From: Candidatus Bathyarchaeota archaeon
Lineage (GTDB): Archaea > Thermoproteota > Bathyarchaeia > 40CM-2-53-6
DNA length: 64,000 nucleotides
Assembly (NCBI GenBank): GCA_005888635.1
Contig: VBAW01000018.1
Span: forward strand, 11,391 to 75,390
Reading direction: 5' to 3'
The translations under genes and the position numbers were made by a program. Shown piece by piece: positions 1 to 64,000 of the stretch. A model generated the notes under the pieces. It was not told the origin of the DNA. It searched no databases and was given only the letters and a program-made list of their open reading frames with translations. Position 1 is the first letter of the stretch, and each line of letters begins with the position of its first letter.

Positions 1-156
1 AGAGGACCGGGCTGGGGAGGCCTCTTCCCCAACGAAGCCCTCATGTCTTCGGAAGATTTCCGGAAACACTACGACGAAGGATATCGAAGGATGAAGGACG
101 GCGGCTGGATCCCATCGAAGGCTCGTGGGCACAAGAAGGTCAGAGAGAAGACCTAG
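1..156 (+). CDS. 3' end of a CDS truncated by the window edge, product unknown
   Basis: Frame 1 is open from base 1 (RGPGWGGLFPNEALMSSEDFRKHYDEGYRRMKDGGW...) to TAG at 154-156. Confidence 0.55.
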   Translation, partial: RGPGWGGLFPNEALMSSEDFRKHYDEGYRRMKDGGWIPSKARGHKKVREKT

Positions 157-231
157 CCTCTCCAACCTTCACAGCCGCAAGGCGCCCCAAAGGTTCTACA
201 GGAGAAGCCGATTTGGGATGAGGTAACCGGG

Positions 232-600
232 CTACTCGTCCTCGAAGACCATCACGTCCTTTGTCTTCTTCACCATGTCGCCGAAGACTCCCTTGTAACG
301 GGTCGCTCGAATGGGAGTGTCGTCAATGTAGTGGTACTCGTCTCCTTCTCTGCGCCTGGGCTTGCCGAGGATTAGCTGGTGATACTTCACCCCGTGTTTT
401 TGTAACCACGTTAGAGTGGTTTCTCGATGCTCTTCTGTTCTGGCGGTGAAGAAGCAGATGAAATGCCCCTGGTCGTACCATTGATTGATCTTTGTGATCG
501 AGTCAGGATATGGCTGAGCGTTTGACATCAGCTCAGGATGCTCATTGTCCACATGCTCGCAGATGCACCCATCAATGTCGATAATGAAGATCTTCCTCAA
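232..600 (-). CDS. Small cap-less HAD-superfamily phosphatase
   Basis: Motif I IIDIDGCI, motif II FFTAR, GKP and YIDD motifs; TTG at 600 chosen as start. Confidence 0.8.
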   Translation of the reverse strand: MRKIFIIDIDGCICEHVDNEHPELMSNAQPYPDSITKINQWYDQGHFICFFTARTEEHRETTLTWLQKHGVKYHQLILGKPRRREGDEYHYIDDTPIRATRYKGVFGDMVKKTKDVMVFEDE

Positions 601-833
601 AACGAGACCCGTACTCAAATAGGTTATCGAATGCTTAGAACGTTCTGATTGCAACCCTCAGGGTAACATAAGTTTACTTTCGAAGAAAGAGTTCTCTAAA
701 ATTGACGCTGACATGCCTAGTATACTTGAACGGTGACAAAGCTCCAATTACTCCGGATAGCTAACGCAGCATTAGTGCATACGGTGCTCTGAGAAATCTG
801 AATTAGACTCAGGTCTGGGAGTCGGAAGAAACC

Positions 834-1190
834 GTGAGAAACAAGCACATTGCAGGATTCGTGATCGCCCTAGTCGTTGTTGCTGTTTTCGCATGGTACG
901 AAAGTCTTCCCCGACCGAATGGAGGCCCAATTAGTCCGACTGCGCACTGGACAGAATACGTACTGACGAAAAACGGAAACCATACCCAAGCTCAAGCCTC
1001 GTACAGTGATGGAGGAGTAAGCACGGAACAAGTCCTCTGGCTGAAATTCGACAATAGGACCGCGGTCTACAACTACTTCGGCTGCACTCCCTCAATGCCG
1101 GGCTGCACACTCGACGGCTGCGCTTTCACAGTCCTCAACGATACGCCTTCGGAATACCGTGTGAAGGTCTACTGTGCGCCTGGCGCCTGA
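834..1190 (+). CDS. Hypothetical secreted/membrane-anchored protein
   Basis: N-terminal hydrophobic segment, 4 Cys in the C-terminal half. Confidence 0.65.
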   Translation: MRNKHIAGFVIALVVVAVFAWYESLPRPNGGPISPTAHWTEYVLTKNGNHTQAQASYSDGGVSTEQVLWLKFDNRTAVYNYFGCTPSMPGCTLDGCAFTVLNDTPSEYRVKVYCAPGA

Positions 1191-1213
1191 AGTTTAATGC
1201 TCATGAATTTCCA

Positions 1214-1954
1214 TCAACGAGCTAGTTGAATAAATCTGACCAGTCCCGGTAGTGCGCGTAGATTAGGAACCTGATAATCGGGGTTGCCTCCCTGGTTTCC
1301 TCTGCGATGAACGATGACGGAGATCATACCGACAGCTTTTGCTCCCTCGATGTCGGTTCTGGGATTATCGCCGATGTAGATGCTAGATTTCGGCTGAACT
1401 CTGAGTTTTCTTGCTATTAGACTAAATGACTCATGGCCGGGCTTGACTCTAGGCGTGTCTTCGCCTGCCACCACGATAGCTTCGAAGAGGATGTGGAAAG
1501 GGACCTGTCGTATCCTCTTCCTCTTCATCCCCGGTGTCCCATCACTATCCGAGACGATACCTAGCTTGTAACCGGCGCGTTTCAGCTTGCGGACGGTCGG
1601 CTCTGCGTCCTTGAAAGGGGGACTGTTCGCCGCATAGACTCTCCAGTACTGAAGCGTTAGATCACGGATCCATTTTGGATCCATCCGCTTAAGCCCCAGT
1701 TCCTTGAACAGTGTCTTCCACCATACGTCTCTGTTGTACCGGAATTTTCGCCCCAACATCTCACGGTCGATACGTCGCAGATGTTCGAATAATGGGACAT
1801 AGCCGACAGAGTAGCCGTTTTTCTTCAGCTGCTTGGAAACAAGCTTCGCGACAGTAAGAAGTGCCAGTCTGGCCCCGATCGGCGATCTGAGCAGGGTGTT
1901 GTCTAGGTCGAAGACGACCGCTTCGATCTCTCGCGCCGGGATAGCTACTGCCTT
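1214..1954 (-). CDS. HAD-superfamily hydrolase (subfamily IA); start codon unresolved
   Basis: Frame extends 65 codons upstream of the ORF-track ATG and contains motif I (EAVVFDLDNTL); downstream VSD, KP and IGDNPRTDIEGA motifs; no ATG/GTG/TTG before motif I. Confidence 0.85.
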   Translation of the reverse strand, partial: KAVAIPAREIEAVVFDLDNTLLRSPIGARLALLTVAKLVSKQLKKNGYSVGYVPLFEHLRRIDREMLGRKFRYNRDVWWKTLFKELGLKRMDPKWIRDLTLQYWRVYAANSPPFKDAEPTVRKLKRAGYKLGIVSDSDGTPGMKRKRIRQVPFHILFEAIVVAGEDTPRVKPGHESFSLIARKLRVQPKSSIYIGDNPRTDIEGAKAVGMISVIVHRRGNQGGNPDYQVPNLRALPGLVRFIQLAR

Positions 1955-2731
1955 CTAGTTGTAGGTCTCTGGTCTTCGGTCGGCGAACCGTTCTCTACGG
2001 AGACGGTTATGGAATGAGAGGTCGATCTCCTGGACCGCAAATCCCTCTCCCATTCTGGAAACTGACGCGGTCTTTGGATGAGAGATCCTTGTTCTACGGT
2101 CCTCTCTCAAGCTAATGATCATGCTGTGGCCATCAAACCACGGCGGCGCGTACACATTCGGCGCGATTATCGGCATACGATTCTCCAAGCAGCGAACAGT
2201 AACGTACTGTTGCCATGGAGTGATTCCAGGCTTCACTATTCTCGAAGGGCAGAGTATCAATTCGACCCCGTTCAGTGCGTAGATGCGTGAGGGTTCAGGA
2301 AAATCAACGTCGTAGCAGACCAGTATGCCGATCTTGTAGCCCTTCAACTGGAAGACAGAGTAGGAACTCCCGGGCTTAGCGTACTTCCTCTCGAAACGGA
2401 ACAAGTGGACCTTGAACTGTCGCCCAATAATCTCCCCGTCTTCTCCAATCACTGGACTGCTGAGTCGCACGTGTCCCTTGACCTTTTCATAGAACGCCCC
2501 TCCCACCACAGCAACTCCGTACTCCTCAGCCAGCGACTGCAGGCCCGGCAGAGGACTCATAGGCGTCGGGATCGTCTTTTCCGGCAACCAATGTTCCGGC
2601 AGACAGATGATGTCCACCTCTTTTTCTGCGGCTTTCTTCGCGAGCTTCACGGCATGAAAGATAGTATCCTCTACCGACGCTTCGATCGGTTTGACCTGTA
2701 CTGCTGCGGCTCGGATGATCTTCTTCGCCAC
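1955..2731 (-). CDS. Carbon-nitrogen hydrolase (nitrilase family)
   Basis: Glu-Lys-Cys triad motifs CLPEHW, QFKVHLF, VCYDVDFPE. Confidence 0.9.
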   Translation of the reverse strand: MAKKIIRAAAVQVKPIEASVEDTIFHAVKLAKKAAEKEVDIICLPEHWLPEKTIPTPMSPLPGLQSLAEEYGVAVVGGAFYEKVKGHVRLSSPVIGEDGEIIGRQFKVHLFRFERKYAKPGSSYSVFQLKGYKIGILVCYDVDFPEPSRIYALNGVELILCPSRIVKPGITPWQQYVTVRCLENRMPIIAPNVYAPPWFDGHSMIISLREDRRTRISHPKTASVSRMGEGFAVQEIDLSFHNRLRRERFADRRPETYN

Positions 2732-2749
2732 TAAAGAGACAGTCCCAAG

Positions 2750-4003
2750 TTAGTCTCTCATTCTCTTGACCGCCAGGTCAACTAGCTGCCGCGCAACCTC
2801 CCGCTTCTCAGCCAGAGGAATATGCACTACCTTCTTTCGGCCATCTACGACATAGAGTTCGTTCGTATCCGCTTGGAATCCTACGCCTTCAAGACCAACA
2901 TCGTTCGCAGCAACAAGATCAGCATTCTTCTCGTGTATTATCTTGAAGGCTTCATCGATGAGCTCTTCATTGGACACTTTGTGTTCCGTCTTGAATGCTA
3001 CGAGGTAGGTCTTCGGGCTCGCTTTCCGGATCTCCTCCAATATCTTGGGAGTTGCGCGAAGTTCCAGGTTGATCTGTGGTTTCTCGCGGGTCTTGATCTT
3101 CTTCGGAGCGACCGTTACGGGCCTGTAATCGGTTGGAGCGCCTGCAGCGAAGACTAGATCCGGGGCGGTCTTCTTGAGTTCTCCGAGAACCGCTTCCAGC
3201 AGCTCGCTTGTACTCTCGACCCTGATTGTCTTAATGGCTGAAGGCGGATTTACTGTCCCGGGACCCAGAATCAATGTCGTGTCAGCACCGCGCGAAGCAA
3301 CCTCCTCCGCGATGGCTACGCCCATCTTCCCAGAGCTCCGATTGGTTACGACGCGGACAGGATCGATGTGTTCGATTGTTGGACCTGCGGTCACTAGAAC
3401 TCGCCGACCCTCTAGGTCCCGACTTTGACTGGTCGAGAATCGCGCGATAATCGAACGAACTATATTCTCGGTTGACGCAATCTTTGCCTTGCCCTCCGAG
3501 ACCTCCGGCTCGATAAATTCTACTCCAATCTTCTTGAGCCGTGAGATGTTCTCTTGGACAATGGGATGATCGTACAAGGGCTCGTGCATCGCAGGCGCAA
3601 TCATTACCAGTATTCGTGAGCCTATGGCGGTCGCGGCAACTGTCGTAACAGGAGTGTCATCGATTCCAGACGCTAACTTTCCAATCGTATTAGCGGTTGC
3701 AGGTGCGATGAGAACTATGTCTGCGTGGCCTTCGCTTTTTCCCCCGAGCGCAATGTGTTCGAGTTTGCCCGTCAGATGTGTGACTACGGGGTTTCCCGTG
3801 GCCCATTCGAGAAGATCCGCCCCAATCATCTTCTCTGTGGATGGAGAGGTGACGGCGTGAACGTCTGCTCCGTGGCGCATGAGTTCGCGAGCTATCTCGG
3901 GTGCCTTGAACGAGGCTACACTACTTGTCACGAGGAGAGCGATTTTCTTTCCAGCCAGTTCCCGCCCTTTGGAGGAGATGATGTCTTTAGAGGGATGACT
4001 CAA
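2750..4003 (-). CDS. coaBC: Bifunctional phosphopantothenoylcysteine decarboxylase/synthetase
   Basis: IAPATANTIGK, PAMHEPLY, VTAGPTIEHIDPVRVVTNRSSGKMG, AFKTE motifs; archaeal HPSKDI N-terminus. Confidence 0.95.
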   Translation of the reverse strand: MSHPSKDIISSKGRELAGKKIALLVTSSVASFKAPEIARELMRHGADVHAVTSPSTEKMIGADLLEWATGNPVVTHLTGKLEHIALGGKSEGHADIVLIAPATANTIGKLASGIDDTPVTTVAATAIGSRILVMIAPAMHEPLYDHPIVQENISRLKKIGVEFIEPEVSEGKAKIASTENIVRSIIARFSTSQSRDLEGRRVLVTAGPTIEHIDPVRVVTNRSSGKMGVAIAEEVASRGADTTLILGPGTVNPPSAIKTIRVESTSELLEAVLGELKKTAPDLVFAAGAPTDYRPVTVAPKKIKTREKPQINLELRATPKILEEIRKASPKTYLVAFKTEHKVSNEELIDEAFKIIHEKNADLVAANDVGLEGVGFQADTNELYVVDGRKKVVHIPLAEKREVARQLVDLAVKRMRD

Positions 4004-4019
4004 GGCATAGGCCGTCCTG

Positions 4020-4286
4020 CTACCTCTTCAACCGCCCAGTCTCGTAAGCTTCGTCCAATAGCTGGATTATCTCATTGAGAGTGTACTTGCCAGCGGAGGA
4101 TGGTATCCTGCGAAGGATGTCAGGTAAGGCGGGTAGCATCGGTCGTATGAATGCTGGAATCTTTTCGTACATCGCCTGTACTCCTGCTATGATCTCCGTC
4201 GCATCCTTGCCGTCGATGCTGGTCCCTTTCGGTTTCGCCTTGACGTTCTTGCCACTCAACATTCTCACAGCCTGACTGCCGCTCAT
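4020..4286 (-). CDS. Hypothetical small protein upstream of coaBC
   Basis: ATG-started 88-aa ORF ending 16 nt before coaBC on the same strand. Confidence 0.6.
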   Translation of the reverse strand: MSGSQAVRMLSGKNVKAKPKGTSIDGKDATEIIAGVQAMYEKIPAFIRPMLPALPDILRRIPSSAGKYTLNEIIQLLDEAYETGRLKR

Positions 4287-4406
4287 TGCATTACCCTATA
4301 ATTGGTTCTCGTTAGGCTGAAGTCGCCCACCAGGCTGATTTGAGATAGGCCTCCCTGCTGTACGAACGTCTCTAAAGATTCCGTGGAAGTTTTAGCAGTG
4401 TCTCAG

Positions 4407-5468
4407 TCAGGGGAATAGGGGAGCAGGTGACTCTCCAAAGCCTGGGAGACTAGTCTGTAGTGCTGAACGATGCAAGAGAGTCCATTGGTGCCATTTTCTC
4501 CAGAGTCGACGCGAGAAGAGGATGAAGAATAGGTCGGCGACGATTATCAGCGGGTTGGCAAGGCCGATGCTTGCTATCAGACCGAAAACAGCGATTGGAA
4601 AGACCAGTCCTATGCTAAGCGCTACCTTCTCTTCTTGATTGTTCACTGTTCCCATCGACTTGTAAGCTCTCGTCAAGATGAACGCAGCAAGTATGATGTC
4701 TAACACGAAGGGGATTTCTGGGGGAAGATTTGCTCCCGCTGCGATTCCTCCGGCGAGGAGAGTTGCTGGAAACAATAGCGCGCCCGCGAAGGCGAACTTG
4801 CGTGGGCTCCACCTTGGTTGGCCCGGGTTGGTTCTAAGGAAATTGTCGGGAAGTTTTCTCGCTAAGACCACAAAAGTTGCGGCGACGAGCCCAGAGAAGA
4901 GAAGCAGGGTCCCGCCCGGATTATAGCCTGAGTAAATAGCCGAGACGAAGATAAAGAGGAAAATCGAGTCGGCAATAAGACAGAGGGCTGTCGCCGCTAG
5001 TCGCGTACCGGACACGAGGCTCTTTGTTTTTAGTTCTGGAAAGACGAGTCCGAAGAGGAAGATCGGTAGTCCGATGCTGTAGACAGAGTGGAATATCAAC
5101 AGTCCAACGGTCCAGACCCAGTTTACTCCTAGCCAGTGACCGTAGAAGCCGAGGTTACCGACGGGGCCTGCGTTCGAATAGAAGAGGGTCCAAAGGTCCA
5201 ATCCTTCCTCGACAATCCCATATGCGACTCCGAGGAGGAAGACTGAGGCCCAGCCTTTCTTCCATCGAATCATCGCTTCGCGTATCAATATGACTCCTGA
5301 ACCGTATAATCCGACGTTAGCAGCGAGGAACAGGAAGAAGAGAGGAGGGAAAACGACTAGCAGGGTGATCTGGCTTGACGCGGAAAGGTACTCTGGAATG
5401 CCGGGGGTTAGGAGAAGCAGGAATAGTATTGGATGAGACTTGAGAAACCGGACTAATTTAGAGAGCAT
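4407..5468 (-). CDS. Polytopic membrane protein, unknown function
   Basis: About 10 hydrophobic segments; TPGIPEYL and AYGIVEEGL motifs; ATG at 5468 avoids overlap with the divergent gene. Confidence 0.8.
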   Translation of the reverse strand: MLSKLVRFLKSHPILFLLLLTPGIPEYLSASSQITLLVVFPPLFFLFLAANVGLYGSGVILIREAMIRWKKGWASVFLLGVAYGIVEEGLDLWTLFYSNAGPVGNLGFYGHWLGVNWVWTVGLLIFHSVYSIGLPIFLFGLVFPELKTKSLVSGTRLAATALCLIADSIFLFIFVSAIYSGYNPGGTLLLFSGLVAATFVVLARKLPDNFLRTNPGQPRWSPRKFAFAGALLFPATLLAGGIAAGANLPPEIPFVLDIILAAFILTRAYKSMGTVNNQEEKVALSIGLVFPIAVFGLIASIGLANPLIIVADLFFILFSRRLWRKWHQWTLLHRSALQTSLPGFGESPAPLFP

Positions 5469-5582
5469 ACTGACTGACTTCGGGCTCGGGCTAGTTGGGA
5501 AGGGCGATGCCAAAGGCTTGGACCTCACAGCAGGGATTACCTGTCTGAGGCTATCTGAGAATTCAACATACTGTTCCCTGCG

Positions 5583-6089
5583 GTGGAGAGTGTCTTGAAC
5601 AAGGAAGAAGTCGATTGGCCTCAGAAGCTGTTCATCAAACACGCAAACCTATTCTTGAGACTGTTGCAGAATAGGGCAGAATCGGCGAAGCTCGAAGTCG
5701 ACGGACTAGTCCGAATCTTTGAAGAGTTCAAGGTCTCGACGCATTCGAGAATCCTTGACGTTTCTTGTGGAATCGGTCGCCACTCGATCCCGCTAGCACA
5801 GAGAGGATACGATGTTCTCGGGCTAGACCTCTCACCTCTCTTCATAGCCAACGCGAGAGCGACGGCGAAAGCACGGAAGGTCAATTCCCACGCAAAGTTT
5901 CGCGTTGCAGACGTGAGAAAGGTCGCAAGTGTCCTCAGACTGAGCAGACGTTCGATGTGGTTCTGAACCTCTGAGCTGAGAGCTTTGCTTGCAAGCGCGG
6001 GGTGGCGATACGTTAAGAGCTATGGCGAATTCGACCTCACACCGTTCAAACCCGACTCCAAACGAATAATCGCCTGCTGTCGAGCCTAA
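5583..6089 (+). pseudogene. Class I SAM-dependent methyltransferase pseudogene (frameshift plus internal deletion)
   Basis: ILDVSCGIGRH, GLDLS and ADVR motifs; EQTFDVVLNL continues in a shifted frame to 5974; C-terminal tail ELRALLASAGWRYVKSYGEFDLTPFKPDSKRII at 5973-6089; middle of the fold missing. Confidence 0.8.
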
Positions 6090-6127
6090 ATTGTGACTGA
6101 AGTCTTGGTTTCTTCGAGTCTCAGGAT

Positions 6128-6973
6128 TCACAGTCCATGTTTCTCGAGGGGTTCTGCAAGGAGTTCCTGGAATCGTCTATGTTTCGCTCTCCCTCCAAAT
6201 TCGTCCCTTATGAGACGGAGGGTTTCTTTGCAGAGTCTTGATGCTGATCGATAAACCTTCGAGGTATCGGATGTTCCTTGTATTCCGAGAGCTATGGGAT
6301 AGTCATCTCTTAGGTGTCGGGGTCTATTAACGGCCTTCAGTACTTGATGCCAAACGTAGTTCTCGCTGATAATCCAAATGTCATTCAACACGATAAGCGC
6401 CCTTTCTGCACACTGCGCAATGATCCGAGCCGAATGTCTCGTCATGTAATCGTCTCTTTTCCGCCAGCCGTTCCTCATCTTGCCTGAATACTCGATCATG
6501 TAGTAGTAAGTGTCCCAGAGAGATTTTTCCACGACCTTGTGCGGAGGCTTCGCTCCTTTCCAGCGTAGCAGAACCCTCCGAATGATGCCTTTCGGGTCGT
6601 AGAGGACCTTGGTTGCTAGCGCGCTGCCTCGAGCCCAAAAGAAAGCTTTTGGATCAGTGAACTCCTTTTCCAACTCCGCAATCTTGAGAAATCCTATTCC
6701 AACATGGATGTCTCCGTCGAAATATGAGAAGTCTGACGGCTTCTTTCCACTCCTTATCACGGCTAACATGTCAATGTCGCTGAAGGGTCCCGGCTCACCC
6801 CTCGCGACGCTTCCATGCACGAGAACGCCGATCACACTCGGATATTCTCGCCTCACAAAGGATGCAGCACGTTTTGCTGTTTCGTCAAAAAGCCGCTTCA
6901 ACTCAATTCGCGTCAAGCTTTCCAGCGCGGTCAAGATTCCTTCACCTGGGAGAATCGCTAAGGCTGTCGCCAT
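6128..6973 (-). CDS. Nucleotidyltransferase, kanamycin nucleotidyltransferase (ANT(4'))-like
   Basis: VLVHGSVARGEPGPFSDIDM pol-beta motif followed by a helical C-terminal domain. Confidence 0.75.
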   Translation of the reverse strand: MATALAILPGEGILTALESLTRIELKRLFDETAKRAASFVRREYPSVIGVLVHGSVARGEPGPFSDIDMLAVIRSGKKPSDFSYFDGDIHVGIGFLKIAELEKEFTDPKAFFWARGSALATKVLYDPKGIIRRVLLRWKGAKPPHKVVEKSLWDTYYYMIEYSGKMRNGWRKRDDYMTRHSARIIAQCAERALIVLNDIWIISENYVWHQVLKAVNRPRHLRDDYPIALGIQGTSDTSKVYRSASRLCKETLRLIRDEFGGRAKHRRFQELLAEPLEKHGL

Positions 6974-7704
6974 CTAGCTACTCGCGAAGTTACTGCTAGG
7001 GCGATTGCGAGTGAGACTGCGATCAGGAGCCAGCCTGTCAGGGGGGACCAGTAGGGTAGGGTCGGGGTGCTGCCCATAGCGTCCCGTATGAGAAGGGCGG
7101 CATTCGTTGTCGGAATTGCATAGGTGACTAGCAGAATGTTGTGTGGAAGAATCTCGGCCGGGTAGAAGACGGGCGGTAGGATTCCAACTAGGACGCTTAG
7201 AAGTAGTCCCGACTGCCATCCGTTTCGCAGATTCGAAGTGAAGGTCGAGACAAGGTAGCCGATTGCGGATGAGAAGAGCCAGACTCCTGCGAGCGACAAT
7301 AGTACAATGGGAAGAGCGATTAGAGGAAGTCCGATGTACACCAGCAGCGGTAATAGCACTACCAGTGCGGGGGAAGCGAAGAAGAGTCCCGCGAATGCGA
7401 TACCTAGCAGGTAGCCTAGCTGGTTGACTGGACTCGCGACGAAAAAGTCCTGCAGCTTCGTCTCTAATCTATACCACGTTGCGTCGCCTGCGAGTCCCGT
7501 CCCGACAGTTGAAAGGACCAGCAACAATGAGCCGATTACTCCTAGCGCGAAGGATCGTCCGCCCGTTGTGACGGTGATAATGAAGAGTAGGCTGAACGGA
7601 GTTGCGAATAGCCAGACAAGGCTCAGTAGGTTTCTTCGGAGCCAAGTTATTGAGAGCATGTAGCCTATTACGACCGCGGCTCGGAACTGTTTTGAACCGC
7701 TCAT
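6958..7704 (-). CDS. ABC-2 type exporter permease
   Basis: Six TM segments, ASPVN and PPVFYP motifs; ATGA overlap with the ATPase. Confidence 0.9.
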   Translation of the reverse strand: MSGSKQFRAAVVIGYMLSITWLRRNLLSLVWLFATPFSLLFIITVTTGGRSFALGVIGSLLLVLSTVGTGLAGDATWYRLETKLQDFFVASPVNQLGYLLGIAFAGLFFASPALVVLLPLLVYIGLPLIALPIVLLSLAGVWLFSSAIGYLVSTFTSNLRNGWQSGLLLSVLVGILPPVFYPAEILPHNILLVTYAIPTTNAALLIRDAMGSTPTLPYWSPLTGWLLIAVSLAIALAVTSRVARWRQP

Positions 7705-8606
7705 TCCTCGGCCCTCCCGACGAGATCCACGAACAGATCCTCCAATGACACTCTTGCAAGGCCTACATCAGAACCGCGCTTCAATGCTTCATCGGCCAGC
7801 TCTCTTCCCAGTCGATCGTCTGTTAGGACTCTGAATCTCTCAGCCAGTTTCACAACTCGACCATAATTGTTCAGTTCTTCCTCGGAAAAGGTCGAACCGA
7901 CAATGTCGACGCGGACATGTTCTTTCACGTTCCGGAGAAGCTCTGCTGGACTCCCTGACAAGACCATTTTTCCATGGTCAATTATCGCAACGTTGTTGGA
8001 AAGTATCTCGGCCTCGTCGATGTAATGAGTCGTCAGCAGTATGCTTCGTCCCTCCTTCTGGATCTCGTTGAGAACACCCCATATTCTACGGCGGGTGACC
8101 GCGTCAAGTCCCAGTGTAGGCTCGTCAAGAAAGATGAGCTCTGCGTCTGTCGCCACGGCCATCGCTACGCGGACCCGTTGTTTCAGTCCACCGGACAGCG
8201 AGTCAGCAGGCTGGTTGCGGTATTCTGTCAGCTCCAACCGCTCTATCGTTTTCTCTGATCTCTCGTGTGCCTGGTTCCGCGACATGCCCCGGGCTAGGAG
8301 CGTCAAATAGACGTGGTCCCACGGCGTCAAGGGTCCTATCGTGCTGCCCTCTTGAGGTACGACCGCGATCTTACTCCTGATCTGTAATGGCTCATCTCTG
8401 ACATCATGTCCCAGAACTGAAATTCTGCCCTTGCTCGGCATCAGCTGCGTTGCAGCGATTCTGAGAAACGTGGTCTTGCCCGCGCCGTTGCGGCCGAGGA
8501 GGGTGAAAATCTCGCCGCGACCAATTGTTAAGGTGATGTCTGAGAGGGCTTGTGTCCTAGAACGGTGGTAGATCTTTGATAGAGACACGGCTTCTATTAC
8601 ATTCAA
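7701..8606 (-). CDS. ABC exporter ATP-binding protein (DrrA/NodI-like)
   Basis: Walker A GRNGAGKTT, LSGG, LDEPT, TTHY, SLEDLF tail. Confidence 0.95.
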   Translation of the reverse strand: MNVIEAVSLSKIYHRSRTQALSDITLTIGRGEIFTLLGRNGAGKTTFLRIAATQLMPSKGRISVLGHDVRDEPLQIRSKIAVVPQEGSTIGPLTPWDHVYLTLLARGMSRNQAHERSEKTIERLELTEYRNQPADSLSGGLKQRVRVAMAVATDAELIFLDEPTLGLDAVTRRRIWGVLNEIQKEGRSILLTTHYIDEAEILSNNVAIIDHGKMVLSGSPAELLRNVKEHVRVDIVGSTFSEEELNNYGRVVKLAERFRVLTDDRLGRELADEALKRGSDVGLARVSLEDLFVDLVGRAEE

Positions 8607-8781
8607 TTATAGATCCTTCCATCTAATCCACCGATATCTGCGGACCCGACTACCCTCGCTGGAAAGCGATAACAAATCCGGATTTCAGCTTTTGCCTATG
8701 GTCGGTCAGGTCAAGCGAACAGTCCCAGCCGTCTCAATCTGATTGTGACAACATGAACCATATGAGAACAACTCAAGTCCG

Positions 8782-9171
8782 ATGAGCATCATGGGGAAAA
8801 TACACAAGGTCGAGAAGTTCTTCGATGTTCTGATGAGCTTCGCCACCCTCGTTGGTTTCGCAAGCACGGCTTATCTTGTCTGGATCTTCCTCAACACTCC
8901 ACCGACCATCGTCGTATCGACAACGACTGTAGGGGCCCCCGGCATCGTCGGGTATCCGGTACAGACATACGTCATTCAGGGAGTTCCGTTCTTCTGGATA
9001 TTTACAAGTCTGATTTCTCTCTCAGCAGGTCACACTTATCGAGCTGCCAAACACTTGATCCTGACCTTGGCAGGAAAACACTACTTCCCACACGCTCCAC
9101 ACCTCATGAACACTCAACCAACCCCAACACCAACCGCACCGAGACTAAGACAAACAGAACCCAACCAGTAA
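8782..9171 (+). CDS. Hypothetical two-TM membrane protein
   Basis: Two hydrophobic segments, Pro/Thr-rich tail. Confidence 0.65.
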   Translation: MSIMGKIHKVEKFFDVLMSFATLVGFASTAYLVWIFLNTPPTIVVSTTTVGAPGIVGYPVQTYVIQGVPFFWIFTSLISLSAGHTYRAAKHLILTLAGKHYFPHAPHLMNTQPTPTPTAPRLRQTEPNQ

Positions 9172-9267
9172 GGCAACCAATGCCAGTCGGCTGGCAACTC
9201 TTCTGATCTGAGAGTCGAGCAACTTGGGCCCAAACATTATTCCCGGCCGTTCGACCATACTCCACCG

Positions 9268-10143
9268 ATGAACCCGCTATTGGATGTTCGCAACGTCGAC
9301 ATGACTGGCAAAGTATGCCTGATCACGGGAGGGAATTCGGGAATAGGCAAAGCCACAGCAATGGGTCTGGCAAAGCTAAACGCTTCAGTTGTCATAGTTT
9401 CCCGAGACAAGGACAAAGGCGAAGCTACACTCATTGAAATGAGAGCAAAGAGTGGAAATAGAAACGTCGACGCGATGACTGCCGATCTGTCGTCCCAAGA
9501 TTCAGTCCGCGAACTGGCTCACGATTTCAAGGGCCGATACAAGAAGCTCCACGTTCTCATCAACAATGCCGGGATCTTCTTGCCGAAGCGGGTCCAGACG
9601 GTCGATGGACTCGAGGCAACCTTTGCTACAAACCACCTTGGACACTTTCTTCTCACCAATCTACTCTTGGACGTGTTGAAGGCCAGCGCGCCGTCGCGGA
9701 TCATCAACCTAACGTCCTCTGCACACTATGGGACTGAGATGGATTTCGAGGATCTTCAGGGCGAGAAGAAGTATAGCGGATACCACGCCTACAGCCAGTC
9801 AAAACTAGCCAACGTTCTCTTCACGTATCAACTGGCAAAACAGCTGGAGGGCACAGGGGTCACGGTCAACAGTCTTCACCCTGGGGTTGTCAGAACGGGC
9901 TTTGGAAGAGATCAGGGCGGCCTCATGTCGATTCTTGTCACAGTGGGCCGTCCTTTCATGATTAGTCCAGACAGGGCTGCTCGAGCTGCAATTTATCTCG
10001 CAACGTCGCCAGAATTGGAAGGCGCTACTGGAAAATTCTTCTCAAGAGGGAAAGAAAAGAGATCATCTAGAGAATCCTACGACGAGACCTCCGCTGAGAG
10101 ACTATGGAAGGTAAGCGAAGAGCTAACAAGACTAAACGCCTGA
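9268..10143 (+). CDS. Short-chain dehydrogenase/reductase (retinol dehydrogenase/WWOX-like)
   Basis: TGGNSGIG, NNAG, NHLGHFLLT, YSQSK, HPGVV. Confidence 0.95.
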   Translation: MNPLLDVRNVDMTGKVCLITGGNSGIGKATAMGLAKLNASVVIVSRDKDKGEATLIEMRAKSGNRNVDAMTADLSSQDSVRELAHDFKGRYKKLHVLINNAGIFLPKRVQTVDGLEATFATNHLGHFLLTNLLLDVLKASAPSRIINLTSSAHYGTEMDFEDLQGEKKYSGYHAYSQSKLANVLFTYQLAKQLEGTGVTVNSLHPGVVRTGFGRDQGGLMSILVTVGRPFMISPDRAARAAIYLATSPELEGATGKFFSRGKEKRSSRESYDETSAERLWKVSEELTRLNA

Positions 10144-10156
10144 GACTGAGGCCGCG

Positions 10157-10504
10157 TTGGATGACCAGACTTCTATTTACGAAAGTCTGAGAGCTTGGAT
10201 ATTACAAATGCCTAGAGTAAGAGAGGCACCTCATAGAATCGGAGGGGTCGAATTCCAGGTCGATGGCGTCGGATTCATGCACTCCCACGGACCCTCATGG
10301 CTCGACATTCGGCTCTCGAAAGAGGACCAGGCATCAGTACTCAAGACCGGACAGGCTCTTCCTCATCAGGCACAGGTGCACGCCCAAGCCGGATGGGTTA
10401 GCTTCCGAATCGAGATCTCGCAAGATATTGCGAACGCAAAGAAGGTCATACATCTTGCCTACAAGAACGCAAGGAAGAATCCGGGGGATCTCGAGTCTAG
10501 ATGA
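10157..10504 (+). CDS. DUF5519/luciferase-family small protein
   Basis: PHRIGGVEF...HSHG...LDIRL...PH...GWVSFRI pattern. Confidence 0.75.
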   Translation: MDDQTSIYESLRAWILQMPRVREAPHRIGGVEFQVDGVGFMHSHGPSWLDIRLSKEDQASVLKTGQALPHQAQVHAQAGWVSFRIEISQDIANAKKVIHLAYKNARKNPGDLESR

Positions 10505-10606
10505 AACCAAGAAGGTCTCGTGGAGATTACTGTAGTGAAATATCTTCTCAAGGCCAACTGATTCAAAAGCCCGGAGTTTCGCGACCTTGGCGAGTTAGAC
10601 TTTGAA

Positions 10607-10759
10607 TTGAAAGCCATTCCTCCTACCTATGCTCCGCCTCGTCCGTCGCCAGGCGGAAAACCGCTTACCAACCGCCAGAAGGTAACGCTAGTAGCTACGA
10701 TCCTAATCACAATCTGGATCGTCATATTGTTAGGATTATTCTTACAACATCGTCTCTAG
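10607..10759 (+). CDS. 50-aa single-TM microprotein below the ORF-track cutoff
   Basis: TTG...TAG, MKAIPPTYAPPRPSPGGKPLTNRQKVTLVATILITIWIVILLGLFLQHRL. Confidence 0.55.
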   Translation: MKAIPPTYAPPRPSPGGKPLTNRQKVTLVATILITIWIVILLGLFLQHRL

Positions 10760-10849
10760 CCTCGATCTCGCACGAGGAAATGAGGTCCCCTCAGAAGATG
10801 AACTTCACCGAGCAAATTTGAGACGGGGCAGAGCTTTGTGAGCGGCCCT

Positions 10850-11425
10850 CTAGCTTCGGCTTGATGTCTTCTTGGTCCCCGGAGCCTCTCTTGTCGGCTC
10901 TTCGGGGAAGAAATCCTTGGGCATACCTGACATTACATCGGCGAACGAGTCTCTTCCAGGTCCCGGAATCCCTGGATTGTGAGTTCTGATTCTGTTGAAG
11001 AGGTCGTCTATCTTATCGCCTATCTTGCTCTTCTCCTTGATCGTCTCATCAAGCTCCTGGCCATCACTCTCCAACCGTTGCAGTCTAGCGGCCAAGCCTT
11101 CGATTCCTTTCGAGACTTCCAGCATTCCGTTGACGGTTGCGAGAGATGACTTCAAGGTGGAGAGTTCTTTCTGGAGGGCTTCTCGATAGCTGCGTAGTCT
11201 GTCGAGTATGGGCTGGTAGAGTCTCAGGAAATCGGTCATGAGATTCTCAAACTGTCTTATCGCGAGTGTGTATCTTTCTTCCTTCTTTTTCTCTGCAAAC
11301 CCTTTCGCTGTCTGAATGAGTTTCTCGCGGAGAGTTACTCTCTCTATTACGTCGTCAAGAACTTCTCGTATGTTGTATGATTCGTCGAACATCGTTTCGC
11401 GCATTAGGAACCGAATAACCCGCAT
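10850..11425 (-). CDS. Hypothetical coiled-coil protein
   Basis: Long E/K/L heptad-like helices, disordered tail; true start may be a downstream ATG (MFDESY). Confidence 0.7.
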   Translation of the reverse strand: MRVIRFLMRETMFDESYNIREVLDDVIERVTLREKLIQTAKGFAEKKKEERYTLAIRQFENLMTDFLRLYQPILDRLRSYREALQKELSTLKSSLATVNGMLEVSKGIEGLAARLQRLESDGQELDETIKEKSKIGDKIDDLFNRIRTHNPGIPGPGRDSFADVMSGMPKDFFPEEPTREAPGTKKTSSRS

Positions 11426-11587
11426 TCGAGCGGGAGCATTAAGAAATCCGTCACCAACGATTCAGTAAAGAAGTAATCCTGGTTCCGATCGGCCCTTAGT
11501 GACGCTTGATTCTCATTCAATGAGGGGAAGAAAAGTATAGCGAGTATTTATTAGACAGATTTCTCGCCCGCCCCGCACGTGCAGAAT

Positions 11588-11980
11588 ATGCATCACACTA
11601 GGGTCGTACACTTTGAGATACCGGCCGACAACGAGGAACGCGCAAAGAGCTTCTACCAGAAAGCCTTCGGATGGGACATCAGCAAGTACCCCGGAATGGA
11701 GTACCACATGGTTGGGACCACAGAGATGGACCAGAAGACCCAGATGCCCACGAAACCAGGAGCCATCAACGGCGGACTAACAAAGCGCAACAACGAAGTC
11801 AAGAACACTGTCATCACAGTCGACGTCCCGGACATCGAGGCTGCATTGAAGAACATAGAGAAACTAGGCGGCAAGACCGTCCGGAAGAAAGAGCCGGTTG
11901 CCGACATGGGCTTCACGGCCTACTTCAAGGACACCGAAGGTAACATCGTAGGTCTCTGGCAGAGCGCCCGCCGAATGTAA
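11588..11980 (+). CDS. VOC/glyoxalase family protein
   Basis: VVHFEIPAD...FYQKAFGW...GAINGG...YFKDTEGNIVGLW. Confidence 0.9.
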   Translation: MHHTRVVHFEIPADNEERAKSFYQKAFGWDISKYPGMEYHMVGTTEMDQKTQMPTKPGAINGGLTKRNNEVKNTVITVDVPDIEAALKNIEKLGGKTVRKKEPVADMGFTAYFKDTEGNIVGLWQSARRM

Positions 11981-12086
11981 GAAACGTTCCACGCGTCGGA
12001 CCGGACCCTTCTTTTTCAAACTGTTTGAGCGAACTACCGCCCATTTTCTAGCTCATTTCGAAACTTGATGTGGAAACTCATGGGCG

Positions 12087-13100
12087 CTATCTTAGTCCTG
12101 CGGACGAGAGCAAATAGTACATCACTCCGGCTATCAAAGCGGCAGCGGGTATCGTCAGGACCCATGCATAGACGATTCGTCTAGCAACGCCCCATCTTAC
12201 CGCGGACAAACGGCGTGTGGAACCCACTCCCATTATCGCGCCAGCGATAGTGTGCGTCGTGCTTACCGGTATTCCGAGTGATGCGGTTGCGAAAAGGGTC
12301 GTGGCAGCAGCGGTCTCTGCGCTGAATCCCCCGAAGGGTTGTAGTTTTGTTATTTTCATGCCCATGGTTCGAACTATTCTCCAGCCTCCAAAGTATGTTC
12401 CGAGGCCCATGGCTGTTCCAGCCATCAGGATAACGTAGAACGGGACGAAGAAGACCGCTCCGAGCAACCCTTGTGCGAACAGAAGAGCGGTGATTATTCC
12501 CATCGTCTTCTGAGCATCGTTAGTCCCGTGGCCAAGACTGTAGAGTGCTGCTGATACTAGTTGTAGTCGACGGAAAGCGTGGTCGGCTGTTGAACGCGAG
12601 AACTTGGCGCCGATTCTGCTCGTCAACAGGATGAGACCAATAGCGAGTAGTAATCCTATCAATGGTGAGAGCGCGATAAAGAGAATTATCTTACTTACAC
12701 CTGCGACTTGGACAACTCCCCATCCGCCTTTGACCACGCCCGCCCCGATCAGTCCACCTACCAAAGCATGTGATGAGCTGGTGGGCAGACCGAACCACCA
12801 AGTTATGATATCCCACGTGATCGCCCCGATTAGAGTCGAGAGGAGAAGCCAAGCGGTCACGATCGCCGGGTCTATCGTTCCCTTTCCGATAGTGGACGCG
12901 ACGTTTACGCCGAATACAAAGGCTGCTACAAAGTTGAAGAAGGCAGCCCATAGAACCGCTATCCGCGGCGACAGGACCCGAGTAGACACAATAGTGGCTA
13001 CTGAGTTGGCCGCGTCATGGAAGCCATTCAAGAAGTCAAAGAATAACGCGACGAGAATTACAAGGATGACTATCCCGACTGGGACGATGACCGTTGCCAT
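12087..13100 (-). CDS. pit: Inorganic phosphate transporter, PiT family
   Basis: NGFHDAANS, GLPTSSSHAL, HGTNDAQK, PVSTTH signatures. Confidence 0.95.
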   Translation of the reverse strand: MATVIVPVGIVILVILVALFFDFLNGFHDAANSVATIVSTRVLSPRIAVLWAAFFNFVAAFVFGVNVASTIGKGTIDPAIVTAWLLLSTLIGAITWDIITWWFGLPTSSSHALVGGLIGAGVVKGGWGVVQVAGVSKIILFIALSPLIGLLLAIGLILLTSRIGAKFSRSTADHAFRRLQLVSAALYSLGHGTNDAQKTMGIITALLFAQGLLGAVFFVPFYVILMAGTAMGLGTYFGGWRIVRTMGMKITKLQPFGGFSAETAAATTLFATASLGIPVSTTHTIAGAIMGVGSTRRLSAVRWGVARRIVYAWVLTIPAAALIAGVMYYLLSSAGLR

Positions 13101-13112
13101 GGAGCTCCTGAC

Positions 13113-13739
13113 CTAAGAGTATTCGAGAATGATGTCTCGAATCACTTGGACGACATCCTCACACTTGTCCGTAATGGTCTCCATCAACTCGTAAATTTCC
13201 TTGAGTTTGATTATTGAAATTGCATCATTCGTCTTGAATAGGTCTGCGACAGCTTCGTTGAGAACAACATCAGCTTCGTTTTCCAACCGGTCAACCTCGA
13301 TGATCCGACTCTCGATTTCGGGTGCCTTGATTTTGTGAATACTTGCAAACGCAAAATCGATCTCTTGAACAGACTTAACCACGAGTTCGGTGAATCTCCT
13401 CATAGGCTCAGTGGGAGAGCTGATCTCGTAAAGATAGAGGCGGTTTACGGCTGCGTAGATGTAGTCTAAGACATCATCGTAAAGGGATGCTAGTTTGCTG
13501 ATGTCTTCCCGATCGATGGGCGTGATGAAGGTCTTAATGAGACGGTCGTAGATTGAGTGGACGATGTTATCGCCCTGATGTTCGATATCCTTGATCTTGT
13601 CTCGTTTATCGGCCAGTTGGTCGAAATTCTGCACGAGGTCGTTGAAAGCAAGAGCGCCCGCGAGAACGTTCTTGGACTCTTGCTCTAGTAGTTGAAAGAA
13701 TATCCTCTCTTGAGGAATTAGGAGTTCCCTAAGACCCAA
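13113..13739 (-). CDS. DUF47 PhoU-like phosphate transport regulator
   Basis: IEHQGD, FITPIDREDI, LENEAD, ETITDKCED; directly upstream of pit. Confidence 0.9.
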   Translation of the reverse strand: MGLRELLIPQERIFFQLLEQESKNVLAGALAFNDLVQNFDQLADKRDKIKDIEHQGDNIVHSIYDRLIKTFITPIDREDISKLASLYDDVLDYIYAAVNRLYLYEISSPTEPMRRFTELVVKSVQEIDFAFASIHKIKAPEIESRIIEVDRLENEADVVLNEAVADLFKTNDAISIIKLKEIYELMETITDKCEDVVQVIRDIILEYS

Positions 13740-13802
13740 CGGAAATCGATCGGTGCATCATTTGCTCAAACATAAACCGTTCCGTCCCGTCAATCAAGCT
13801 GT

Positions 13803-14855
13803 TCAGTTCAGGGGTTTTCCCTTTATTCTGATTCCCGGTCTCTTTTCAACGCGTCCGATTCGTGTCGCGCCTTGTCGGTGCTTGCGGAATGCATGAATTA
13901 CCCGTTCCGATTGAGTCTCCGGGCAGATTACTATCAAGCCTACGCCCATATTGAATGTCCGGTACATTTCCGGGTCCTGTATACGTCCGGCTCGTTTTAT
14001 GAGGTGGAATATTTCCGGTGGCTTCGGTAATTCGTCAAGTTCTGCCCCCCGTCCTGCCTGTCCGATCACCCTTTCCAACTTCAAGAAGGCTCCTCCACCC
14101 GTGATGTGAGCGAGGCCATGAACCTCCGCTTTTTCCATTAGTTCCTTCACGGCCTTTACGTAGATTCTTGTAGGCTCTAGAAGTTCCTTGCCCAGGCTTC
14201 TACCGATCCCCGGCGGCGTCTCGTTGAGCCTGTATTTCTCTAAGAGTATTTTCCTTGCTAGGCTAAATCCGTTTGAATGGATTCCCGAACTGGCAGCTCC
14301 GATTATGATGTCGTCTTCTCGGACCCTATCGCCGAGAATCAGGCTTTTCTTCTTGCAAATTCCCGCCGCGAATCCGACCAGATCGAACCCTCCGTTCTCT
14401 GCTAGCAGTTCTGGAACGATGGCTGTCTCTCCCCCGACAATCGCCATCCCCGCCTCCTTTGCACCTTTCACGAGGCCGATCGCGACCTCATTCACGATCG
14501 CGCGGTCAGGTTTGTTCATGGCCATGTAGTCGAGGAAGCTGATGGGCTCCGTGCCCGTGCAGATCAGATCGTTTGCGCACATCGCGACACAATCAATCCC
14601 GATTGTGTCATACTTTTTCATCATCTGAGCAATGAGGACCTTCGTCCCGACACTATCAGTGTGGAGGCTCAACACCTTCCCTTGACCAAGGTCGACAAGA
14701 CCCGCGTAATGTCCAATCGGAAAGATCGGCCATCCAACCTTGCCTTTTCGCGTCGCAAAAGTCGACTCTAGTCTACGAGCCAACAGCTTGTGAGTTTCGT
14801 GGATGTGCCTCGCGTCGACCCCTGCCTTAGCATAGGTCATGCGAGGCTGAGGCAA
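13803..14855 (-). CDS. purM: AIR synthetase
   Basis: TYAKAGVD, TDSVGTK, GGETA, SSGIHSNGFSL, HITGGG, TFNMGVG. Confidence 0.97.
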   Translation of the reverse strand: MPQPRMTYAKAGVDARHIHETHKLLARRLESTFATRKGKVGWPIFPIGHYAGLVDLGQGKVLSLHTDSVGTKVLIAQMMKKYDTIGIDCVAMCANDLICTGTEPISFLDYMAMNKPDRAIVNEVAIGLVKGAKEAGMAIVGGETAIVPELLAENGGFDLVGFAAGICKKKSLILGDRVREDDIIIGAASSGIHSNGFSLARKILLEKYRLNETPPGIGRSLGKELLEPTRIYVKAVKELMEKAEVHGLAHITGGGAFLKLERVIGQAGRGAELDELPKPPEIFHLIKRAGRIQDPEMYRTFNMGVGLIVICPETQSERVIHAFRKHRQGATRIGRVEKRPGIRIKGKPLN

Positions 14856-14856
14856 T

Positions 14857-15708
14857 CTACAGCTTCAGTCCAGTCAAACGCTCATACGCGATAATGTACC
14901 GCCGACTCGTCTCTTGGATAAGATCTGCCGGAAGGTCCGGTGGACGAGGCGTGTGTCTTCCCTCTCTTCTCGCCTCGTCAAGGGTCTTCTTGTAGCCGAC
15001 CTTTCCAAGCCAGTCCCGGATCGGCTGCTTGTCATAACTCTCCTGCGTCTTCCCAGGCGAGTAGTCCGCCCTTGGCCATAATCTGAACTCGTCAGGTCCA
15101 ATCGAATCTGCCAGCACAATGTTCTCTTGCTTGTCGAAGCCGAATTCGAGTTTGAGATCAGCAAGTATGAATCCAGCATTCTCAGCTCTCAGAGACATCT
15201 TGTTGTAAATCTCGACCGTCTTCTTCCTAACTGCATCCAACTGTGCCGGGTCCAACCAGCCCTCTTCCTCAATCTGCTCCATCGTCACAGGCTCGTCTTT
15301 CACATCAGACTTTGTCGTAGGGTCAAAATATGGTTCAGGAAGTTTCGCTGCCAAGATTGGTTCTACAGGAATCGAGATTTCGCTTTTCGTCAATCTCTCG
15401 TAGAGGCTTCCGTAAAGATAACCACGGACCACAGCCTCCACAGGAATCATCTTCAGCTTTCTAACAACCATCCGATTCGTATCTTCGAGCCGGACCATGT
15501 GGTGTGGCGTGTTGAGATTGTTGAACCAGAACGCTGCTAGCTTAGCTAGAACTTCGCCCTTTCTTGGAATAGTTGATGGCAGGACCACGTCATAGGCTGA
15601 GACTCTGTCGGTGAAGATGAAGAGCAGTTGGTCATGTCCTATCTCGTAGACGTCTTTGACTTTTCCCCGTTTGAACGGAGTTGATAGATTCTCCATGGAC
15701 TCTAACAT
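14857..15708 (-). CDS. purC: SAICAR synthetase
   Basis: GKVKDVY, TDRVSAYD, PVEAVVRGY, ADLKLEFG, YDKQ. Confidence 0.95.
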   Translation of the reverse strand: MLESMENLSTPFKRGKVKDVYEIGHDQLLFIFTDRVSAYDVVLPSTIPRKGEVLAKLAAFWFNNLNTPHHMVRLEDTNRMVVRKLKMIPVEAVVRGYLYGSLYERLTKSEISIPVEPILAAKLPEPYFDPTTKSDVKDEPVTMEQIEEEGWLDPAQLDAVRKKTVEIYNKMSLRAENAGFILADLKLEFGFDKQENIVLADSIGPDEFRLWPRADYSPGKTQESYDKQPIRDWLGKVGYKKTLDEARREGRHTPRPPDLPADLIQETSRRYIIAYERLTGLKL

Positions 15709-15709
15709 C

Positions 15710-16144
15710 TTACAGCTGTCCGCTACGATACTGTGTGAGCTTCTTGGAGACTCCCACATCCGACAGGGCCAGGATCTCTGCAGCTAGCAGTCCAGCGTTT
15801 GTGCCGTTGTCGAGGCCAACCGTCCCAACGGGGACCCCTGAGGGTAACTGGACGATCGCAAGGATTGAGTCGAGGTTCAGCCTTCCCGAAACCGGGACCC
15901 CAATAACAGGTTTCAACGATAGTGATGCGACGAAGCCCGGGAGGGCCGCTGAGAGACCTGCGATCGTGATGAACACATCCGCCTTCGACGTCTCAACATA
16001 CTTGTCAAGTTCCTTGTGATTCCGATGACTAGACAGGACCTTCGTCTCATAGGGTACTCCGAGTTTACCCAGGATGGTCTCGGCTTTCTTTGCGATCTCT
16101 CGGTCGCTCTCGGATCCCATTAGAATGCTGACGCTTTTTGTCAA
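15710..16144 (-). CDS. purE: AIR carboxylase / N5-CAIR mutase
   Basis: MGSESD, SSHR, AGLSAALPG, PVIGVP, PSGVPVGTV; TTGA overlap with the upstream stop. Confidence 0.95.
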   Translation of the reverse strand: MTKSVSILMGSESDREIAKKAETILGKLGVPYETKVLSSHRNHKELDKYVETSKADVFITIAGLSAALPGFVASLSLKPVIGVPVSGRLNLDSILAIVQLPSGVPVGTVGLDNGTNAGLLAAEILALSDVGVSKKLTQYRSGQL

Positions 16145-16737
16145 TGGCGACACCGTATCACGCGGGACTCCGTGACGACCATGTCTACTGGTACATCAAA
16201 TTGATCCCTAGGCACCTTGCCGATGAGTTGTATGTTGAAAGCCAGACCGGCCGAGCGGACGTGTTGGGGCAGGTTCTTGATGACTCGGTCAAAGTATCCC
16301 CGTCCCCAGCCCAATCGGTAGCCTTCACGGTCCCAGACGATGCCTGGAACAAAGATCACGTCCACAGTATCAAGGCTGACCGGATGAACGTTCTCAGGTT
16401 TAGGCTCAAGAATGCCGAACGTGCCGGGAGCCAGTTCGCTTCCCAAGTCTTTGATCTCGCTGAAGAACAGTTCGATGTCTCCCTTCTTCACGACTGGAAT
16501 GAGGACGCGTTTTTCTTGGTCAAGAGCCGCTCGGATCAGGGGTCTAGTGTTGACCTCGCTGTCTTTGTTAACGTAGCACGCTATTCCTCTCGCTCGAACA
16601 TATTCGTGTAGATGCAGTACTTGATCGATAATGTCTTGGCTCTTCTGCTCGATCTCTCCAACTGACTGGCGATCTCTCAAGCGAAGCATGTACCGTCTGA
16701 GATTCTCCTTCTCGACGGCAATCTGAGCTTCGGTCAA
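16141..16737 (-). CDS. 5-formyltetrahydrofolate cyclo-ligase
   Basis: SEVNT, FGILEP, VPGIVWDREGYRLGWGRGYFDR, DVPVDMVVTE. Confidence 0.93.
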   Translation of the reverse strand: MTEAQIAVEKENLRRYMLRLRDRQSVGEIEQKSQDIIDQVLHLHEYVRARGIACYVNKDSEVNTRPLIRAALDQEKRVLIPVVKKGDIELFFSEIKDLGSELAPGTFGILEPKPENVHPVSLDTVDVIFVPGIVWDREGYRLGWGRGYFDRVIKNLPQHVRSAGLAFNIQLIGKVPRDQFDVPVDMVVTESRVIRCRH

Positions 16738-16798
16738 GCCATCACACTGGCTCCTTCAATCATGAGACAACAAAATGGGGGAATGGTTCCGCGTATGA

Positions 16799-17698
16799 TC
16801 ATGCCCGTTGCATCTGAAGATACTCGCTCTCAATCTTGCCGCCTGACTTGATGTACAGTAAGGCTCCCGGGGCTAGAGATTCAAGATACGAGAAGGTGTA
16901 CACCGTCATCTTGTCCTGGCCTAACTTCTTCGCCCAACTTGAGGCTTGGCTCATCATGGTTAGGCCGTATCCTCGGCCTCGATGTTTGGGAACGACAAAT
17001 GTTCCCCGAAACCGGGCGTCTCCAGTTTTGTAATAGTCGGGGATTAGTCCGGTTAGTCCAACGACCTCTTTTCCTACGGATCCGGAGAGCCATCGTTCGC
17101 CCTTTTTGATTCCTTCCTGGAATTTCTGGCCGACAGCGTCTTCGCCTCCCTGTTCCTCGGTTCGCCAGTCCCAGTATGGACGGATAGATTCGACAAGAAC
17201 CTTGGCGATTTCTGGAGCTGTCTTCTCAGTGACTTCCCTGACCTCAACTTGCTTGGTAGGCGATTCAGGGGTCTTTGTTAGGTCCCATGTTATCCTGAAA
17301 TCTCTTCGAATGGGTTTGAATGCGAAGCTCTTGTAAACATCGACGTAGGGCTGCATCGAGGGTGTTGTGGCTCTGAGGAACTCGGGCTTCTTTGTCTCGA
17401 CATACTGTAGGGCTCTGCTGAGCAGTTTTTCCACAGCATAGACCCGGGATTGGGGGCGCTTGGCCGCGAGGTATCTTATGACCAGCCAGTTCTTCCGGGG
17501 AAGATTTGTGACTGCCACGCAGCCGACAATGGATCCTTTGTCTTCAGCGACGAAACAACCAGTTGGGTCAAAAGCGCTGGACGATAGTACATTCTTCGTG
17601 CCGGGAAGCTCGATAAAGCCCGAAGTCCATTCTTGCAGGTTCTTCGGTAACGTTCCAAGCTCTTCTGGCTCTGCATTCCTCACAATTGATTGAGGCAG
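16799..17698 (-). CDS. Tandem GNAT-family acetyltransferase
   Basis: Two GNAT folds, VVPKHRGRGYG acetyl-CoA loop; start probably CTG 17698 or GTG 17683. Confidence 0.8.
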   Translation of the reverse strand: MPQSIVRNAEPEELGTLPKNLQEWTSGFIELPGTKNVLSSSAFDPTGCFVAEDKGSIVGCVAVTNLPRKNWLVIRYLAAKRPQSRVYAVEKLLSRALQYVETKKPEFLRATTPSMQPYVDVYKSFAFKPIRRDFRITWDLTKTPESPTKQVEVREVTEKTAPEIAKVLVESIRPYWDWRTEEQGGEDAVGQKFQEGIKKGERWLSGSVGKEVVGLTGLIPDYYKTGDARFRGTFVVPKHRGRGYGLTMMSQASSWAKKLGQDKMTVYTFSYLESLAPGALLYIKSGGKIESEYLQMQRA

Positions 17699-17714
17699 AC
17701 TCTTCTTCCCTCTA

Positions 17715-18569
17715 TCATCCTCTCGTTTGGATGCTGGCCGCTTGGACCGTGTTCTCAACCAAGCACGCAACGGTCATGGGCCCTACCCCACCAGGGACGG
17801 GGGTAATGAACCCCGCTAGTTTGCTAACAGCTTCGAAATCCACGTCGCCCCGGAGTTTCCCCTCGACTCGCGTCAGACCCACGTCAACAACAGCCGCTTT
17901 GGGCTTGACGTGTTCTGGTTTGATCTGGAAGTTCTCTCGTCCCACAGCGCTGACAAGGATGTCAGCAGTCTTTGTTATCTGGGCGAGATTAGGCGTCTTT
18001 GAATGGGATATCGTTATGGTCGCGTCCCTGTTGAGAAATAGGTTTGCGAGCGGCCTGCCGACCAGTGTGGTTCGATTGATGATGACTGCCCGCTGCCCGG
18101 CAATAGGGACTTTGTAATGGGACAATAGTTTGATGATTCCTTTAGGAGTGCATGGTACGAGTTCTTCCTTGCCAGCTGCCAGCTTTCCCTGGTTGATCGG
18201 GTGGAGTCCGTCCACGTCCTTGTAGGGAATTATTCTCTCAATGATTCTATCCTCATCAAAGCCGCGTGGGAGGGGAAGCTGGACAAGGATCCCGTGGACT
18301 CTAGGATTCGTGTTCAGCTGGCCGAGCAGAGCCTCAACCTTGTCTTGAGGCGTGTTGGCTGGCAGATGATGGTTCTCGGACTGGATCCCAACTTCTTCGG
18401 CGGCCTTGTGTTTTCCCCTGAGATAGCTAGAGCTGGCAGGGTCGTCGCCGACCTGAATGGTCGCGAGGAACGGCTTGATACCTCGTTTCGCTAGCTGTCC
18501 AACTTGGAGTGCGACCTGTTTCTTGATCTCAGAGGCAATCAGCCTACCATCTAAAATTACCGCAGTCAA
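17715..18569 (-). CDS. folD: Methylene-THF dehydrogenase/cyclohydrolase
   Basis: GILVQLPLP, KDVDG, PCTPKG, DVG, TPVPGGVGPMT. Confidence 0.97.
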   Translation of the reverse strand: MTAVILDGRLIASEIKKQVALQVGQLAKRGIKPFLATIQVGDDPASSSYLRGKHKAAEEVGIQSENHHLPANTPQDKVEALLGQLNTNPRVHGILVQLPLPRGFDEDRIIERIIPYKDVDGLHPINQGKLAAGKEELVPCTPKGIIKLLSHYKVPIAGQRAVIINRTTLVGRPLANLFLNRDATITISHSKTPNLAQITKTADILVSAVGRENFQIKPEHVKPKAAVVDVGLTRVEGKLRGDVDFEAVSKLAGFITPVPGGVGPMTVACLVENTVQAASIQTRG

Positions 18570-19189
18570 GTTTTGAGCACGACTCTCCGCCCTTCGATCT
18601 TCAACTGATCCTCAGTGAAGAGCCGGATCGCTTCTGGGTAGAGCCGATGCTCTTGGCGCAGGATTCTTTCTGATAGAGTCTCAACCGTATCATCGTCTCT
18701 GACTGGGACATGGGCTTGGAGGATTATTGGCCCTGCATCCACCTCCTTTGCGACGAAATGGACAGTGGCCCCCGAGACCTTCACCCCAAGCTCCAACGCG
18801 CGTTTCTGCGCTTCGAGGCCGGGGAACCCGGGAAGCAGCGCCGGATGCACGTTCATGATTCTGTTATGATAATGATCGACGAATTGTGGGCTGAGGATGC
18901 GAAAGTAGCCTGCAAGAGCGATGAGACCGTCTTTGGGAGTAACACCATGAGCTTCCAAAGTGGCGATAGTCTTCCGATCATACTCAGTGTCCATCTTTGG
19001 CAGTCCCTTATCGTCGAGGATTGCCGTCGGCACGTTATGTTTCCGGGCTATCTCAAGCGCTCCGACGCTTGGCTTGTTGCTGACGACAACACTCACCCGG
19101 CCCTTCGTGATGTACTTTCTATCAACGGCATCCAAGATCGATTCTAGATTCGAGCCGCGCCCCGAGACTAGGACGCCGATAGGAACCAA
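18566..19189 (-). CDS. purN: GAR transformylase (folate-dependent)
   Basis: SGRGSNL, LAGYFRIL, NVHPALLP, GATVHFV, DAGPII, EHRLYP. Confidence 0.97.
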   Translation of the reverse strand: MVPIGVLVSGRGSNLESILDAVDRKYITKGRVSVVVSNKPSVGALEIARKHNVPTAILDDKGLPKMDTEYDRKTIATLEAHGVTPKDGLIALAGYFRILSPQFVDHYHNRIMNVHPALLPGFPGLEAQKRALELGVKVSGATVHFVAKEVDAGPIILQAHVPVRDDDTVETLSERILRQEHRLYPEAIRLFTEDQLKIEGRRVVLKT

Positions 19190-19191
19190 GA

Positions 19192-20025
19192 CTATCTCCC
19201 GGATCCCGTCCGGCTCTTTCTAAGATATGCGGTCATTTGGCGACGAGTATCTAATGTGATGTCGAAAGCGATGATTCGAATAGACGCGAATCCAAGAAAC
19301 CTCCTCGCATCTCTCTTGAGTATCACGTGGTCCTTCCTAACTCCAATTCCCTTGTAAGTCCTGATGGCTGACTTGATAACTGGTTTCCAGCGCGATGGGA
19401 GTCTCTTCAAAGCCCACCTCGCCGCTCCCAACTTCGACACGACGATACCTCCGTTCTTGAAATCGTAGATGAGCCTGCAGAGATTGAGGACCGACCACCA
19501 GGGATCACTGTCAATGATCTTTCTCGCATAAGCTAGTTGTCGATAGAGTTCGCTTCTGATTTCCGGCCATTTTGCTGGTGAGAAGATTCTGCTAGCTCTT
19601 GGGCCGTAGAGTCGAATGTATGCCGAACGAGCGAAATGTTCTCCGTGGATAGCCCATGCATTGTCGGAGCCTCCACGATGAATCCTGCCGTGAGCTCCGT
19701 AGACAAGACTTTTCGGGCTCTCCCGCCTTCGAGCCGAAGCATTGGGAATGTAGAATCCGTCCAGTTTACTTCCGAACTCGAACCTGGCGGCCAAAGCTCG
19801 ATGTAGCCGATCTAAGCTCTTGATCTCTTTCGCATTGAGAGTTCGTCGAATTACAACGTAGAAGTCTATGTCTCCAGCTCTGGGCTCGAATTCTGGAAAA
19901 GCTATGGAACCGTGCAGGTATGCTCCCGCGAGGTTGTTGCCAAGATTCGTCAGTAGCCCCTCTCGATAACTCTCGACGAGGTGCTTGATGTCTGGTGGGA
20001 GACTGTTGAGTCGGGAAGTCGAGAG
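19192..20025 (-). CDS. Aminoglycoside adenylyltransferase-like nucleotidyltransferase (NTase plus DUF4111-like domain); start codon unresolved
   Basis: Frame extends 77 codons upstream of the ORF-track start and contains GAYLHGSIAFPEFEPRAGDIDFYVV; C-terminal VLNLCRL...SKLGAARWAL. Confidence 0.75.
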   Translation of the reverse strand, partial: LSTSRLNSLPPDIKHLVESYREGLLTNLGNNLAGAYLHGSIAFPEFEPRAGDIDFYVVIRRTLNAKEIKSLDRLHRALAARFEFGSKLDGFYIPNASARRRESPKSLVYGAHGRIHRGGSDNAWAIHGEHFARSAYIRLYGPRASRIFSPAKWPEIRSELYRQLAYARKIIDSDPWWSVLNLCRLIYDFKNGGIVVSKLGAARWALKRLPSRWKPVIKSAIRTYKGIGVRKDHVILKRDARRFLGFASIRIIAFDITLDTRRQMTAYLRKSRTGSGR

Positions 20026-20043
20026 TCAGCACTCCATTCCATT

Positions 20044-20460
20044 TTACTCGACGTTTGCCCGGTGGAATCCTTTTCTGATTTTTTCTGCAATTCTCTTCAT
20101 CTCCTCTGCTGGTATGTCTTTGACGTTCTGCGCGTTCACGAATTCTCCATGACCATCTCCTGAAAACCTCGGGACCACATGGACGTGCGCGTGTAGCACG
20201 CCCATTCCTCCAATATCAGCGACCACCCACTCCGTGTTCATCGACTTTTGGAGAGTCTTCGCGATCATCCGAACGGTCTCGAAATATCTTCCAACTTCCG
20301 GGACATCCCAGACCCAACGATGATGCTTCTTCGGGGAGACCAAGGTGTGCCCTGGGTTTAGCGGTCGAATGTCGAGAAAAGCGATAAAATTCTCGTCCTC
20401 AAAGATCAAGTAAGAGGGCAGTTCTTTTCGTACGATCTTACAGAATATACAGTCTTTCAC
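20044..20460 (-). CDS. HIT-family nucleotide hydrolase
   Basis: CIFCKI, FLDIRP..PGHTLV, HAHVHVVPR. Confidence 0.93.
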   Translation of the reverse strand: MKDCIFCKIVRKELPSYLIFEDENFIAFLDIRPLNPGHTLVSPKKHHRWVWDVPEVGRYFETVRMIAKTLQKSMNTEWVVADIGGMGVLHAHVHVVPRFSGDGHGEFVNAQNVKDIPAEEMKRIAEKIRKGFHRANVE

Positions 20461-20466
20461 TCTGTC

Positions 20467-21756
20467 TCACGTTTTGATGGGTTCTAATTGTCTACGACGT
20501 ATCTGATCGCTTCCGATATCAGTTCGGTAGTGCATTCCTGGAAAGTCGACCGATTTGCCGATGACCGAATAGACGTCGTTTCGAGCTGATTCGACGCTGG
20601 GTCCTGTCGCCGTCACGCTAAGGACCCGTCCGCCCGCGGTTACGAGTTCCCCGTTTGAGTTTCTGGCGGTTCCTGCGTGAAATACCACAATGTTACTACT
20701 GCCTGAAGGTCGAAGCGTAACTGGGTCTCCCGTTGAGGGATTTTCTGGATATCCCCTGGATGCGAGGACAACTACTACGGACGCGGACTTGGAAGATTCT
20801 GGTATCGGCGCTCTGTCCGAGTTGGCTGCAACTGCGCTAAGGTGTGCGAATAGTCCGCCCTTTACTAGTGGCATTATTCCCTGAGCTTCAGGATCTCCGA
20901 AGCGCGCGTTGAACTCTAACACGTAGGGGTCTTCAGTCCCGTGCTTTACGATGACATTCAGGTATAGAACTCCCCGGAACGGAGCACCTTCTTTCGCCAG
21001 GGCTGTTGCTGCGGGGTCCAGGATCTTCTTTCTGACCTTCTCGAAGAGCGATTGGGTCACTGAGGGAACTGGAGTATAGACGCCCATTCCTCCTGTGTTT
21101 GGTCCAGAGTCGCCGTCGTAGGCTGGCTTGTAGTCTTGAAAGACGGGCGCTAGCCATTGGACCCGATCTGCCGAAACGGTTGCGGTGAAGCTTGCCTCCC
21201 ATCCATCGATGAATTCCTCCATCACGATTCGCCTAGGCTCTCGTAATAGTTCCCGTTGAATCGCAGCTTCAGCCTCGCGCCTGTCTCTCGTGACGGTCGT
21301 TCCTTTGCCCGCCGCGAGCCCATCTGCTTTGATCACCCATGGAGGGCCGAGCTCGTCGAGAGCTCTGTTCGCTTTAGTCCTGTCAGTAAAAGTCTCCCAG
21401 CGCGGAGTCGGTAGAGCGTATCTAGTGCAGAGGTCTTTCGCGAAGCTCTTTGAGGTTTCAATACGAGCTGATTGCTTGTCGGGTCCGAAAATAGGGAGAT
21501 TCTGTTTTTTGAACGTGTCGACTATTCCTTCGCTCAGTGGAGCCTCGGGTCCGACCACAGTCAGGTCGATTCCGTTTTTCGATGCAAATGATGCGAGCTC
21601 GTTAGAATTGTTCGAGGCAATAGGAATGCAGGTCCCGATTTCGGCAATGCCTGGATTGCCTGGGGCCGCGTAAACCTCCTCGACGTTCCGATCCTTCGAG
21701 AGTGCCCAAGTAAGAGCGTGCTCCCGGCCGCCGCCTCCGACGATGAGAATCTTCAT
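20467..21756 (-). CDS. purD: GAR synthetase
   Basis: GGGGREHAL, VGPEAPL, KADGLAAGKG, GPNTGGMG, EFNARFGDPE, GGRVL, YRTDIG. Confidence 0.97.
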   Translation of the reverse strand: MKILIVGGGGREHALTWALSKDRNVEEVYAAPGNPGIAEIGTCIPIASNNSNELASFASKNGIDLTVVGPEAPLSEGIVDTFKKQNLPIFGPDKQSARIETSKSFAKDLCTRYALPTPRWETFTDRTKANRALDELGPPWVIKADGLAAGKGTTVTRDRREAEAAIQRELLREPRRIVMEEFIDGWEASFTATVSADRVQWLAPVFQDYKPAYDGDSGPNTGGMGVYTPVPSVTQSLFEKVRKKILDPAATALAKEGAPFRGVLYLNVIVKHGTEDPYVLEFNARFGDPEAQGIMPLVKGGLFAHLSAVAANSDRAPIPESSKSASVVVVLASRGYPENPSTGDPVTLRPSGSSNIVVFHAGTARNSNGELVTAGGRVLSVTATGPSVESARNDVYSVIGKSVDFPGMHYRTDIGSDQIRRRQLEPIKT

Positions 21757-21779
21757 TCGGCTACAAGTCGGATCGAGTG

Positions 21780-23321
21780 TCAGGCCTTCATTTCTTCTCG
21801 GGTCCGAAGCACGGGATTCTTCTTCAATCCAAGATACTCACCTGTCACACAGGCGAAGCACATTTCGCCCTGCTTGAGCCCAATTCCCTTGCTCAGTCCT
21901 TCGATATCATTGTAGCCGAGACCATCGACGCCGATCTCATTACCTACCTTCGTGTTCAATTCTGGAATCGACAATACGTCGCCATCAACCTTGGTCGCCA
22001 GCAGTTCCCCGTGCGTTGGAAAGTCGATGCCCATGTAACATGGGTGGCGGATAGGTGGATAAGTCACGACCATGTAGACCTTCTTGGCACCCGCGTCGCG
22101 CAGCGCCCGTACGATGTTCTTGCTGCTTGTCCCCCGTACTATGCTGTCATCGACCACGATGACGTTCTTCCCATCGACTACGGGTTTGATGGTTATGATC
22201 TCCCTGACGATCTCTTCCCGACTCTCATCGGTAGGCTCGATGAAGCTCCTGAGACTTCCCTTCCTCCGATAACGGTCTTTCATCAAACCCTCTTCCATAG
22301 GAATCCCACTCTCTTCAGAATATCCAAGAGCTGCAGGTCGAGCGGAATCAGGGACCGGTATCACCACGTCTGCTTTGAACGGATACTTCCGAGCAAGGAC
22401 CCTCCCTAGTTGTCGTCGTGCCTCGTAGACGTATTGGTCCTCGATCTTGCTACTCGGATGCGCGAAGTAAGTGTATTCAAACGCGCAGTGATGGTGTGGA
22501 GCTTCTGCAAACTTTGTGACGGTTACACTGTCTTTGTTGAGACGGACCAGTTCTCCCGGCTGAACGTCTCGGACAAGCTCGGCGTGCAGAGCAGTTAGCG
22601 CACAGCTCTCGGAGGCTACAATGTTAGTCTTGGTTTCTTCGTCCCAACCTAGGCATAGTGGTCGAAAGCCTGATTCGTCCCTGGCGGCGAGCACCTCGCC
22701 CTCGTGTGTGACAATGACGAAGCTGTAGGACCCGCTGATTTCCTTCGCGAGTCGGGTGAAGGCTCGTGTCCAATCATGTTCTCGACGATAGTGCTGGAGT
22801 AGTCGGTACCCTGCCAGTTTCGTGTCCGAGTTTGAGTCTATAATCGGGAATTCGCCTTTGACCAGAGGCTCCAGGTCTTCCGTGTTGGCAATGGTCCCGT
22901 TCTGGGCAATGGCAAACTCTCCATGAATATCCAATGGGTGAGCATTCTCTAGATTCGTTCGTCCCCTAGTAGAATAACGAATATGTCCGATACCTCGGTT
23001 ACTCTCCAAACGGAGGATTTTTCGGGCGTTGGCTGCGGCTCCCACACCGATTAGCCCCAAGCCTTTGATGATAGGCTCGTTGGGCATGGCTAGGCCCCAG
23101 GATTCCTGGCCTCTGTGCTGAAGCGCAGCTAGTCCTTTGACGATACGCTCGGAGACGGGTTCATTCTTTAACGAATAGATTCCAATGACTCCGCAATGTT
23201 CCCCTACTGAGCGGCTTCCACCTTCAACGTGGATTTGTGGAGTCTGGATTCGCTCCGGGCGAGCGAGGACACGATCTTTCGCTCGGACAATGGGATCGGT
23301 ATTGAAGCCCCTCAGGTTCAA
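21780..23321 (-). CDS. purF: Amidophosphoribosyltransferase
   Basis: EHCGVIG Ntn Cys, LQHRGQES, HIRYST, CAFEYTYF, VDDSIVRGT, CYMGID, CFAC; alternative start GTA at 23207. Confidence 0.97.
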   Translation of the reverse strand: MNLRGFNTDPIVRAKDRVLARPERIQTPQIHVEGGSRSVGEHCGVIGIYSLKNEPVSERIVKGLAALQHRGQESWGLAMPNEPIIKGLGLIGVGAAANARKILRLESNRGIGHIRYSTRGRTNLENAHPLDIHGEFAIAQNGTIANTEDLEPLVKGEFPIIDSNSDTKLAGYRLLQHYRREHDWTRAFTRLAKEISGSYSFVIVTHEGEVLAARDESGFRPLCLGWDEETKTNIVASESCALTALHAELVRDVQPGELVRLNKDSVTVTKFAEAPHHHCAFEYTYFAHPSSKIEDQYVYEARRQLGRVLARKYPFKADVVIPVPDSARPAALGYSEESGIPMEEGLMKDRYRRKGSLRSFIEPTDESREEIVREIITIKPVVDGKNVIVVDDSIVRGTSSKNIVRALRDAGAKKVYMVVTYPPIRHPCYMGIDFPTHGELLATKVDGDVLSIPELNTKVGNEIGVDGLGYNDIEGLSKGIGLKQGEMCFACVTGEYLGLKKNPVLRTREEMKA

Positions 23322-23354
23322 TTACAATCCTGTATCAATTTCGGGCCGTGTATA
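23321..23354 (-). promoter_or_regulatory. TATA-like box plus putative purine operator upstream of purF
   Basis: Minus strand TATACA-CGGCCC-GAAATTGATACAGGATTGTAAT; 18/22 identical to the element upstream of purS. Confidence 0.7.
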
Positions 23355-23375
23355 GGTCTTTCTTGACACGATCGT

Positions 23376-25601
23376 CTAAGTCGATGATACTGCAGCGTCC
23401 ATCGTCTTGGACAGAGTCTTGGACCAGGCGTCGACCGCAACTGACAATGGGATTGTGATGATAGGGTCTTCATGGGACTCTAGTTGGATCTTGCCGCCTT
23501 GAACTCTACCTATCTTCGCGGTCCTAATCCTCGCAGCTCTGAGTCTGCGCATTATGCGGGGCGTGTTTTTCGGCCGTGACTCCAAGACGAATCTGGGCTT
23601 CGATTCTGAAAACAGTAACTGAGCGATGTTAGTCGTCTTGGTTGGGACCTTGTCTAGATTTACCGTGAACCCTTTCTGGCCTTGGATGGCCATTTCAGCC
23701 AGACTTACAGCCAGTCCCCCTTTGGATATGTCGTGAGCGGCTTCGACCACTCCGCTTTCGATAACCTTCGTGACGGTTCGGAGGAGTTGTCTCTCTGTTC
23801 TCAGATTGACCTTCGGGACCCGTCCACCTACTAGTCCCTGAACGCTCTCATAGTATTCGCTTCCGCCGAGTTCTGGCAAGGTTGTTCCAACGATTAGCAG
23901 GTCATCTTCTTCCTTGGCGAGAGCCGAGCCAATCTTCGGTGCTCTGGCATTCCGGAGTCCGACGGCAGCAATTACAGGTGAAGGCTTGATGGCAGTTCTT
24001 GTCTGAGTGTCTTCGTTGTAGAAACTGACTTTTCCTCCAACACACGGGACCCTTGTTGCCTTGAGATAGTCTCGGATAGCCCGTATTGCTTCTTTGAAGG
24101 TCCAGAAGACCTCGGGGTTGCCGGGGTTTCCGTATTGAAGGTGGTCGACAACGGCGATTGGCTCGGCCCCTGTAGCGACGAGGTTGGAGAAAGCCTCGCT
24201 GAGAATTCCAACCGTTCCCCAGTATGGGTCCAGGTACACCTGTTTGCTGTTGCCATCGGTGGTAATTGCCAGTGTTCGGCTGTTAGGAAGTCTAATGACG
24301 GCGCTATCTGCTTGTCCCGGTCTGATGATTGTTCGTAGTCCTACTTCGAAATCGTACTGGCGGTATATCCATGCTCGACTGCAAATGTTCGGGCTGCCAA
24401 GGAGCGCCAACAGAGTCGCGTTGAGGTCCTCCGGAATCTGAGGTTCAGGAGCGTCGGATAATTCGTCAATGTACGGGGGCTTTCTGCCGGACCGCGGAGA
24501 CAAAGGTGCTTCTGCGACAAACTTGGCAGGAGCCTCAGCGGCCAAGTGGTTTTGATGCATGATGCGGAGTATTCCGTCATTGGTGAGATGGCCTATGCGT
24601 GAGTAGCCTAGTTCCCATTTGTCCAGGATCCGAGTGAGCTTCTCTTCATTCTTCGACTTGACAATAACTATCATGCGTTCCTGGGACTCACTGATCATGA
24701 TCTCGGCAGGGCGCATGCCCGGCTCCCGGATCCGAACATTGTCAAGGTTGATCTCCATGCCCATCCCAGCCTTCGAGGCCATCTCCGAGAGTCCACAAGC
24801 CAAGCCTCCACCGCCCAGGTCTTTCATTCCCTGAACAATACCCGCATCGACGGCTTCTAGGACCGCTTCGATGATTAGTTTCTTGGTGAACGGGTCCGGG
24901 ACTTGGACAGCCGATCTCTCGCTATCCGATCTTTCTGTTAGAGTTCTGCTTGCGAAACTGGCACCTTGAATCCCGTCGCCTCCGGTGCTTCCTCCTATGA
25001 CATACACTAGGTACCCTGGACGGATGGATCCGCCAGGAACGAGCTTGTCCCTTAGGCCGAGGCCGAGACATACAACATCCACGAGACAGTTTCGTTCGAA
25101 GGAGGTGTCAAACTCTACTTCGCCTCCTACCGTCGGTACTCCTATGCAGTTCCCGTACGAGCCTATTCCGCGGATCACGTTATCGAAGAGCCAGCGACTA
25201 TGGCTGCTGCCCAGAGCTCCAAATCGGAGGGGGTCGAGAAGCGCAATCGGACGAGTCCCTAGTGAGAGGATGTCCCGGACGACGCCTCCGACACCTGTGG
25301 CCGCGCCACCGCAGGGATCGATGGCGCTCGGATGATTGTGGGACTCAATGTGAAGCGTAACGACCCAGCCATTTCCAACATCAATGACCCCAGCGTCAGA
25401 CCCTGGTCCAACTATTACTCGAGGACCCTTGCTAGGCAGAAGCCTAAGCAGCGGCTTGCTCGACTTGTAGCTGCAATGCTCACTCCACTGCGCCTCGAGC
25501 ATCGCCCATTCGACCTCGTTGGGCTCGCGGCCGAGTTTCTTGATTGCGTACCGGATCTCTTCATCTGTCAGATTCGGTTTCTGAACTTGTACCGTTGTCA
25601 T
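23376..25601 (-). CDS. purL: FGAM synthetase, synthetase subunit
   Basis: WSEHCSYKSS, ESHNHPS, DLGGGG, SESQERM, GGKVSFYN, HDISKGG. Confidence 0.97.
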   Translation of the reverse strand: MTTVQVQKPNLTDEEIRYAIKKLGREPNEVEWAMLEAQWSEHCSYKSSKPLLRLLPSKGPRVIVGPGSDAGVIDVGNGWVVTLHIESHNHPSAIDPCGGAATGVGGVVRDILSLGTRPIALLDPLRFGALGSSHSRWLFDNVIRGIGSYGNCIGVPTVGGEVEFDTSFERNCLVDVVCLGLGLRDKLVPGGSIRPGYLVYVIGGSTGGDGIQGASFASRTLTERSDSERSAVQVPDPFTKKLIIEAVLEAVDAGIVQGMKDLGGGGLACGLSEMASKAGMGMEINLDNVRIREPGMRPAEIMISESQERMIVIVKSKNEEKLTRILDKWELGYSRIGHLTNDGILRIMHQNHLAAEAPAKFVAEAPLSPRSGRKPPYIDELSDAPEPQIPEDLNATLLALLGSPNICSRAWIYRQYDFEVGLRTIIRPGQADSAVIRLPNSRTLAITTDGNSKQVYLDPYWGTVGILSEAFSNLVATGAEPIAVVDHLQYGNPGNPEVFWTFKEAIRAIRDYLKATRVPCVGGKVSFYNEDTQTRTAIKPSPVIAAVGLRNARAPKIGSALAKEEDDLLIVGTTLPELGGSEYYESVQGLVGGRVPKVNLRTERQLLRTVTKVIESGVVEAAHDISKGGLAVSLAEMAIQGQKGFTVNLDKVPTKTTNIAQLLFSESKPRFVLESRPKNTPRIMRRLRAARIRTAKIGRVQGGKIQLESHEDPIITIPLSVAVDAWSKTLSKTMDAAVSST

Positions 25602-25804
25602 TGGTCCTGTTCTCTTGCCTTGTGCATAAGGAGAACGGTTCGTGAGCCTACTATCGCTCCTGCGATGAACCCGATTATCAGCCCCAAGACGCTGTTTATG
25701 GCATAGTAGCTGACGAGCCCCGCAGCAAGTCCAGCAATCAGACCAGCGAGGATCGCGCGCGGAGTAGGACTTGGCCTTCGATTATCACCTGTCGAGCTAC
25801 TCAG
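25598..25804 (-). CDS. Small Gly-rich two-TM protein, probable CTG start
   Basis: AILAGLIAGLAAGLV / GLIIGFIAGAIVG; CTGA overlap with the upstream stop and ATGA overlap with purL. Confidence 0.65.
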   Translation of the reverse strand: MSSSTGDNRRPSPTPRAILAGLIAGLAAGLVSYYAINSVLGLIIGFIAGAIVGSRTVLLMHKAREQDQ

Positions 25805-25992
25805 GTAACGGCCTCCTTCTTTGCGATTAGAGCTACGCCAAGTGCTATCATGACGGCGCCATACGCTCCGCCGAAGATTCCTAGGCCAAAGTAGTAGCTG
25901 GTGCTTGATAATCCCACCAAAGATACACATCCCATTATTATTGCGAAGACGCCGAGCGCGATTCTACGCTTGGAACGGGCAGATTCGCTCAT
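25801..25992 (-). CDS. Small Gly-rich two-TM protein
   Basis: 63 aa, two hydrophobic segments, ATGA overlap with the upstream ORF. Confidence 0.65.
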   Translation of the reverse strand: MSESARSKRRIALGVFAIIMGCVSLVGLSSTSYYFGLGIFGGAYGAVMIALGVALIAKKEAVT

Positions 25993-26243
25993 CTTGGAGG
26001 ACGGCTCCTCTGAGATGTGTAAAAGTACAGACCTGCGGTTATCAACGCTCCTCCGGCGAAACCGAGAAAGAAACCCTGCAGAGTGAAGTTTGGACCAGCC
26101 AGAAGACCAACGACTAATCCAGCAAGCAGTCCTACAACGATGATCCCAAACACGGATGGGGGAGGAGCACCGGCATATGATCCAGTTGAGGGGGCTGTGT
26201 TTTCCGCTGACGAAACGTTGAGCTGTGAACTGTGAAAGTTCAT
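25989..26243 (-). CDS. Small Gly-rich two-TM protein
   Basis: GLLAGLVVGLLAG / GFFLGFAGGAL; ATG 1 nt after the purQ stop. Confidence 0.65.
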   Translation of the reverse strand: MNFHSSQLNVSSAENTAPSTGSYAGAPPPSVFGIIVVGLLAGLVVGLLAGPNFTLQGFFLGFAGGALITAGLYFYTSQRSRPPR

Positions 26244-26244
26244 C

Positions 26245-26958
26245 CTAAGCTTCAGGCCCGTGCAACGTTCTCATCATAGAGTCGAAGATGACTCTGCCAT
26301 CAGTCTGATTGTCAAGTGACAATACTGGTATTGAGGCTCTTTCGGGATGCGGCATCAGGCCCATTACATTGCCCTTCTGATTACATACGCCGGCGATGTT
26401 GTCGATTGATCCGTTAGGATTACCCGCTTCTGTAGCTTCTTTCTTTTCATTCACGTATCTGAATACGATCTGCTGGTTTCTCTCCAGTTCTGGAATTTGT
26501 TCTTTATCGAGATAATAACGTCCCTCATTGTGCGCGATTGGAATTTCCAATACCTGTCCTGCATTGGCCCTTTTCGTGAAGGGCGTGCGTGTGGTTTCGA
26601 CTCTCAATCTAGTCCATGTGCAAACGAAGCGGAGTGAGCTATTACGCAACACCGCTCCTGGTAGGAGTCCAGCCTCTACCAATATTTGGAATCCATTACA
26701 TATTCCCAGAACTGGCTTGCCACCTTCAGCCGCCTCCTTGACTATTCTGAGGCTGGGACTGGTGGCTGCGATCGCGCCTGCTCGGAGATAGTCGCCGTAG
26801 CTGAACCCGCCGGGAAGGACGTACGCATCATAATCTTCATGCGCCAGATCCTTGTGCCAGACAAGATCTGTCTTTGCCTTGACTACGTCCCGGAGGATTT
26901 CTAGGGCGTCTAGGTCGCAGTTGCTTCCCGGGTATTGGATTACTGCGACCTTTCCCAT
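26245..26958 (-). CDS. purQ: FGAM synthetase glutaminase subunit
   Basis: PGSNCD, PGGFSYGDYLR, GICNGFQ, IAHNEG, NPNGS, MPHPER. Confidence 0.97.
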   Translation of the reverse strand: MGKVAVIQYPGSNCDLDALEILRDVVKAKTDLVWHKDLAHEDYDAYVLPGGFSYGDYLRAGAIAATSPSLRIVKEAAEGGKPVLGICNGFQILVEAGLLPGAVLRNSSLRFVCTWTRLRVETTRTPFTKRANAGQVLEIPIAHNEGRYYLDKEQIPELERNQQIVFRYVNEKKEATEAGNPNGSIDNIAGVCNQKGNVMGLMPHPERASIPVLSLDNQTDGRVIFDSMMRTLHGPEA

Positions 26959-26965
26959 TACTTGG

Positions 26966-27229
26966 TTATCCTACTATTCTGACTTGGATTGTGTGAGCTG
27001 CAGGGTTGTAGATTCGCAGGTCATCGGAAAGCTTGCGGACTATCGCGCGAGCGTCTTCGGGACTGTTGGCTTCGACGTTCATGCGTAGGAGTTTGCCTGC
27101 GCGGACGCCGGTTACTTGTTTGTAGCCGCCTTTCAAGATGAGATTCTGATGTATCGTCTCCCCTTCAGGGTCTCGGGCTAGCGGCTTATTCTCGACGATG
27201 ACTTCGACCACATAGCTGCCGGGAGTCAT
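26966..27229 (-). CDS. purS: FGAM synthetase PurS subunit
   Basis: DPEG, VRAGK, YNP; directly upstream of purQ. Confidence 0.93.
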   Translation of the reverse strand: MTPGSYVVEVIVENKPLARDPEGETIHQNLILKGGYKQVTGVRAGKLLRMNVEANSPEDARAIVRKLSDDLRIYNPAAHTIQVRIVG

Positions 27230-27261
27230 TACAAGTTTGTATTAATTTCCGCGGCTATTTA
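27228..27261 (-). promoter_or_regulatory. TATA-like box plus putative purine operator upstream of purS
   Basis: Minus strand TAAATA-GCCGCG-GAAATTAATACAAACTTGTAAT running into the ATG; contains the inverted repeat TACAA-AC-TTGTA. Confidence 0.7.
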
Positions 27262-28188
27262 CCCCTTCTTTAGCACGTTCATGCTAGGGACCGCCGTCGG
27301 CTGTCCTTCTTTCCTGAAGATCAGGCAATACTGGTGATGTCTATTCCCCACCCATGCGTTGAAAACTCCCAGCGGGAGGAGAGTCTTGTCATCCTGACAC
27401 CACACCTTCTCATCTTTCGGAGTCCAAGCAAAGGGTTCCTTAGAGAGCGTTGAGACTGTGTCAAATGCCAGGGGGTACATTTTTCCCTCAGTGAAGACAT
27501 TGTTCGTTATGATCGTCAGGTAGCCTTTCGGTTTCATCACCTTGTAGACTTCATCGAAGGCGCGTTTCAGCGCATGCTGGAAATCCTGATAATCCCCGAT
27601 GTTACCGATCTCATCAGGATTATCACTATAAGTCGTATCTAGTCCTTTTTCCGCGCGACCCTTTTGGCGCATATGACTCCTTCTCAGTTGGTTCCAGTAA
27701 GGAGGCGAGGTGATGCAATAATCGGCCGGAGGGAAAGCGTTCTCCTTCCAAATCTTCGATAGTTTTGCCGAATCAGCAGTAATGATCTTGGCCCAGGACG
27801 ATTTACTTTTTGTCGCTTCCTTACTTGCCCTTCTCTGAGCTAGCACATCTCGGACTCGCTCCTTCGAAATGCCGGCATATTTCTTGACAATCTCAAATCC
27901 TATTCCTGAGCGCCCCGTTTCCAGTGCTGCCACCAAGGTGCTCCCAGTTCCAACAAAAGGGTCGACGACTATCTCGCCCTTCTTTGTGAAGAAAGAAACA
28001 AATTCCCTCACTAGGGATTCCGGAAAAGAAGCAGGATGTCGAATCTTCCGGTCTTCCCTAGGGTCAGGCCTATGGACGAACCACGACTTTGTGAACTTGA
28101 TCCAGTCCCTTCCAGAAAGGTCGTTCAGCTTGTTGCTGCGAGTCACCTTTGCTGAGGCTTGGCGATGAACAGTTTCAGTCTCCATCAT
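27259..28188 (-). CDS. N4-cytosine/N6-adenine-type methyltransferase (orphan)
   Basis: HPASFP, DPFVGTGST (motif I) preceding ITSPPYW (motif IV), MKPKG. Confidence 0.88.
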   Translation of the reverse strand: MMETETVHRQASAKVTRSNKLNDLSGRDWIKFTKSWFVHRPDPREDRKIRHPASFPESLVREFVSFFTKKGEIVVDPFVGTGSTLVAALETGRSGIGFEIVKKYAGISKERVRDVLAQRRASKEATKSKSSWAKIITADSAKLSKIWKENAFPPADYCITSPPYWNQLRRSHMRQKGRAEKGLDTTYSDNPDEIGNIGDYQDFQHALKRAFDEVYKVMKPKGYLTIITNNVFTEGKMYPLAFDTVSTLSKEPFAWTPKDEKVWCQDDKTLLPLGVFNAWVGNRHHQYCLIFRKEGQPTAVPSMNVLKKG

Positions 28189-28278
28189 TAGTTCCCTTGC
28201 ATAGAATAGGTCAGGGTAAGGAAGAACCGTACTTTATGAAAGCACGCTAAACACACATCTGGCAGGAAGAGTTGACCC

Positions 28279-29040
28279 GTGTTGGTCCCTAAACTACGAG
28301 AGTTTACTCACGAAGGTCGGTTGGGGATCGCGCACCAAATTTCGGACCGCATTGTTGAAAAATATGGGAGCGATATTTTAGCAGTTTATGTCTGTGGCTC
28401 AACATCAAAGAAACTTGACCGTCCCTTTTCCGACTTGGAACTGATCGTTGTGGTTCGTGATCAATCGGAGATTCCGATGAAATACTATCTTCACCAAGGA
28501 CTCATCATACAGATTGAATATCTCAAATCTTCGAGCATGCTAGCTGCCGCAGAGCAGCTTACAGACAACTGGCCTTGGGAGGCTGACCAGTACAGGAACA
28601 GAATTGCTCTTTACGAGCGGGATGGGTGGTTTAGAAGGCTCGATGAGGCGGTCGGTAAGAATGACAAAGCGGGTTCTGTTGAAGCGATTCGAAAGTCGTT
28701 CATGATGATGACTGAGTCTATGGCTGTTATGAAGAATGCGATGCTGACAAACGACAGGGTCGAAATATTGTCGAGAGGACGCGTGCTTGCGGAGGATGCT
28801 GCGAGAATAGTCCTTCTCTTGAATCGAAGGTATGTAACGACGACCAGCTGGCTCTGGAAGATCGTCTTCGATTTACGAACTAAACCTAAGGATTTCAAGG
28901 AGCTTGTCGAGAAGATGTCAGGGTTCGTCCCGACTACTCGGGAAGAAGTTGTCGCTTCCTCTGAGAGACTGTACAAAGAGATGAGTGAGCTTGTCACTCA
29001 GGCTGGTGTCAAAATAGAATGCGATGATTTGTGGGTTTGA
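28279..29040 (+). CDS. Kanamycin nucleotidyltransferase (ANT(4'))-like protein
   Basis: KYGSDILAVYVCGSTSKKLDRPFSDLELIVV; W-x4-QY segment; LLNRRYVTTTS; length about 253 aa as in KNTase. Confidence 0.8.
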   Translation: MLVPKLREFTHEGRLGIAHQISDRIVEKYGSDILAVYVCGSTSKKLDRPFSDLELIVVVRDQSEIPMKYYLHQGLIIQIEYLKSSSMLAAAEQLTDNWPWEADQYRNRIALYERDGWFRRLDEAVGKNDKAGSVEAIRKSFMMMTESMAVMKNAMLTNDRVEILSRGRVLAEDAARIVLLLNRRYVTTTSWLWKIVFDLRTKPKDFKELVEKMSGFVPTTREEVVASSERLYKEMSELVTQAGVKIECDDLWV

Positions 29041-29225
29041 GCCGAGCCACGACTCGGAGAGCATCACGACAGAGTCTAGACACTAAGCCACTCAGGTTCT
29101 ATTGATTCCCATGCTTTGTTGAGAGGGGTTACATCACTCCATTATCCGGCCGAGATTCCATGCGACAAGAGATTCCAGCGTTGGCCACTAGGAGACGCGC
29201 TCATCCAGCTAGAACGGTCCATTCT

Positions 29226-30692
29226 ATGGTGGATGATGAGTTACGAGTCTCCACTCACAAGAGCATCATCAAGACCCTGGGACGCCAGTACACTGACGCT
29301 GCCCAGTTTTTCGTAGAGCTCGTGGTAAATTCTTGGATGTGGGGCGAAGCGACCAAAGTCGAGATCAGGATTCCCGAGAGTGGGTCTGCCATCGAGTATG
29401 AGGAATGGGGGAACGGCATGGACCTCACCGGGTTACGAGAATTCCTCACGAAGGGGAAGTTGACTGACGAGGGTTTCTCGCCCAAGTACAAGCGTCCGAT
29501 ACGAGAATCGTATGGTATGGGGAGTCTCGCTTGGCTTACGGTGGGTAAGGATCTGGAGCTTCAAGTCCACAAGGGCCGGTTCGACCGCACGATTACTCTC
29601 ACCGAGAACCTCATCGACAAACACTGGGACGCTACAGACCAATCGACGTGGAGACCCCTACGACTCATTCAAGCGCCTCTAGATCACGATGGTTTGAGAA
29701 TTCAGATACGCTCACTCACCAAGAAACCGGATCCAGTAGCCGTCCGGAGAGCTCTACTCGCCAGGGCCAATGTTCTGGCCCTCCGAGGATACGGACCATT
29801 CGAAGTCTCCGTGAACGGAGAACACGTGAAACCCGAGGAGTTGAGAGGCTCGACAATGCTCCCAGTCAACATCGCAACGGAATATGGAAGGATAACAGGG
29901 GAGATCATGATAATGCCCATATCAAAGGTCAGAGCCGGAATATCCGAGGCGGGAATAAGCGTCCAACAGAAACACATCACCTGTCTTCAGCACCAGTTCT
30001 TCGGTCTAGACCAATACCGGACCCACGGACTGTCCCGGATCCAGGGGTGGGTCAACGCTGACTTCCTTCGCCGCCTCCCCGGAGGAAATGACTTCGAACA
30101 TGACAGTGCCCAGTGGCGTATTTTTGAGAAGGCAATGCGAAGCTTCGTGAAAAACAGGGTCTACAAGTTCCTGAAACAGACAGCCAGCAAAAGGGAACTA
30201 AGAAGCATCCAATATCTCAATCGAGAGATTGCCGAGAGGCTTCGTCGAAGTCTTCGAAGAAACGTTGAGATCCTCTCCAAGGCAATGCTGAATCCAAGAG
30301 TGGCTCCGAAGATCAACATAGTGCCGGGCAAGACGAGGAAGGAGATCGTTCTTGGAGAGAGGAAGCGCAGGAGGGGAAAGAGACATAGTAGAGAAGCCAC
30401 CCGGAGTATTATCCATCTCAAGGACCAGATCCTAGCCTTCGATGTTGCTCATGGTGGAGACCGAGGGCAGGCCTATGTTGAAACTGACAAGAGTGGTGTC
30501 CGGACCGTCTTTGTGAACATGGATCATCCGATGTGGTACGTTGAAGCCGGCATGACTCCGACGAAACTGCGCTATTGTATCAGACAGATACTTGAGAGAT
30601 CTATTGCGGAGGAAATTCTCCCTGTGAGCCCTTCTACTCCTGAGGAGACATTTTCCACGTTGGACGCATTATACAACGATGCCCTGGCATAG
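29226..30692 (+). CDS. GHKL (MORC/HATPase_c_3-like) ATPase with S5-like domain
   Basis: VELVVNS N-box, EWGNGMD G1, SPKYKRPIRESYGMG G2, RIQGWVNADFL, VNMDHP. Confidence 0.78.
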   Translation: MVDDELRVSTHKSIIKTLGRQYTDAAQFFVELVVNSWMWGEATKVEIRIPESGSAIEYEEWGNGMDLTGLREFLTKGKLTDEGFSPKYKRPIRESYGMGSLAWLTVGKDLELQVHKGRFDRTITLTENLIDKHWDATDQSTWRPLRLIQAPLDHDGLRIQIRSLTKKPDPVAVRRALLARANVLALRGYGPFEVSVNGEHVKPEELRGSTMLPVNIATEYGRITGEIMIMPISKVRAGISEAGISVQQKHITCLQHQFFGLDQYRTHGLSRIQGWVNADFLRRLPGGNDFEHDSAQWRIFEKAMRSFVKNRVYKFLKQTASKRELRSIQYLNREIAERLRRSLRRNVEILSKAMLNPRVAPKINIVPGKTRKEIVLGERKRRRGKRHSREATRSIIHLKDQILAFDVAHGGDRGQAYVETDKSGVRTVFVNMDHPMWYVEAGMTPTKLRYCIRQILERSIAEEILPVSPSTPEETFSTLDALYNDALA

Positions 30693-30767
30693 AACAGGGC
30701 CCTTGGTCAGCGCAAGATTGGGTCGAGACTAGTCAATATATCCAGAGACCTCGACGGGGTAGGCGAT

Positions 30768-31202
30768 ATGGAAGTGCAGCGTATGTTTTCTGAAGCGGAA
30801 ACTCAATACTTGAAGTCTCAACGCCTGGCTAGGATAGCTACAGTATCCACCAAGGGTCAGCCTGACGTTGTCCCCGTAGGGTTTGAATTCGATGGGAAAT
30901 ACTTCTGGGTCGGAAGCCACACCCAAGAGATTTTCCACCGGACGCTGAAATACCATAACGTGAAGAACGGCAACAAGCTTGTTGCGCTTACAATTGATGA
31001 CTTGGAATCTATCGATCCCTGGAAGCCTAGGGTCATCAAAGTATACGGCACAGCAGAGGTCTTAGATCATCAAGGTAGATTCGGTCCCGGCAAATATCTT
31101 CGAGTTACGCCAAAGATTTCCTGGAGCTTTGGAATACTGGGTCTCAAGTCTGAAGGACCTGGTTTGGGACGAGTCAAGACAGTGCACCACTCGGCCAGTT
31201 AA
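30768..31202 (+). CDS. Pyridoxamine 5'-phosphate oxidase family (PPOX class, possibly F420-dependent)
   Basis: FSEAETQYLKSQRLARIATV..GQPDVVPVGF, VALTIDDLESIDPWKPR..VYGTAE, ISWSFGI. Confidence 0.85.
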   Translation: MEVQRMFSEAETQYLKSQRLARIATVSTKGQPDVVPVGFEFDGKYFWVGSHTQEIFHRTLKYHNVKNGNKLVALTIDDLESIDPWKPRVIKVYGTAEVLDHQGRFGPGKYLRVTPKISWSFGILGLKSEGPGLGRVKTVHHSAS

Positions 31203-31265
31203 GCAGCTGAGTCGGGGACGGACCGCGGTTCCGCGGAACTCAAGCAACTGTTGATCTGAGGATTT

Positions 31266-31286
31266 CCAAAAAATAGGGGGGTTTGA
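31266..31286 (-). terminator. C-run/T-run putative terminator
   Basis: TCAAACCCCCCTATTTTTTGG 19 nt after the stop; similar element at 37519-37540. Confidence 0.45.
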
Positions 31287-31305
31287 TTGGGTCGGGCTCA
31301 TTCCT

Positions 31306-31821
31306 CTAGGCTCCTGTGAAGGGTACGACCAACACTCGGAGACAGGTTGTTGTTGACGAGAGGCTGCCTGAGCCTATCAAATGGACGCTGACGGTTGTTG
31401 GGCTGCTCCATCCTGCTGAGATCGTGTTGCTGCCGCTGAGCCCTGGAGCCGCGACGACTATTGTTGCTGCCGGAGTGGTTCCTGTTCCTTGGTAGGATAG
31501 CGTCAATGTGATGTGGGTGCTGTCAACGATGGTGAAGCCTGTGACTGTTACATTGGCGATGGTGCTTGCAGCTCTGAACGAAGTGAACGTTCCGTTATTG
31601 CGTGCCTCCCAGCTGAGTGGCCCGGCCCCCCTCAAGCCGAGCCACTGTCCATTGTAAGTGTTGAGACCGTTCTGGTTCGATGCGGTGGTAGGAGCCGCTG
31701 AGGCGCTGGCTAGAACGTATGCTGCTGTGCCGGCGCCGAGCCCGACGAGTAGTATGACCAGTATTAGGGAGCGTGTGGAGAAGCTCTTTCTTGTTGGTAG
31801 TTGCGTTGTTGCTTGTGACAT
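31306..31821 (-). CDS. Secreted Thr/Ser-rich protein with class III-like signal peptide
   Basis: RKS/FSTRSLILVILLVGLGAG then a beta-rich domain. Confidence 0.7.
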   Translation of the reverse strand: MSQATTQLPTRKSFSTRSLILVILLVGLGAGTAAYVLASASAAPTTASNQNGLNTYNGQWLGLRGAGPLSWEARNNGTFTSFRAASTIANVTVTGFTIVDSTHITLTLSYQGTGTTPAATIVVAAPGLSGSNTISAGWSSPTTVSVHLIGSGSLSSTTTCLRVLVVPFTGA

Positions 31822-31940
31822 TTTCCTCGACCTATGGACGTTGTGGGATGAAGATGGCTGTTCTCCTAGGAATCCGCTTAAATCCTCATAGACCCGCAGT
31901 TCTCTATTGGTTTCTTTCGTAGGAGATCGAGTCAAGAAAC

Positions 31941-32261
31941 ATGTCTTCTATCGACGATCCGATCCTGAAGGAACTACTCGACGCGCTAAAGGAGGACACT
32001 CAACGAATGGCAGCGGATCTTCTCAGTATCATAACGACAAATGCTCTCATCGCCATCTTCGCCCTGTTCCTTGCTGTTGTTTCGCTCGTGAGGATAATCT
32101 TCTACCCTCCCAGATTTGGCCCTGGGCCGGCTCCCGGTCTCTTCGAGTCGGCTCTAACCCTCGTCCTCTTTGCCCTCTCGGTAGTTTCCATCTACAACTT
32201 ACTTAGACTACGCGAGAGATACGCCCGACTTCAAGCTCTGGCTGAAAAGCTCGGCCGATAG
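31941..32261 (+). CDS. Hypothetical two-TM membrane protein
   Basis: Two hydrophobic helices with coiled ends. Confidence 0.65.
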   Translation: MSSIDDPILKELLDALKEDTQRMAADLLSIITTNALIAIFALFLAVVSLVRIIFYPPRFGPGPAPGLFESALTLVLFALSVVSIYNLLRLRERYARLQALAEKLGR

Positions 32262-32264
32262 CCG

Positions 32265-32576
32265 TTGCCGCTGTCTCCCGACACCAAGAAGGAAGCGGAG
32301 AAGAGACTTACCGTATTGAAAATGATAGAGGTCTTCGCGGACAAATGCGCGAAGAGCACACTGCTCAACGGACCATTCGGTGGAGACGATAGAGCCTTCG
32401 ACCGATTGCTCGGACCCGCGGGGATCCTGACACGAACATCCCTAGTCACTGCAACGATGGACGGCAGGGTCACCCATTACGGGAGGACCGAAGCTGGCAG
32501 GGTCTACCAGCAGGTCTTGGACACAGAGCTGAATTTTCTGGACCCTTACACTGGAGGAGAGGTCTGGAAGAAATGA
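32265..32576 (+). CDS. Hypothetical protein, possible winged-helix
   Basis: LV...GRVTHYGRTEAG resembles a wHTH wing. Confidence 0.5.
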   Translation: MPLSPDTKKEAEKRLTVLKMIEVFADKCAKSTLLNGPFGGDDRAFDRLLGPAGILTRTSLVTATMDGRVTHYGRTEAGRVYQQVLDTELNFLDPYTGGEVWKK

Positions 32577-33037
32577 TGTTCCGAGCCCAGTGTCGCGGAT
32601 TTTCAGGTTCGTTGTGTTCTTGACGGAGCGAAACTAACCAGGCCATTTTCCAGATTTTCCGTATCTCTCACTCTCGCGTCGCAGAGCCTCACTACGCCCC
32701 GGTTTTTTCCTAGGGTCCTAGCCAGAGGAACTTTATTCTCAGGAGGGTTCCCGTCTATCGCGCAGAATGGGCTTGGAACCGGATCTTGAAAGTTTGGCTA
32801 CGCCTGTGTCTTGTTCGTGAAAAGCCGTGTATCAGGATCGCTTGCTTGGATTCGGGAATCTGGCGTGTTTCAGAACGAGTTCATGAAAAAGAACGTGGAA
32901 CGGCACCTGAGCCCGACTTAGCATTCCGTGCTGGCAGTGTTGTAGGTAGCTAGAGATACCTACTAGGAGACTGAAAGTAATCCTGGTCGAGAACGTTCTT
33001 ATAGCCTCGACAAGGGTCGCGGGTTAGAAGAACAATT

Positions 33038-33463
33038 ATGCAAGCTCAAGCACAAAAGATGAAGGGCGAACTTCTATTCGAGTTCAGGGCCAAGAACAAC
33101 AGCACCACCATCAAAGACATCGGACCCAACGGTGTACAGTTAGAGATGAATGATCACGGAGAAGTTAGCGGCAAATACCACGCTGGACACATCGACACAG
33201 TCAGCGTCAGCCTCAAGACCGACGGAACCAATGACTGGCAGCTAAAGTCCATTCACAACACCAAGGACGGAGACATGGTCGTAGTCTGGGGAGGCGGCAA
33301 AGGCCGCATGGCCGGTCCGCAAACCGGCACTTGGGAAGGAGAACTACACTTCATGACCCAATCACCCAAACTAGCCTGGCTCAACAATTCGACCGGCTGG
33401 GTCGAAGGCCAAGGCAACATGGCCACCGGCGAAAGCAGCGGCAAGATATACGCCAAAAAGTAA
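33038..33463 (+). CDS. Hypothetical beta-rich protein
   Basis: Clean ATG ORF with strong codon bias; TKDGD...WGGG...FMTQSPKLAWLN; TATA-like CTTATA about 35 nt upstream. Confidence 0.8.
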   Translation: MQAQAQKMKGELLFEFRAKNNSTTIKDIGPNGVQLEMNDHGEVSGKYHAGHIDTVSVSLKTDGTNDWQLKSIHNTKDGDMVVVWGGGKGRMAGPQTGTWEGELHFMTQSPKLAWLNNSTGWVEGQGNMATGESSGKIYAKK

Positions 33464-33530
33464 CACGCCCTCAAGTCAAACTTCCAACACCCTTGTTTTA
33501 TCTCGTTGGGAACAGCGTAGCATCCGATCA

Positions 33531-34166
33531 TTGCTAGCTCCAAGAATCGTCTCCTACGGAGCCTCTATCAAAGGCGAAGAACACAAGGAAAACGAAGACA
33601 CCATACTGGTTGAGGACAAGTTAGGACTATATGCTGTCGCTGACGGAGTAACGATGCCATATGGTGGCGGACCCGCAAGCCGACTTGCCATTAGCAGCCT
33701 CAGGTCTTTGTTCAAAGGCGACTTGGCAGAGACTATCCCGCAAGTCAACAGGACAGTTTTGGAAGAAAAGAAGAAGAGCCCTGGAATCGGGTCCAGCACA
33801 CTCACCGCGGCACAAGTGACTGATGGAAGTGTCAGGATCGCACACGCGGGAGACAGCTCCGCCTTCCTCATCCGAGAGAACGCAATGATCCTGAAAACGG
33901 CATCTCAGAATCGGGAAGGATTTCTAACCAACACCATCGGAGAATACTTCGAAGGAGCAACTCTCTACAACAAAGAAATGAAGTCAGGCGACTATCTAAT
34001 TCTAGCAACGGATGGCGTGACCGCAGTACTGAACGATGATGAGATAGCGGATATAGTGACTAGGCAAAAAGAACCCAAGAAAATCGTTGAGTATTCTCTC
34101 CGAGAGATCGGAAGACGACCCCGACAGTATCGAGACGACCGGAGCATGGTCGTTGTGGGAATATGA
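33531..34166 (+). CDS. PP2C/PPM-family Ser/Thr phosphatase
   Basis: NED, VADGV, STLT, HAGDS, LATDGV, DDRS. Confidence 0.88.
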   Translation: MLAPRIVSYGASIKGEEHKENEDTILVEDKLGLYAVADGVTMPYGGGPASRLAISSLRSLFKGDLAETIPQVNRTVLEEKKKSPGIGSSTLTAAQVTDGSVRIAHAGDSSAFLIRENAMILKTASQNREGFLTNTIGEYFEGATLYNKEMKSGDYLILATDGVTAVLNDDEIADIVTRQKEPKKIVEYSLREIGRRPRQYRDDRSMVVVGI

Positions 34167-34645
34167 CCATGGTCCAAAGAGGAAAAGCCGTCAAAACAAG
34201 AGTCAGGAAATTCAAGATCAATGATCTTGACCAGGTTGTAGCAATAGCGGAAAGATACGCCTCATGGGACCTAACATCGACAGAGGTGGACGTAGAGGGA
34301 TTTCATTCCGCAAGCCCAGAATTCTTCTTTGTAGCCGAGGCAGAAAACAAAATTCTCGGGTTCGTATGTGGAAGAGAATCGAATCCTCCCGCGGAAACGC
34401 TCAACAAATGGAAATCCAGAAAGGTGGCGTCAATCGAGACGCTCGCGGTAGACGAGGATTACAGGCGACAGGGAATCGCCACGTCACTACTGTCAGCACT
34501 ATTCGAAGCGTTCAAACAGAAAAAGATAGATCTGGTGACCCTTTCCGTTCCAGCCGTGGAGATAGCGGCGATGAAGCTGTACGGAAAACTGGGTTTTGAA
34601 CCTAGGGCCCAGTTTCTTTGGAAGAGACTCGATTCGAGTTATTGA
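34163..34645 (+). CDS. GNAT-family acetyltransferase (RimI-like)
   Basis: LAVDEDYRRQGIA, AMKLYGKLGF. Confidence 0.9.
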   Translation: MTMVQRGKAVKTRVRKFKINDLDQVVAIAERYASWDLTSTEVDVEGFHSASPEFFFVAEAENKILGFVCGRESNPPAETLNKWKSRKVASIETLAVDEDYRRQGIATSLLSALFEAFKQKKIDLVTLSVPAVEIAAMKLYGKLGFEPRAQFLWKRLDSSY

Positions 34646-35193
34646 GCTGGTGTAGTCTGCATTGAAGCCTCGGCATGCTGTCCCTGCGAGAACATTGCCA
34701 TAGCCTGCTTCTGCTTCTCATCTCTCTCTGCCTTGCTCATTTTGATCTGCTCTGACAGTGACCAGTGGTGACCAAACGGGTCAGTAAGTTGACCGTAGCG
34801 TTCGCCCCAGAACATGTTGTCCATCGGCATAGTTACCTTGGCACCGGCGTCGACGGCTTGCTGCCACAGCTTGTCAACATTCTTCACATAGACCTGCAGA
34901 GTGACTGAGCTGTTACCTAGAACATCCGGCGACTGCGAGCTAGCCCCTGGAAATACGTCCGACATCATCACGATCGAATCTCCGATCCGAATCTGAGCAT
35001 GCATGAGCTTCCCGTCGGGGGTAGGTTCACGGACGATCTCCTTCGCTCCAAAGGCTTTCTTGTACCAGTCGATAGCCGCAGCGGCTCCATTAATCGACAG
35101 GTAAGGAGTTACCGTTCGGAAGCCTTTCGGAATCGGATCAATCCTAGCTTTTTTGGGTTTAGATTTCTTGGCTTGTTTGGATTTCTTAGCCAT
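34639..35193 (-). CDS. VOC family protein (PhnB-like)
   Basis: VTPYL, YKKAFGA, MHAQIRIGDS, FWGERYGQLTDPFGHHW. Confidence 0.92.
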   Translation of the reverse strand: MAKKSKQAKKSKPKKARIDPIPKGFRTVTPYLSINGAAAAIDWYKKAFGAKEIVREPTPDGKLMHAQIRIGDSIVMMSDVFPGASSQSPDVLGNSSVTLQVYVKNVDKLWQQAVDAGAKVTMPMDNMFWGERYGQLTDPFGHHWSLSEQIKMSKAERDEKQKQAMAMFSQGQHAEASMQTTPAQ

Positions 35194-35529
35194 ATGATAA
35201 TCCTCGATACTGGGTCGCGTAAATCTCGCCCATAAAAGAAGTTCGGTCGATTGATAGGAAATGGGCTCAATTTAGCCCGCTCAAGCTCTAAAAAAAGGGG
35301 GCGGTGTACGGCCAAAAGCGAGTCCCAAGTGTTCTCAAGAAGAATCGTAGCTAGCCAGAGTATAGGTTTCATGCAAAACGTAACCTAAGCTGTTGCGGTT
35401 GTTTGCCCGGCATTATTTCTCCAGGAATCTGTGGAGATCTCTGGTCGACGAGTTGCTATAGCTGGATTGAGAAGGAGGGGCTACGCTTAATGGGCCCGGA
35501 GAAAGCTAGAGTGACCGCGGACGCATCGG

Positions 35530-35754
35530 ATGAGCAAGCCCCTCGATAACCCGCTGTCAGATCAAGCAGCGAACCCCTCAGCGGATCCTTCGAGAGAGGC
35601 CAGTGTGATGGAAGAGGGGGCCTTACCAGAGATTTTCAGGGGTCGCATGTTCTGTACGGTACACGGTCGGCAATGCTATCGTGGCACTACCTTCACAGGA
35701 GAATCTGTCTGGATATGTCCAGACGAGCGCCACGTGATTCCCTTGCGAGGGTAA
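35530..35754 (+). CDS. Small putative Zn-binding protein
   Basis: CTVH..C...WICPDERH. Confidence 0.5.
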   Translation: MSKPLDNPLSDQAANPSADPSREASVMEEGALPEIFRGRMFCTVHGRQCYRGTTFTGESVWICPDERHVIPLRG

Positions 35755-35783
35755 GAAAATGGGAGTGGAGTTTCGTCCAGCTC

Positions 35784-36884
35784 TTATCGGGTTACGGTGA
35801 ACGAGAATTGGTTGCTTCTAGTAGTTGTCAAGATCACTGTGTATGATTGTCCCACGTTGAACTGGAAGAATAACCCAGGAATTCCACCGTAGACGCAACC
35901 GGGGCAGTTGGCGCCGATCAGAATGCTCATTGTGGCGACATCATTTGGAATTATCGTAGGTCCCGCTAAGTTGGAAAGGGTCCACGTGTTTCCCGATGAG
36001 TCCTGCACCGTATAGGATTGAACTGTCACTGATGTATTTCCGGCATTCAGAAGGACAAGCGATAAGCTTGTGCCATTGATGAATTGGTATCTGTTTAGCT
36101 TCAAGGATTCGATTACGGGTGGAGGTATGATAGGGTCGACAACCGTTAGGCTGATGACCGTTGAATGGGTCCGTGAACCATCGGTTCCTGTTAGGGTGAT
36201 ATTGTAGTTTCCGAGGGTCGTGCTGAGGCTGGTGGTTATGTCCAAGGTGCTCGAGGCTGTCCCGTCACTCGATAGTGTCAACGGGTTCTGGCTGCCCGTC
36301 ACCGTGATGTAGCCGAAGGGTGCTGTGACCGTTAGACTAACGGTTCCCGTGTAACCGTTCACGCTTGTAACGGTGACGGTTGTGGTGTTGCTAGACCCGA
36401 AGACGTTGACGATGTTCGACGGGGAGGAGGTTATCGTGAAGTCTTGATTGGAGACGACTTGAACTGATAAATCGGCCGACGCATATGTCGTCTTTCCGTG
36501 ACTGCTTGCGATTCCGATTACAACGATGTTGTAATTTCCAATATTACTAGTCGCGGTAACCGTCAACGTGGACTTTGCCGTGCCGTTTGCTGGGACACTC
36601 ACGCTGGTAGGGCTTACCGTTGCGGGGAGTTTTGAACCCGTAAAGAATAGGGACAATGATACTGTTCCGGAGAAGCTGTTCACGCTGATGATGCTTACGC
36701 TTGAGGTAAGGGATGAGCCCTGCTCAATGGACAAAGTCGAAGGATTCACTGTTAGAAGGAATGAAGGGCCCACTTTACCACCATTCACGTACGAGCTGAG
36801 CATTGTGCCGCCCGCAACTGTTCCTACCACGGCCGTTAGAACCATTAGGAGCCCCTTCAGATAGACTAGATTGCTGAATAGCAT
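35784..36884 (-). CDS. Secreted surface protein with two Ig-like repeats and a C-terminal pilin-like beta domain
   Basis: Repeats FLLTVNPS..SVNSFSGTVSLS / FTITSSPS..SVNGYTGTVSLT; tail NAGNTSVTV...GQSYTVILTT. Confidence 0.75.
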   Translation of the reverse strand: MLFSNLVYLKGLLMVLTAVVGTVAGGTMLSSYVNGGKVGPSFLLTVNPSTLSIEQGSSLTSSVSIISVNSFSGTVSLSLFFTGSKLPATVSPTSVSVPANGTAKSTLTVTATSNIGNYNIVVIGIASSHGKTTYASADLSVQVVSNQDFTITSSPSNIVNVFGSSNTTTVTVTSVNGYTGTVSLTVTAPFGYITVTGSQNPLTLSSDGTASSTLDITTSLSTTLGNYNITLTGTDGSRTHSTVISLTVVDPIIPPPVIESLKLNRYQFINGTSLSLVLLNAGNTSVTVQSYTVQDSSGNTWTLSNLAGPTIIPNDVATMSILIGANCPGCVYGGIPGLFFQFNVGQSYTVILTTTRSNQFSFTVTR

Positions 36885-37266
36885 TGTGTTGCAATCCCCT
36901 AATCCTAAGGCCAACTGGGCTGTCAGAAGGCTTACGGGTCGCGTAACTAGCGATGGTTACTAATCGGTCGAGTGTGGACACAGGGCATGCCACTCCATAA
37001 CTTGAAAACCTGTTTTGGTCCAAATGATAGGGAAAAGTCTGTCCTAATTGTTTAACGACGAAATATGGGGAATAACGGTTGCCACGAACGTTTTTCAACG
37101 CTACGTTCCGCTTTTTGCTTTCGAATCTGCAAGCTAGAAACTTGGCTGAAGCTCAGATTCTGAGAAATCGAATCGACTCCTAGTTGACTTGATTTAAGTG
37201 AATTCCTAGGAGAATGGTCATCGTCTTCCCCTAACGCATTACGTTCGTGGAGGTGAGAGATGAAAA

Positions 37267-37497
37267 ATGTCGCTTCAAGAAATTCAACCGGTAAAATCTC
37301 GCGGATTCTCGTTACGATCAATGTTGCTCTTGGTGCTTTTAGTTGGAGTCGGCGCGGGCGCGACCGCTTACGTTCTGGGCAATGCTTTCGCCGCTATCAC
37401 AGGCACGCCTAGTACTGGTGCAAATCAGCAGAGCACAACGACTACGTCCGCGAGCACTTCTACGGCCGCACACAACTGCACTCTAACATCAGCGTAG
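37267..37497 (+). CDS. Small secreted protein with class III-like signal peptide, paralogue of 31306-31821
   Basis: KSRG/FSLRSMLLLVLLVGVGAGATAYVL; GAGGTGA SD upstream. Confidence 0.7.
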   Translation: MSLQEIQPVKSRGFSLRSMLLLVLLVGVGAGATAYVLGNAFAAITGTPSTGANQQSTTTTSASTSTAAHNCTLTSA

Positions 37498-37518
37498 AGT
37501 TTGTCGACGATGGTCCGT

Positions 37519-37540
37519 TCAAACCCCCATTTTTCTTTGG
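37519..37540 (+). terminator. C-run/T-run putative terminator
   Basis: TCAAACCCCCATTTTTCTTTGG 21 nt after the stop. Confidence 0.45.
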
Positions 37541-37686
37541 AACTACACCGGACGCTCCTTGGATACTCCGGACCCGTCTTGCGATCTCTTTCCACGCAAT
37601 TGCTAAGAACGGTCTTTCCACTTCTCAAGTTAGACACTTCTGAAATACCTCTAATCCATCCCTTCACTGTCCGAGTTCTGTAGTCT

Positions 37687-38358
37687 ATGCGTGTAAACTG
37701 GTTCCTGATGCTAGCCTGCGTCCTAGCAAGCCTCTATGCATGGCAACAAGATCCAAACTGGGCTGACCAGAATCTAGTCTTCAGCCTCAACAATCTTTAC
37801 GCTGGACGCGTCTGGACCCTAGTAACAGCCCTGTTCGTTCACGCCGGCTGGGAGCACCTCCTCGGCAACCTTCCGTTTCTCTTCGTATTTGGGAATACTT
37901 TGGAAAAGATGATCGGCCGAAACAATCATCTTCTGGTCTTCTTTCTGGGCGGATTCACAAGCTTCCTACTACCACCCATCATCGGAATCTACAGCGCCGA
38001 CACGGGCATGCTAGGAGCGAGTGCAGCAATCTTCACACTCGCAGCGATCGTCATGCTCATGTCCCCACTCAAGTTTAGTTGGCTCTTCCTCGCGCCACAA
38101 GGACTCGTAGCAATCATCTACTTTGTTCTGAACGTAGCGCTCGTCTATGCTCCATCCATGATACCCGGCTACAATCCCAATGTAGCATACATCGCTCATG
38201 TCATAGGATTCACAGTAGGAATACCATTCGGTATTGCCTGGAGTCTTCACTGGAAGAAGAACCTTGTAATCAGCCTCGGGCTGTTCGGCATCTACCTAGT
38301 AATACTAGCCTTGCTAGGCGCGTTGACGGGAATTCAGACGCCCCTCGGCGTTGTCTAA
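37687..38358 (+). CDS. Rhomboid intramembrane serine protease
   Basis: FVHAGWEHLLGN, GASAA, AHVIGF. Confidence 0.93.
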   Translation: MRVNWFLMLACVLASLYAWQQDPNWADQNLVFSLNNLYAGRVWTLVTALFVHAGWEHLLGNLPFLFVFGNTLEKMIGRNNHLLVFFLGGFTSFLLPPIIGIYSADTGMLGASAAIFTLAAIVMLMSPLKFSWLFLAPQGLVAIIYFVLNVALVYAPSMIPGYNPNVAYIAHVIGFTVGIPFGIAWSLHWKKNLVISLGLFGIYLVILALLGALTGIQTPLGVV

Positions 38359-38888
38359 CCAAGCTGATTCTCCAATAGCGGTTTCAGCTTCAGAAAGACT
38401 TCTCGGGTCACCTTAAGATCGTCGAGACAATGATCCCTGATAGACTTCAACGCCGTCTCATCTCCCTCCAATGCTTTGACAAACAACTGAGGGACCTCTA
38501 GTCCCATAGGCCCTTTCTCTCGCTTTATCCCGAAAAAGTCGCAGACATGGTCTAGGTAGGTGAATGTTAGACGAAGGCGGGATCTTACGACCTCGTTCAG
38601 GTCCAAATGCGTCTTACTCAATAGTGGAAGGGGGTCGAGACCGTGCTTCAAGAGACGAGTTGTGAGAAAGGGAGTATCAAAGCCTCGACCACTCCAAGTC
38701 ACGATCACATCGTACGCCTCCAGCCGGTTGAGAAGCTTGACTAGCAGGCCTTTCTCCTGGTCAGTTCTCTTGGCATCCAAATATTCGCTCTTCCCAGCCT
38801 CTGGCAATAGTCCTGCGCCAACTACTATGCCGGCGTCGGCTTCTAGGGAAGAAGTCTCGATGTCAAGAATAACGATTCTCGGGGCCAT
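38355..38888 (-). CDS. RNase H-like DEDD exonuclease (YprB/RNase_H_2 family)
   Basis: LDIETS, TWSGRGFD.PFL, HLDL, HCLDDL. Confidence 0.85.
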   Translation of the reverse strand: MAPRIVILDIETSSLEADAGIVVGAGLLPEAGKSEYLDAKRTDQEKGLLVKLLNRLEAYDVIVTWSGRGFDTPFLTTRLLKHGLDPLPLLSKTHLDLNEVVRSRLRLTFTYLDHVCDFFGIKREKGPMGLEVPQLFVKALEGDETALKSIRDHCLDDLKVTREVFLKLKPLLENQLG

Positions 38889-38993
38889 GTGATTCGACGA
38901 TTCGGGCCTGGTCTAAAGCGCTTCGTCCAAGTTCGTCGAACGAGGTTTCATAGCTCAGAATCGCCAGCTAGTGTAGTCTCCGGAGAGACCGCG

Positions 38994-39767
38994 TTGAATA
39001 TTCCAGCCGTTGTAGAACTAGAAAATCTAGAGAAGAGCTACCGGTTGGGAAAGGTTACCGTAAACGCACTCCGTGGCGTAACGCTGAAACTCGGGCAGGC
39101 TGAGTTCATGGTGATAATGGGCCCGTCTGGGTCTGGTAAGACGACTCTTCTCAACATAATCGGAACATTGGACAAGCCTACTTCTGGTCGTGCCCTCATT
39201 GATGGTGAAGACATCACTATAATGAATGATGGGCAATTGACGAAGCTGCGACGGCACAAGATAGGCTTCGTATTCCAGTTCCATAATCTCATTCCAGTTC
39301 TAACCGCACTAGAGAACGTTGAGCTTCCACTCATAACGTCGGGAATCAAACGAAGAGTATCCAGGGATAGGGCGATGGAACTGTTGCGCCGGGTGGGGCT
39401 TCAGGACCGGACTGATCATCTTCCGGACGAGTTGAGCGGGGGTGAACAGCAGCGGGTCGCTATCGCGAGAGCACTCGCTAATCATCCACGGATTGTTCTT
39501 GCCGACGAGCCGACCGGAGATCTCGATACTCAGACGGGCTTCGAAGTAGTTCAGCTAATGCATAGCATGGCAAAACAGGAGGGTTCCTCGGTCGTGGTGG
39601 TAACTCACGATCCCGTAGTGGCCGAAAGAGCGGATCGTCTCGTCGAGATGAGGGACGGGAGAATTACTGAGAAGGTCCGCGAGCGACTTGCGGGGGAGAA
39701 GCATACTATCAGGGCAGTAGAACCTCTGCCGCCTGAACCCGGACGCTCGTTATCCCAGCCAAATTAG
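38994..39767 (+). CDS. LolD/MacB-type ABC ATP-binding protein
   Basis: GPSGSGKTT, GFVFQ, LSGGEQQRVAIARAL, ADEPTGDLD, VTHD. Confidence 0.95.
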   Translation: MNIPAVVELENLEKSYRLGKVTVNALRGVTLKLGQAEFMVIMGPSGSGKTTLLNIIGTLDKPTSGRALIDGEDITIMNDGQLTKLRRHKIGFVFQFHNLIPVLTALENVELPLITSGIKRRVSRDRAMELLRRVGLQDRTDHLPDELSGGEQQRVAIARALANHPRIVLADEPTGDLDTQTGFEVVQLMHSMAKQEGSSVVVVTHDPVVAERADRLVEMRDGRITEKVRERLAGEKHTIRAVEPLPPEPGRSLSQPN

Positions 39768-39786
39768 GACTGTCGAGTGGATACCA

Positions 39787-42342
39787 TTGCTCTCGGCGAA
39801 AATCGCTTCCCGAAGCCTTCCAAAACGCCGGGCCCGAACGATTCTAACCATTACCGCCGTATTCCTTGGTGTCGCTCTGCTGGTAGGAATCAACATGGCC
39901 ACGGCCAGTGCGCTTGGCGAGTTCAACAATTACATCAACAAGTTCTGGGGGGCAACGGACATCGTAGTGACTTACGGGACTGAGGCTCCGTTCTACCCGA
40001 ATCTAACTCTCAGCAAAGTGTTGAGCGATCCTTTAGTCTGGCAGACCACTCAAAGGCTCAACTGGCTCGGAGCGATCGGCAATTCCGCGTCCAACACCAC
40101 ATTCCTCATCGTAGGAGTTGACTCGAAGACTGATTTCGACTATGCCACCTTCAACATCACTGGATCGTCAAGAGTCTCTTTCGGTGAGGCTGTGGTCGAT
40201 AACATACTAGCTCAGAAGTATGGACTAAGCGTCGACTCGACTTTCGAAATATTCACTCTGACATCACAGGGTAACATCCGACCGATACCTCTGCGAGTTG
40301 CAGGCATCAACTATCCTCTTCGAAACCTCGGCTCATCAATCTACATGTACCTTCCCGACCTGCAATCGGACCTTGTCTTAGGCGGACAGGTCACTCACAT
40401 CTACGCAAGCCTCTACGACTCCACTAAGGCATTGCTGGTGGAGAATGATCTTCAGAAATTGCTCCCGCTTTATGATGTGAGTGCTCCAAAGGCGGAGGCC
40501 GTCCAGCGCATTACTGCCCAGACTGCTGGTTTCCAAATAGGATTGAACGTCATGACAGCCATCTCCCTCGTCGTCTGCTCCTTCATCGTCTTCAACACTC
40601 TATTCATGACGGTTATCGAGAGAACCTATGAGATTGGAATAATGCGAGCGGTCGGAAGTTCTCGAAGCCAGATTTTCAGAATCTTCCTCGCCGAGGGTCT
40701 TCTAATTGGAGCCCTAGGCACAATCGCAGGAATACTAGGCGGCTTAGGACTAGCTCGACTCTTCACGTCAGTATTCGAGACTACTTTCAACATTCCTAGC
40801 CTGCCTGTCGCCCAGCTGACTCCTAGCATCGCTCTAACGGGTCTAGTCGCTGGATTCTCAGCCGTCTTCGGGGGAGCTCTGTATCCCGCAATCTCCGCGA
40901 GCAGAATAAACATCATCCAAGCGATTCGACCCTCAGCGAGGGACGCGAGGAGACAGCTACCCCTCTCAGGAGTCAGCTTAACGGGGATTGTTATGCTTGG
41001 GCTGGGAGCAAGTGAGTCGCTCCGACTCCCACCTTTTCACATCGCCTACCTAGACGTGATACTCGTTCCAATAGGCCTCATCCTCCTCGGAGCGGTCGTT
41101 TTCGGAAGAGTCGGCCGAGCAATCATGCTGCTAGTGTTCCCCGCATCTAGAACTGTCCGGTATGTTGCGTCGAGGGGCGGCAGAAGAAGACTATTGCGTA
41201 GCACGGTGTCATTTGGGATGATTGCGATAACACTCAGCTTTGCCATAATGATAGGCGGTATCCAGAGCGGCGTCCAAGAGGCGCTCCAACAGGGAATCCA
41301 AGAGGCACTTGGGGCTGACATAATTCTAGTTGCGAACCAGTCGATTCCGATCAGCTTCACAAGCAACCTGACGAGTCTGCAACATGTGGCCAGTGCAACA
41401 CCTCTCTCTCCAAGCGATCATCCTGCGAAAGCCCTCGGAAAGAAAGGGAACAGCAGCATCGGGGTTCTCGCCGTGGACCCATCAGTTTTTCCAAGTATCA
41501 TTTCGTACACGTTCGTAAACTCGTATAATGCCTCGGGACCATACTCTCAGCTTGCCTCCAATAACCAGTCGCTTCTGATTCCAGATTCGCTCGCGTCCAA
41601 GCTTGGAGTGGTCGGGGGGGATAGCCTTCCGATCCTAACAGATCTAAACAAAACGATCAGCTTCACTCTGGCTGGAGTCTTTACCGGTCCCGTGTTGCAG
41701 TATATTCAGTTCGGGGAGCATTTTGCCAGCGACTCGATCATAGTCTCGTTTGCTTCTCAACACGAATACTTTGGTGGAGAGGAGAAGGCACCGCTCTTCC
41801 TTGTCGACCTGCAGCCTCAGTACAAATCGCAGGCGACCAGCATTGCTCATGATATTGCGGACAGGTTTCCACATTATGATTTCAGCCAGAACTCTCTAAC
41901 CCTCGGCGAACTCCTGTCACTTGTGAATGATACTATCAACAGGATTTTTGCGCTGATATTGTTGATTCTTTATTTCGCTTTGCTGATAGCAAGTCTTGGC
42001 ATAGGCGCAACCATGATCATGAACGTATCGGACAGGAGGAGGGAGATAGGACTCTTACGGTCTCAAGGTATGAGCAGGCTGCAGATTACTGGGTTGTTTC
42101 TTGGTGAAGGAACTCTTCTGGGCCTCTTCGGATTCTTGCTGGCCGTACCTGGTGGTCTGCTGTTGTTGAAGGGAGCTACCAACAGCACTACACTGGCTGG
42201 TTTCTTTATTCCGTTCATCGTACCTTATGGTGCTATAGTTCAGTCGTTGATTCTTGCTCTTGTCGCAGTATTGATTGGCAGTCTGTATCCTGCGGTACGG
42301 GCGTCTCGATTAAAGATTACGCGCGCATTGGAGCAAGTATGA
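39787..42342 (+). CDS. FtsX/MacB-like ABC permease (duplicated)
   Basis: ERTYEIGIMRAVG and DRRREIGLLRSQG, LYPA..ASR repeats. Confidence 0.92.
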   Translation: MLSAKIASRSLPKRRARTILTITAVFLGVALLVGINMATASALGEFNNYINKFWGATDIVVTYGTEAPFYPNLTLSKVLSDPLVWQTTQRLNWLGAIGNSASNTTFLIVGVDSKTDFDYATFNITGSSRVSFGEAVVDNILAQKYGLSVDSTFEIFTLTSQGNIRPIPLRVAGINYPLRNLGSSIYMYLPDLQSDLVLGGQVTHIYASLYDSTKALLVENDLQKLLPLYDVSAPKAEAVQRITAQTAGFQIGLNVMTAISLVVCSFIVFNTLFMTVIERTYEIGIMRAVGSSRSQIFRIFLAEGLLIGALGTIAGILGGLGLARLFTSVFETTFNIPSLPVAQLTPSIALTGLVAGFSAVFGGALYPAISASRINIIQAIRPSARDARRQLPLSGVSLTGIVMLGLGASESLRLPPFHIAYLDVILVPIGLILLGAVVFGRVGRAIMLLVFPASRTVRYVASRGGRRRLLRSTVSFGMIAITLSFAIMIGGIQSGVQEALQQGIQEALGADIILVANQSIPISFTSNLTSLQHVASATPLSPSDHPAKALGKKGNSSIGVLAVDPSVFPSIISYTFVNSYNASGPYSQLASNNQSLLIPDSLASKLGVVGGDSLPILTDLNKTISFTLAGVFTGPVLQYIQFGEHFASDSIIVSFASQHEYFGGEEKAPLFLVDLQPQYKSQATSIAHDIADRFPHYDFSQNSLTLGELLSLVNDTINRIFALILLILYFALLIASLGIGATMIMNVSDRRREIGLLRSQGMSRLQITGLFLGEGTLLGLFGFLLAVPGGLLLLKGATNSTTLAGFFIPFIVPYGAIVQSLILALVAVLIGSLYPAVRASRLKITRALEQV

Positions 42343-42392
42343 TTACTGCCCGAGACTAAATATCACGGCAACCATGTTCATGGGGAACGGGT

Positions 42393-42989
42393 TTGCCCGG
42401 TAACGCCCTACTCTCAGTCTACGACAAAACAGGGCTGGACCGGCTAGCCTGGATATTCTCGAAGCTTCAGATCAAGATGCTTGGCTCTGGAGGGACTGCC
42501 GAGGCTGTCCGGAAACTTGGCTTCCATGTCGTCGAGGTTTCAGAGTATACTCAAGTCTCGGAGATGCCTGGGGGACTCGTGAAGACGTTACATCCAAGGA
42601 TTCATGGCGGAATACTCGGAGACTGGAATGACGCCGAGCAGCGGAAGTATCTGGAAGCGAACCGAATTGAGCCCCTAGATTTTGTGGTGGTAAATCTGTA
42701 TCCCTTCCAAGAGGTTGTGAAGGTTGATCCCAAGGATCTTCGGAAGGCCGTTGACAATATTGACATTGGAGGCGTTGCGCTAATACGGGCCGCGGGGAAA
42801 GGTGCATTGTTGAACCAACGAGTTGTGCCAGTGACTTCGCCGCTTCAGTATGAGGGCGTGGTCGCGGAGCTGGAGAGAAAAGGGTATGTAGGAAACGATC
42901 TGCGACAGCGCCTGGCCCGAGAAGCATTTGTTCTAACAGCAGACTATGACAAGGCAATACGGGACTACTTGATGGGTCAGGCTCGATGA
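42393..42989 (+). CDS. purH: IMP cyclohydrolase (N-terminal MGS-like half of PurH)
   Basis: ALLSVYDKTG, SGGTA, VKTLHPRIHGGIL, VVNLYPF, IDIGGVALIRAA, TADYD. Confidence 0.92.
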   Translation: MPGNALLSVYDKTGLDRLAWIFSKLQIKMLGSGGTAEAVRKLGFHVVEVSEYTQVSEMPGGLVKTLHPRIHGGILGDWNDAEQRKYLEANRIEPLDFVVVNLYPFQEVVKVDPKDLRKAVDNIDIGGVALIRAAGKGALLNQRVVPVTSPLQYEGVVAELERKGYVGNDLRQRLAREAFVLTADYDKAIRDYLMGQAR

Positions 42990-44065
42990 GCAAGCAGGAG
43001 ATTCGCAAAATCTATCGGACCGCTCTGAAGGAGGATTTTCCACAGGTTCTCAGACTGGAACTCGGGGGAAAGGTGTTCGAGTATTCCAAGGTTCACTGGA
43101 CGATTGGTGGGCAGGATCGTGGGCTGCGCTATGGGACGAATCCACACCAAAAAGCCGCATTGTACAGGGCTGAACATTCCCAGGGAGGGATTGGGAATGT
43201 GGAATGGATCAAATGGGGAAAGGACGGACCGTCAGCGACGAATATCGAGGATGGAAGTCATGGGCTGCGAATCGTCGGATATTTTGGCGAGCCGGCGGCA
43301 GCGGTGATGAAGCATCTCAATCCATCAGGAGTTTCTGTTGGGCATAAGGGCGAGGTGTTGTCCTCTGTTTATGCGCGGGCCCGAGATGCGGATCCGAGGG
43401 CCTCGTTTGGCAGCGTTGTTGTTCTCAACCGAAGGGTCGACAAGTTGACGGCCGAAGAATTGACGAAGACCTTTGTCGAAGTGGTCTATGCGCCTGACTA
43501 TGAGGAGTCGGCGATTTCAGTCTTCCATGCGAAGAAGGACATTCGGATTGGAAGGGTCCCTGTCCCCGATCATGGTTCGATCTCGCCCGACATTGTGGTG
43601 CTGGATGATGGGTCGCTAATACTCGAGGATTCCTACCGAACTGGATTACAATCGTTGGAACAACTGAAAAAGTTGCCAGTAGCTACGAAGCGCTCACCAT
43701 CAGAAACCGAGTACCATGCTCTGCTGCATTCCTGGTGGGCAGCATGCGAGATTCGATCTAACGCTGTCGTGTTCTGGAAGAACGACACGTCTCTGGCGAT
43801 CGGGACGGGACAACAAGACAGAATCGGCGCAATCGAATCCTGTATCGAGAAAGCCCACAAGTTCGGCCACGATCTCAAAGGCAGCGTAATGGCCTCCGAC
43901 GGATTCTTGCCCAACATCGATAATGTAGAAGCAGTTGCAAAAGAAGGCGTCTCGGCAATTGTTCAGCCCGGAGGTTCAGTCGAAGATCAAGAGCTGGTCA
44001 GAGCGTGCGATCAGCATGGAATCGCTATGGTCATGACAGGAGAACGTTCCTTCCGTCACTTCTAA
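42986..44065 (+). CDS. purH: AICAR transformylase (C-terminal half of PurH)
   Basis: LRYGTNPHQ, MKHLNPSG, ADPRASFG, RSNA, GTGQQDR, ASDGF, QPGGS, TGERSFRH. Confidence 0.92.
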   Translation: MSKQEIRKIYRTALKEDFPQVLRLELGGKVFEYSKVHWTIGGQDRGLRYGTNPHQKAALYRAEHSQGGIGNVEWIKWGKDGPSATNIEDGSHGLRIVGYFGEPAAAVMKHLNPSGVSVGHKGEVLSSVYARARDADPRASFGSVVVLNRRVDKLTAEELTKTFVEVVYAPDYEESAISVFHAKKDIRIGRVPVPDHGSISPDIVVLDDGSLILEDSYRTGLQSLEQLKKLPVATKRSPSETEYHALLHSWWAACEIRSNAVVFWKNDTSLAIGTGQQDRIGAIESCIEKAHKFGHDLKGSVMASDGFLPNIDNVEAVAKEGVSAIVQPGGSVEDQELVRACDQHGIAMVMTGERSFRHF

Positions 44066-44191
44066 GAAAAGTAACCGGGTTGACCTTCTTGGGATAGACC
44101 CGCTTCTTCTGCGCTCAGATGAAGCGTTTTTCATTTACTTTAACCCCTAAAACCCTTTTACGGACGAATTCTAGTTTCGGTTGTCTTCGAA

Positions 44192-45091
44192 TTGCGGGTC
44201 AGACGATCCGGCAGCGTCCGTGCTTATTACGAGTTGATGAAGCCGAAGATCGTCTATCTGCTAGATTTTACAGCGCTCATTGCGTTTCTAGTTGCCGTTC
44301 CCGGTATCAACTTCCTCCGACTCGTTGCAGTCGTTGTTGCGGGAACGCTGGCCTCTGGGGGAGCGGGAGCACTGAACAGCTATGTCGACCGGGACTTCGA
44401 CCGCTTAATGGGGCGGACAAGTTGGAGACCTATTCCTCGAGGAGAGATATCCCCTGCCCGTGCTCTCCTCTTCGGCCTATCTCTCATCGGCATTAGCGGA
44501 GTCATCTCCGCGTTGTTCCTTCCATGGCTTGCTGGCTTGTTCATCATCCTAGGCGCAGCCATCTACGTCTTATTCTACACCAAGTATCTGAAGCCTAGAA
44601 CCACACTGAACATTGTCTTAGGAGGGTTCGCCGGGAGCTGCGCTCCCCTCGCGGGATGGGCAGCGGCGACGGGTGAGTTGACGGCTGCAGCTCCGTGGCT
44701 GATGGCTCTCCTGGTCTTCGTCTGGACCCCCAGCCATTTCTGGGCACTGGCTATGAGGGCTGTAGGCGACTATACGAAGGCAGGAATCCCCATGCTGCCC
44801 GTTGTGGTGGGCGAGAAGAAAACGGCGCAATACATTGCGCTGAATACGTTCCTGTTAGTTCCGCTATCTCTAGCTTTTGTGCTTCCTGCCTTGGGGGGAT
44901 TTGGAATCATCTACCTAGTTACCGCCACGTTACTGGGTCTCGGCATGATTCTTGTCGATCTCAAACTCGTCGCCAATCCGACCAAAGCTCAGGCTTGGAC
45001 AGCCTTCAAGTTCTCCAGCCCTTATCTGGCGATCGTGTTTCTTGCGATGGTTCTGGACGTGAAGCTTCTTCCACACTATCTCCCAATATAG
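44192..45091 (+). CDS. cyoE: Protoheme IX farnesyltransferase (heme O synthase)
   Basis: MKPKI, NSYVDRDFDRLMGRT..RP, LKPRT, WTPSHFWAL, DYTKAGIPMLP. Confidence 0.93.
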   Translation: MRVRRSGSVRAYYELMKPKIVYLLDFTALIAFLVAVPGINFLRLVAVVVAGTLASGGAGALNSYVDRDFDRLMGRTSWRPIPRGEISPARALLFGLSLIGISGVISALFLPWLAGLFIILGAAIYVLFYTKYLKPRTTLNIVLGGFAGSCAPLAGWAAATGELTAAAPWLMALLVFVWTPSHFWALAMRAVGDYTKAGIPMLPVVVGEKKTAQYIALNTFLLVPLSLAFVLPALGGFGIIYLVTATLLGLGMILVDLKLVANPTKAQAWTAFKFSSPYLAIVFLAMVLDVKLLPHYLPI

Positions 45092-45096
45092 ACAGG

Positions 45097-45699
45097 TCAG
45101 AATTTCGCGGAGAGTTTCAAAAAGTTCTGAATGATGGTGCGTCCATGGGGATGCTTCTCATCAGACCTTTCCGGATGGAACTGGAGACCGTAGATTGGGC
45201 GTGTCTGATGGCCTATGGCCTCAACCTGTGATGTTGCCGACTCAGCTAGATGGCGGAATCCTTCAGGGACGCGTCCTAGGGCTTGACGATGTGACTCGGA
45301 TACTCTTATCGAATCGGGCAGTCCGTCGAATATGGGATCGTTTCCTAATAGTTTGATTTCTTTGAACTCTCGAATTGCATGGCCGAGGTCCACGACTTCT
45401 GACCCGTAGGCTGTGCCGATGAGCTGGTGTCCAAAGCAGATTCCGAGAAACGGTCGGTCTAGCTTTCGGACTAGGTCCATCTCAGGCTGGAACACCATTC
45501 TCGTGTCAGGCTTGGACAGCATGAAGTTTGAGCCTGTGAGAATTGTGATGTCAGGATTCTTCTGCAAGACCAGATCGTGCATCCCAGCGATCTTGTAATG
45601 GATCATCTCTGGCTGTTGGCCTGTGCAGAGTGCGATGTTGTTCAACGCCTGTTTCGTTTTTTCCGGTTCCTTGTAGTTGTTGATTACCAGGATCTTCAA
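45097..45699 (-). CDS. Class I glutamine amidotransferase (GMP synthase subunit A-like)
   Basis: LGICFGHQ, ESH, YGLQFHPE. Confidence 0.85.
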   Translation of the reverse strand: MKILVINNYKEPEKTKQALNNIALCTGQQPEMIHYKIAGMHDLVLQKNPDITILTGSNFMLSKPDTRMVFQPEMDLVRKLDRPFLGICFGHQLIGTAYGSEVVDLGHAIREFKEIKLLGNDPIFDGLPDSIRVSESHRQALGRVPEGFRHLAESATSQVEAIGHQTRPIYGLQFHPERSDEKHPHGRTIIQNFLKLSAKF

Positions 45700-45708
45700 T
45701 CTATTAGG

Positions 45709-46866
45709 TCACAGGGCTGCGAGGAGCTTGTCGATTTCCTCCTCGGTATTGTAGTAGTGGGGAGAGGCGCGTATAGCCTTGACTCTACTCGCCACAGTAA
45801 TGTTCAGTGACTTTAGCTTGTTGAACGTCGCCTGAGGGTCCTCGTCTTCGAAGACTACTATTCCGCTTCGACGTTCAGACTGTAGAGGGGTCAGTATTTT
45901 CCGTCCTTTCTTCTTCAAACCATCGATGAGATGATCTGTGACCTTGAGAATTCGATGGTATCTTTCCTGTTGGTCTTGCTTGAGCGCGTATTCAAGAGCG
46001 GCCTTCGCTCCCACGATCGAGACTACTCCCCAGCTTCCTCCCTCGAAACGAGTCGCGTCCAACGCGGGCTCTGCAATGTCGATGTTGAAGGGCTTGCCGA
46101 ACAAGTCTTCCTGCTTGGACATTCTCCTGACGACAGAATCTTCCACTCCATGCCATCCGATGTAGTTAGGGTCCAGCTCACTGAGCCTATCACTGCGTGT
46201 GTATAGGTAGGCGGCGCCGTGGGGCCCTTGCATCCACTTGTACATTCCGCAAGCTAGCGCATCGACCCCGTCTTGTTTGGCATTGATCGGGAAGACTCCT
46301 AGTCCGTGGAAGGAGTCTGCTATCACAAACGCGTTGTGCTCATGAGCGATCTTTGCGATCTCCCTGATCTTTTCTCTGCAGCCATTCGTCCAGGACACAT
46401 AGTCGACCGAGACGATAGAGGTGTTGTCATCGATCGCCTTCTCCCATTCTTCTAGAGGAACGGTGCCATTCTGGTCCTTTCTCAGTAGCCGAACCTCGTT
46501 GGTGCGGCCGTGCTTCTTCTGGAGATGCCAGAGGTAGATGTTCGTGGGAAAGTTCAGTTCGCTGATAACAATGTTACCGTTAGGTTTGTACTTGACACTA
46601 CTCGCCAGCGCGGTGAGAGCTGAGCTGACGTTCGGGACACTCGCGACCTCTTCTAGGCTTGCTCCGATCATCTTTCCGAAGAGTCGGCGGGATTCGATGA
46701 TCATGGGTAGCCATTCTTCCCAGTTTTCGCCATAGTCGCGCCAGTCCGTTAGGTATTCGTGGATCGCGTTGAGAACATTGATTGAGGGCGGGCCCGTCCC
46801 GGCGTTATCGAAGTATGCTCGTCGAGAAGTTACGGGAATTTCCTTTCTGACAAGGTCAATATTCAA
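45709..46866 (-). CDS. Class V PLP-dependent aminotransferase/lyase
   Basis: YFDNAGTG, DSFHGLG, CGMYKWMQGP, IRASPHYYNT; TTG 46866 avoids the overlap. Confidence 0.88.
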   Translation of the reverse strand: MNIDLVRKEIPVTSRRAYFDNAGTGPPSINVLNAIHEYLTDWRDYGENWEEWLPMIIESRRLFGKMIGASLEEVASVPNVSSALTALASSVKYKPNGNIVISELNFPTNIYLWHLQKKHGRTNEVRLLRKDQNGTVPLEEWEKAIDDNTSIVSVDYVSWTNGCREKIREIAKIAHEHNAFVIADSFHGLGVFPINAKQDGVDALACGMYKWMQGPHGAAYLYTRSDRLSELDPNYIGWHGVEDSVVRRMSKQEDLFGKPFNIDIAEPALDATRFEGGSWGVVSIVGAKAALEYALKQDQQERYHRILKVTDHLIDGLKKKGRKILTPLQSERRSGIVVFEDEDPQATFNKLKSLNITVASRVKAIRASPHYYNTEEEIDKLLAAL

Positions 46867-46921
46867 GGGGGACAGCGCCTGGTGACGTTCCAAGTTTTCC
46901 GTTCGAAGTATAAAGGGAGTG

Positions 46922-47200
46922 CTAGTTGGAGTGGAAAGCTTCAACGCCAGCTTCTGAGATGCAGTTCTTGCACCAGAACTGGTTTTTCTCGGGACTGTAT
47001 TCTGCATAGGAGTCGGTGACAACGTTTCCGCAACGGCTGCATCGTAGAATCATGACACGCCGCATCTTGTGATGCGGAAGATCTTTCTTGTGGATAGAGA
47101 TGTCAGCATCTCCAAGTTCAACGATGACGTTGCACGTCTCGCAGTAGTAGACCGTGTTTAGTACTGCTTTGTCTCTCGCCTCTACCCAGTCTTCAGCCAT
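46922..47200 (-). CDS. Small double Zn-finger protein
   Basis: CETC..H..HH, CSRC, CKNC. Confidence 0.8.
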   Translation of the reverse strand: MAEDWVEARDKAVLNTVYYCETCNVIVELGDADISIHKKDLPHHKMRRVMILRCSRCGNVVTDSYAEYSPEKNQFWCKNCISEAGVEAFHSN

Positions 47201-47301
47201 GAACTAATATGTGCACTCTCCTTGAAAAATCTGCAAGACTAGCCGGTCATGGTCCGTGGAGGCACAGTCTTCCACGGCAGGCTAGAGGTGTTAGGTCAAG
47301 G

Positions 47302-47313
47302 CCGATAACCTTA
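47302..47313 (+). promoter_or_regulatory. BRE/TATA-like element of SBP paralogue 1
   Basis: CCGATAACCTTA; matches CCGATAAACTTA upstream of paralogue 2. Confidence 0.5.
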
Positions 47314-47350
47314 TCCTTCAAGTCGAGAGATTAGTGATAATTCGAGTAGT

Positions 47351-50300
47351 ATGCTCGCCGTCAGGCTTCTACTCACGTTCGCCATCGTCTTCTCACTCGT
47401 AAGTCTTCCCAGCGTCCTGTCCAGCAACGTCTTTCTTCCGAAGATCCCGGTTGTGAGGGCGCAACAGGAGACGAGTGCTGGGTTATGGTATCCTGCGGGC
47501 GCTCAGGAGCAGACCCTGTCTATCAGCCAAGGTGACGGTGCTGTCAGTACCCAAGTTAGCTGGTTGCTGACAAACCAGGTCGACAGCGAAGACTGGCCAC
47601 TAACCGCAACCCAACAGGGAGCAAGCACGGTAAACTGCTCAGGTAACGCGAATGTTCTCTGCAGCCTCCCGGTGCCTGACCATGGATACTTCGAGATCGA
47701 GTTCAACCTTGCAAACGTTCTCTGGAGCATACCGATGCAGTACGGTAACAGTGCGGCAGGTATTGAGCTACGTCAAGGAATAGCCCATCTTTTCAACAAA
47801 GCGAGCTTCGCGGCGAACAACCCTGCATGCCTTAGCACAGTATGCAATCCCAACGATTCTCCTATCCCAGTCTGTACTATCACTGCTGGTTGCGGTAACG
47901 GTGGACTACCGGCGGCCAACCCGTGCGGCTGGGACACCAAGTACGCAGAGTCAAGCACGACTAACTGCGTTGTTGGTGCTCCTGGTGGTTCTGCCTACAA
48001 CTGTAGCTTCAGCGCAGCTTGTCCCACCGGCGTCCCGACTGGGACGACAACTTTCGCTTGGCAGGCTCAGATAGGCAGTCCAGACTTTTGCGCCGCTGCA
48101 CAGCACTTCATCACCGCTTTCGCTGACGCTAACATTACAGGTGTCACGACCAACGCGAACTGTGAACTCGCCGCTCCTCCGGGTGGCTGGCCTTCACCCG
48201 TCACCGCTATCAACACATCAGGAAACTGTGTATCCGCTGGACTCGCCACTGCGAACACTTGCGCTTTCGTCCGCACCACTGAACCCCGGAAGAGTCTGGG
48301 TGAAGGCCTTGCCCAGAATATTTGCGCGCTCTTCTCGCCCGCTTGGGGCGCGTGGACCACCCTTGCCGGCCAACCATTCTCGTGCGACAATTCAAACACG
48401 GGAACTGGCAACGCTGCGTGTGGCGGTGGCTCATGCCCATTCCTCCAGGAGGTGGAGGGATCGATCGGCCAATTCTGCGGATTCAACCCACCTCCCCAAG
48501 GTGTCCCTAACAAGTGTTGGGGATTCGGAACATTCGGCTTTGGACAAGTCTTCCCATTCGACAGCACATTATATTTCGAATATAACAGCAACTTCGCTTC
48601 TTACATTTTAGGCTCGCCGTGCATCAGCACCACGGTGTCCTCCTACTCAGCGGCCAACTACATGTCTGTCTGCAGTCCCATCTACGATAGTTTGAGTTCG
48701 GCGATGGAGTTTGCAACATGCCTCGCCTCGCCGAGTACAACCGCCCCAGATCCTACTTTGGGCAACGCCTCACCCACGTTCGCCAACTGTTCGGGTGCAG
48801 CGGTCTCGGGGGGCACGGGTGCGACGACATGCATCGGGGCTAGTCCAAGCTGCGGCTCCATCAGCGCGGGTTATCAGGCAGAGGATTACTTCGGTAGCCG
48901 CGCTTTCACGATACCTGTCTGGACTGGCGTTGACATTGAAGCTCGCTCCAGTAACTGGCCGCTAGGCAACGCGACATCACCGGGCTTTATCACAGCATTC
49001 GGCGGCGGCTACTCGCCGCAAGCAAACATCTGGGAATGGCTCGACGCTTATAGTCCCAATCCAGCGGTTGCAGGTACGTTACGTCAGAGCTTCCTGACGA
49101 CAGTCGGTAACCTCAACCCGTTCGACTTCAACACCATCTGGGAATCCTATCTTCTAAGCACGATTTACGACGGGCTCTTCGTTCAAAACCCGATGTGCGT
49201 CGCTCCACATAACTTTGTTGGAGCTGCTATCGATCAGTGCGCTTCGAATTTCCAGTACATTGACTGGATGACGACCAGCCACAGCTTCCTATGCTACCCC
49301 GGAGGACCTGGTTGCTCCTCAACAAACATTGGCTACGGGAATTCTACCTATTTTGCGAACACTGCTGCAGTCGTTCGTCTAACCATGAATCGAAGCAATC
49401 ATTGGCAGGACGGCGGTCCCGTCACTGCTTGGGACGTAAAGTACAGCTACACCAATCTCAACGCCACTGGCGCCTTCCAGGCTACATCGCTCTCTAATGT
49501 TGCTCACATTAACGTCTTGGACGAGTTCACTGTGGACCTTAACCTCAAGGCTAAGGGTCCGTTCACTGAGCTCTTCCTTGGCGGTATCACCATAATTCCA
49601 GGCCACATCTGGTCTGCTTGTGGTGCGAGCACTTGGAACAGCGGCGTAACTGGCAAGGACATTTCTGGAACTAACATCGTCACTGCTCCTGAGGACACTT
49701 GCATCGGAGCATTCGGCGCGCCCAACATTGTCACTGTCGGTGGTACGCGTGCTGACAGTCCAACCTTCGACCCTGTCACGAACAACTTCCTCATCGGATC
49801 TAGCGCATTCACATGCCAGAGCATCGGCGGCACGGGTCACCCGACAGTCGGCACGATCGGAGGAGGCTGCAGTGTGGACAATACTCAGTCTCCGGCCTTC
49901 GGGCTCAACGACTTCACACTGACTAGGACAGGTTGTACCCTGACATCGACCGGGACTACGTGTGGTGTTGCAGGCTCAAATACCGACTACTTCCGGAGTA
50001 GCGGAGCACTAGCATCATACGTCTGGTCTGGCGATATTGGTTCTGGCAGCACTGACTTTTCGAAAGTGTTGACCGTTAACAGTTGTCACTCTACAAGCCC
50101 CTCAGCTAACTGTCCGCACTGGGCACAGGGCATCGGTAACCCGGGCGGCACAGGCACCAACCCTGTTGGTCTCAGCCAACGTTTGAAGGTCAACTCGTAC
50201 AAGGGAGTAAGCTGGATTGGCTTCTCAACAGAGAAGACAACCGGCACACAACTGATCCTAGCTTGCAAAGCAGGGTACACGATTCCAGGAACAACAATCA

Positions 50301-50512
50301 CACCATGCACGGCAACCAATGCAGGATGGACGGGCACCGTCCTACCGGGCATCGGAGGATACGCTTCAACACTCTACGAGGTGGGCAGCACAGTCCTGAG
50401 CACAAGCACATCGACACTAGCGCCGGCTAGCCCTGCAGGTGGACCTTACGCGAACTGCGCAGCGCCGATAGGATCAGGCTCAGCCTATCCCAACGGCGGA
50501 TACGACTGCTAG
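47351..50512 (+). CDS. Giant Cys-rich, circularly permuted family-5 ABC solute-binding protein
   Basis: Signal peptide; IEFN..ELRQGIAH before NLNP..IYDGL..WQDGGPVTAWDVKYS..IIPGHIW..LIGS; 42 Cys. Confidence 0.82.
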   Translation: MLAVRLLLTFAIVFSLVSLPSVLSSNVFLPKIPVVRAQQETSAGLWYPAGAQEQTLSISQGDGAVSTQVSWLLTNQVDSEDWPLTATQQGASTVNCSGNANVLCSLPVPDHGYFEIEFNLANVLWSIPMQYGNSAAGIELRQGIAHLFNKASFAANNPACLSTVCNPNDSPIPVCTITAGCGNGGLPAANPCGWDTKYAESSTTNCVVGAPGGSAYNCSFSAACPTGVPTGTTTFAWQAQIGSPDFCAAAQHFITAFADANITGVTTNANCELAAPPGGWPSPVTAINTSGNCVSAGLATANTCAFVRTTEPRKSLGEGLAQNICALFSPAWGAWTTLAGQPFSCDNSNTGTGNAACGGGSCPFLQEVEGSIGQFCGFNPPPQGVPNKCWGFGTFGFGQVFPFDSTLYFEYNSNFASYILGSPCISTTVSSYSAANYMSVCSPIYDSLSSAMEFATCLASPSTTAPDPTLGNASPTFANCSGAAVSGGTGATTCIGASPSCGSISAGYQAEDYFGSRAFTIPVWTGVDIEARSSNWPLGNATSPGFITAFGGGYSPQANIWEWLDAYSPNPAVAGTLRQSFLTTVGNLNPFDFNTIWESYLLSTIYDGLFVQNPMCVAPHNFVGAAIDQCASNFQYIDWMTTSHSFLCYPGGPGCSSTNIGYGNSTYFANTAAVVRLTMNRSNHWQDGGPVTAWDVKYSYTNLNATGAFQATSLSNVAHINVLDEFTVDLNLKAKGPFTELFLGGITIIPGHIWSACGASTWNSGVTGKDISGTNIVTAPEDTCIGAFGAPNIVTVGGTRADSPTFDPVTNNFLIGSSAFTCQSIGGTGHPTVGTIGGGCSVDNTQSPAFGLNDFTLTRTGCTLTSTGTTCGVAGSNTDYFRSSGALASYVWSGDIGSGSTDFSKVLTVNSCHSTSPSANCPHWAQGIGNPGGTGTNPVGLSQRLKVNSYKGVSWIGFSTEKTTGTQLILACKAGYTIPGTTITPCTATNAGWTGTVLPGIGGYASTLYEVGSTVLSTSTSTLAPASPAGGPYANCAAPIGSGSAYPNGGYDC

Positions 50513-50645
50513 GGGACTACCGAAGAAAGGCAGGAAATCCTCTGTTTCTTGGGATTCTACGTAATAGGATTGACCACGTTCTTGGGAGAGTGAACGGGGG
50601 CAAGCACCAAATAAACGATGAACTTCGATCTTCTCGGTGTGAAAA

Positions 50646-51650
50646 ACGACCCTTCGCTCTTTCCTGCTGAAAAGACTCGCATACACTGTGTTTCTGATTT
50701 TCGCAATCATGATCGTAAACTGGATTATTTTCGAGGGGATTCCAGGACAGAACGGTGCACAGGCGTTTCTTACAGGCAGTCCCCGGATAGCTCAAAACCC
50801 GCAGGCAGTCGCGAATCTCTGCGCGCTGTGGCAATGTCACGCCTCACGCACTGACCAGTTTGTCTCCTACATTCACAATATGCTCACGTTCCAGTTTGGA
50901 AACTCTTACCAAAACGGCCAGCCCATCTCTACACAGGTCATAGCACAAGGAAGACTTCAGAATACTCTGTTGCTGCTCGGAGTGTCTACCATCCTCGGTA
51001 TCATCATCGGCGCAGTCCTTGGAATTGTCTCAGCCAGCAGACGAAGCTCCATTCTAGACAAGCTTAACGTATCCGCTTCGATCACGACCTCTGCCCTTCC
51101 GACGTTCTGGATTGGTCTGTTATTCATTCTCGTCTTCGCCTTGGGTCTGGGCTGGTTTCCCTCAGGCGGCCTTCAGCCAGCGTCTTGGACTATCCCAGGC
51201 AATCTTCCGAGCATTCTCACCCAGATCCTCGTCCGTATACAGTTCTTCTTCCTACCCTCGGTCACGTTGACGCTGATCTCCTACGGCGGCTTTGTGCTCT
51301 TGACGAGAGCCACGATGATGGAGGCACTAACCGAAGACTACATTCTAACAGCGAGAGCCAAGGGGCTGTCTCAAAGAGTGATACTCTTCCGGCATGCTTT
51401 CAAGAACGCTTCACTCCCAGTGATAACTGCTAGCGCGCTCGCATTCGGCGGCATTCTTTCAGGTGCGATCATAACTGAGACTGTCTTCGCCTGGCCCGGA
51501 CTCGGCTTCTGGCTCTTTCAAGCGGTAGAGGTGAAGGACTATCCTGTCATGCAGGCGATGTTCTATCTGATATCGCTCACTGTTGTCGCTGCTAACTTCA
51601 TCTCAGATATTGTCTACGGGATCGTTGATCCTCGGATCCGGTATGAGTAG
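50646..51650 (+). CDS. oppB: OppB/DppB-type ABC permease, apparent ACG start
   Basis: TLRSFLLKR N-terminus, LPTFWIG, EDYILTARAKGL, HAFKNA, ETVFAWPGLG, DYPV, DPRIRY. Confidence 0.92.
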   Translation, partial: TTLRSFLLKRLAYTVFLIFAIMIVNWIIFEGIPGQNGAQAFLTGSPRIAQNPQAVANLCALWQCHASRTDQFVSYIHNMLTFQFGNSYQNGQPISTQVIAQGRLQNTLLLLGVSTILGIIIGAVLGIVSASRRSSILDKLNVSASITTSALPTFWIGLLFILVFALGLGWFPSGGLQPASWTIPGNLPSILTQILVRIQFFFLPSVTLTLISYGGFVLLTRATMMEALTEDYILTARAKGLSQRVILFRHAFKNASLPVITASALAFGGILSGAIITETVFAWPGLGFWLFQAVEVKDYPVMQAMFYLISLTVVAANFISDIVYGIVDPRIRYE

Positions 51651-51829
51651 GATAATCAGTCAGCAACCGGGACGAGAGGCCGACCGATGACGGGGGCAAC
51701 TCGCTCTTGGGAATTAGCTAAATAAATTTCGAAGTCACTGACCATCCCCAATACTCAATCTAGTGTCTTGGGGCTTTTCGACCCATCAGATAGTGATCGC
51801 GATGGATAGCTTCGTCGAGAGGACTCCAA

Positions 51830-51841
51830 CCGATAAACTTA
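51830..51841 (+). promoter_or_regulatory. BRE/TATA-like element of SBP paralogue 2
   Basis: CCGATAAACTTA 32 nt before the ATG. Confidence 0.5.
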
Positions 51842-51873
51842 ACATGCGAATGTGAGAGGCTAAGGCGGGTAGT

Positions 51874-54800
51874 ATGCCTACTGTCAGGCTTCTACTCACC
51901 TTTGCCATCGTTTTCTCACTGGTCAGTCTTCCCAGTGTCCTGTCGAACAACTTGTATTTTCCAAGTATTTCTCTGGTGAGAGCTCAACAAGAGACGACAT
52001 CTGGAGCATGGTATCCTGCAGGTGCCCAAGAGCAGACCCTGTCTATCAGCCAGGGTGACGGTGCTAGCATTACCCAAGTCAACTGGCTGTTGACAAACCA
52101 GGTCGACAGCGAAGACTGGCCACTAACCGCAACCCAGCAAGGAGCAAGCACAGTAAACTGTGGAGGTAGCACCACGATAATCTGCAGTGCGCCCGTTCCT
52201 GACCATGGATACTTTGAGATCGAGTTCAACCTCGCTAACGTGCTTTGGGGTGTCCCCATGCAGTACGGTAACAGCGCGGCAGGGGTCGAGCTTCGCCAGG
52301 GGATAGCTCATCTTATCAACAAACAAAGCTTCACAGCGAACAATGCCGCGTGCTTGGGCATAGCATGCGTCCCTAATGATCAACCGATACCTGTCTGCAC
52401 AATATCAGTCGGCTGTACAAACGGTGGGCTCTACGCAGCCAACCCGTGTGGATGGGATACGAAGTACACCGAGTCCAGCTCGACGAACTGCGTCGTGGGC
52501 GCTCCGGGTGGTACCTCCTACAACTGTAACTTCAGTACCACATGTCCCACCGGAACTGTCACTGGCACTACCACCTTCCCGTGGCAAGCTCAGATCGGCA
52601 GCCCTGACTTTTGTGCCGCCGCGCAGCACTTTATCACAGCATTCGCAGATGCTAGCATTAGCGGCGTGACGACAAACGCGAACTGCGAACTCGTCGCGCC
52701 CTCTGGAGGCTGGCCATCCGTCGTTACAGCCATCAACACGCTAGGCTGTGCTGGTGGAGCTCCTATTGCCACGGCGAACACTTGCGCTTTCGTCCGAACG
52801 ACCGAACCCCGTAAGAGCTTGGGTGAAGGCATCATTCAGGATATTTGCGCACTCTTCTCGCCTGCATGGGGCGCATGGACCACACTTGCAGGTAAGCCCA
52901 TCGGCTGTGACAATTCGAATACCGGCTCAGGCAATGCTGCTTGTGGCGGTGGGTCATGTCCGTTCCTGCAATTATCGGAAGGAGTAAGCAGCCAGTTTTG
53001 CGGATTCAACACAAGCACTAACGGTGTCCCGATCAATTGCTGGGGACTGGGAACATTCGGCTTTGGACAAGTCTTCCCATTTGATAGCACATCATACTTC
53101 GAATACAACAGTCTCTTCGCCACTAAGACTACAGTTACCTGCACCAACGCGGACTGTTCCACTAATGTTCCGGGTTCGCCATGCGCCAGTACCACTTTCA
53201 CCGGCGGCGCGTTCGACTACATGTATGTCTGCAGCCCCACTTATGACAGTCTGAGTTCAGCGATGGAGTTTTCGCCATGTCTCGGCGCAAACGGGGATCC
53301 AACACCCAACTTTGCCACGCCGACTTTCGTAAACTGTTCAGGCGGAACAGTGGGTTCTGGTACAGGGTCTACATCATGCATCGGCGCATCTCCAGCCTGT
53401 TCATCGATCAGTGCTGGTTACCAGGCTGAGGACTACTATGGCAGCCATGTCTTCACGATCCCAGTCTGGGACGGCAACGACGTTCAGGGTCGTCTCAGCA
53501 ACTGGCCTCTGGGCACCTCAACGACACCAGGCTGGATCACAGCCTTCGGTGGCGGCTATTCGCCCTCAGCGAACTTCTTCGAATGGCTCAATGCATACAG
53601 TGGCAGCCCAGCTATGGCTGGAACATTCCGCCAGAGCTTCTTGGCAACGGTTGACAGTCTCAACCCATTCCAGTTCACCACCCTCTGGGACGCGTACTTG
53701 CTCAGCAACATCTATGACAGTCTCTTCGTGCAGAACCCTCTCTGTAGCCAGACTCCTCCCGCGGGCTCGGGTGTGACCCAGTGTTCTTCGATATTGCAGA
53801 ACATCGACTGGATGACTACTAGTCACAGCTTCCTATGCTACCCAGGCGGTCCCCCGTGCACTTCTACAACACTGGGCTATGGTAACTCGACATACTTCGC
53901 AAACACATCCGCTGATCTCCGACTCACACTCAACCGTAGTAACCACTGGCATGATGGTGGACCTGTCACAGCATGGGACGTGAAGTACACCTTCATCAAC
54001 CTCAACGCTACAGGAGCATACCAAGCAACAGCTCTAGCCAACGTCTCCCACATCAACGTGCTTGACGAATATACTCTGGACCTCAATCTCAAGGCTAGGG
54101 GTCCATTCACTGAGCTCCTCGTCGGAGGCGTCACCATAATTCCAGGCCATGTCTGGTCTGCCTGCGGAGCAAGCACATGGAACACTGGCGTGACAGACAA
54201 GAACATTGCGGGCACAAACATAGTGAACGCTTCGGAGGACAATTGCGTAGGACACTTCGGTGCATCAAACATTGCTTCAGTCGGTGGTGTGCGTGCTGAC
54301 AGTCCAATCTTCGATCCCATGACGAACAACTTCCTGATTGGATCTGGCCCATACACTTGCCAGAGTATCGGCGGCACAGGTCATCCTGCTGTCGGTACTC
54401 TTGGTGGAGGCTGTAGCATCGATAATACACAGGCTCCAGCCTTTGGTCTGGGTGACTTTACCCTGACTAGGGCTGGCTGTACTCTCTCCTCGACTGGAAC
54501 TGCTTGTGGTGTTGCTGGTGCGAGCAGCGATTACTTCCGTAGCAGCGGAGCTCTCGCATCGTACATCTGGTCTGGGGATATTGGTTCTGGTAGTGCTGAC
54601 TTTTCGAAGGTGTTGACAGTGAACAGCTGTCACTCCTCGACTCCATCAGCCAACTGTCCACACTGGGCACAGGGCATCGGTAACCCGAGTCTTACGAGCA
54701 CTAACAATCCTGTCGGTCTAAGCCAGCGTTTGAAGGTCAACTCGCTCAAGGGAATAAGCTGGATAAGCTTCTCTACAGAGAAGACCGCCGGCACACAGCT

Positions 54801-55026
54801 GATCCTTTCCTGCGTAGCGGGATACACTCTTCCTGGGACGACAATCACCCCGTGTACTGTAACGAACGCGGGATGGACGACTAATGTCCTGCCCGGCATA
54901 GGAGGATACGCTAGTACACTCTACGAGGTCGGCAGCAACGTCCTAAGCACTAGCACCTCGACGCTGTCACCTGCCAGCGCCATCGGATGCACATCAGACT
55001 ATCCAAACGGCGGGTACGACTGCTAG
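51874..55026 (+). CDS. Giant Cys-rich, circularly permuted family-5 ABC solute-binding protein, paralogue 2
   Basis: Colinear with 47351-50512; WHDGGPVTAWDV, LIGSGPY; 44 Cys. Confidence 0.82.
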   Translation: MPTVRLLLTFAIVFSLVSLPSVLSNNLYFPSISLVRAQQETTSGAWYPAGAQEQTLSISQGDGASITQVNWLLTNQVDSEDWPLTATQQGASTVNCGGSTTIICSAPVPDHGYFEIEFNLANVLWGVPMQYGNSAAGVELRQGIAHLINKQSFTANNAACLGIACVPNDQPIPVCTISVGCTNGGLYAANPCGWDTKYTESSSTNCVVGAPGGTSYNCNFSTTCPTGTVTGTTTFPWQAQIGSPDFCAAAQHFITAFADASISGVTTNANCELVAPSGGWPSVVTAINTLGCAGGAPIATANTCAFVRTTEPRKSLGEGIIQDICALFSPAWGAWTTLAGKPIGCDNSNTGSGNAACGGGSCPFLQLSEGVSSQFCGFNTSTNGVPINCWGLGTFGFGQVFPFDSTSYFEYNSLFATKTTVTCTNADCSTNVPGSPCASTTFTGGAFDYMYVCSPTYDSLSSAMEFSPCLGANGDPTPNFATPTFVNCSGGTVGSGTGSTSCIGASPACSSISAGYQAEDYYGSHVFTIPVWDGNDVQGRLSNWPLGTSTTPGWITAFGGGYSPSANFFEWLNAYSGSPAMAGTFRQSFLATVDSLNPFQFTTLWDAYLLSNIYDSLFVQNPLCSQTPPAGSGVTQCSSILQNIDWMTTSHSFLCYPGGPPCTSTTLGYGNSTYFANTSADLRLTLNRSNHWHDGGPVTAWDVKYTFINLNATGAYQATALANVSHINVLDEYTLDLNLKARGPFTELLVGGVTIIPGHVWSACGASTWNTGVTDKNIAGTNIVNASEDNCVGHFGASNIASVGGVRADSPIFDPMTNNFLIGSGPYTCQSIGGTGHPAVGTLGGGCSIDNTQAPAFGLGDFTLTRAGCTLSSTGTACGVAGASSDYFRSSGALASYIWSGDIGSGSADFSKVLTVNSCHSSTPSANCPHWAQGIGNPSLTSTNNPVGLSQRLKVNSLKGISWISFSTEKTAGTQLILSCVAGYTLPGTTITPCTVTNAGWTTNVLPGIGGYASTLYEVGSNVLSTSTSTLSPASAIGCTSDYPNGGYDC

Positions 55027-55214
55027 TGCAGAAGTTTGTTGCAACTCTAGTTCTGACCGACCCAGAAACTCGCTCACCAGCAGAAGCACTTCGGCAATCG
55101 TCGAGGCTGTGGGCAATACTCCTATATCTCAGCTCCAGCAAGACCAGGTCTCACGGAATAAACGATCTGCCGGTGAGCTGACATAGCTCGAAGGCAATCC
55201 GGTAGGAGTCCTGA

Positions 55215-56174
55215 ATGGGCCAAAAGATCAAGAGAGAGAACAGCTTTGATACGCTTCTCAATCAATCACTTGACAAGCAGGCGCATGGTAGGCCTACAGC
55301 AAGATACGCTGGCAAAGCCGCTAGCAGGATTTGGCCGCGGCGTCATGTCCGTCTCACTCTCTCACTGACCATTCTCTTGGTAATTGGGCTGGGAGCATCT
55401 GTCTGGGCCTGGCAGAACGGCATCTGGTTCCCCACGTCTAGTCCCAACGGTCTGAGGGCCGTGCTGATCGACGGGCTCTCAGTGAACAACCCTGATCCGT
55501 CATTTACCGACAATGTGACGAGGACACTCTCTTCAGTCGGGTATACGGTTGACTACATCGGTCCAGACAAGTTCACAGTGGATACTCTTGCAAATCTTCC
55601 CTCTCAAGGGTACGGTCTTGTGATCATACGAGCCCATACAGCACACTCAGCTATCATTACCTCCGAGCCCTACACAAGCTCCAAGTACGTCTTCGCACAG
55701 CTCGCCGGCCACGTATCTCCCGCCACGATAGGGACCCCAGTAGAATATTTCGCAGTCGAGGCGCAGTTCATTAGCAGCGAATCTCATGGACGGTTCCAGA
55801 ATTCGATCATCGTATTGATGGGCTGCGGCGATCCGGGTGACCGAGAGACTTTTGGCGCAGCCTTCGCGGACAAAGGAGCCGGCTACCTAATAGGATTCGA
55901 CAATTCAGTGAGCGCCCAGTTCACGGACTCGGAGACCTCGACGCTCGTGTCGGCTCTCGCTCATGGAAACACTGTACAGGAATCCGTCAATCTAGCCTCT
56001 AACGCTGACCCCGTATACCGTGGACAATTCGGGTTTGTTGTAGCGAGCAGTATCTTGCAACAGAGGACAGTCAATCTTCTCTCCGAACTATCCCTCTTCG
56101 CGATTTTCTTCATCATACTTGTGTTCGGCCCACTATCCGTATTCCTAGTTCCAAAGCTACTTGCCAGACGTTAG
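55215..56174 (+). CDS. Membrane-anchored protein with possible caspase/gingipain-like fold
   Basis: N- and C-terminal TM; LVIIRAH...IIVLMGC...FADKGA..LIGF. Confidence 0.6.
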   Translation: MGQKIKRENSFDTLLNQSLDKQAHGRPTARYAGKAASRIWPRRHVRLTLSLTILLVIGLGASVWAWQNGIWFPTSSPNGLRAVLIDGLSVNNPDPSFTDNVTRTLSSVGYTVDYIGPDKFTVDTLANLPSQGYGLVIIRAHTAHSAIITSEPYTSSKYVFAQLAGHVSPATIGTPVEYFAVEAQFISSESHGRFQNSIIVLMGCGDPGDRETFGAAFADKGAGYLIGFDNSVSAQFTDSETSTLVSALAHGNTVQESVNLASNADPVYRGQFGFVVASSILQQRTVNLLSELSLFAIFFIILVFGPLSVFLVPKLLARR

Positions 56175-56303
56175 GGACTCGCGACTCCTACAAGAATCGA
56201 TTGTTCGACACGTACTATCCCGCTAGGCGATCATTCGCTAGCATCCACCTTTGCCGAGACACCGGTGGCCCCGAGGCAGGGTCTTCAATCGCGACTACTA
56301 ATG

Positions 56304-56525
56304 TTAGGGATAGTGAAATTGTCCTTCAGGAACAATAATTCTGGCTTGCTTCTCTTCTCCAACTCCTCCTAATGCCTCCAGTATCAACAGAACGAGGCCG
56401 ATTAGGAAGATGATCACACTAATGGGACGGTAACCAACTTGATAAAAGTACAGAATCGCTCCTGAAGTCATCAGGAGAAGCGACACACTCGTTACGATAT
56501 TATCCACATATCTCGACCATTTCAT
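56304..56525 (-). CDS. Small two-TM protein
   Basis: Two hydrophobic segments; ATG at 56525. Confidence 0.55.
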   Translation of the reverse strand: MKWSRYVDNIVTSVSLLLMTSGAILYFYQVGYRPISVIIFLIGLVLLILEALGGVGEEKQARIIVPEGQFHYP

Positions 56526-56682
56526 CGGCGAGCACCCTCGGAATGCTAACACGCTCTATTCCGCTAGGTTTCCTCAGTCTTGAAATTTGCCTATTGGCTA
56601 GTGATCCCTTACTTTGAGCCAGGGAGTAAACTTGACTATGTCCGATTGCGCAACACTTGTGCAAGAATGAAGGTAGGATAGT

Positions 56683-57771
56683 ATGGGTCTTCCTGAAAAG
56701 ATCAAGCAGATAGAGGAGGAGATGAAGAAGACCCAGATCAATAAGCACACCGAGCATCATATCGGACTATTGAAGGCGAAGCTTGCCAGAATACGGGCGG
56801 AACTTGAGGCTTCCACTTCGAAGGGTGGGGGTCCAGCTTTTGAGATTCGCAAAGGCGGGGATGCCACTGTTGTCCTGATCGGTCTCCCCAGCGTTGGCAA
56901 GTCCACTATCCTCAATCGTCTGACGAATGCGAAGTCGAAGATTGCTGCCTACGCGTTCACGACGCTAACTGTAGTCCCGGGAATATTGCGATACAACGGC
57001 GCTGACATTCAGATTCTCGACCTCCCGGGAATTATCAGCGGTGCCTCCTCTGGGAGAGGGAGAGGGCGCAGAGTCCTCTCTGTGGCACGTAACGCTGACC
57101 TTGTCCTGTTGGTCCTGGACGTTTTTCAGCCAGGTCAAGTAGAACTGTTGAAGCGTGAGCTTCACGAGATGGGTATTCGAATCAACCAGAAGCCACCCGA
57201 TGTGGTGATAACAAAGTCCGGCAAAGGAGGGCTAGCCCTGACAACCAGCGTCAAACTGACCAAGCTCTCTCAGGCCACAGTCAAAGGGATAGCAGAGGCG
57301 TACGGGCTGACCAATGGCAGCATTCTGATCCGTGAAGACATCACGGACGACCAGCTCATCGACGTCTTAACTGGGAACAGAAGATACGCTTCAGCACTCG
57401 TCGTCCTTAACAAAGTGGACCTCGTCAACGAGCAGTACCTTGCTGTCGTGAAGAGACAAGTTGGAACTGATTTCGTGCCCATATCTGCCGAGAAGGGTCT
57501 AAACATTGACCTGCTTACCGAACGAATATGGGAGACGCTGGATTTCAAAAGGATCTACCTGAAGCGTCCAGACGGAGAGCCTGATTTCGAGAAGCCTCTC
57601 ATACTTCCCTCCGGATCAACTCTGCGGGATGTCTGCAAGAAGGTTCATCCCCGATTCGTGGAGGGTGCAAAGTATGCTCTCGTCTCAGGGTCCAGCGTGA
57701 AATATGGAGGGCAAAGGGTGGGACTGGACCATATCCCAAACGATCAGGACATAGTAACCATTATGAGATGA
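56683..57771 (+). CDS. drg: DRG (OBG family) GTPase with TGS domain
   Basis: TEHHIGLLKAKLA, GLPSVGKS, YAFTTL, DLPG, NKVD, QRVGLDH. Confidence 0.95.
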   Translation: MGLPEKIKQIEEEMKKTQINKHTEHHIGLLKAKLARIRAELEASTSKGGGPAFEIRKGGDATVVLIGLPSVGKSTILNRLTNAKSKIAAYAFTTLTVVPGILRYNGADIQILDLPGIISGASSGRGRGRRVLSVARNADLVLLVLDVFQPGQVELLKRELHEMGIRINQKPPDVVITKSGKGGLALTTSVKLTKLSQATVKGIAEAYGLTNGSILIREDITDDQLIDVLTGNRRYASALVVLNKVDLVNEQYLAVVKRQVGTDFVPISAEKGLNIDLLTERIWETLDFKRIYLKRPDGEPDFEKPLILPSGSTLRDVCKKVHPRFVEGAKYALVSGSSVKYGGQRVGLDHIPNDQDIVTIMR

Positions 57772-57836
57772 ACAGCGGGGGATTCTTCCATCTCCATTAA
57801 CCGGTAGACTTTTGAGACGGAGAAGGCGAAACCCAA

Positions 57837-59417
57837 TTGCTAGTCAGACTTGTGAAAAACCAACCATCCAAAGGCCCTGAAAAGGCATCACGATCCAGCA
57901 TCAAGACCCTCCTCGTAGTAACTCTAGTGGCTTTGATCGCAGCAACCGCCTGGTCAACGGGCTGGATTCCATTCCTGCCAGTTGCCCACGCCCAAGGCGT
58001 TGCGAAAGTGGCGGTCAACCCTTCCAGCATATCGAGCTTGGCACTTGTTCAAGGCACCACCTTGACTTTTCAAGTGAGCGTCATCGATTCACAGCCATTC
58101 AGCGGCTTCCAAATCGCACTACTCTACAATCACAGCGTACTGCAGTTCCAAGGATTGGACATCTCGGGAGGGGTCTTAGGCAACGATGCAGTCTTTTCTT
58201 CGGAGTGCGTGAACGGCACAGGTCCCTATTGTTTTCCTGACTCAAGGTTTGATGGCATCGGAGTTGTAAGCGTTGATCTTTTTACTGACTCCGGTCTCAA
58301 CACAACAGCGTCAAGTGGGAAGCTGTTCAGCGTCACCTTCACTGTCGTAAACATGGGCTTCTCCTCGATACACATTGTATACGATGTGCTTGTAGCCTTG
58401 AGTGCCAGCGCTCCACTAGGATTGATATTCATACCTGCAGTTCCATACGACGGATACTTCACGAACATTGATTGTCCAGCCGCAAGTGGAACTCCATGCA
58501 AACCACCGACCGTATCCTTCAATCCTCCACCGAGCCCGATTGCAAATCAACCCGAGTTTTTCAACGCCTACGCAGTATCGCAGAATCTTAACGGCAGGAT
58601 TTCACAGTACAATTGGACATGGACGATGGGCCTAGAGCAGCGCTATTACAATAGCCCTGCTCAAGGGAGTTTGACACCATCGACGAATATCACAATCACA
58701 TTTCCGGATCCTGGTCCGTGGGTGGTGACTCTCAGTGTGCAAGACAATTACGGAGCTAGAATCTATTATGTGCTGACCATAGATGTTCATCAAATTGGGG
58801 TCTCAGTTTCAATATTCTATACGGATCCCGACATGCATCCCCTACCATCCGATTCGGATGGAAATCCGATGGTCAATGCGATCATCACTGGCGGTATTCT
58901 AAGGAGCATGACCCCCGGCCACGTCTTAGCTTGGGTCAACGTGACAAACACTTCCGGGTCACCGCTGAAATCGCTCAAGTTGAATGTGACGCTTCCCCTT
59001 GACTGGGCGGTCAATCCTGCTTGGTTGCCAGCCAAGGGAGCGATACACGTCTACTACGCTAATACGACGGATCTCGCGACGAATCCGGAGATCACACAGC
59101 CCTCAACAATCACTGTTTCAACAGGAAATCCAATGTTAGTCCAGGTAGAAATACAGAGCTTTAACGCGACCGTCATGGGGCATCCACTATTGACTGCTGA
59201 GAGCATTCTGCTATCGGTCAAGCTGAGCTACACTCTGACCGGGACAACGCAGTCAGCCATGAGCTATCCGCGAAACTATAGTAGCACAGCTTCTCTGATG
59301 GTTTGGACTGGTCCAGAATTCACAGGCAACGATGCGGCTGGCCAAGGCTCGTTCTTCTTCAGAGTGTTCGCGGAGAGTCTGGGGCGGCATGGAATACGTG
59401 GGGTCACGGTTGTTTAA
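57837..59417 (+). CDS. Secreted cohesin-like plus PKD-domain surface protein
   Basis: Signal peptide (PVAHA); VAVNP..FQVSV..FSGFQIALLYNHSVL..GKLFSVTFTV; PKD-like YNWTW..PGPWVVTLSVQD. Confidence 0.72.
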   Translation: MLVRLVKNQPSKGPEKASRSSIKTLLVVTLVALIAATAWSTGWIPFLPVAHAQGVAKVAVNPSSISSLALVQGTTLTFQVSVIDSQPFSGFQIALLYNHSVLQFQGLDISGGVLGNDAVFSSECVNGTGPYCFPDSRFDGIGVVSVDLFTDSGLNTTASSGKLFSVTFTVVNMGFSSIHIVYDVLVALSASAPLGLIFIPAVPYDGYFTNIDCPAASGTPCKPPTVSFNPPPSPIANQPEFFNAYAVSQNLNGRISQYNWTWTMGLEQRYYNSPAQGSLTPSTNITITFPDPGPWVVTLSVQDNYGARIYYVLTIDVHQIGVSVSIFYTDPDMHPLPSDSDGNPMVNAIITGGILRSMTPGHVLAWVNVTNTSGSPLKSLKLNVTLPLDWAVNPAWLPAKGAIHVYYANTTDLATNPEITQPSTITVSTGNPMLVQVEIQSFNATVMGHPLLTAESILLSVKLSYTLTGTTQSAMSYPRNYSSTASLMVWTGPEFTGNDAAGQGSFFFRVFAESLGRHGIRGVTVV

Positions 59418-59551
59418 GGTCCGATTCATGAAACCTGGATTTCCTAAGATTTGCTGGTATGAAACCGATCTGGGAAGATGTCGACCGTCAATCGTCTCGT
59501 TTCACAATCGTGTCTATGGGACGATTTCGACACTGATAATCGCATATATCT

Positions 59552-59789
59552 CTAGGATTTCTGGTCTCTTTTTCCGAGGCTGAATTCGTCATGAATTGAT
59601 CTAACGGCTTCAGGTCCATCCTTTTCGCGTGTTACGAACGATATGTCGTATTCTGACGAGCCTTGAGCCACCATGCGCACATTGACCTTTTTTCCCTGCC
59701 ACGGCTCCGAATACTCTTGCCGCGACCCCGGGTGTGCCTTTCATACCTGATCCAACGACTGCTATGATGCAATCGTCTCTTTCCTCAAG
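59552..59789 (-). pseudogene. lysC: Aspartokinase C-terminal ACT-domain remnant
   Basis: CIIAVVGSGMKGTPGVAARVFGAVAGK / KVNVRMVAQGSSEYDISFV...VRSIHDEF; one extra base in the homopolymer at 59688-59693; no kinase domain. Confidence 0.85.
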
Positions 59790-59794
59790 AGGGC

Positions 59795-60550
59795 TTAGAT
59801 CAGTTTGAAGTCTGTTTGTGGAATATCCGCTCGGATCATGCTTCCGCTGCTGCCGTCAATGATGGCGTTGTAGCTTTTTCCCTTGTACTCGTATTGTAGG
59901 AACCAGAGTGGTGCGTGAAGATAGGTGGGCTTCTCAATGCTGAAACTTGTGTCGAACCGTGTTACTTGGTCCACTTCCTGTTTCAGGAGGAATCTTTGGT
60001 TCTCCTCAACTTCATTTTTCGCTCGAATGACAGCTTCATCGCTGTCTAGTTCGCTATTCAGAAATTTTGCCTGAGGCTCTATCTTGGTGAAGTCGAAGGG
60101 TATCTTGCCTTCAGCCGGCACTCTGTAGTCCCGGGTTGGGAAGTCCGCGGCCTTTCTTCCTAAGACCAGCCAGTCGTACTGGTTCTGGATTGTCCCTTTT
60201 CGTGGTGTGGGTGGTGAGATTCTTTCGAGCATTCCTTCGTATGTGCTGGTGGCGGTGAGGTGTACTAGCCAGAAGGGAAGGTATCTGAGTTCTAGCATAG
60301 TGACCTTGCTTCTCTTAGCAAGGTCTCCTGGTTTCATGAATCCGGACCTCATCCAGTCCTGTAGATCCTGAGTAATTCGTGCGTTGTTGAGGTTGTTGAC
60401 TATGAGGCTGTGCTGGAGCTGAAATGGAGCGTTCGCACCCACAACAGACGTATAGCCGCAATATCTACAAGTAGCCACTAGCTCGCCCGGAGATAGATTG
60501 AGCTGGGCTCCGCAATTCGGACATTTGATCTCTGAAACAATCTGAGACAT
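59795..60550 (-). CDS. Zn-ribbon domain protein
   Basis: CPNCGA..CRYCG, YLPFW, PLW..YEYKGKSY..IIDG. Confidence 0.8.
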   Translation of the reverse strand: MSQIVSEIKCPNCGAQLNLSPGELVATCRYCGYTSVVGANAPFQLQHSLIVNNLNNARITQDLQDWMRSGFMKPGDLAKRSKVTMLELRYLPFWLVHLTATSTYEGMLERISPPTPRKGTIQNQYDWLVLGRKAADFPTRDYRVPAEGKIPFDFTKIEPQAKFLNSELDSDEAVIRAKNEVEENQRFLLKQEVDQVTRFDTSFSIEKPTYLHAPLWFLQYEYKGKSYNAIIDGSSGSMIRADIPQTDFKLI

Positions 60551-60626
60551 GGCCAGGATTTTCCTCTTCTTCTGGGCTAGAATTAAAGAAGGGCCGGATT
60601 AAGTTCTCTAGGATCGGAGATGGATC

Positions 60627-61676
60627 ATGGCGGGACTTGGGGCCTTGAAGCGTACGATGAGCTTCACGATCATCCTAGTATTCGCCATATTTCTGGGTCT
60701 TATCACTCTGATCTCCGTCTTCTTCATCTCAGACCCCGTCACAACACTGGTTCTGAGTCTGACTGGCGCCTTCTTCATAATTCTGCTGCAATATCTGATC
60801 GGTCCTGTCATAGTCAAAGCTACTAGCCGGCTCCACTATCTCGCTCCTGGTGAGAACCGATGGCTGGAGACGAAGGTTTCCCAGATGGCGTCAACGTCTG
60901 GCATTCCAATGCCACGATTAGCCATTTCGCCAGACCCTACGCCGAATGCGTTCGTGTTTGGCCGGACCCAGAAGAGCGCTACGCTGGCGGTCCATCAGGG
61001 ATTGCTCCAGCGCTTGGATGAGGACGAGATCGAGGGTGTTATTGCTCACGAGCTTGGTCATGTCAAGCATCGTGACTTTATCGTTGTTACAATGATCTCA
61101 GCCATACCGTTGGTCGCGTATCTTATCGCACGGTCTGTCCTCTGGGGAGGCTACGTCAGCGGGTATGGCGGTCGGGGGTCTAATCGGAACAATAGTGCCG
61201 GGGCGCTGATAATCATCGCCGTCGTTGCTTACGTCGTCTATATCCTGACAACATTGCTGGCTTTGAGGCTGACGCGTCTGCGCGAGAGCTACGCCGACGC
61301 CTACTCCGCATACCTGACAAAACAGCCCAGAGAATTAGAGAGCGCTCTGACCAAGATAGCTTACGGATTGTCCTTGGCTCCAGGCGAGCCGCATGGTGCT
61401 AGAGCCTTCTTCATTGAAGACCCGGCGCAAGCAAAACAGGATGTGGCACAGATAATGGATCAGAAGTCAAAGTACGATTTGGACCATGACGGTGTCCTGA
61501 GTGAGCGCGAGTTGGAGATGGCTATGGAGGCTGAAGCCAAGTCGAACTGGCGGAAGGCGGCTCAACTCTTCATGACCCACCCGCCCACCTACAAGCGGAT
61601 TCTCATGTTACGAGAGATTGAAGAAGAAATGAACACAGGAACTTTTCAAGAGTCAAACATCTACAATCATGTCTGA
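60627..61676 (+). CDS. htpX: M48 zinc metalloprotease HtpX
   Basis: PNAFVFG, HELGH, RLRESYAD, THPP. Confidence 0.92.
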   Translation: MAGLGALKRTMSFTIILVFAIFLGLITLISVFFISDPVTTLVLSLTGAFFIILLQYLIGPVIVKATSRLHYLAPGENRWLETKVSQMASTSGIPMPRLAISPDPTPNAFVFGRTQKSATLAVHQGLLQRLDEDEIEGVIAHELGHVKHRDFIVVTMISAIPLVAYLIARSVLWGGYVSGYGGRGSNRNNSAGALIIIAVVAYVVYILTTLLALRLTRLRESYADAYSAYLTKQPRELESALTKIAYGLSLAPGEPHGARAFFIEDPAQAKQDVAQIMDQKSKYDLDHDGVLSERELEMAMEAEAKSNWRKAAQLFMTHPPTYKRILMLREIEEEMNTGTFQESNIYNHV

Positions 61677-61756
61677 CCAGAGTTTCGCCTCCGCTTACCA
61701 GTCCAACTACAATAGTACTATAAACAAGGGATAGTCTGAGGTTTGTTGAATCTGCA

Positions 61757-62131
61757 ATGAATCGTGTTCCCTGGGCGCCTCTCAACGGCAGCGTTTTCCT
61801 AATAATTCTCGGGGGGCTCATCCTGGCATCACTCCTCACCGGGCTAAACATTTTCGCAGTCTTTCCCTTGGTCTTTACGTTCTTCGGAGCGTGGATGATC
61901 GTTGAAGCATTTGTTTTTCCTCCAGCGAACTCGTATGCTCCGCCCAGGATAATGGTGGTAGGCTGGGGTGCTCTGATGACCGGTTTCGGAGTTCTCTTGC
62001 TTGTCTCGTACTTTGCCGCTATACTGTTGCCTGTCGTGTTCGCGGTGATCTTGATCGTCGTGGGAATAGCTGGTGTCGGCTACAGTTTCAGAAAGTCAAG
62101 TCCCGGCACGCCGAAGACCTCCACGTCCTAG
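61757..62131 (+). CDS. Four-TM membrane protein
   Basis: Four hydrophobic segments. Confidence 0.7.
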   Translation: MNRVPWAPLNGSVFLIILGGLILASLLTGLNIFAVFPLVFTFFGAWMIVEAFVFPPANSYAPPRIMVVGWGALMTGFGVLLLVSYFAAILLPVVFAVILIVVGIAGVGYSFRKSSPGTPKTSTS

Positions 62132-62134
62132 CCC

Positions 62135-62845
62135 GTGTTTGACCCTAAGGCGCGGTATGTCCGGAGCCTCTTCTCAAAGGTCCCGTTAGAATACGATATT
62201 CTCTTGAGCCTGCTTTCCTTCGCGCAAGATAGGCGATGGCGAGCCTATGTCGTAGACCACACCAGACAGAAGCTCAATGAACGGATACTTGACGTGGCTA
62301 CCGGGACTGGGCTTTTGGCCGCTGAGTTCGCTAGGATCGTTTCTCGCGACGGGTTTGTCGTTGGCGTGGACCTTACACTCTCCATGCTGAAGACCGCCAG
62401 GTGGAGGTTGCAAGCAAGGAACGTTGGAGAGAGGGTTGACTGGGTCTTGGCCCGGGCTGAGAATCTTCCGTTCCGTGATGATTGTTTCGGATCTGCCTCC
62501 ATCAGCCTCGCCCTCAGAAACGTCTCCAGTGCCCAGATGACTTTTCGAGAAATGTCACGCGCCACGGTCCCGGGCGGAGTCGTCATATCATTGGACTTCG
62601 CTCGTCCACACAGCCGCCTCTTCCAGATCTTCTACTACGACTATCTCCTCGGTCTCTTCCCATTCTTCGGCCGAATGGTTTCAGAAGCTTGGGGCAGGAC
62701 ATTGTCCTACTTGGGCCGATCTATCTTGAGAGCGAGAACCGGAGAACAGATTGCGAATCTACTGAGGGAGGAAGGTCTCGTTGACGCAGTGTCTGTCCCC
62801 TTGACCGCCGGAATTGTCTGTGCAGTCTACGGAAAGAAGCCGTGA
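62135..62845 (+). CDS. ubiE: UbiE/MenG-family methyltransferase
   Basis: YD..LSF.QDRRWR, LDVATGTG, AENLPF, ALRNV, YLGRSI, LTAGI. Confidence 0.85.
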   Translation: MFDPKARYVRSLFSKVPLEYDILLSLLSFAQDRRWRAYVVDHTRQKLNERILDVATGTGLLAAEFARIVSRDGFVVGVDLTLSMLKTARWRLQARNVGERVDWVLARAENLPFRDDCFGSASISLALRNVSSAQMTFREMSRATVPGGVVISLDFARPHSRLFQIFYYDYLLGLFPFFGRMVSEAWGRTLSYLGRSILRARTGEQIANLLREEGLVDAVSVPLTAGIVCAVYGKKP

Positions 62846-62855
62846 GACACTATTG

Positions 62856-63134
62856 TTATCTCCTGCGTTCGGTTGGATTCACGGCGCTCGGGTCCACGTA
62901 TCGTTGTGGTGGTGGCAGAGGTGGGCGAGATTTGCCTCTGAAATATCGTTCCAGAATCCATCTGATGACCACATACACTATCGAAAAACCGATGATGTAT
63001 TCGACTATCGCTGTGACTGCTCCTAGCCAGCCTGAGTTGTAGAGATTCAGTTCTATGTCCACACGGCCTTGCAATTGCAAGAAAGCGAGAGTAAGTATCG
63101 CCGCCCAGACAGTCACCCTCTCTTTAGTATCCAT
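62856..63134 (-). CDS. Small two-TM protein
   Basis: Two hydrophobic segments, Pro-rich tail. Confidence 0.55.
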   Translation of the reverse strand: MDTKERVTVWAAILTLAFLQLQGRVDIELNLYNSGWLGAVTAIVEYIIGFSIVYVVIRWILERYFRGKSRPPLPPPQRYVDPSAVNPTERRR

Positions 63135-63294
63135 GTTCCGAAATTCCTGAGATGCTACTTGGCCCTTCGTATCTCCAAACCAAATCTGCATTGAACAGCT
63201 GGGTTCAAACTACAACACTCTCTATCATGTTCTCTCTCTGTGTGTCTGCGTCAGCGATAGTACGCAAACGCGATCGCTAAATAGGGTGAAGCTA

Positions 63295-63963
63295 TCAGGT
63301 CGTGCCGGTCAGGGCAGAAAAAACTCCGCTTGCGAAGAAGATGAGTCCGAAGGAGAGAAGAACGACTCCGGCTATCAGATCCAACAACCACCTCGGTACT
63401 CTCATCAGATAGTCGTAGGAGACTGCCGAGACGGCAATTAGGACGATGAGGCTCACGGCCGCGCCAATCAAGGTCCACTGGATATTGAACGCCCCAGCCG
63501 CCGCCAAAACGAGGCTCGCTTCAAACCCTTCGGTGAGAGTAATTGTTAGGACGGGGAGGGAGTTCGGGACGGAGAAGCGGATTGGTTGAGTTGAGTCGAT
63601 TGCACCTTCCCGCTTCAGATCTTTCTCAATCACCTCTTTTCCCATTCGAGCCATCTTTTCTCTGAAGGACTTGTGCCTGAAAGCATACTTGATGAATCCA
63701 CGCAGAAAGCGGCTTGAGAAGTAGAACAGAACTGTCGCCGTTGCAAAGTCGATGATGATGGCGGGAAGTAGGAGGAAGATCCGCCATACGACCAGGAAAG
63801 TGAGGATTGAGCCTAGTCCCCCAGCAATGACTCCGAAGAGGATGTTATTCCTCCCCAGTTGTTTTATCGTTGCAAGTGAAAGAATGGCAACTTCGCTTCC
63901 TTCAATCAGTATGGCCTTGAAAGCGAGGAGGAACGATCCGATTATGATGACTGTATCAGTCAT
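63295..63963 (-). CDS. FTR1/COG4280-like membrane protein, putative metal transporter
   Basis: Duplicated intramembrane motif IEGSE / TEGFE, six TM segments. Confidence 0.7.
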   Translation of the reverse strand: MTDTVIIIGSFLLAFKAILIEGSEVAILSLATIKQLGRNNILFGVIAGGLGSILTFLVVWRIFLLLPAIIIDFATATVLFYFSSRFLRGFIKYAFRHKSFREKMARMGKEVIEKDLKREGAIDSTQPIRFSVPNSLPVLTITLTEGFEASLVLAAAGAFNIQWTLIGAAVSLIVLIAVSAVSYDYLMRVPRWLLDLIAGVVLLSFGLIFFASGVFSALTGTT

Positions 63964-64000
63964 TCGGTTTCGATCCTTGCCCTTTTCCGCACGTTGCTGG

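Follow-up and report, generated by a model that had tools for sequence, protein, structure and literature searches.

Paired 18-bp palindromes at the purS and purF promoters of a Bathyarchaeota archaeon as candidate operators for an HTH-PRTase protein

The purS and purF promoters of a Candidatus Bathyarchaeota archaeon (GCA_005888635.1, contig VBAW01000018.1, positions 11,391-75,390 of the forward strand; these 64,000 nt, from a genome of 2.18 Mb, are referred to as the window) each carry two copies of an 18-bp palindrome, one on either side of the BRE and TATA-like box. We regard these boxes with high confidence as a functional element of a purine regulon, and the protein that binds them is probably a member of the PRK08558 family, which combines an HTH with a PRTase domain.

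Two boxes bracket the core promoter

The likeness of the two promoters had been pointed out in a first-pass annotation of this DNA, which quoted a shared 22-mer at each. Both 22-mers are indeed found on the minus strand (27228-27249 at purS and 23321-23342 at purF), agree at 18 of 22 positions, contain TACA-N4-TGTA and start 6 nt after the hexamer quoted with them. The similarity is real, but it runs ungapped over about 62 bp rather than 22, and TACA-N4-TGTA is not supported as the operator, since that dyad is perfect in only 6 of 18 orthologous promoters (the window's own two included) and its centre lies 1 nt off. The unit is instead an 18-bp palindrome with the family consensus TTGACA-N6-TGTCAA, and each 22-mer consists of GAAA plus the downstream copy (D). 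The upstream copy (U), which had been overlooked, adjoins the BRE exactly 42 bp upstream of D, so that BRE and TATA are bracketed by the two boxes (Table 1).

Table 1. Promoter elements and genes; positions are those of the window unless a contig is named.
Feature	Position	Strand	Details
purS U box	27270..27287	-	CTAGCA-TGAACG-TGCTAA; adjoins BRE; within final codons of upstream methyltransferase-like ORF
purS BRE-like purine run	27263..27269	-	AGAAGGG; position relative to TATA, kept in orthologues; putative BRE
purS TATA-like box	27255..27262	-	GTAAATAG; CTTAATAC/G in several relatives
purS D box	27228..27245	-	TTAATA-CAAACT-TGTAAT; begins 42 bp after U
purF U box	23363..23380	-	CTTAGA-CGATCG-TGTCAA
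purF BRE-like run	23356..23362	-	GAAAGAC; position and orthologue alignment; putative BRE
purF TATA-like box	23348..23355	-	CTATACAC; CTTAAGA- in relatives
purF D box	23321..23338	-	TTGATA-CAGGAT-TGTAAT; 42 bp after U; last base is first base of TTG start
purS	26966..27229	-	head gene of purS-purQ-orf84-orf110-purL; predicted leaderless
purQ	26245..26958	-	TIGR01737 above cut-off
purL	23376..25601	-	TIGR01736 above cut-off; final 5 bases overlap purF U box
purF	21780..23321	-	42-residue N-terminal extension ahead of catalytic Cys
purD, HIT, aadA-like fragment, purN, folD, GNAT, fthC, purE, purC, purM	13803..21756	-	3' of purF; predicted same transcription unit as purF
PRK08558-family protein (HTH + PRTase)	G000:C69:29123-29863		candidate regulator; contig other than that of the pur cluster

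The motif is not missing from orthologous promoters, one of two outcomes that the first-pass annotation had named as refuting it: 18 of them carry U-BRE-TATA-D and align without gaps. In permutation tests the palindromy of U has p 0.0002 and its similarity to D has p 0.005, and D taken alone is only weakly palindromic (p 0.09); U, upstream of the BRE and outside the 22-mer, is the stronger and more conserved copy. A model built from other families recovered the purS U box at its position, and the purF U box is the top-scoring site in the genome under a model that left out this genome's own boxes. The purS D box extends over the predicted transcription start and the first two bases of the ATG.

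NCBIfam matches bear out the pur genes that had been named behind both promoters, with one minus-strand unit from purS (purS-purQ-two small ORFs-purL) followed by one from purF (purF-purD-HIT-...-purN-folD-GNAT-fthC-purE-purC-purM). The N-terminal extension of purF is in frame and stop-free in 9/9 orthologues with the same promoter type (28-58 aa); this speaks for leaderless translation from the TTG and for a propeptide. A riboswitch in the purF leader was considered and rejected, as the window yields 0 Rfam matches at the gathering threshold and the region is occupied by this open extension.

Specificity within the genome

Of the 1,393,615 start-aligned pairs of upstream regions that this genome offers, 22 match at 18/22 or better, 17 of them joining genes that are recognizably paralogous. 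When the 60-mer is compared, the observed 37/60 is attained by 24 pairs, the remaining pairs being duplicated or paralogous genes as judged by their N-termini, and the similarity between purS and purF is therefore not a matter of chance. The two-sequence consensus finds no further site within 4 mismatches across the 2.18-Mb genome. A U+D model trained without this genome gives 53.7 and 45.5 bits at the two pur promoters (next site, 11.6), and the D model gives 29.9 and 28.5 bits (next site, 17.9); below 16 bits, a symmetric U+D model scores no more sites across the genome than permuted models do.

Nor is the motif a generic promoter element, the other outcome named as refuting it: there is no such bias in 173 other candidate promoters and 16 leaderless-like ones of this genome, a noisy, pattern-based comparison set. 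The idea of a purine-specific cis-element likewise stands, with U and D together occurring at the purS and purF promoters only. Further members are absent here: no box precedes purA, purB, purH, guaA, guaB or the internal genes of the purF unit (purD, purN, folD, purE, purC and purM), and in this genome the regulon is the purS and purF promoters. A Gar1/SMC-like site on contig C144 was rejected as a further member, being present in just 2 of 18 orthologous promoters.

Boxes in related and distant genomes

Of 12 genomes from a sister clade (clade B), 11 have their sole perfect TTGACA-N6-TGTCAA at the purQ promoter, and the twelfth has a 2-mismatch copy there; the box thus follows the head of the operon. 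These purQ promoters have lost D (mean -2 bits) and keep a near-perfect U, i.e., a single box, and clade-B purF has no promoter of its own and is coupled to purL. Of 23 one-mismatch loci of the genus inspected among the matches listed, most lie in ORFs or are unconserved, and one is another purQ promoter copy; a purQ search of the genome contigs returned distant homologues only. A site near rpiA was rejected as a target and left out of the counts because it lies downstream of that gene, not upstream.

De novo discovery, run family by family, returned 18-bp even dyads at f30 purC, f20 purF, g3 purC/purS and f24 purL; pooled discovery over 154 regions did not recover the motif. A model from f20 (4 sites) ranks purS and purF 1 and 3 of 1,643 promoters of our genome (permuted models as good: 1/200), and one from f20 and f30 (9 sites) ranks them 1 and 4 (0/200). 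If the spacing is left free, purS and purF come 1 and 12 under the f20 model and 1 and 21 under the f20+f30 model, again with 0/200 permuted models as good.

Box frequency was also compared between families with and without the candidate regulator. In families with the regulator, at least 10 bits is reached in 16 of 174 pur upstream regions vs 4 of 386 others, and in families without it in 1 of 26 vs 2 of 124, related genomes within these counts not being independent. Four f30 genomes have 60 pattern matches vs 19 for the control, and five f17 genomes, where the regulator is absent, have 42 vs 52; 24 of 56 f30/f20 pattern loci are flagged inside ORFs. The f30 boxes precede purC, purT (2 genomes), a xanthine/uracil-family permease, APC permeases (3) and FMN reductase (2), and in 12 of 13 f30 promoters a second box lies 43-45 bp from the first, many of these being weak (2-19 bits) and the spacing range of 41-46 bp having been chosen from our genome. 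Families f8, f10-f16 (mostly), f27-f29 and f32 encode the protein, and the pur promoters inspected in them are without a box; perfect sites in 6 g3 genomes and G007 include none at purine genes.

A candidate regulator encoded outside the cluster

The first-pass annotation had seen no regulator within the pur cluster, and this holds; the candidate is encoded elsewhere. It matches NF006328 (PRK08558) over its full length (260 bits against a cut-off of 184, residues 6-237). NCBIfam names this family adenine phosphoribosyltransferase, and stand-alone APRT models all fall far below cut-off on the candidate. Pfam places a C-terminal type I PRT domain (PF00156) with a PRPP-binding loop and gives no match to the PurR_N winged-helix domain; no LacI-family domain is present, the matches being to PF00156 in Pfam and to PRT families in NCBIfam. 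Homologues carry PF01381 (HTH_3), and in 38 sequences of the family HTH residues P39, L43, R45 and Y46 and PRT-domain residues D187 and D188 are invariant. The best PDB sequence match is B. subtilis PurR (E 8e-11). A structure model with pLDDT 86 shows an N-terminal helical bundle (four helices before the PRT domain) and a PRT fold that matches APRT and PurR, with PurR among the top fold matches; a single-sequence fold reached pLDDT 33.

The protein occurs in 118 of 151 genomes of the phylum and in 0 of 22 in f17, and Sulfolobus acidocaldarius and Haloferax volcanii each encode a member that passes the family cut-off. In f20 a box is found in the regulator gene's own promoter at 9/9 loci, and f20 purF is boxed as well. 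No locus outside one genus has this self-site (9 of 30 loci in the phylum carry it; best of the other 21, 7.7 bits). A box also precedes the regulator-adjacent dcd gene in G024 and G006 and, more weakly, in clade B; in our genome the promoters of the regulator and of dcd have no box.

Proposed mechanism and alternatives

We give an even chance to the complete model, in which paired boxes 42 bp apart are operators for two dimers of a PurR-like HTH-PRTase (PRK08558) that repress pur. One dimer would bind U and another D at each pur promoter, and repression of purine synthesis would last until PRPP or a related nucleotide signal frees the promoter. A spacing of 42-45 bp corresponds to four helical turns and so suggests two dimers on one DNA face binding cooperatively, which would bend or wrap the core promoter. 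Repression, taken by itself, is fairly likely, because D covers the predicted start (and overlaps TATA in f30) and U would crowd TFB at the BRE. In B. subtilis PurR the effector binds the PRT pocket, and by analogy the effector may enter the same pocket here.

The same protein on the same boxes could also activate, recruiting TFB/TBP from U when PRPP is high, with the weaker D shutting the promoter at high occupancy. We consider this unlikely, though several observations fit it: U, the stronger of the two copies and the more widely shared, adjoins the BRE with constant spacing in three types of promoter as well as in f21/f22, clade B retains U alone, and the TATA boxes in our genome are off-consensus. 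The place of such a strong box, immediately 5' of the BRE, is the one where activators usually bind, TrmBL1/Tgr, Ptr2 and TFB-RF1 among them according to the available text of PMC4158304, and the available text of PMC10838023 reports that the archaeal HTH-PRT protein GfcR activates and cites L. lactis PurR as an activator. Against activation stand the D box over the predicted start site and, in f30, a second box that overlaps TATA at purC and purT and a strongest box directly 3' of TATA at the FMN reductase genes. It is a distinctly unlikely reading that the operators are real and another factor reads them, e.g., one of the TrmB family, the HTH-PRT gene being an enzyme, as its NCBIfam name says, or an unrelated regulator. 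The f30 box variant has TACT...AGTA half-sites resembling published TrmB motifs (PMC4158304, in part), and H. salinarum TrmB is described as touching purine genes (PMC4158304, PMC3794607, both in part). The TrmB spacers given in PMC4158304 are nevertheless unlike 6 bp, and Halobacterium work, in the available text of PMC3794607, inferred a TrmB-independent factor co-regulating purine genes and found no PurR homologue. A weak site before our genome's TrmB gene (11.0 bits) was rejected as a self-site, being at most 9.1 bits in 5 relatives, that one overlapping a TATA-like box, and thus not conserved. The self-site in f20 and the connection with dcd speak for the HTH-PRT gene instead.

A likeness without any regulator would arise if the purF promoter were a copy of the purS/purQ promoter, inherited from an operon split. 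Common descent of these promoters is probable: spacer and linker positions of the purF and purS promoters also agree above chance (0.46-0.47), the G029 purS promoter is nearer the purF type (0.65-0.82) than the purS type (0.55-0.66), and clade-B purF is without a promoter. As the sole explanation, very improbable in our view, a copy is largely refuted by the U arms, whose conservation exceeds that of the U spacers each time they are compared (0.95 v 0.67, 0.95 v 0.51 and 0.66 v 0.47), and by the recurrence of the dyad at non-homologous promoters of distant families (purC, purB/purS, purT and permeases). A generic core-promoter feature, i.e., an AT-rich melting region with the initiator of leaderless genes, is extremely improbable. 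D does overlap the predicted start site, and a TTGTAAT/TTCTAAT-like stretch is conserved at the unrelated Gar1/SMC-like promoter, so part of the D right arm may double as an initiator; yet the candidate and leaderless-like promoters show no bias (noisy set), the D model falls from the pur promoters to the next site as given above, and clade-B purS promoters share the BRE-TATA with both boxes missing.

Comparison with known systems

B. subtilis PurR (TIGR01743; PDB 1p4a, 1o57, 7rmw) works from paired operators, as our candidate would at 42 bp here and 43-45 bp in f30, clade B having a single box. The two proteins share an N-terminal DNA-binding domain followed by a PRT domain, and the candidate's predicted targets, de novo purine genes and purine-type permeases, are of the kind that PurR controls. 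The candidate reaches 60.9 bits on TIGR01743 against a cut-off of 258.7, over the PRT domain alone (residues 84-221), and its homologues have an XRE/HTH_3-like domain in place of the winged helix. Unlike the operators of PurR, ours are 18-bp palindromes on an archaeal BRE-TATA promoter, and we take their sequence to differ from the PurBox. Gelfand, Koonin and Mironov (2000) reportedly predicted, by comparative genomics, a palindromic signal ahead of Pyrococcus genes for the synthesis and transport of purines, and are said to have named no regulator; this signal may belong to the same operator family.

Haloferax volcanii GfcR (PyrE-like) has the archaeal HTH + PRT architecture in common with the candidate and, per the available text of PMC10838023, is a demonstrated promoter-binding protein and sensor of sugar phosphates. 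It belongs to a different family (candidate vs NF002620, 32.8 bits against a cut-off of 115) and controls sugar catabolism, with PRPP binding not expected in that account, whereas the candidate is proposed for purine genes. TrmB/Tgr and aCcr1 also use palindromic or short boxes, and whether these activate or repress depends on where they lie with respect to BRE-TATA (PMC4158304, in part). Their motifs differ from the 6-bp spacer dyad seen here, being TATCAC-N5-GTGATA (TGM), TACT-N3-AGTA and TACT-N7-8-GAGTA in the text of PMC4158304 available, and AGTATTA/TGTATTAT (aCcr1-box) in that of PMC9976892.

Implications for archaeal purine regulation

Our literature searches, with subscription papers and supplements outside their scope, returned no description of the operator or of PRK08558 as a regulator, and the available text of a survey of archaeal purine genes (PMC3261824) does not mention PurR. 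Archaeal purine regulation thereby gains a proposed operator, the architecture of the promoters that carry it and a candidate protein that can be named. We lean slightly towards PRK08558 being the missing purine regulator of archaea. It would be an analogue of PurR assembled independently from an XRE-type HTH and a PRT sensor, and would control genes of de novo purine synthesis and purine permeases in much of Thermoproteota, and probably also in Sulfolobus and Haloferax, by way of paired 18-bp palindromes spaced by four helical turns. If so, a protein now annotated as an enzyme would fill this place, and a widespread family would have to be re-annotated. The targets predicted in f30 (the purC operon, purT and a xanthine/uracil-family permease) match a set that the available text of PMC6101591 reports as down-regulated together in S. 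acidocaldarius after UV.

The purS and purF operator

The 18-bp palindromic box at the purS and purF promoters (family consensus TTGACA-N6-TGTCAA) is a real, purine-specific and widely conserved archaeal operator. The first-pass annotation had noted a 22-mer shared by the two promoters, and both copies are indeed present, with 18/22 positions identical and with start codons as their 3' ends (ATG for purS, TTG for purF); the pur gene identities of the cluster were borne out by NCBIfam. Identity of 18/22 is reached by 22 of 1,393,615 start-aligned upstream pairs, based on our own gene calls for the genome (2,113 genes), and 17 of those 22 pairs come from visibly paralogous genes. The host is most likely a member of Bathyarchaeia, since close homologues of one of its proteins bear the name Candidatus Bathyarchaeota in their sources.

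Orthologous pur promoters from the genus and a sister genus align gap-free across about 62 bp, with the layout listed in the table, and the distance from the start of the upstream box (U) to that of the downstream box (D) is exactly 42 bp in 18/18 promoters. A permutation test bears out the palindrome in U (p 0.0002); U also resembles D (p 0.005), which by itself is a weak palindrome (p 0.09). The operator originally proposed, TACA-N4-TGTA, does not hold up: it misses the dyad centre by 1 nt and is perfect in 6/18 promoters. The motif is no generic promoter element, its bias being absent from 173 other candidate promoters. With a U+D model trained without this genome, the pair is found here only at purS (53.7 bits) and purF (45.5 bits), the next score being 11.6; the box is absent before purA, purB, the split purH, guaA, guaB and the internal pur genes of this genome.

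Positions of the features discussed (window coordinates unless a locus, L, or a contig, C, of a genome, G, is named; f and g denote families and genera of the phylum sample)
Feature	Position	Strand	Remarks
22-mer at purS	27228-27249	-	
22-mer at purF	23321-23342	-	
Promoter layout			18-bp box (U), 7-bp purine run, TATA-like octamer, 9 bp, second 18-bp box (D); from alignment
Box in g3			before purC, pairs 63 bp apart
Box in f6			between purC and purH
Box in f7			between purB and purS
Box in f9			before purF
Candidate regulator	G000:C69:29123-29863		this genome; 246 aa; counterpart of gene after dcd in G024
Match near HTH-PRT gene	G124:C5:45186-45203		
Box at FMN reductase	L425:1256-1273; L434:1220-1237		two f30 genomes
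Box at permease-like gene	L285:1439-1456; L286:1491-1508		two clade-B genomes
Gar1/SMC-like region	L200:1280-4382 (G000:C144)		this genome
PurF extension	23196-23321	-	
Split purH	42393-44065	+	
Two small ORFs	25598-26243	-	between purQ and purL
Methyltransferase-like ORF	27259-28188	-	ahead of purS
Nucleotidyltransferase-like ORF	19192-19794	-	within pur operon; far under family cut-offs
Nucleotidyltransferase-like ORF	28279-29040	+	far under family cut-offs
Nucleotidyltransferase-like ORF	6128-6973	+	
Cys/Thr-rich paralogues	47351-50512; 51874-55026	+	
Second purF-like gene	L071:7682-8983		clade B; also at other loci
Long purL ORFs	L066:7088-10816; L074:6681-10400		G026 and G021

Conservation and distribution

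In the 12 genomes of the genus that form clade B, purL and purF are coupled, and purS stands apart from purQ. The clade-B purS promoter has BRE-TATA and lacks the box, and a near-perfect TTGACA-N6-TGTCAA adjoins the BRE of the purQ promoter, this box being the sole perfect match genome-wide in 11/12 genomes; the box thus tracks the head of the pur operon. At these purQ promoters the D position is conserved without being a box (mean -2 bits). Since the likeness between promoter types extends to spacers and linkers (0.46-0.47), and since a purF-type promoter drives the purS position in one genome, the types probably share a common ancestor; that the arms are more conserved than the spacers points to selection.

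A model made from genus-level U boxes was applied to pur loci of 10-20 kb from other genera and families, and its top-scoring sites lay in pur promoters, as listed in the table. Where families have the candidate regulator described below, at least 10 bits is reached in 16/174 pur upstream regions versus 4/386 others (80 loci), and where they do not, in 1/26 versus 2/124, all counts being given without a p-value because relatives are non-independent. De novo discovery in single families gave TTTACT-N6-AGTAAA at purC of f30 (5/5), TTWACA-N6-TGTWAA at purF of f20, TTGAC-N8-GTCAA in g3 and, less strongly, AT-rich dyads in f21 and in f24, and nothing comparable in f12/f16 and f17; pooled discovery across families was unsuccessful.

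As an independent test, sites exclusively from outside the host's class were used to rank the window promoters among 1,643 as pairs 41-46 bp apart. Four f20 sites placed purS 1st and purF 3rd, and nine f20 and f30 sites placed them 1st and 4th; with spacing left free at 18-80 bp the ranks were 1 and 12 (f20) and 1 and 21 (f20 and f30). At most 1/200 permuted models equalled those ranks. The best-scoring pairs at purS and purF coincided precisely with U and D, and the 22-mer (GAAA plus D, mis-framed as a unit) hence holds a genuine second copy of the box.

Further targets

Four genomes of f30 held 60 matches to the box pattern versus 19 in the control, and five of f17 held 42 versus 52. We take f30 to be Sulfolobaceae from its purC-purS-purQ-purL order, as for Saci_1607-1610 in PMC6101591; f17 is presumably Nitrosopumilaceae. 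The 56 loci inspected represent 57 of the 62 f30/f20 sites, and 24/56 were flagged as lying within ORFs, the purT one wrongly. Promoter sites recur in f30 before purC, purT (2 genomes), APC permeases (3) and an FMN reductase (2), with single sites before a xanthine/uracil-family permease, AdoMet synthetase, acetyl-CoA synthetase and others. A second box, often weak, lies 43-45 bp away in 12/13 such promoters, overlapping the TATA at purC and purT and directly upstream of it at the permeases. In one g5 genome, a perfect box lies between guaB and the operon of an ABC transporter, in a purine-looking cluster. According to PMC6101591, purT, purC/S/L and an AzgA permease are down-regulated jointly in S. 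acidocaldarius after UV.

At the NADPH-dependent FMN reductase, a strong box comes right after the TATA. Two clade-B genomes have a one-mismatch box upstream of an amino-acid-permease-like gene, recalling the APC permease sites of f30. On another contig of this genome, Gar1 and TFB diverge from a 636-aa SMC-like ATPase followed by a 265-aa ORF; here and in G016 the promoter is of a different version with a box-like site, which is absent from 16 other relatives.

A candidate regulator

The candidate came to light through a perfect box in genome G024, behind which lie dcd and then a 246-aa gene. It belongs to the PRK08558 family (260 bits versus a cut-off of 184), its best PDB sequence match is B. 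subtilis PurR, and in its structure model (pLDDT 86) a PRT fold is preceded by four N-terminal helices. Homologues carry HTH_3, some being auto-named purine operon repressor by JGI, and residues of the HTH and of the PRPP loop show no variation in 38 sequences. The protein occurs in 55/59 family genomes, 118/151 phylum genomes and 0/22 of f17; S. acidocaldarius and H. volcanii, included as controls, encode it too.

The promoter of the PRK08558 gene itself has a box in 9/9 f20 loci, all of one genus, and in one of these both arms are altered so as to give a perfect palindrome; no such box was seen at the other 21 PRK08558 loci. A box also occurs in the promoter of the adjacent dcd, scoring 25.6 bits in G024 and 13.7 in G006, and at 11 clade-B loci one lies over the dcd start codon (1.4-17.2 bits); it is absent in this genome, close relatives, g2 and g5. 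Many families with the protein have no box at the promoters examined. The PRK08558 protein is therefore a likely candidate for the reader of the boxes. TrmB was considered as an alternative; the site upstream of its gene is not conserved in 5 relatives. In G124, one of only two pattern matches lies 337 bp before an HTH-PRT gene match.

Mode of action and earlier work

We favour repression. In this view two dimers on one helical face would flank BRE-TATA, with the downstream dimer lying across the predicted start site, and binding of a ligand (probably PRPP) to the PRT pocket would release the repressor. Activation from the U box, as for GfcR (PMC10838023), is a serious rival. For TrmBL1/Tgr, the relevant passages of PMC4158304 associate sites upstream of the BRE with activation and sites downstream of TATA with repression; U thus speaks for activation and D against it, and with a box at both positions the rival stays serious. 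The way of working proposed for operator and candidate under repression is like that of Gram-positive PurR, from which the candidate differs in lying outside the PurR family.

In the literature searched, neither the operator nor a regulatory role for PRK08558 is described; the protein is a plausible named regulator of the operator. Gelfand et al. (2000) reportedly predicted a Pyrococcus purine regulon, which could pre-empt the novelty of the operator. An unknown purine regulator has been inferred in Halobacterium (PMC3794607), the aCcr1 motif given in PMC9976892 differs from the box, and a term search of PMC3261824, PMC6316755 and PMC8305020 gave no mention of PurR.

Other features of the pur loci and their neighbours

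PurF has 42 residues before its catalytic Cys; the extension is open and in frame in 9/9 orthologues whose purF has its own promoter, where it spans 28-58 aa of divergent sequence. Relatives in which purF is coupled to purL have about 3 residues there. It is likely a long propeptide gained alongside a leaderless TTG start. Downstream of purF, clade B carries another, divergent purF-like gene (about 433 aa, about 31% identity), and its purD, of about 510 aa, is longer than and different from that of this genome. The purL ORFs of G026 and G021, at about 1,240 aa, exceed the usual length by roughly 500 aa, possibly through an intein or other insertion. The split purH, 15 kb from the pur cluster and without a box, consists of an MGS-like ORF and a separate AICARFT/IMPCHase ORF, the stop of one overlapping the start of the other. 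The two small ORFs between purQ and purL, of 84 and about 110 aa, are hydrophobic, recur in relatives and have no Pfam or NCBIfam match. The DNA-methyltransferase-like ORF is about 15 codons longer than those of close relatives, so that it runs into the U box and terminates within the TATA box. Three ORFs resemble aminoglycoside nucleotidyltransferases, two of which were scanned. Two paralogous Cys/Thr-rich proteins of about 1,050 aa flank a permease gene and look like ABC substrate-binding proteins.
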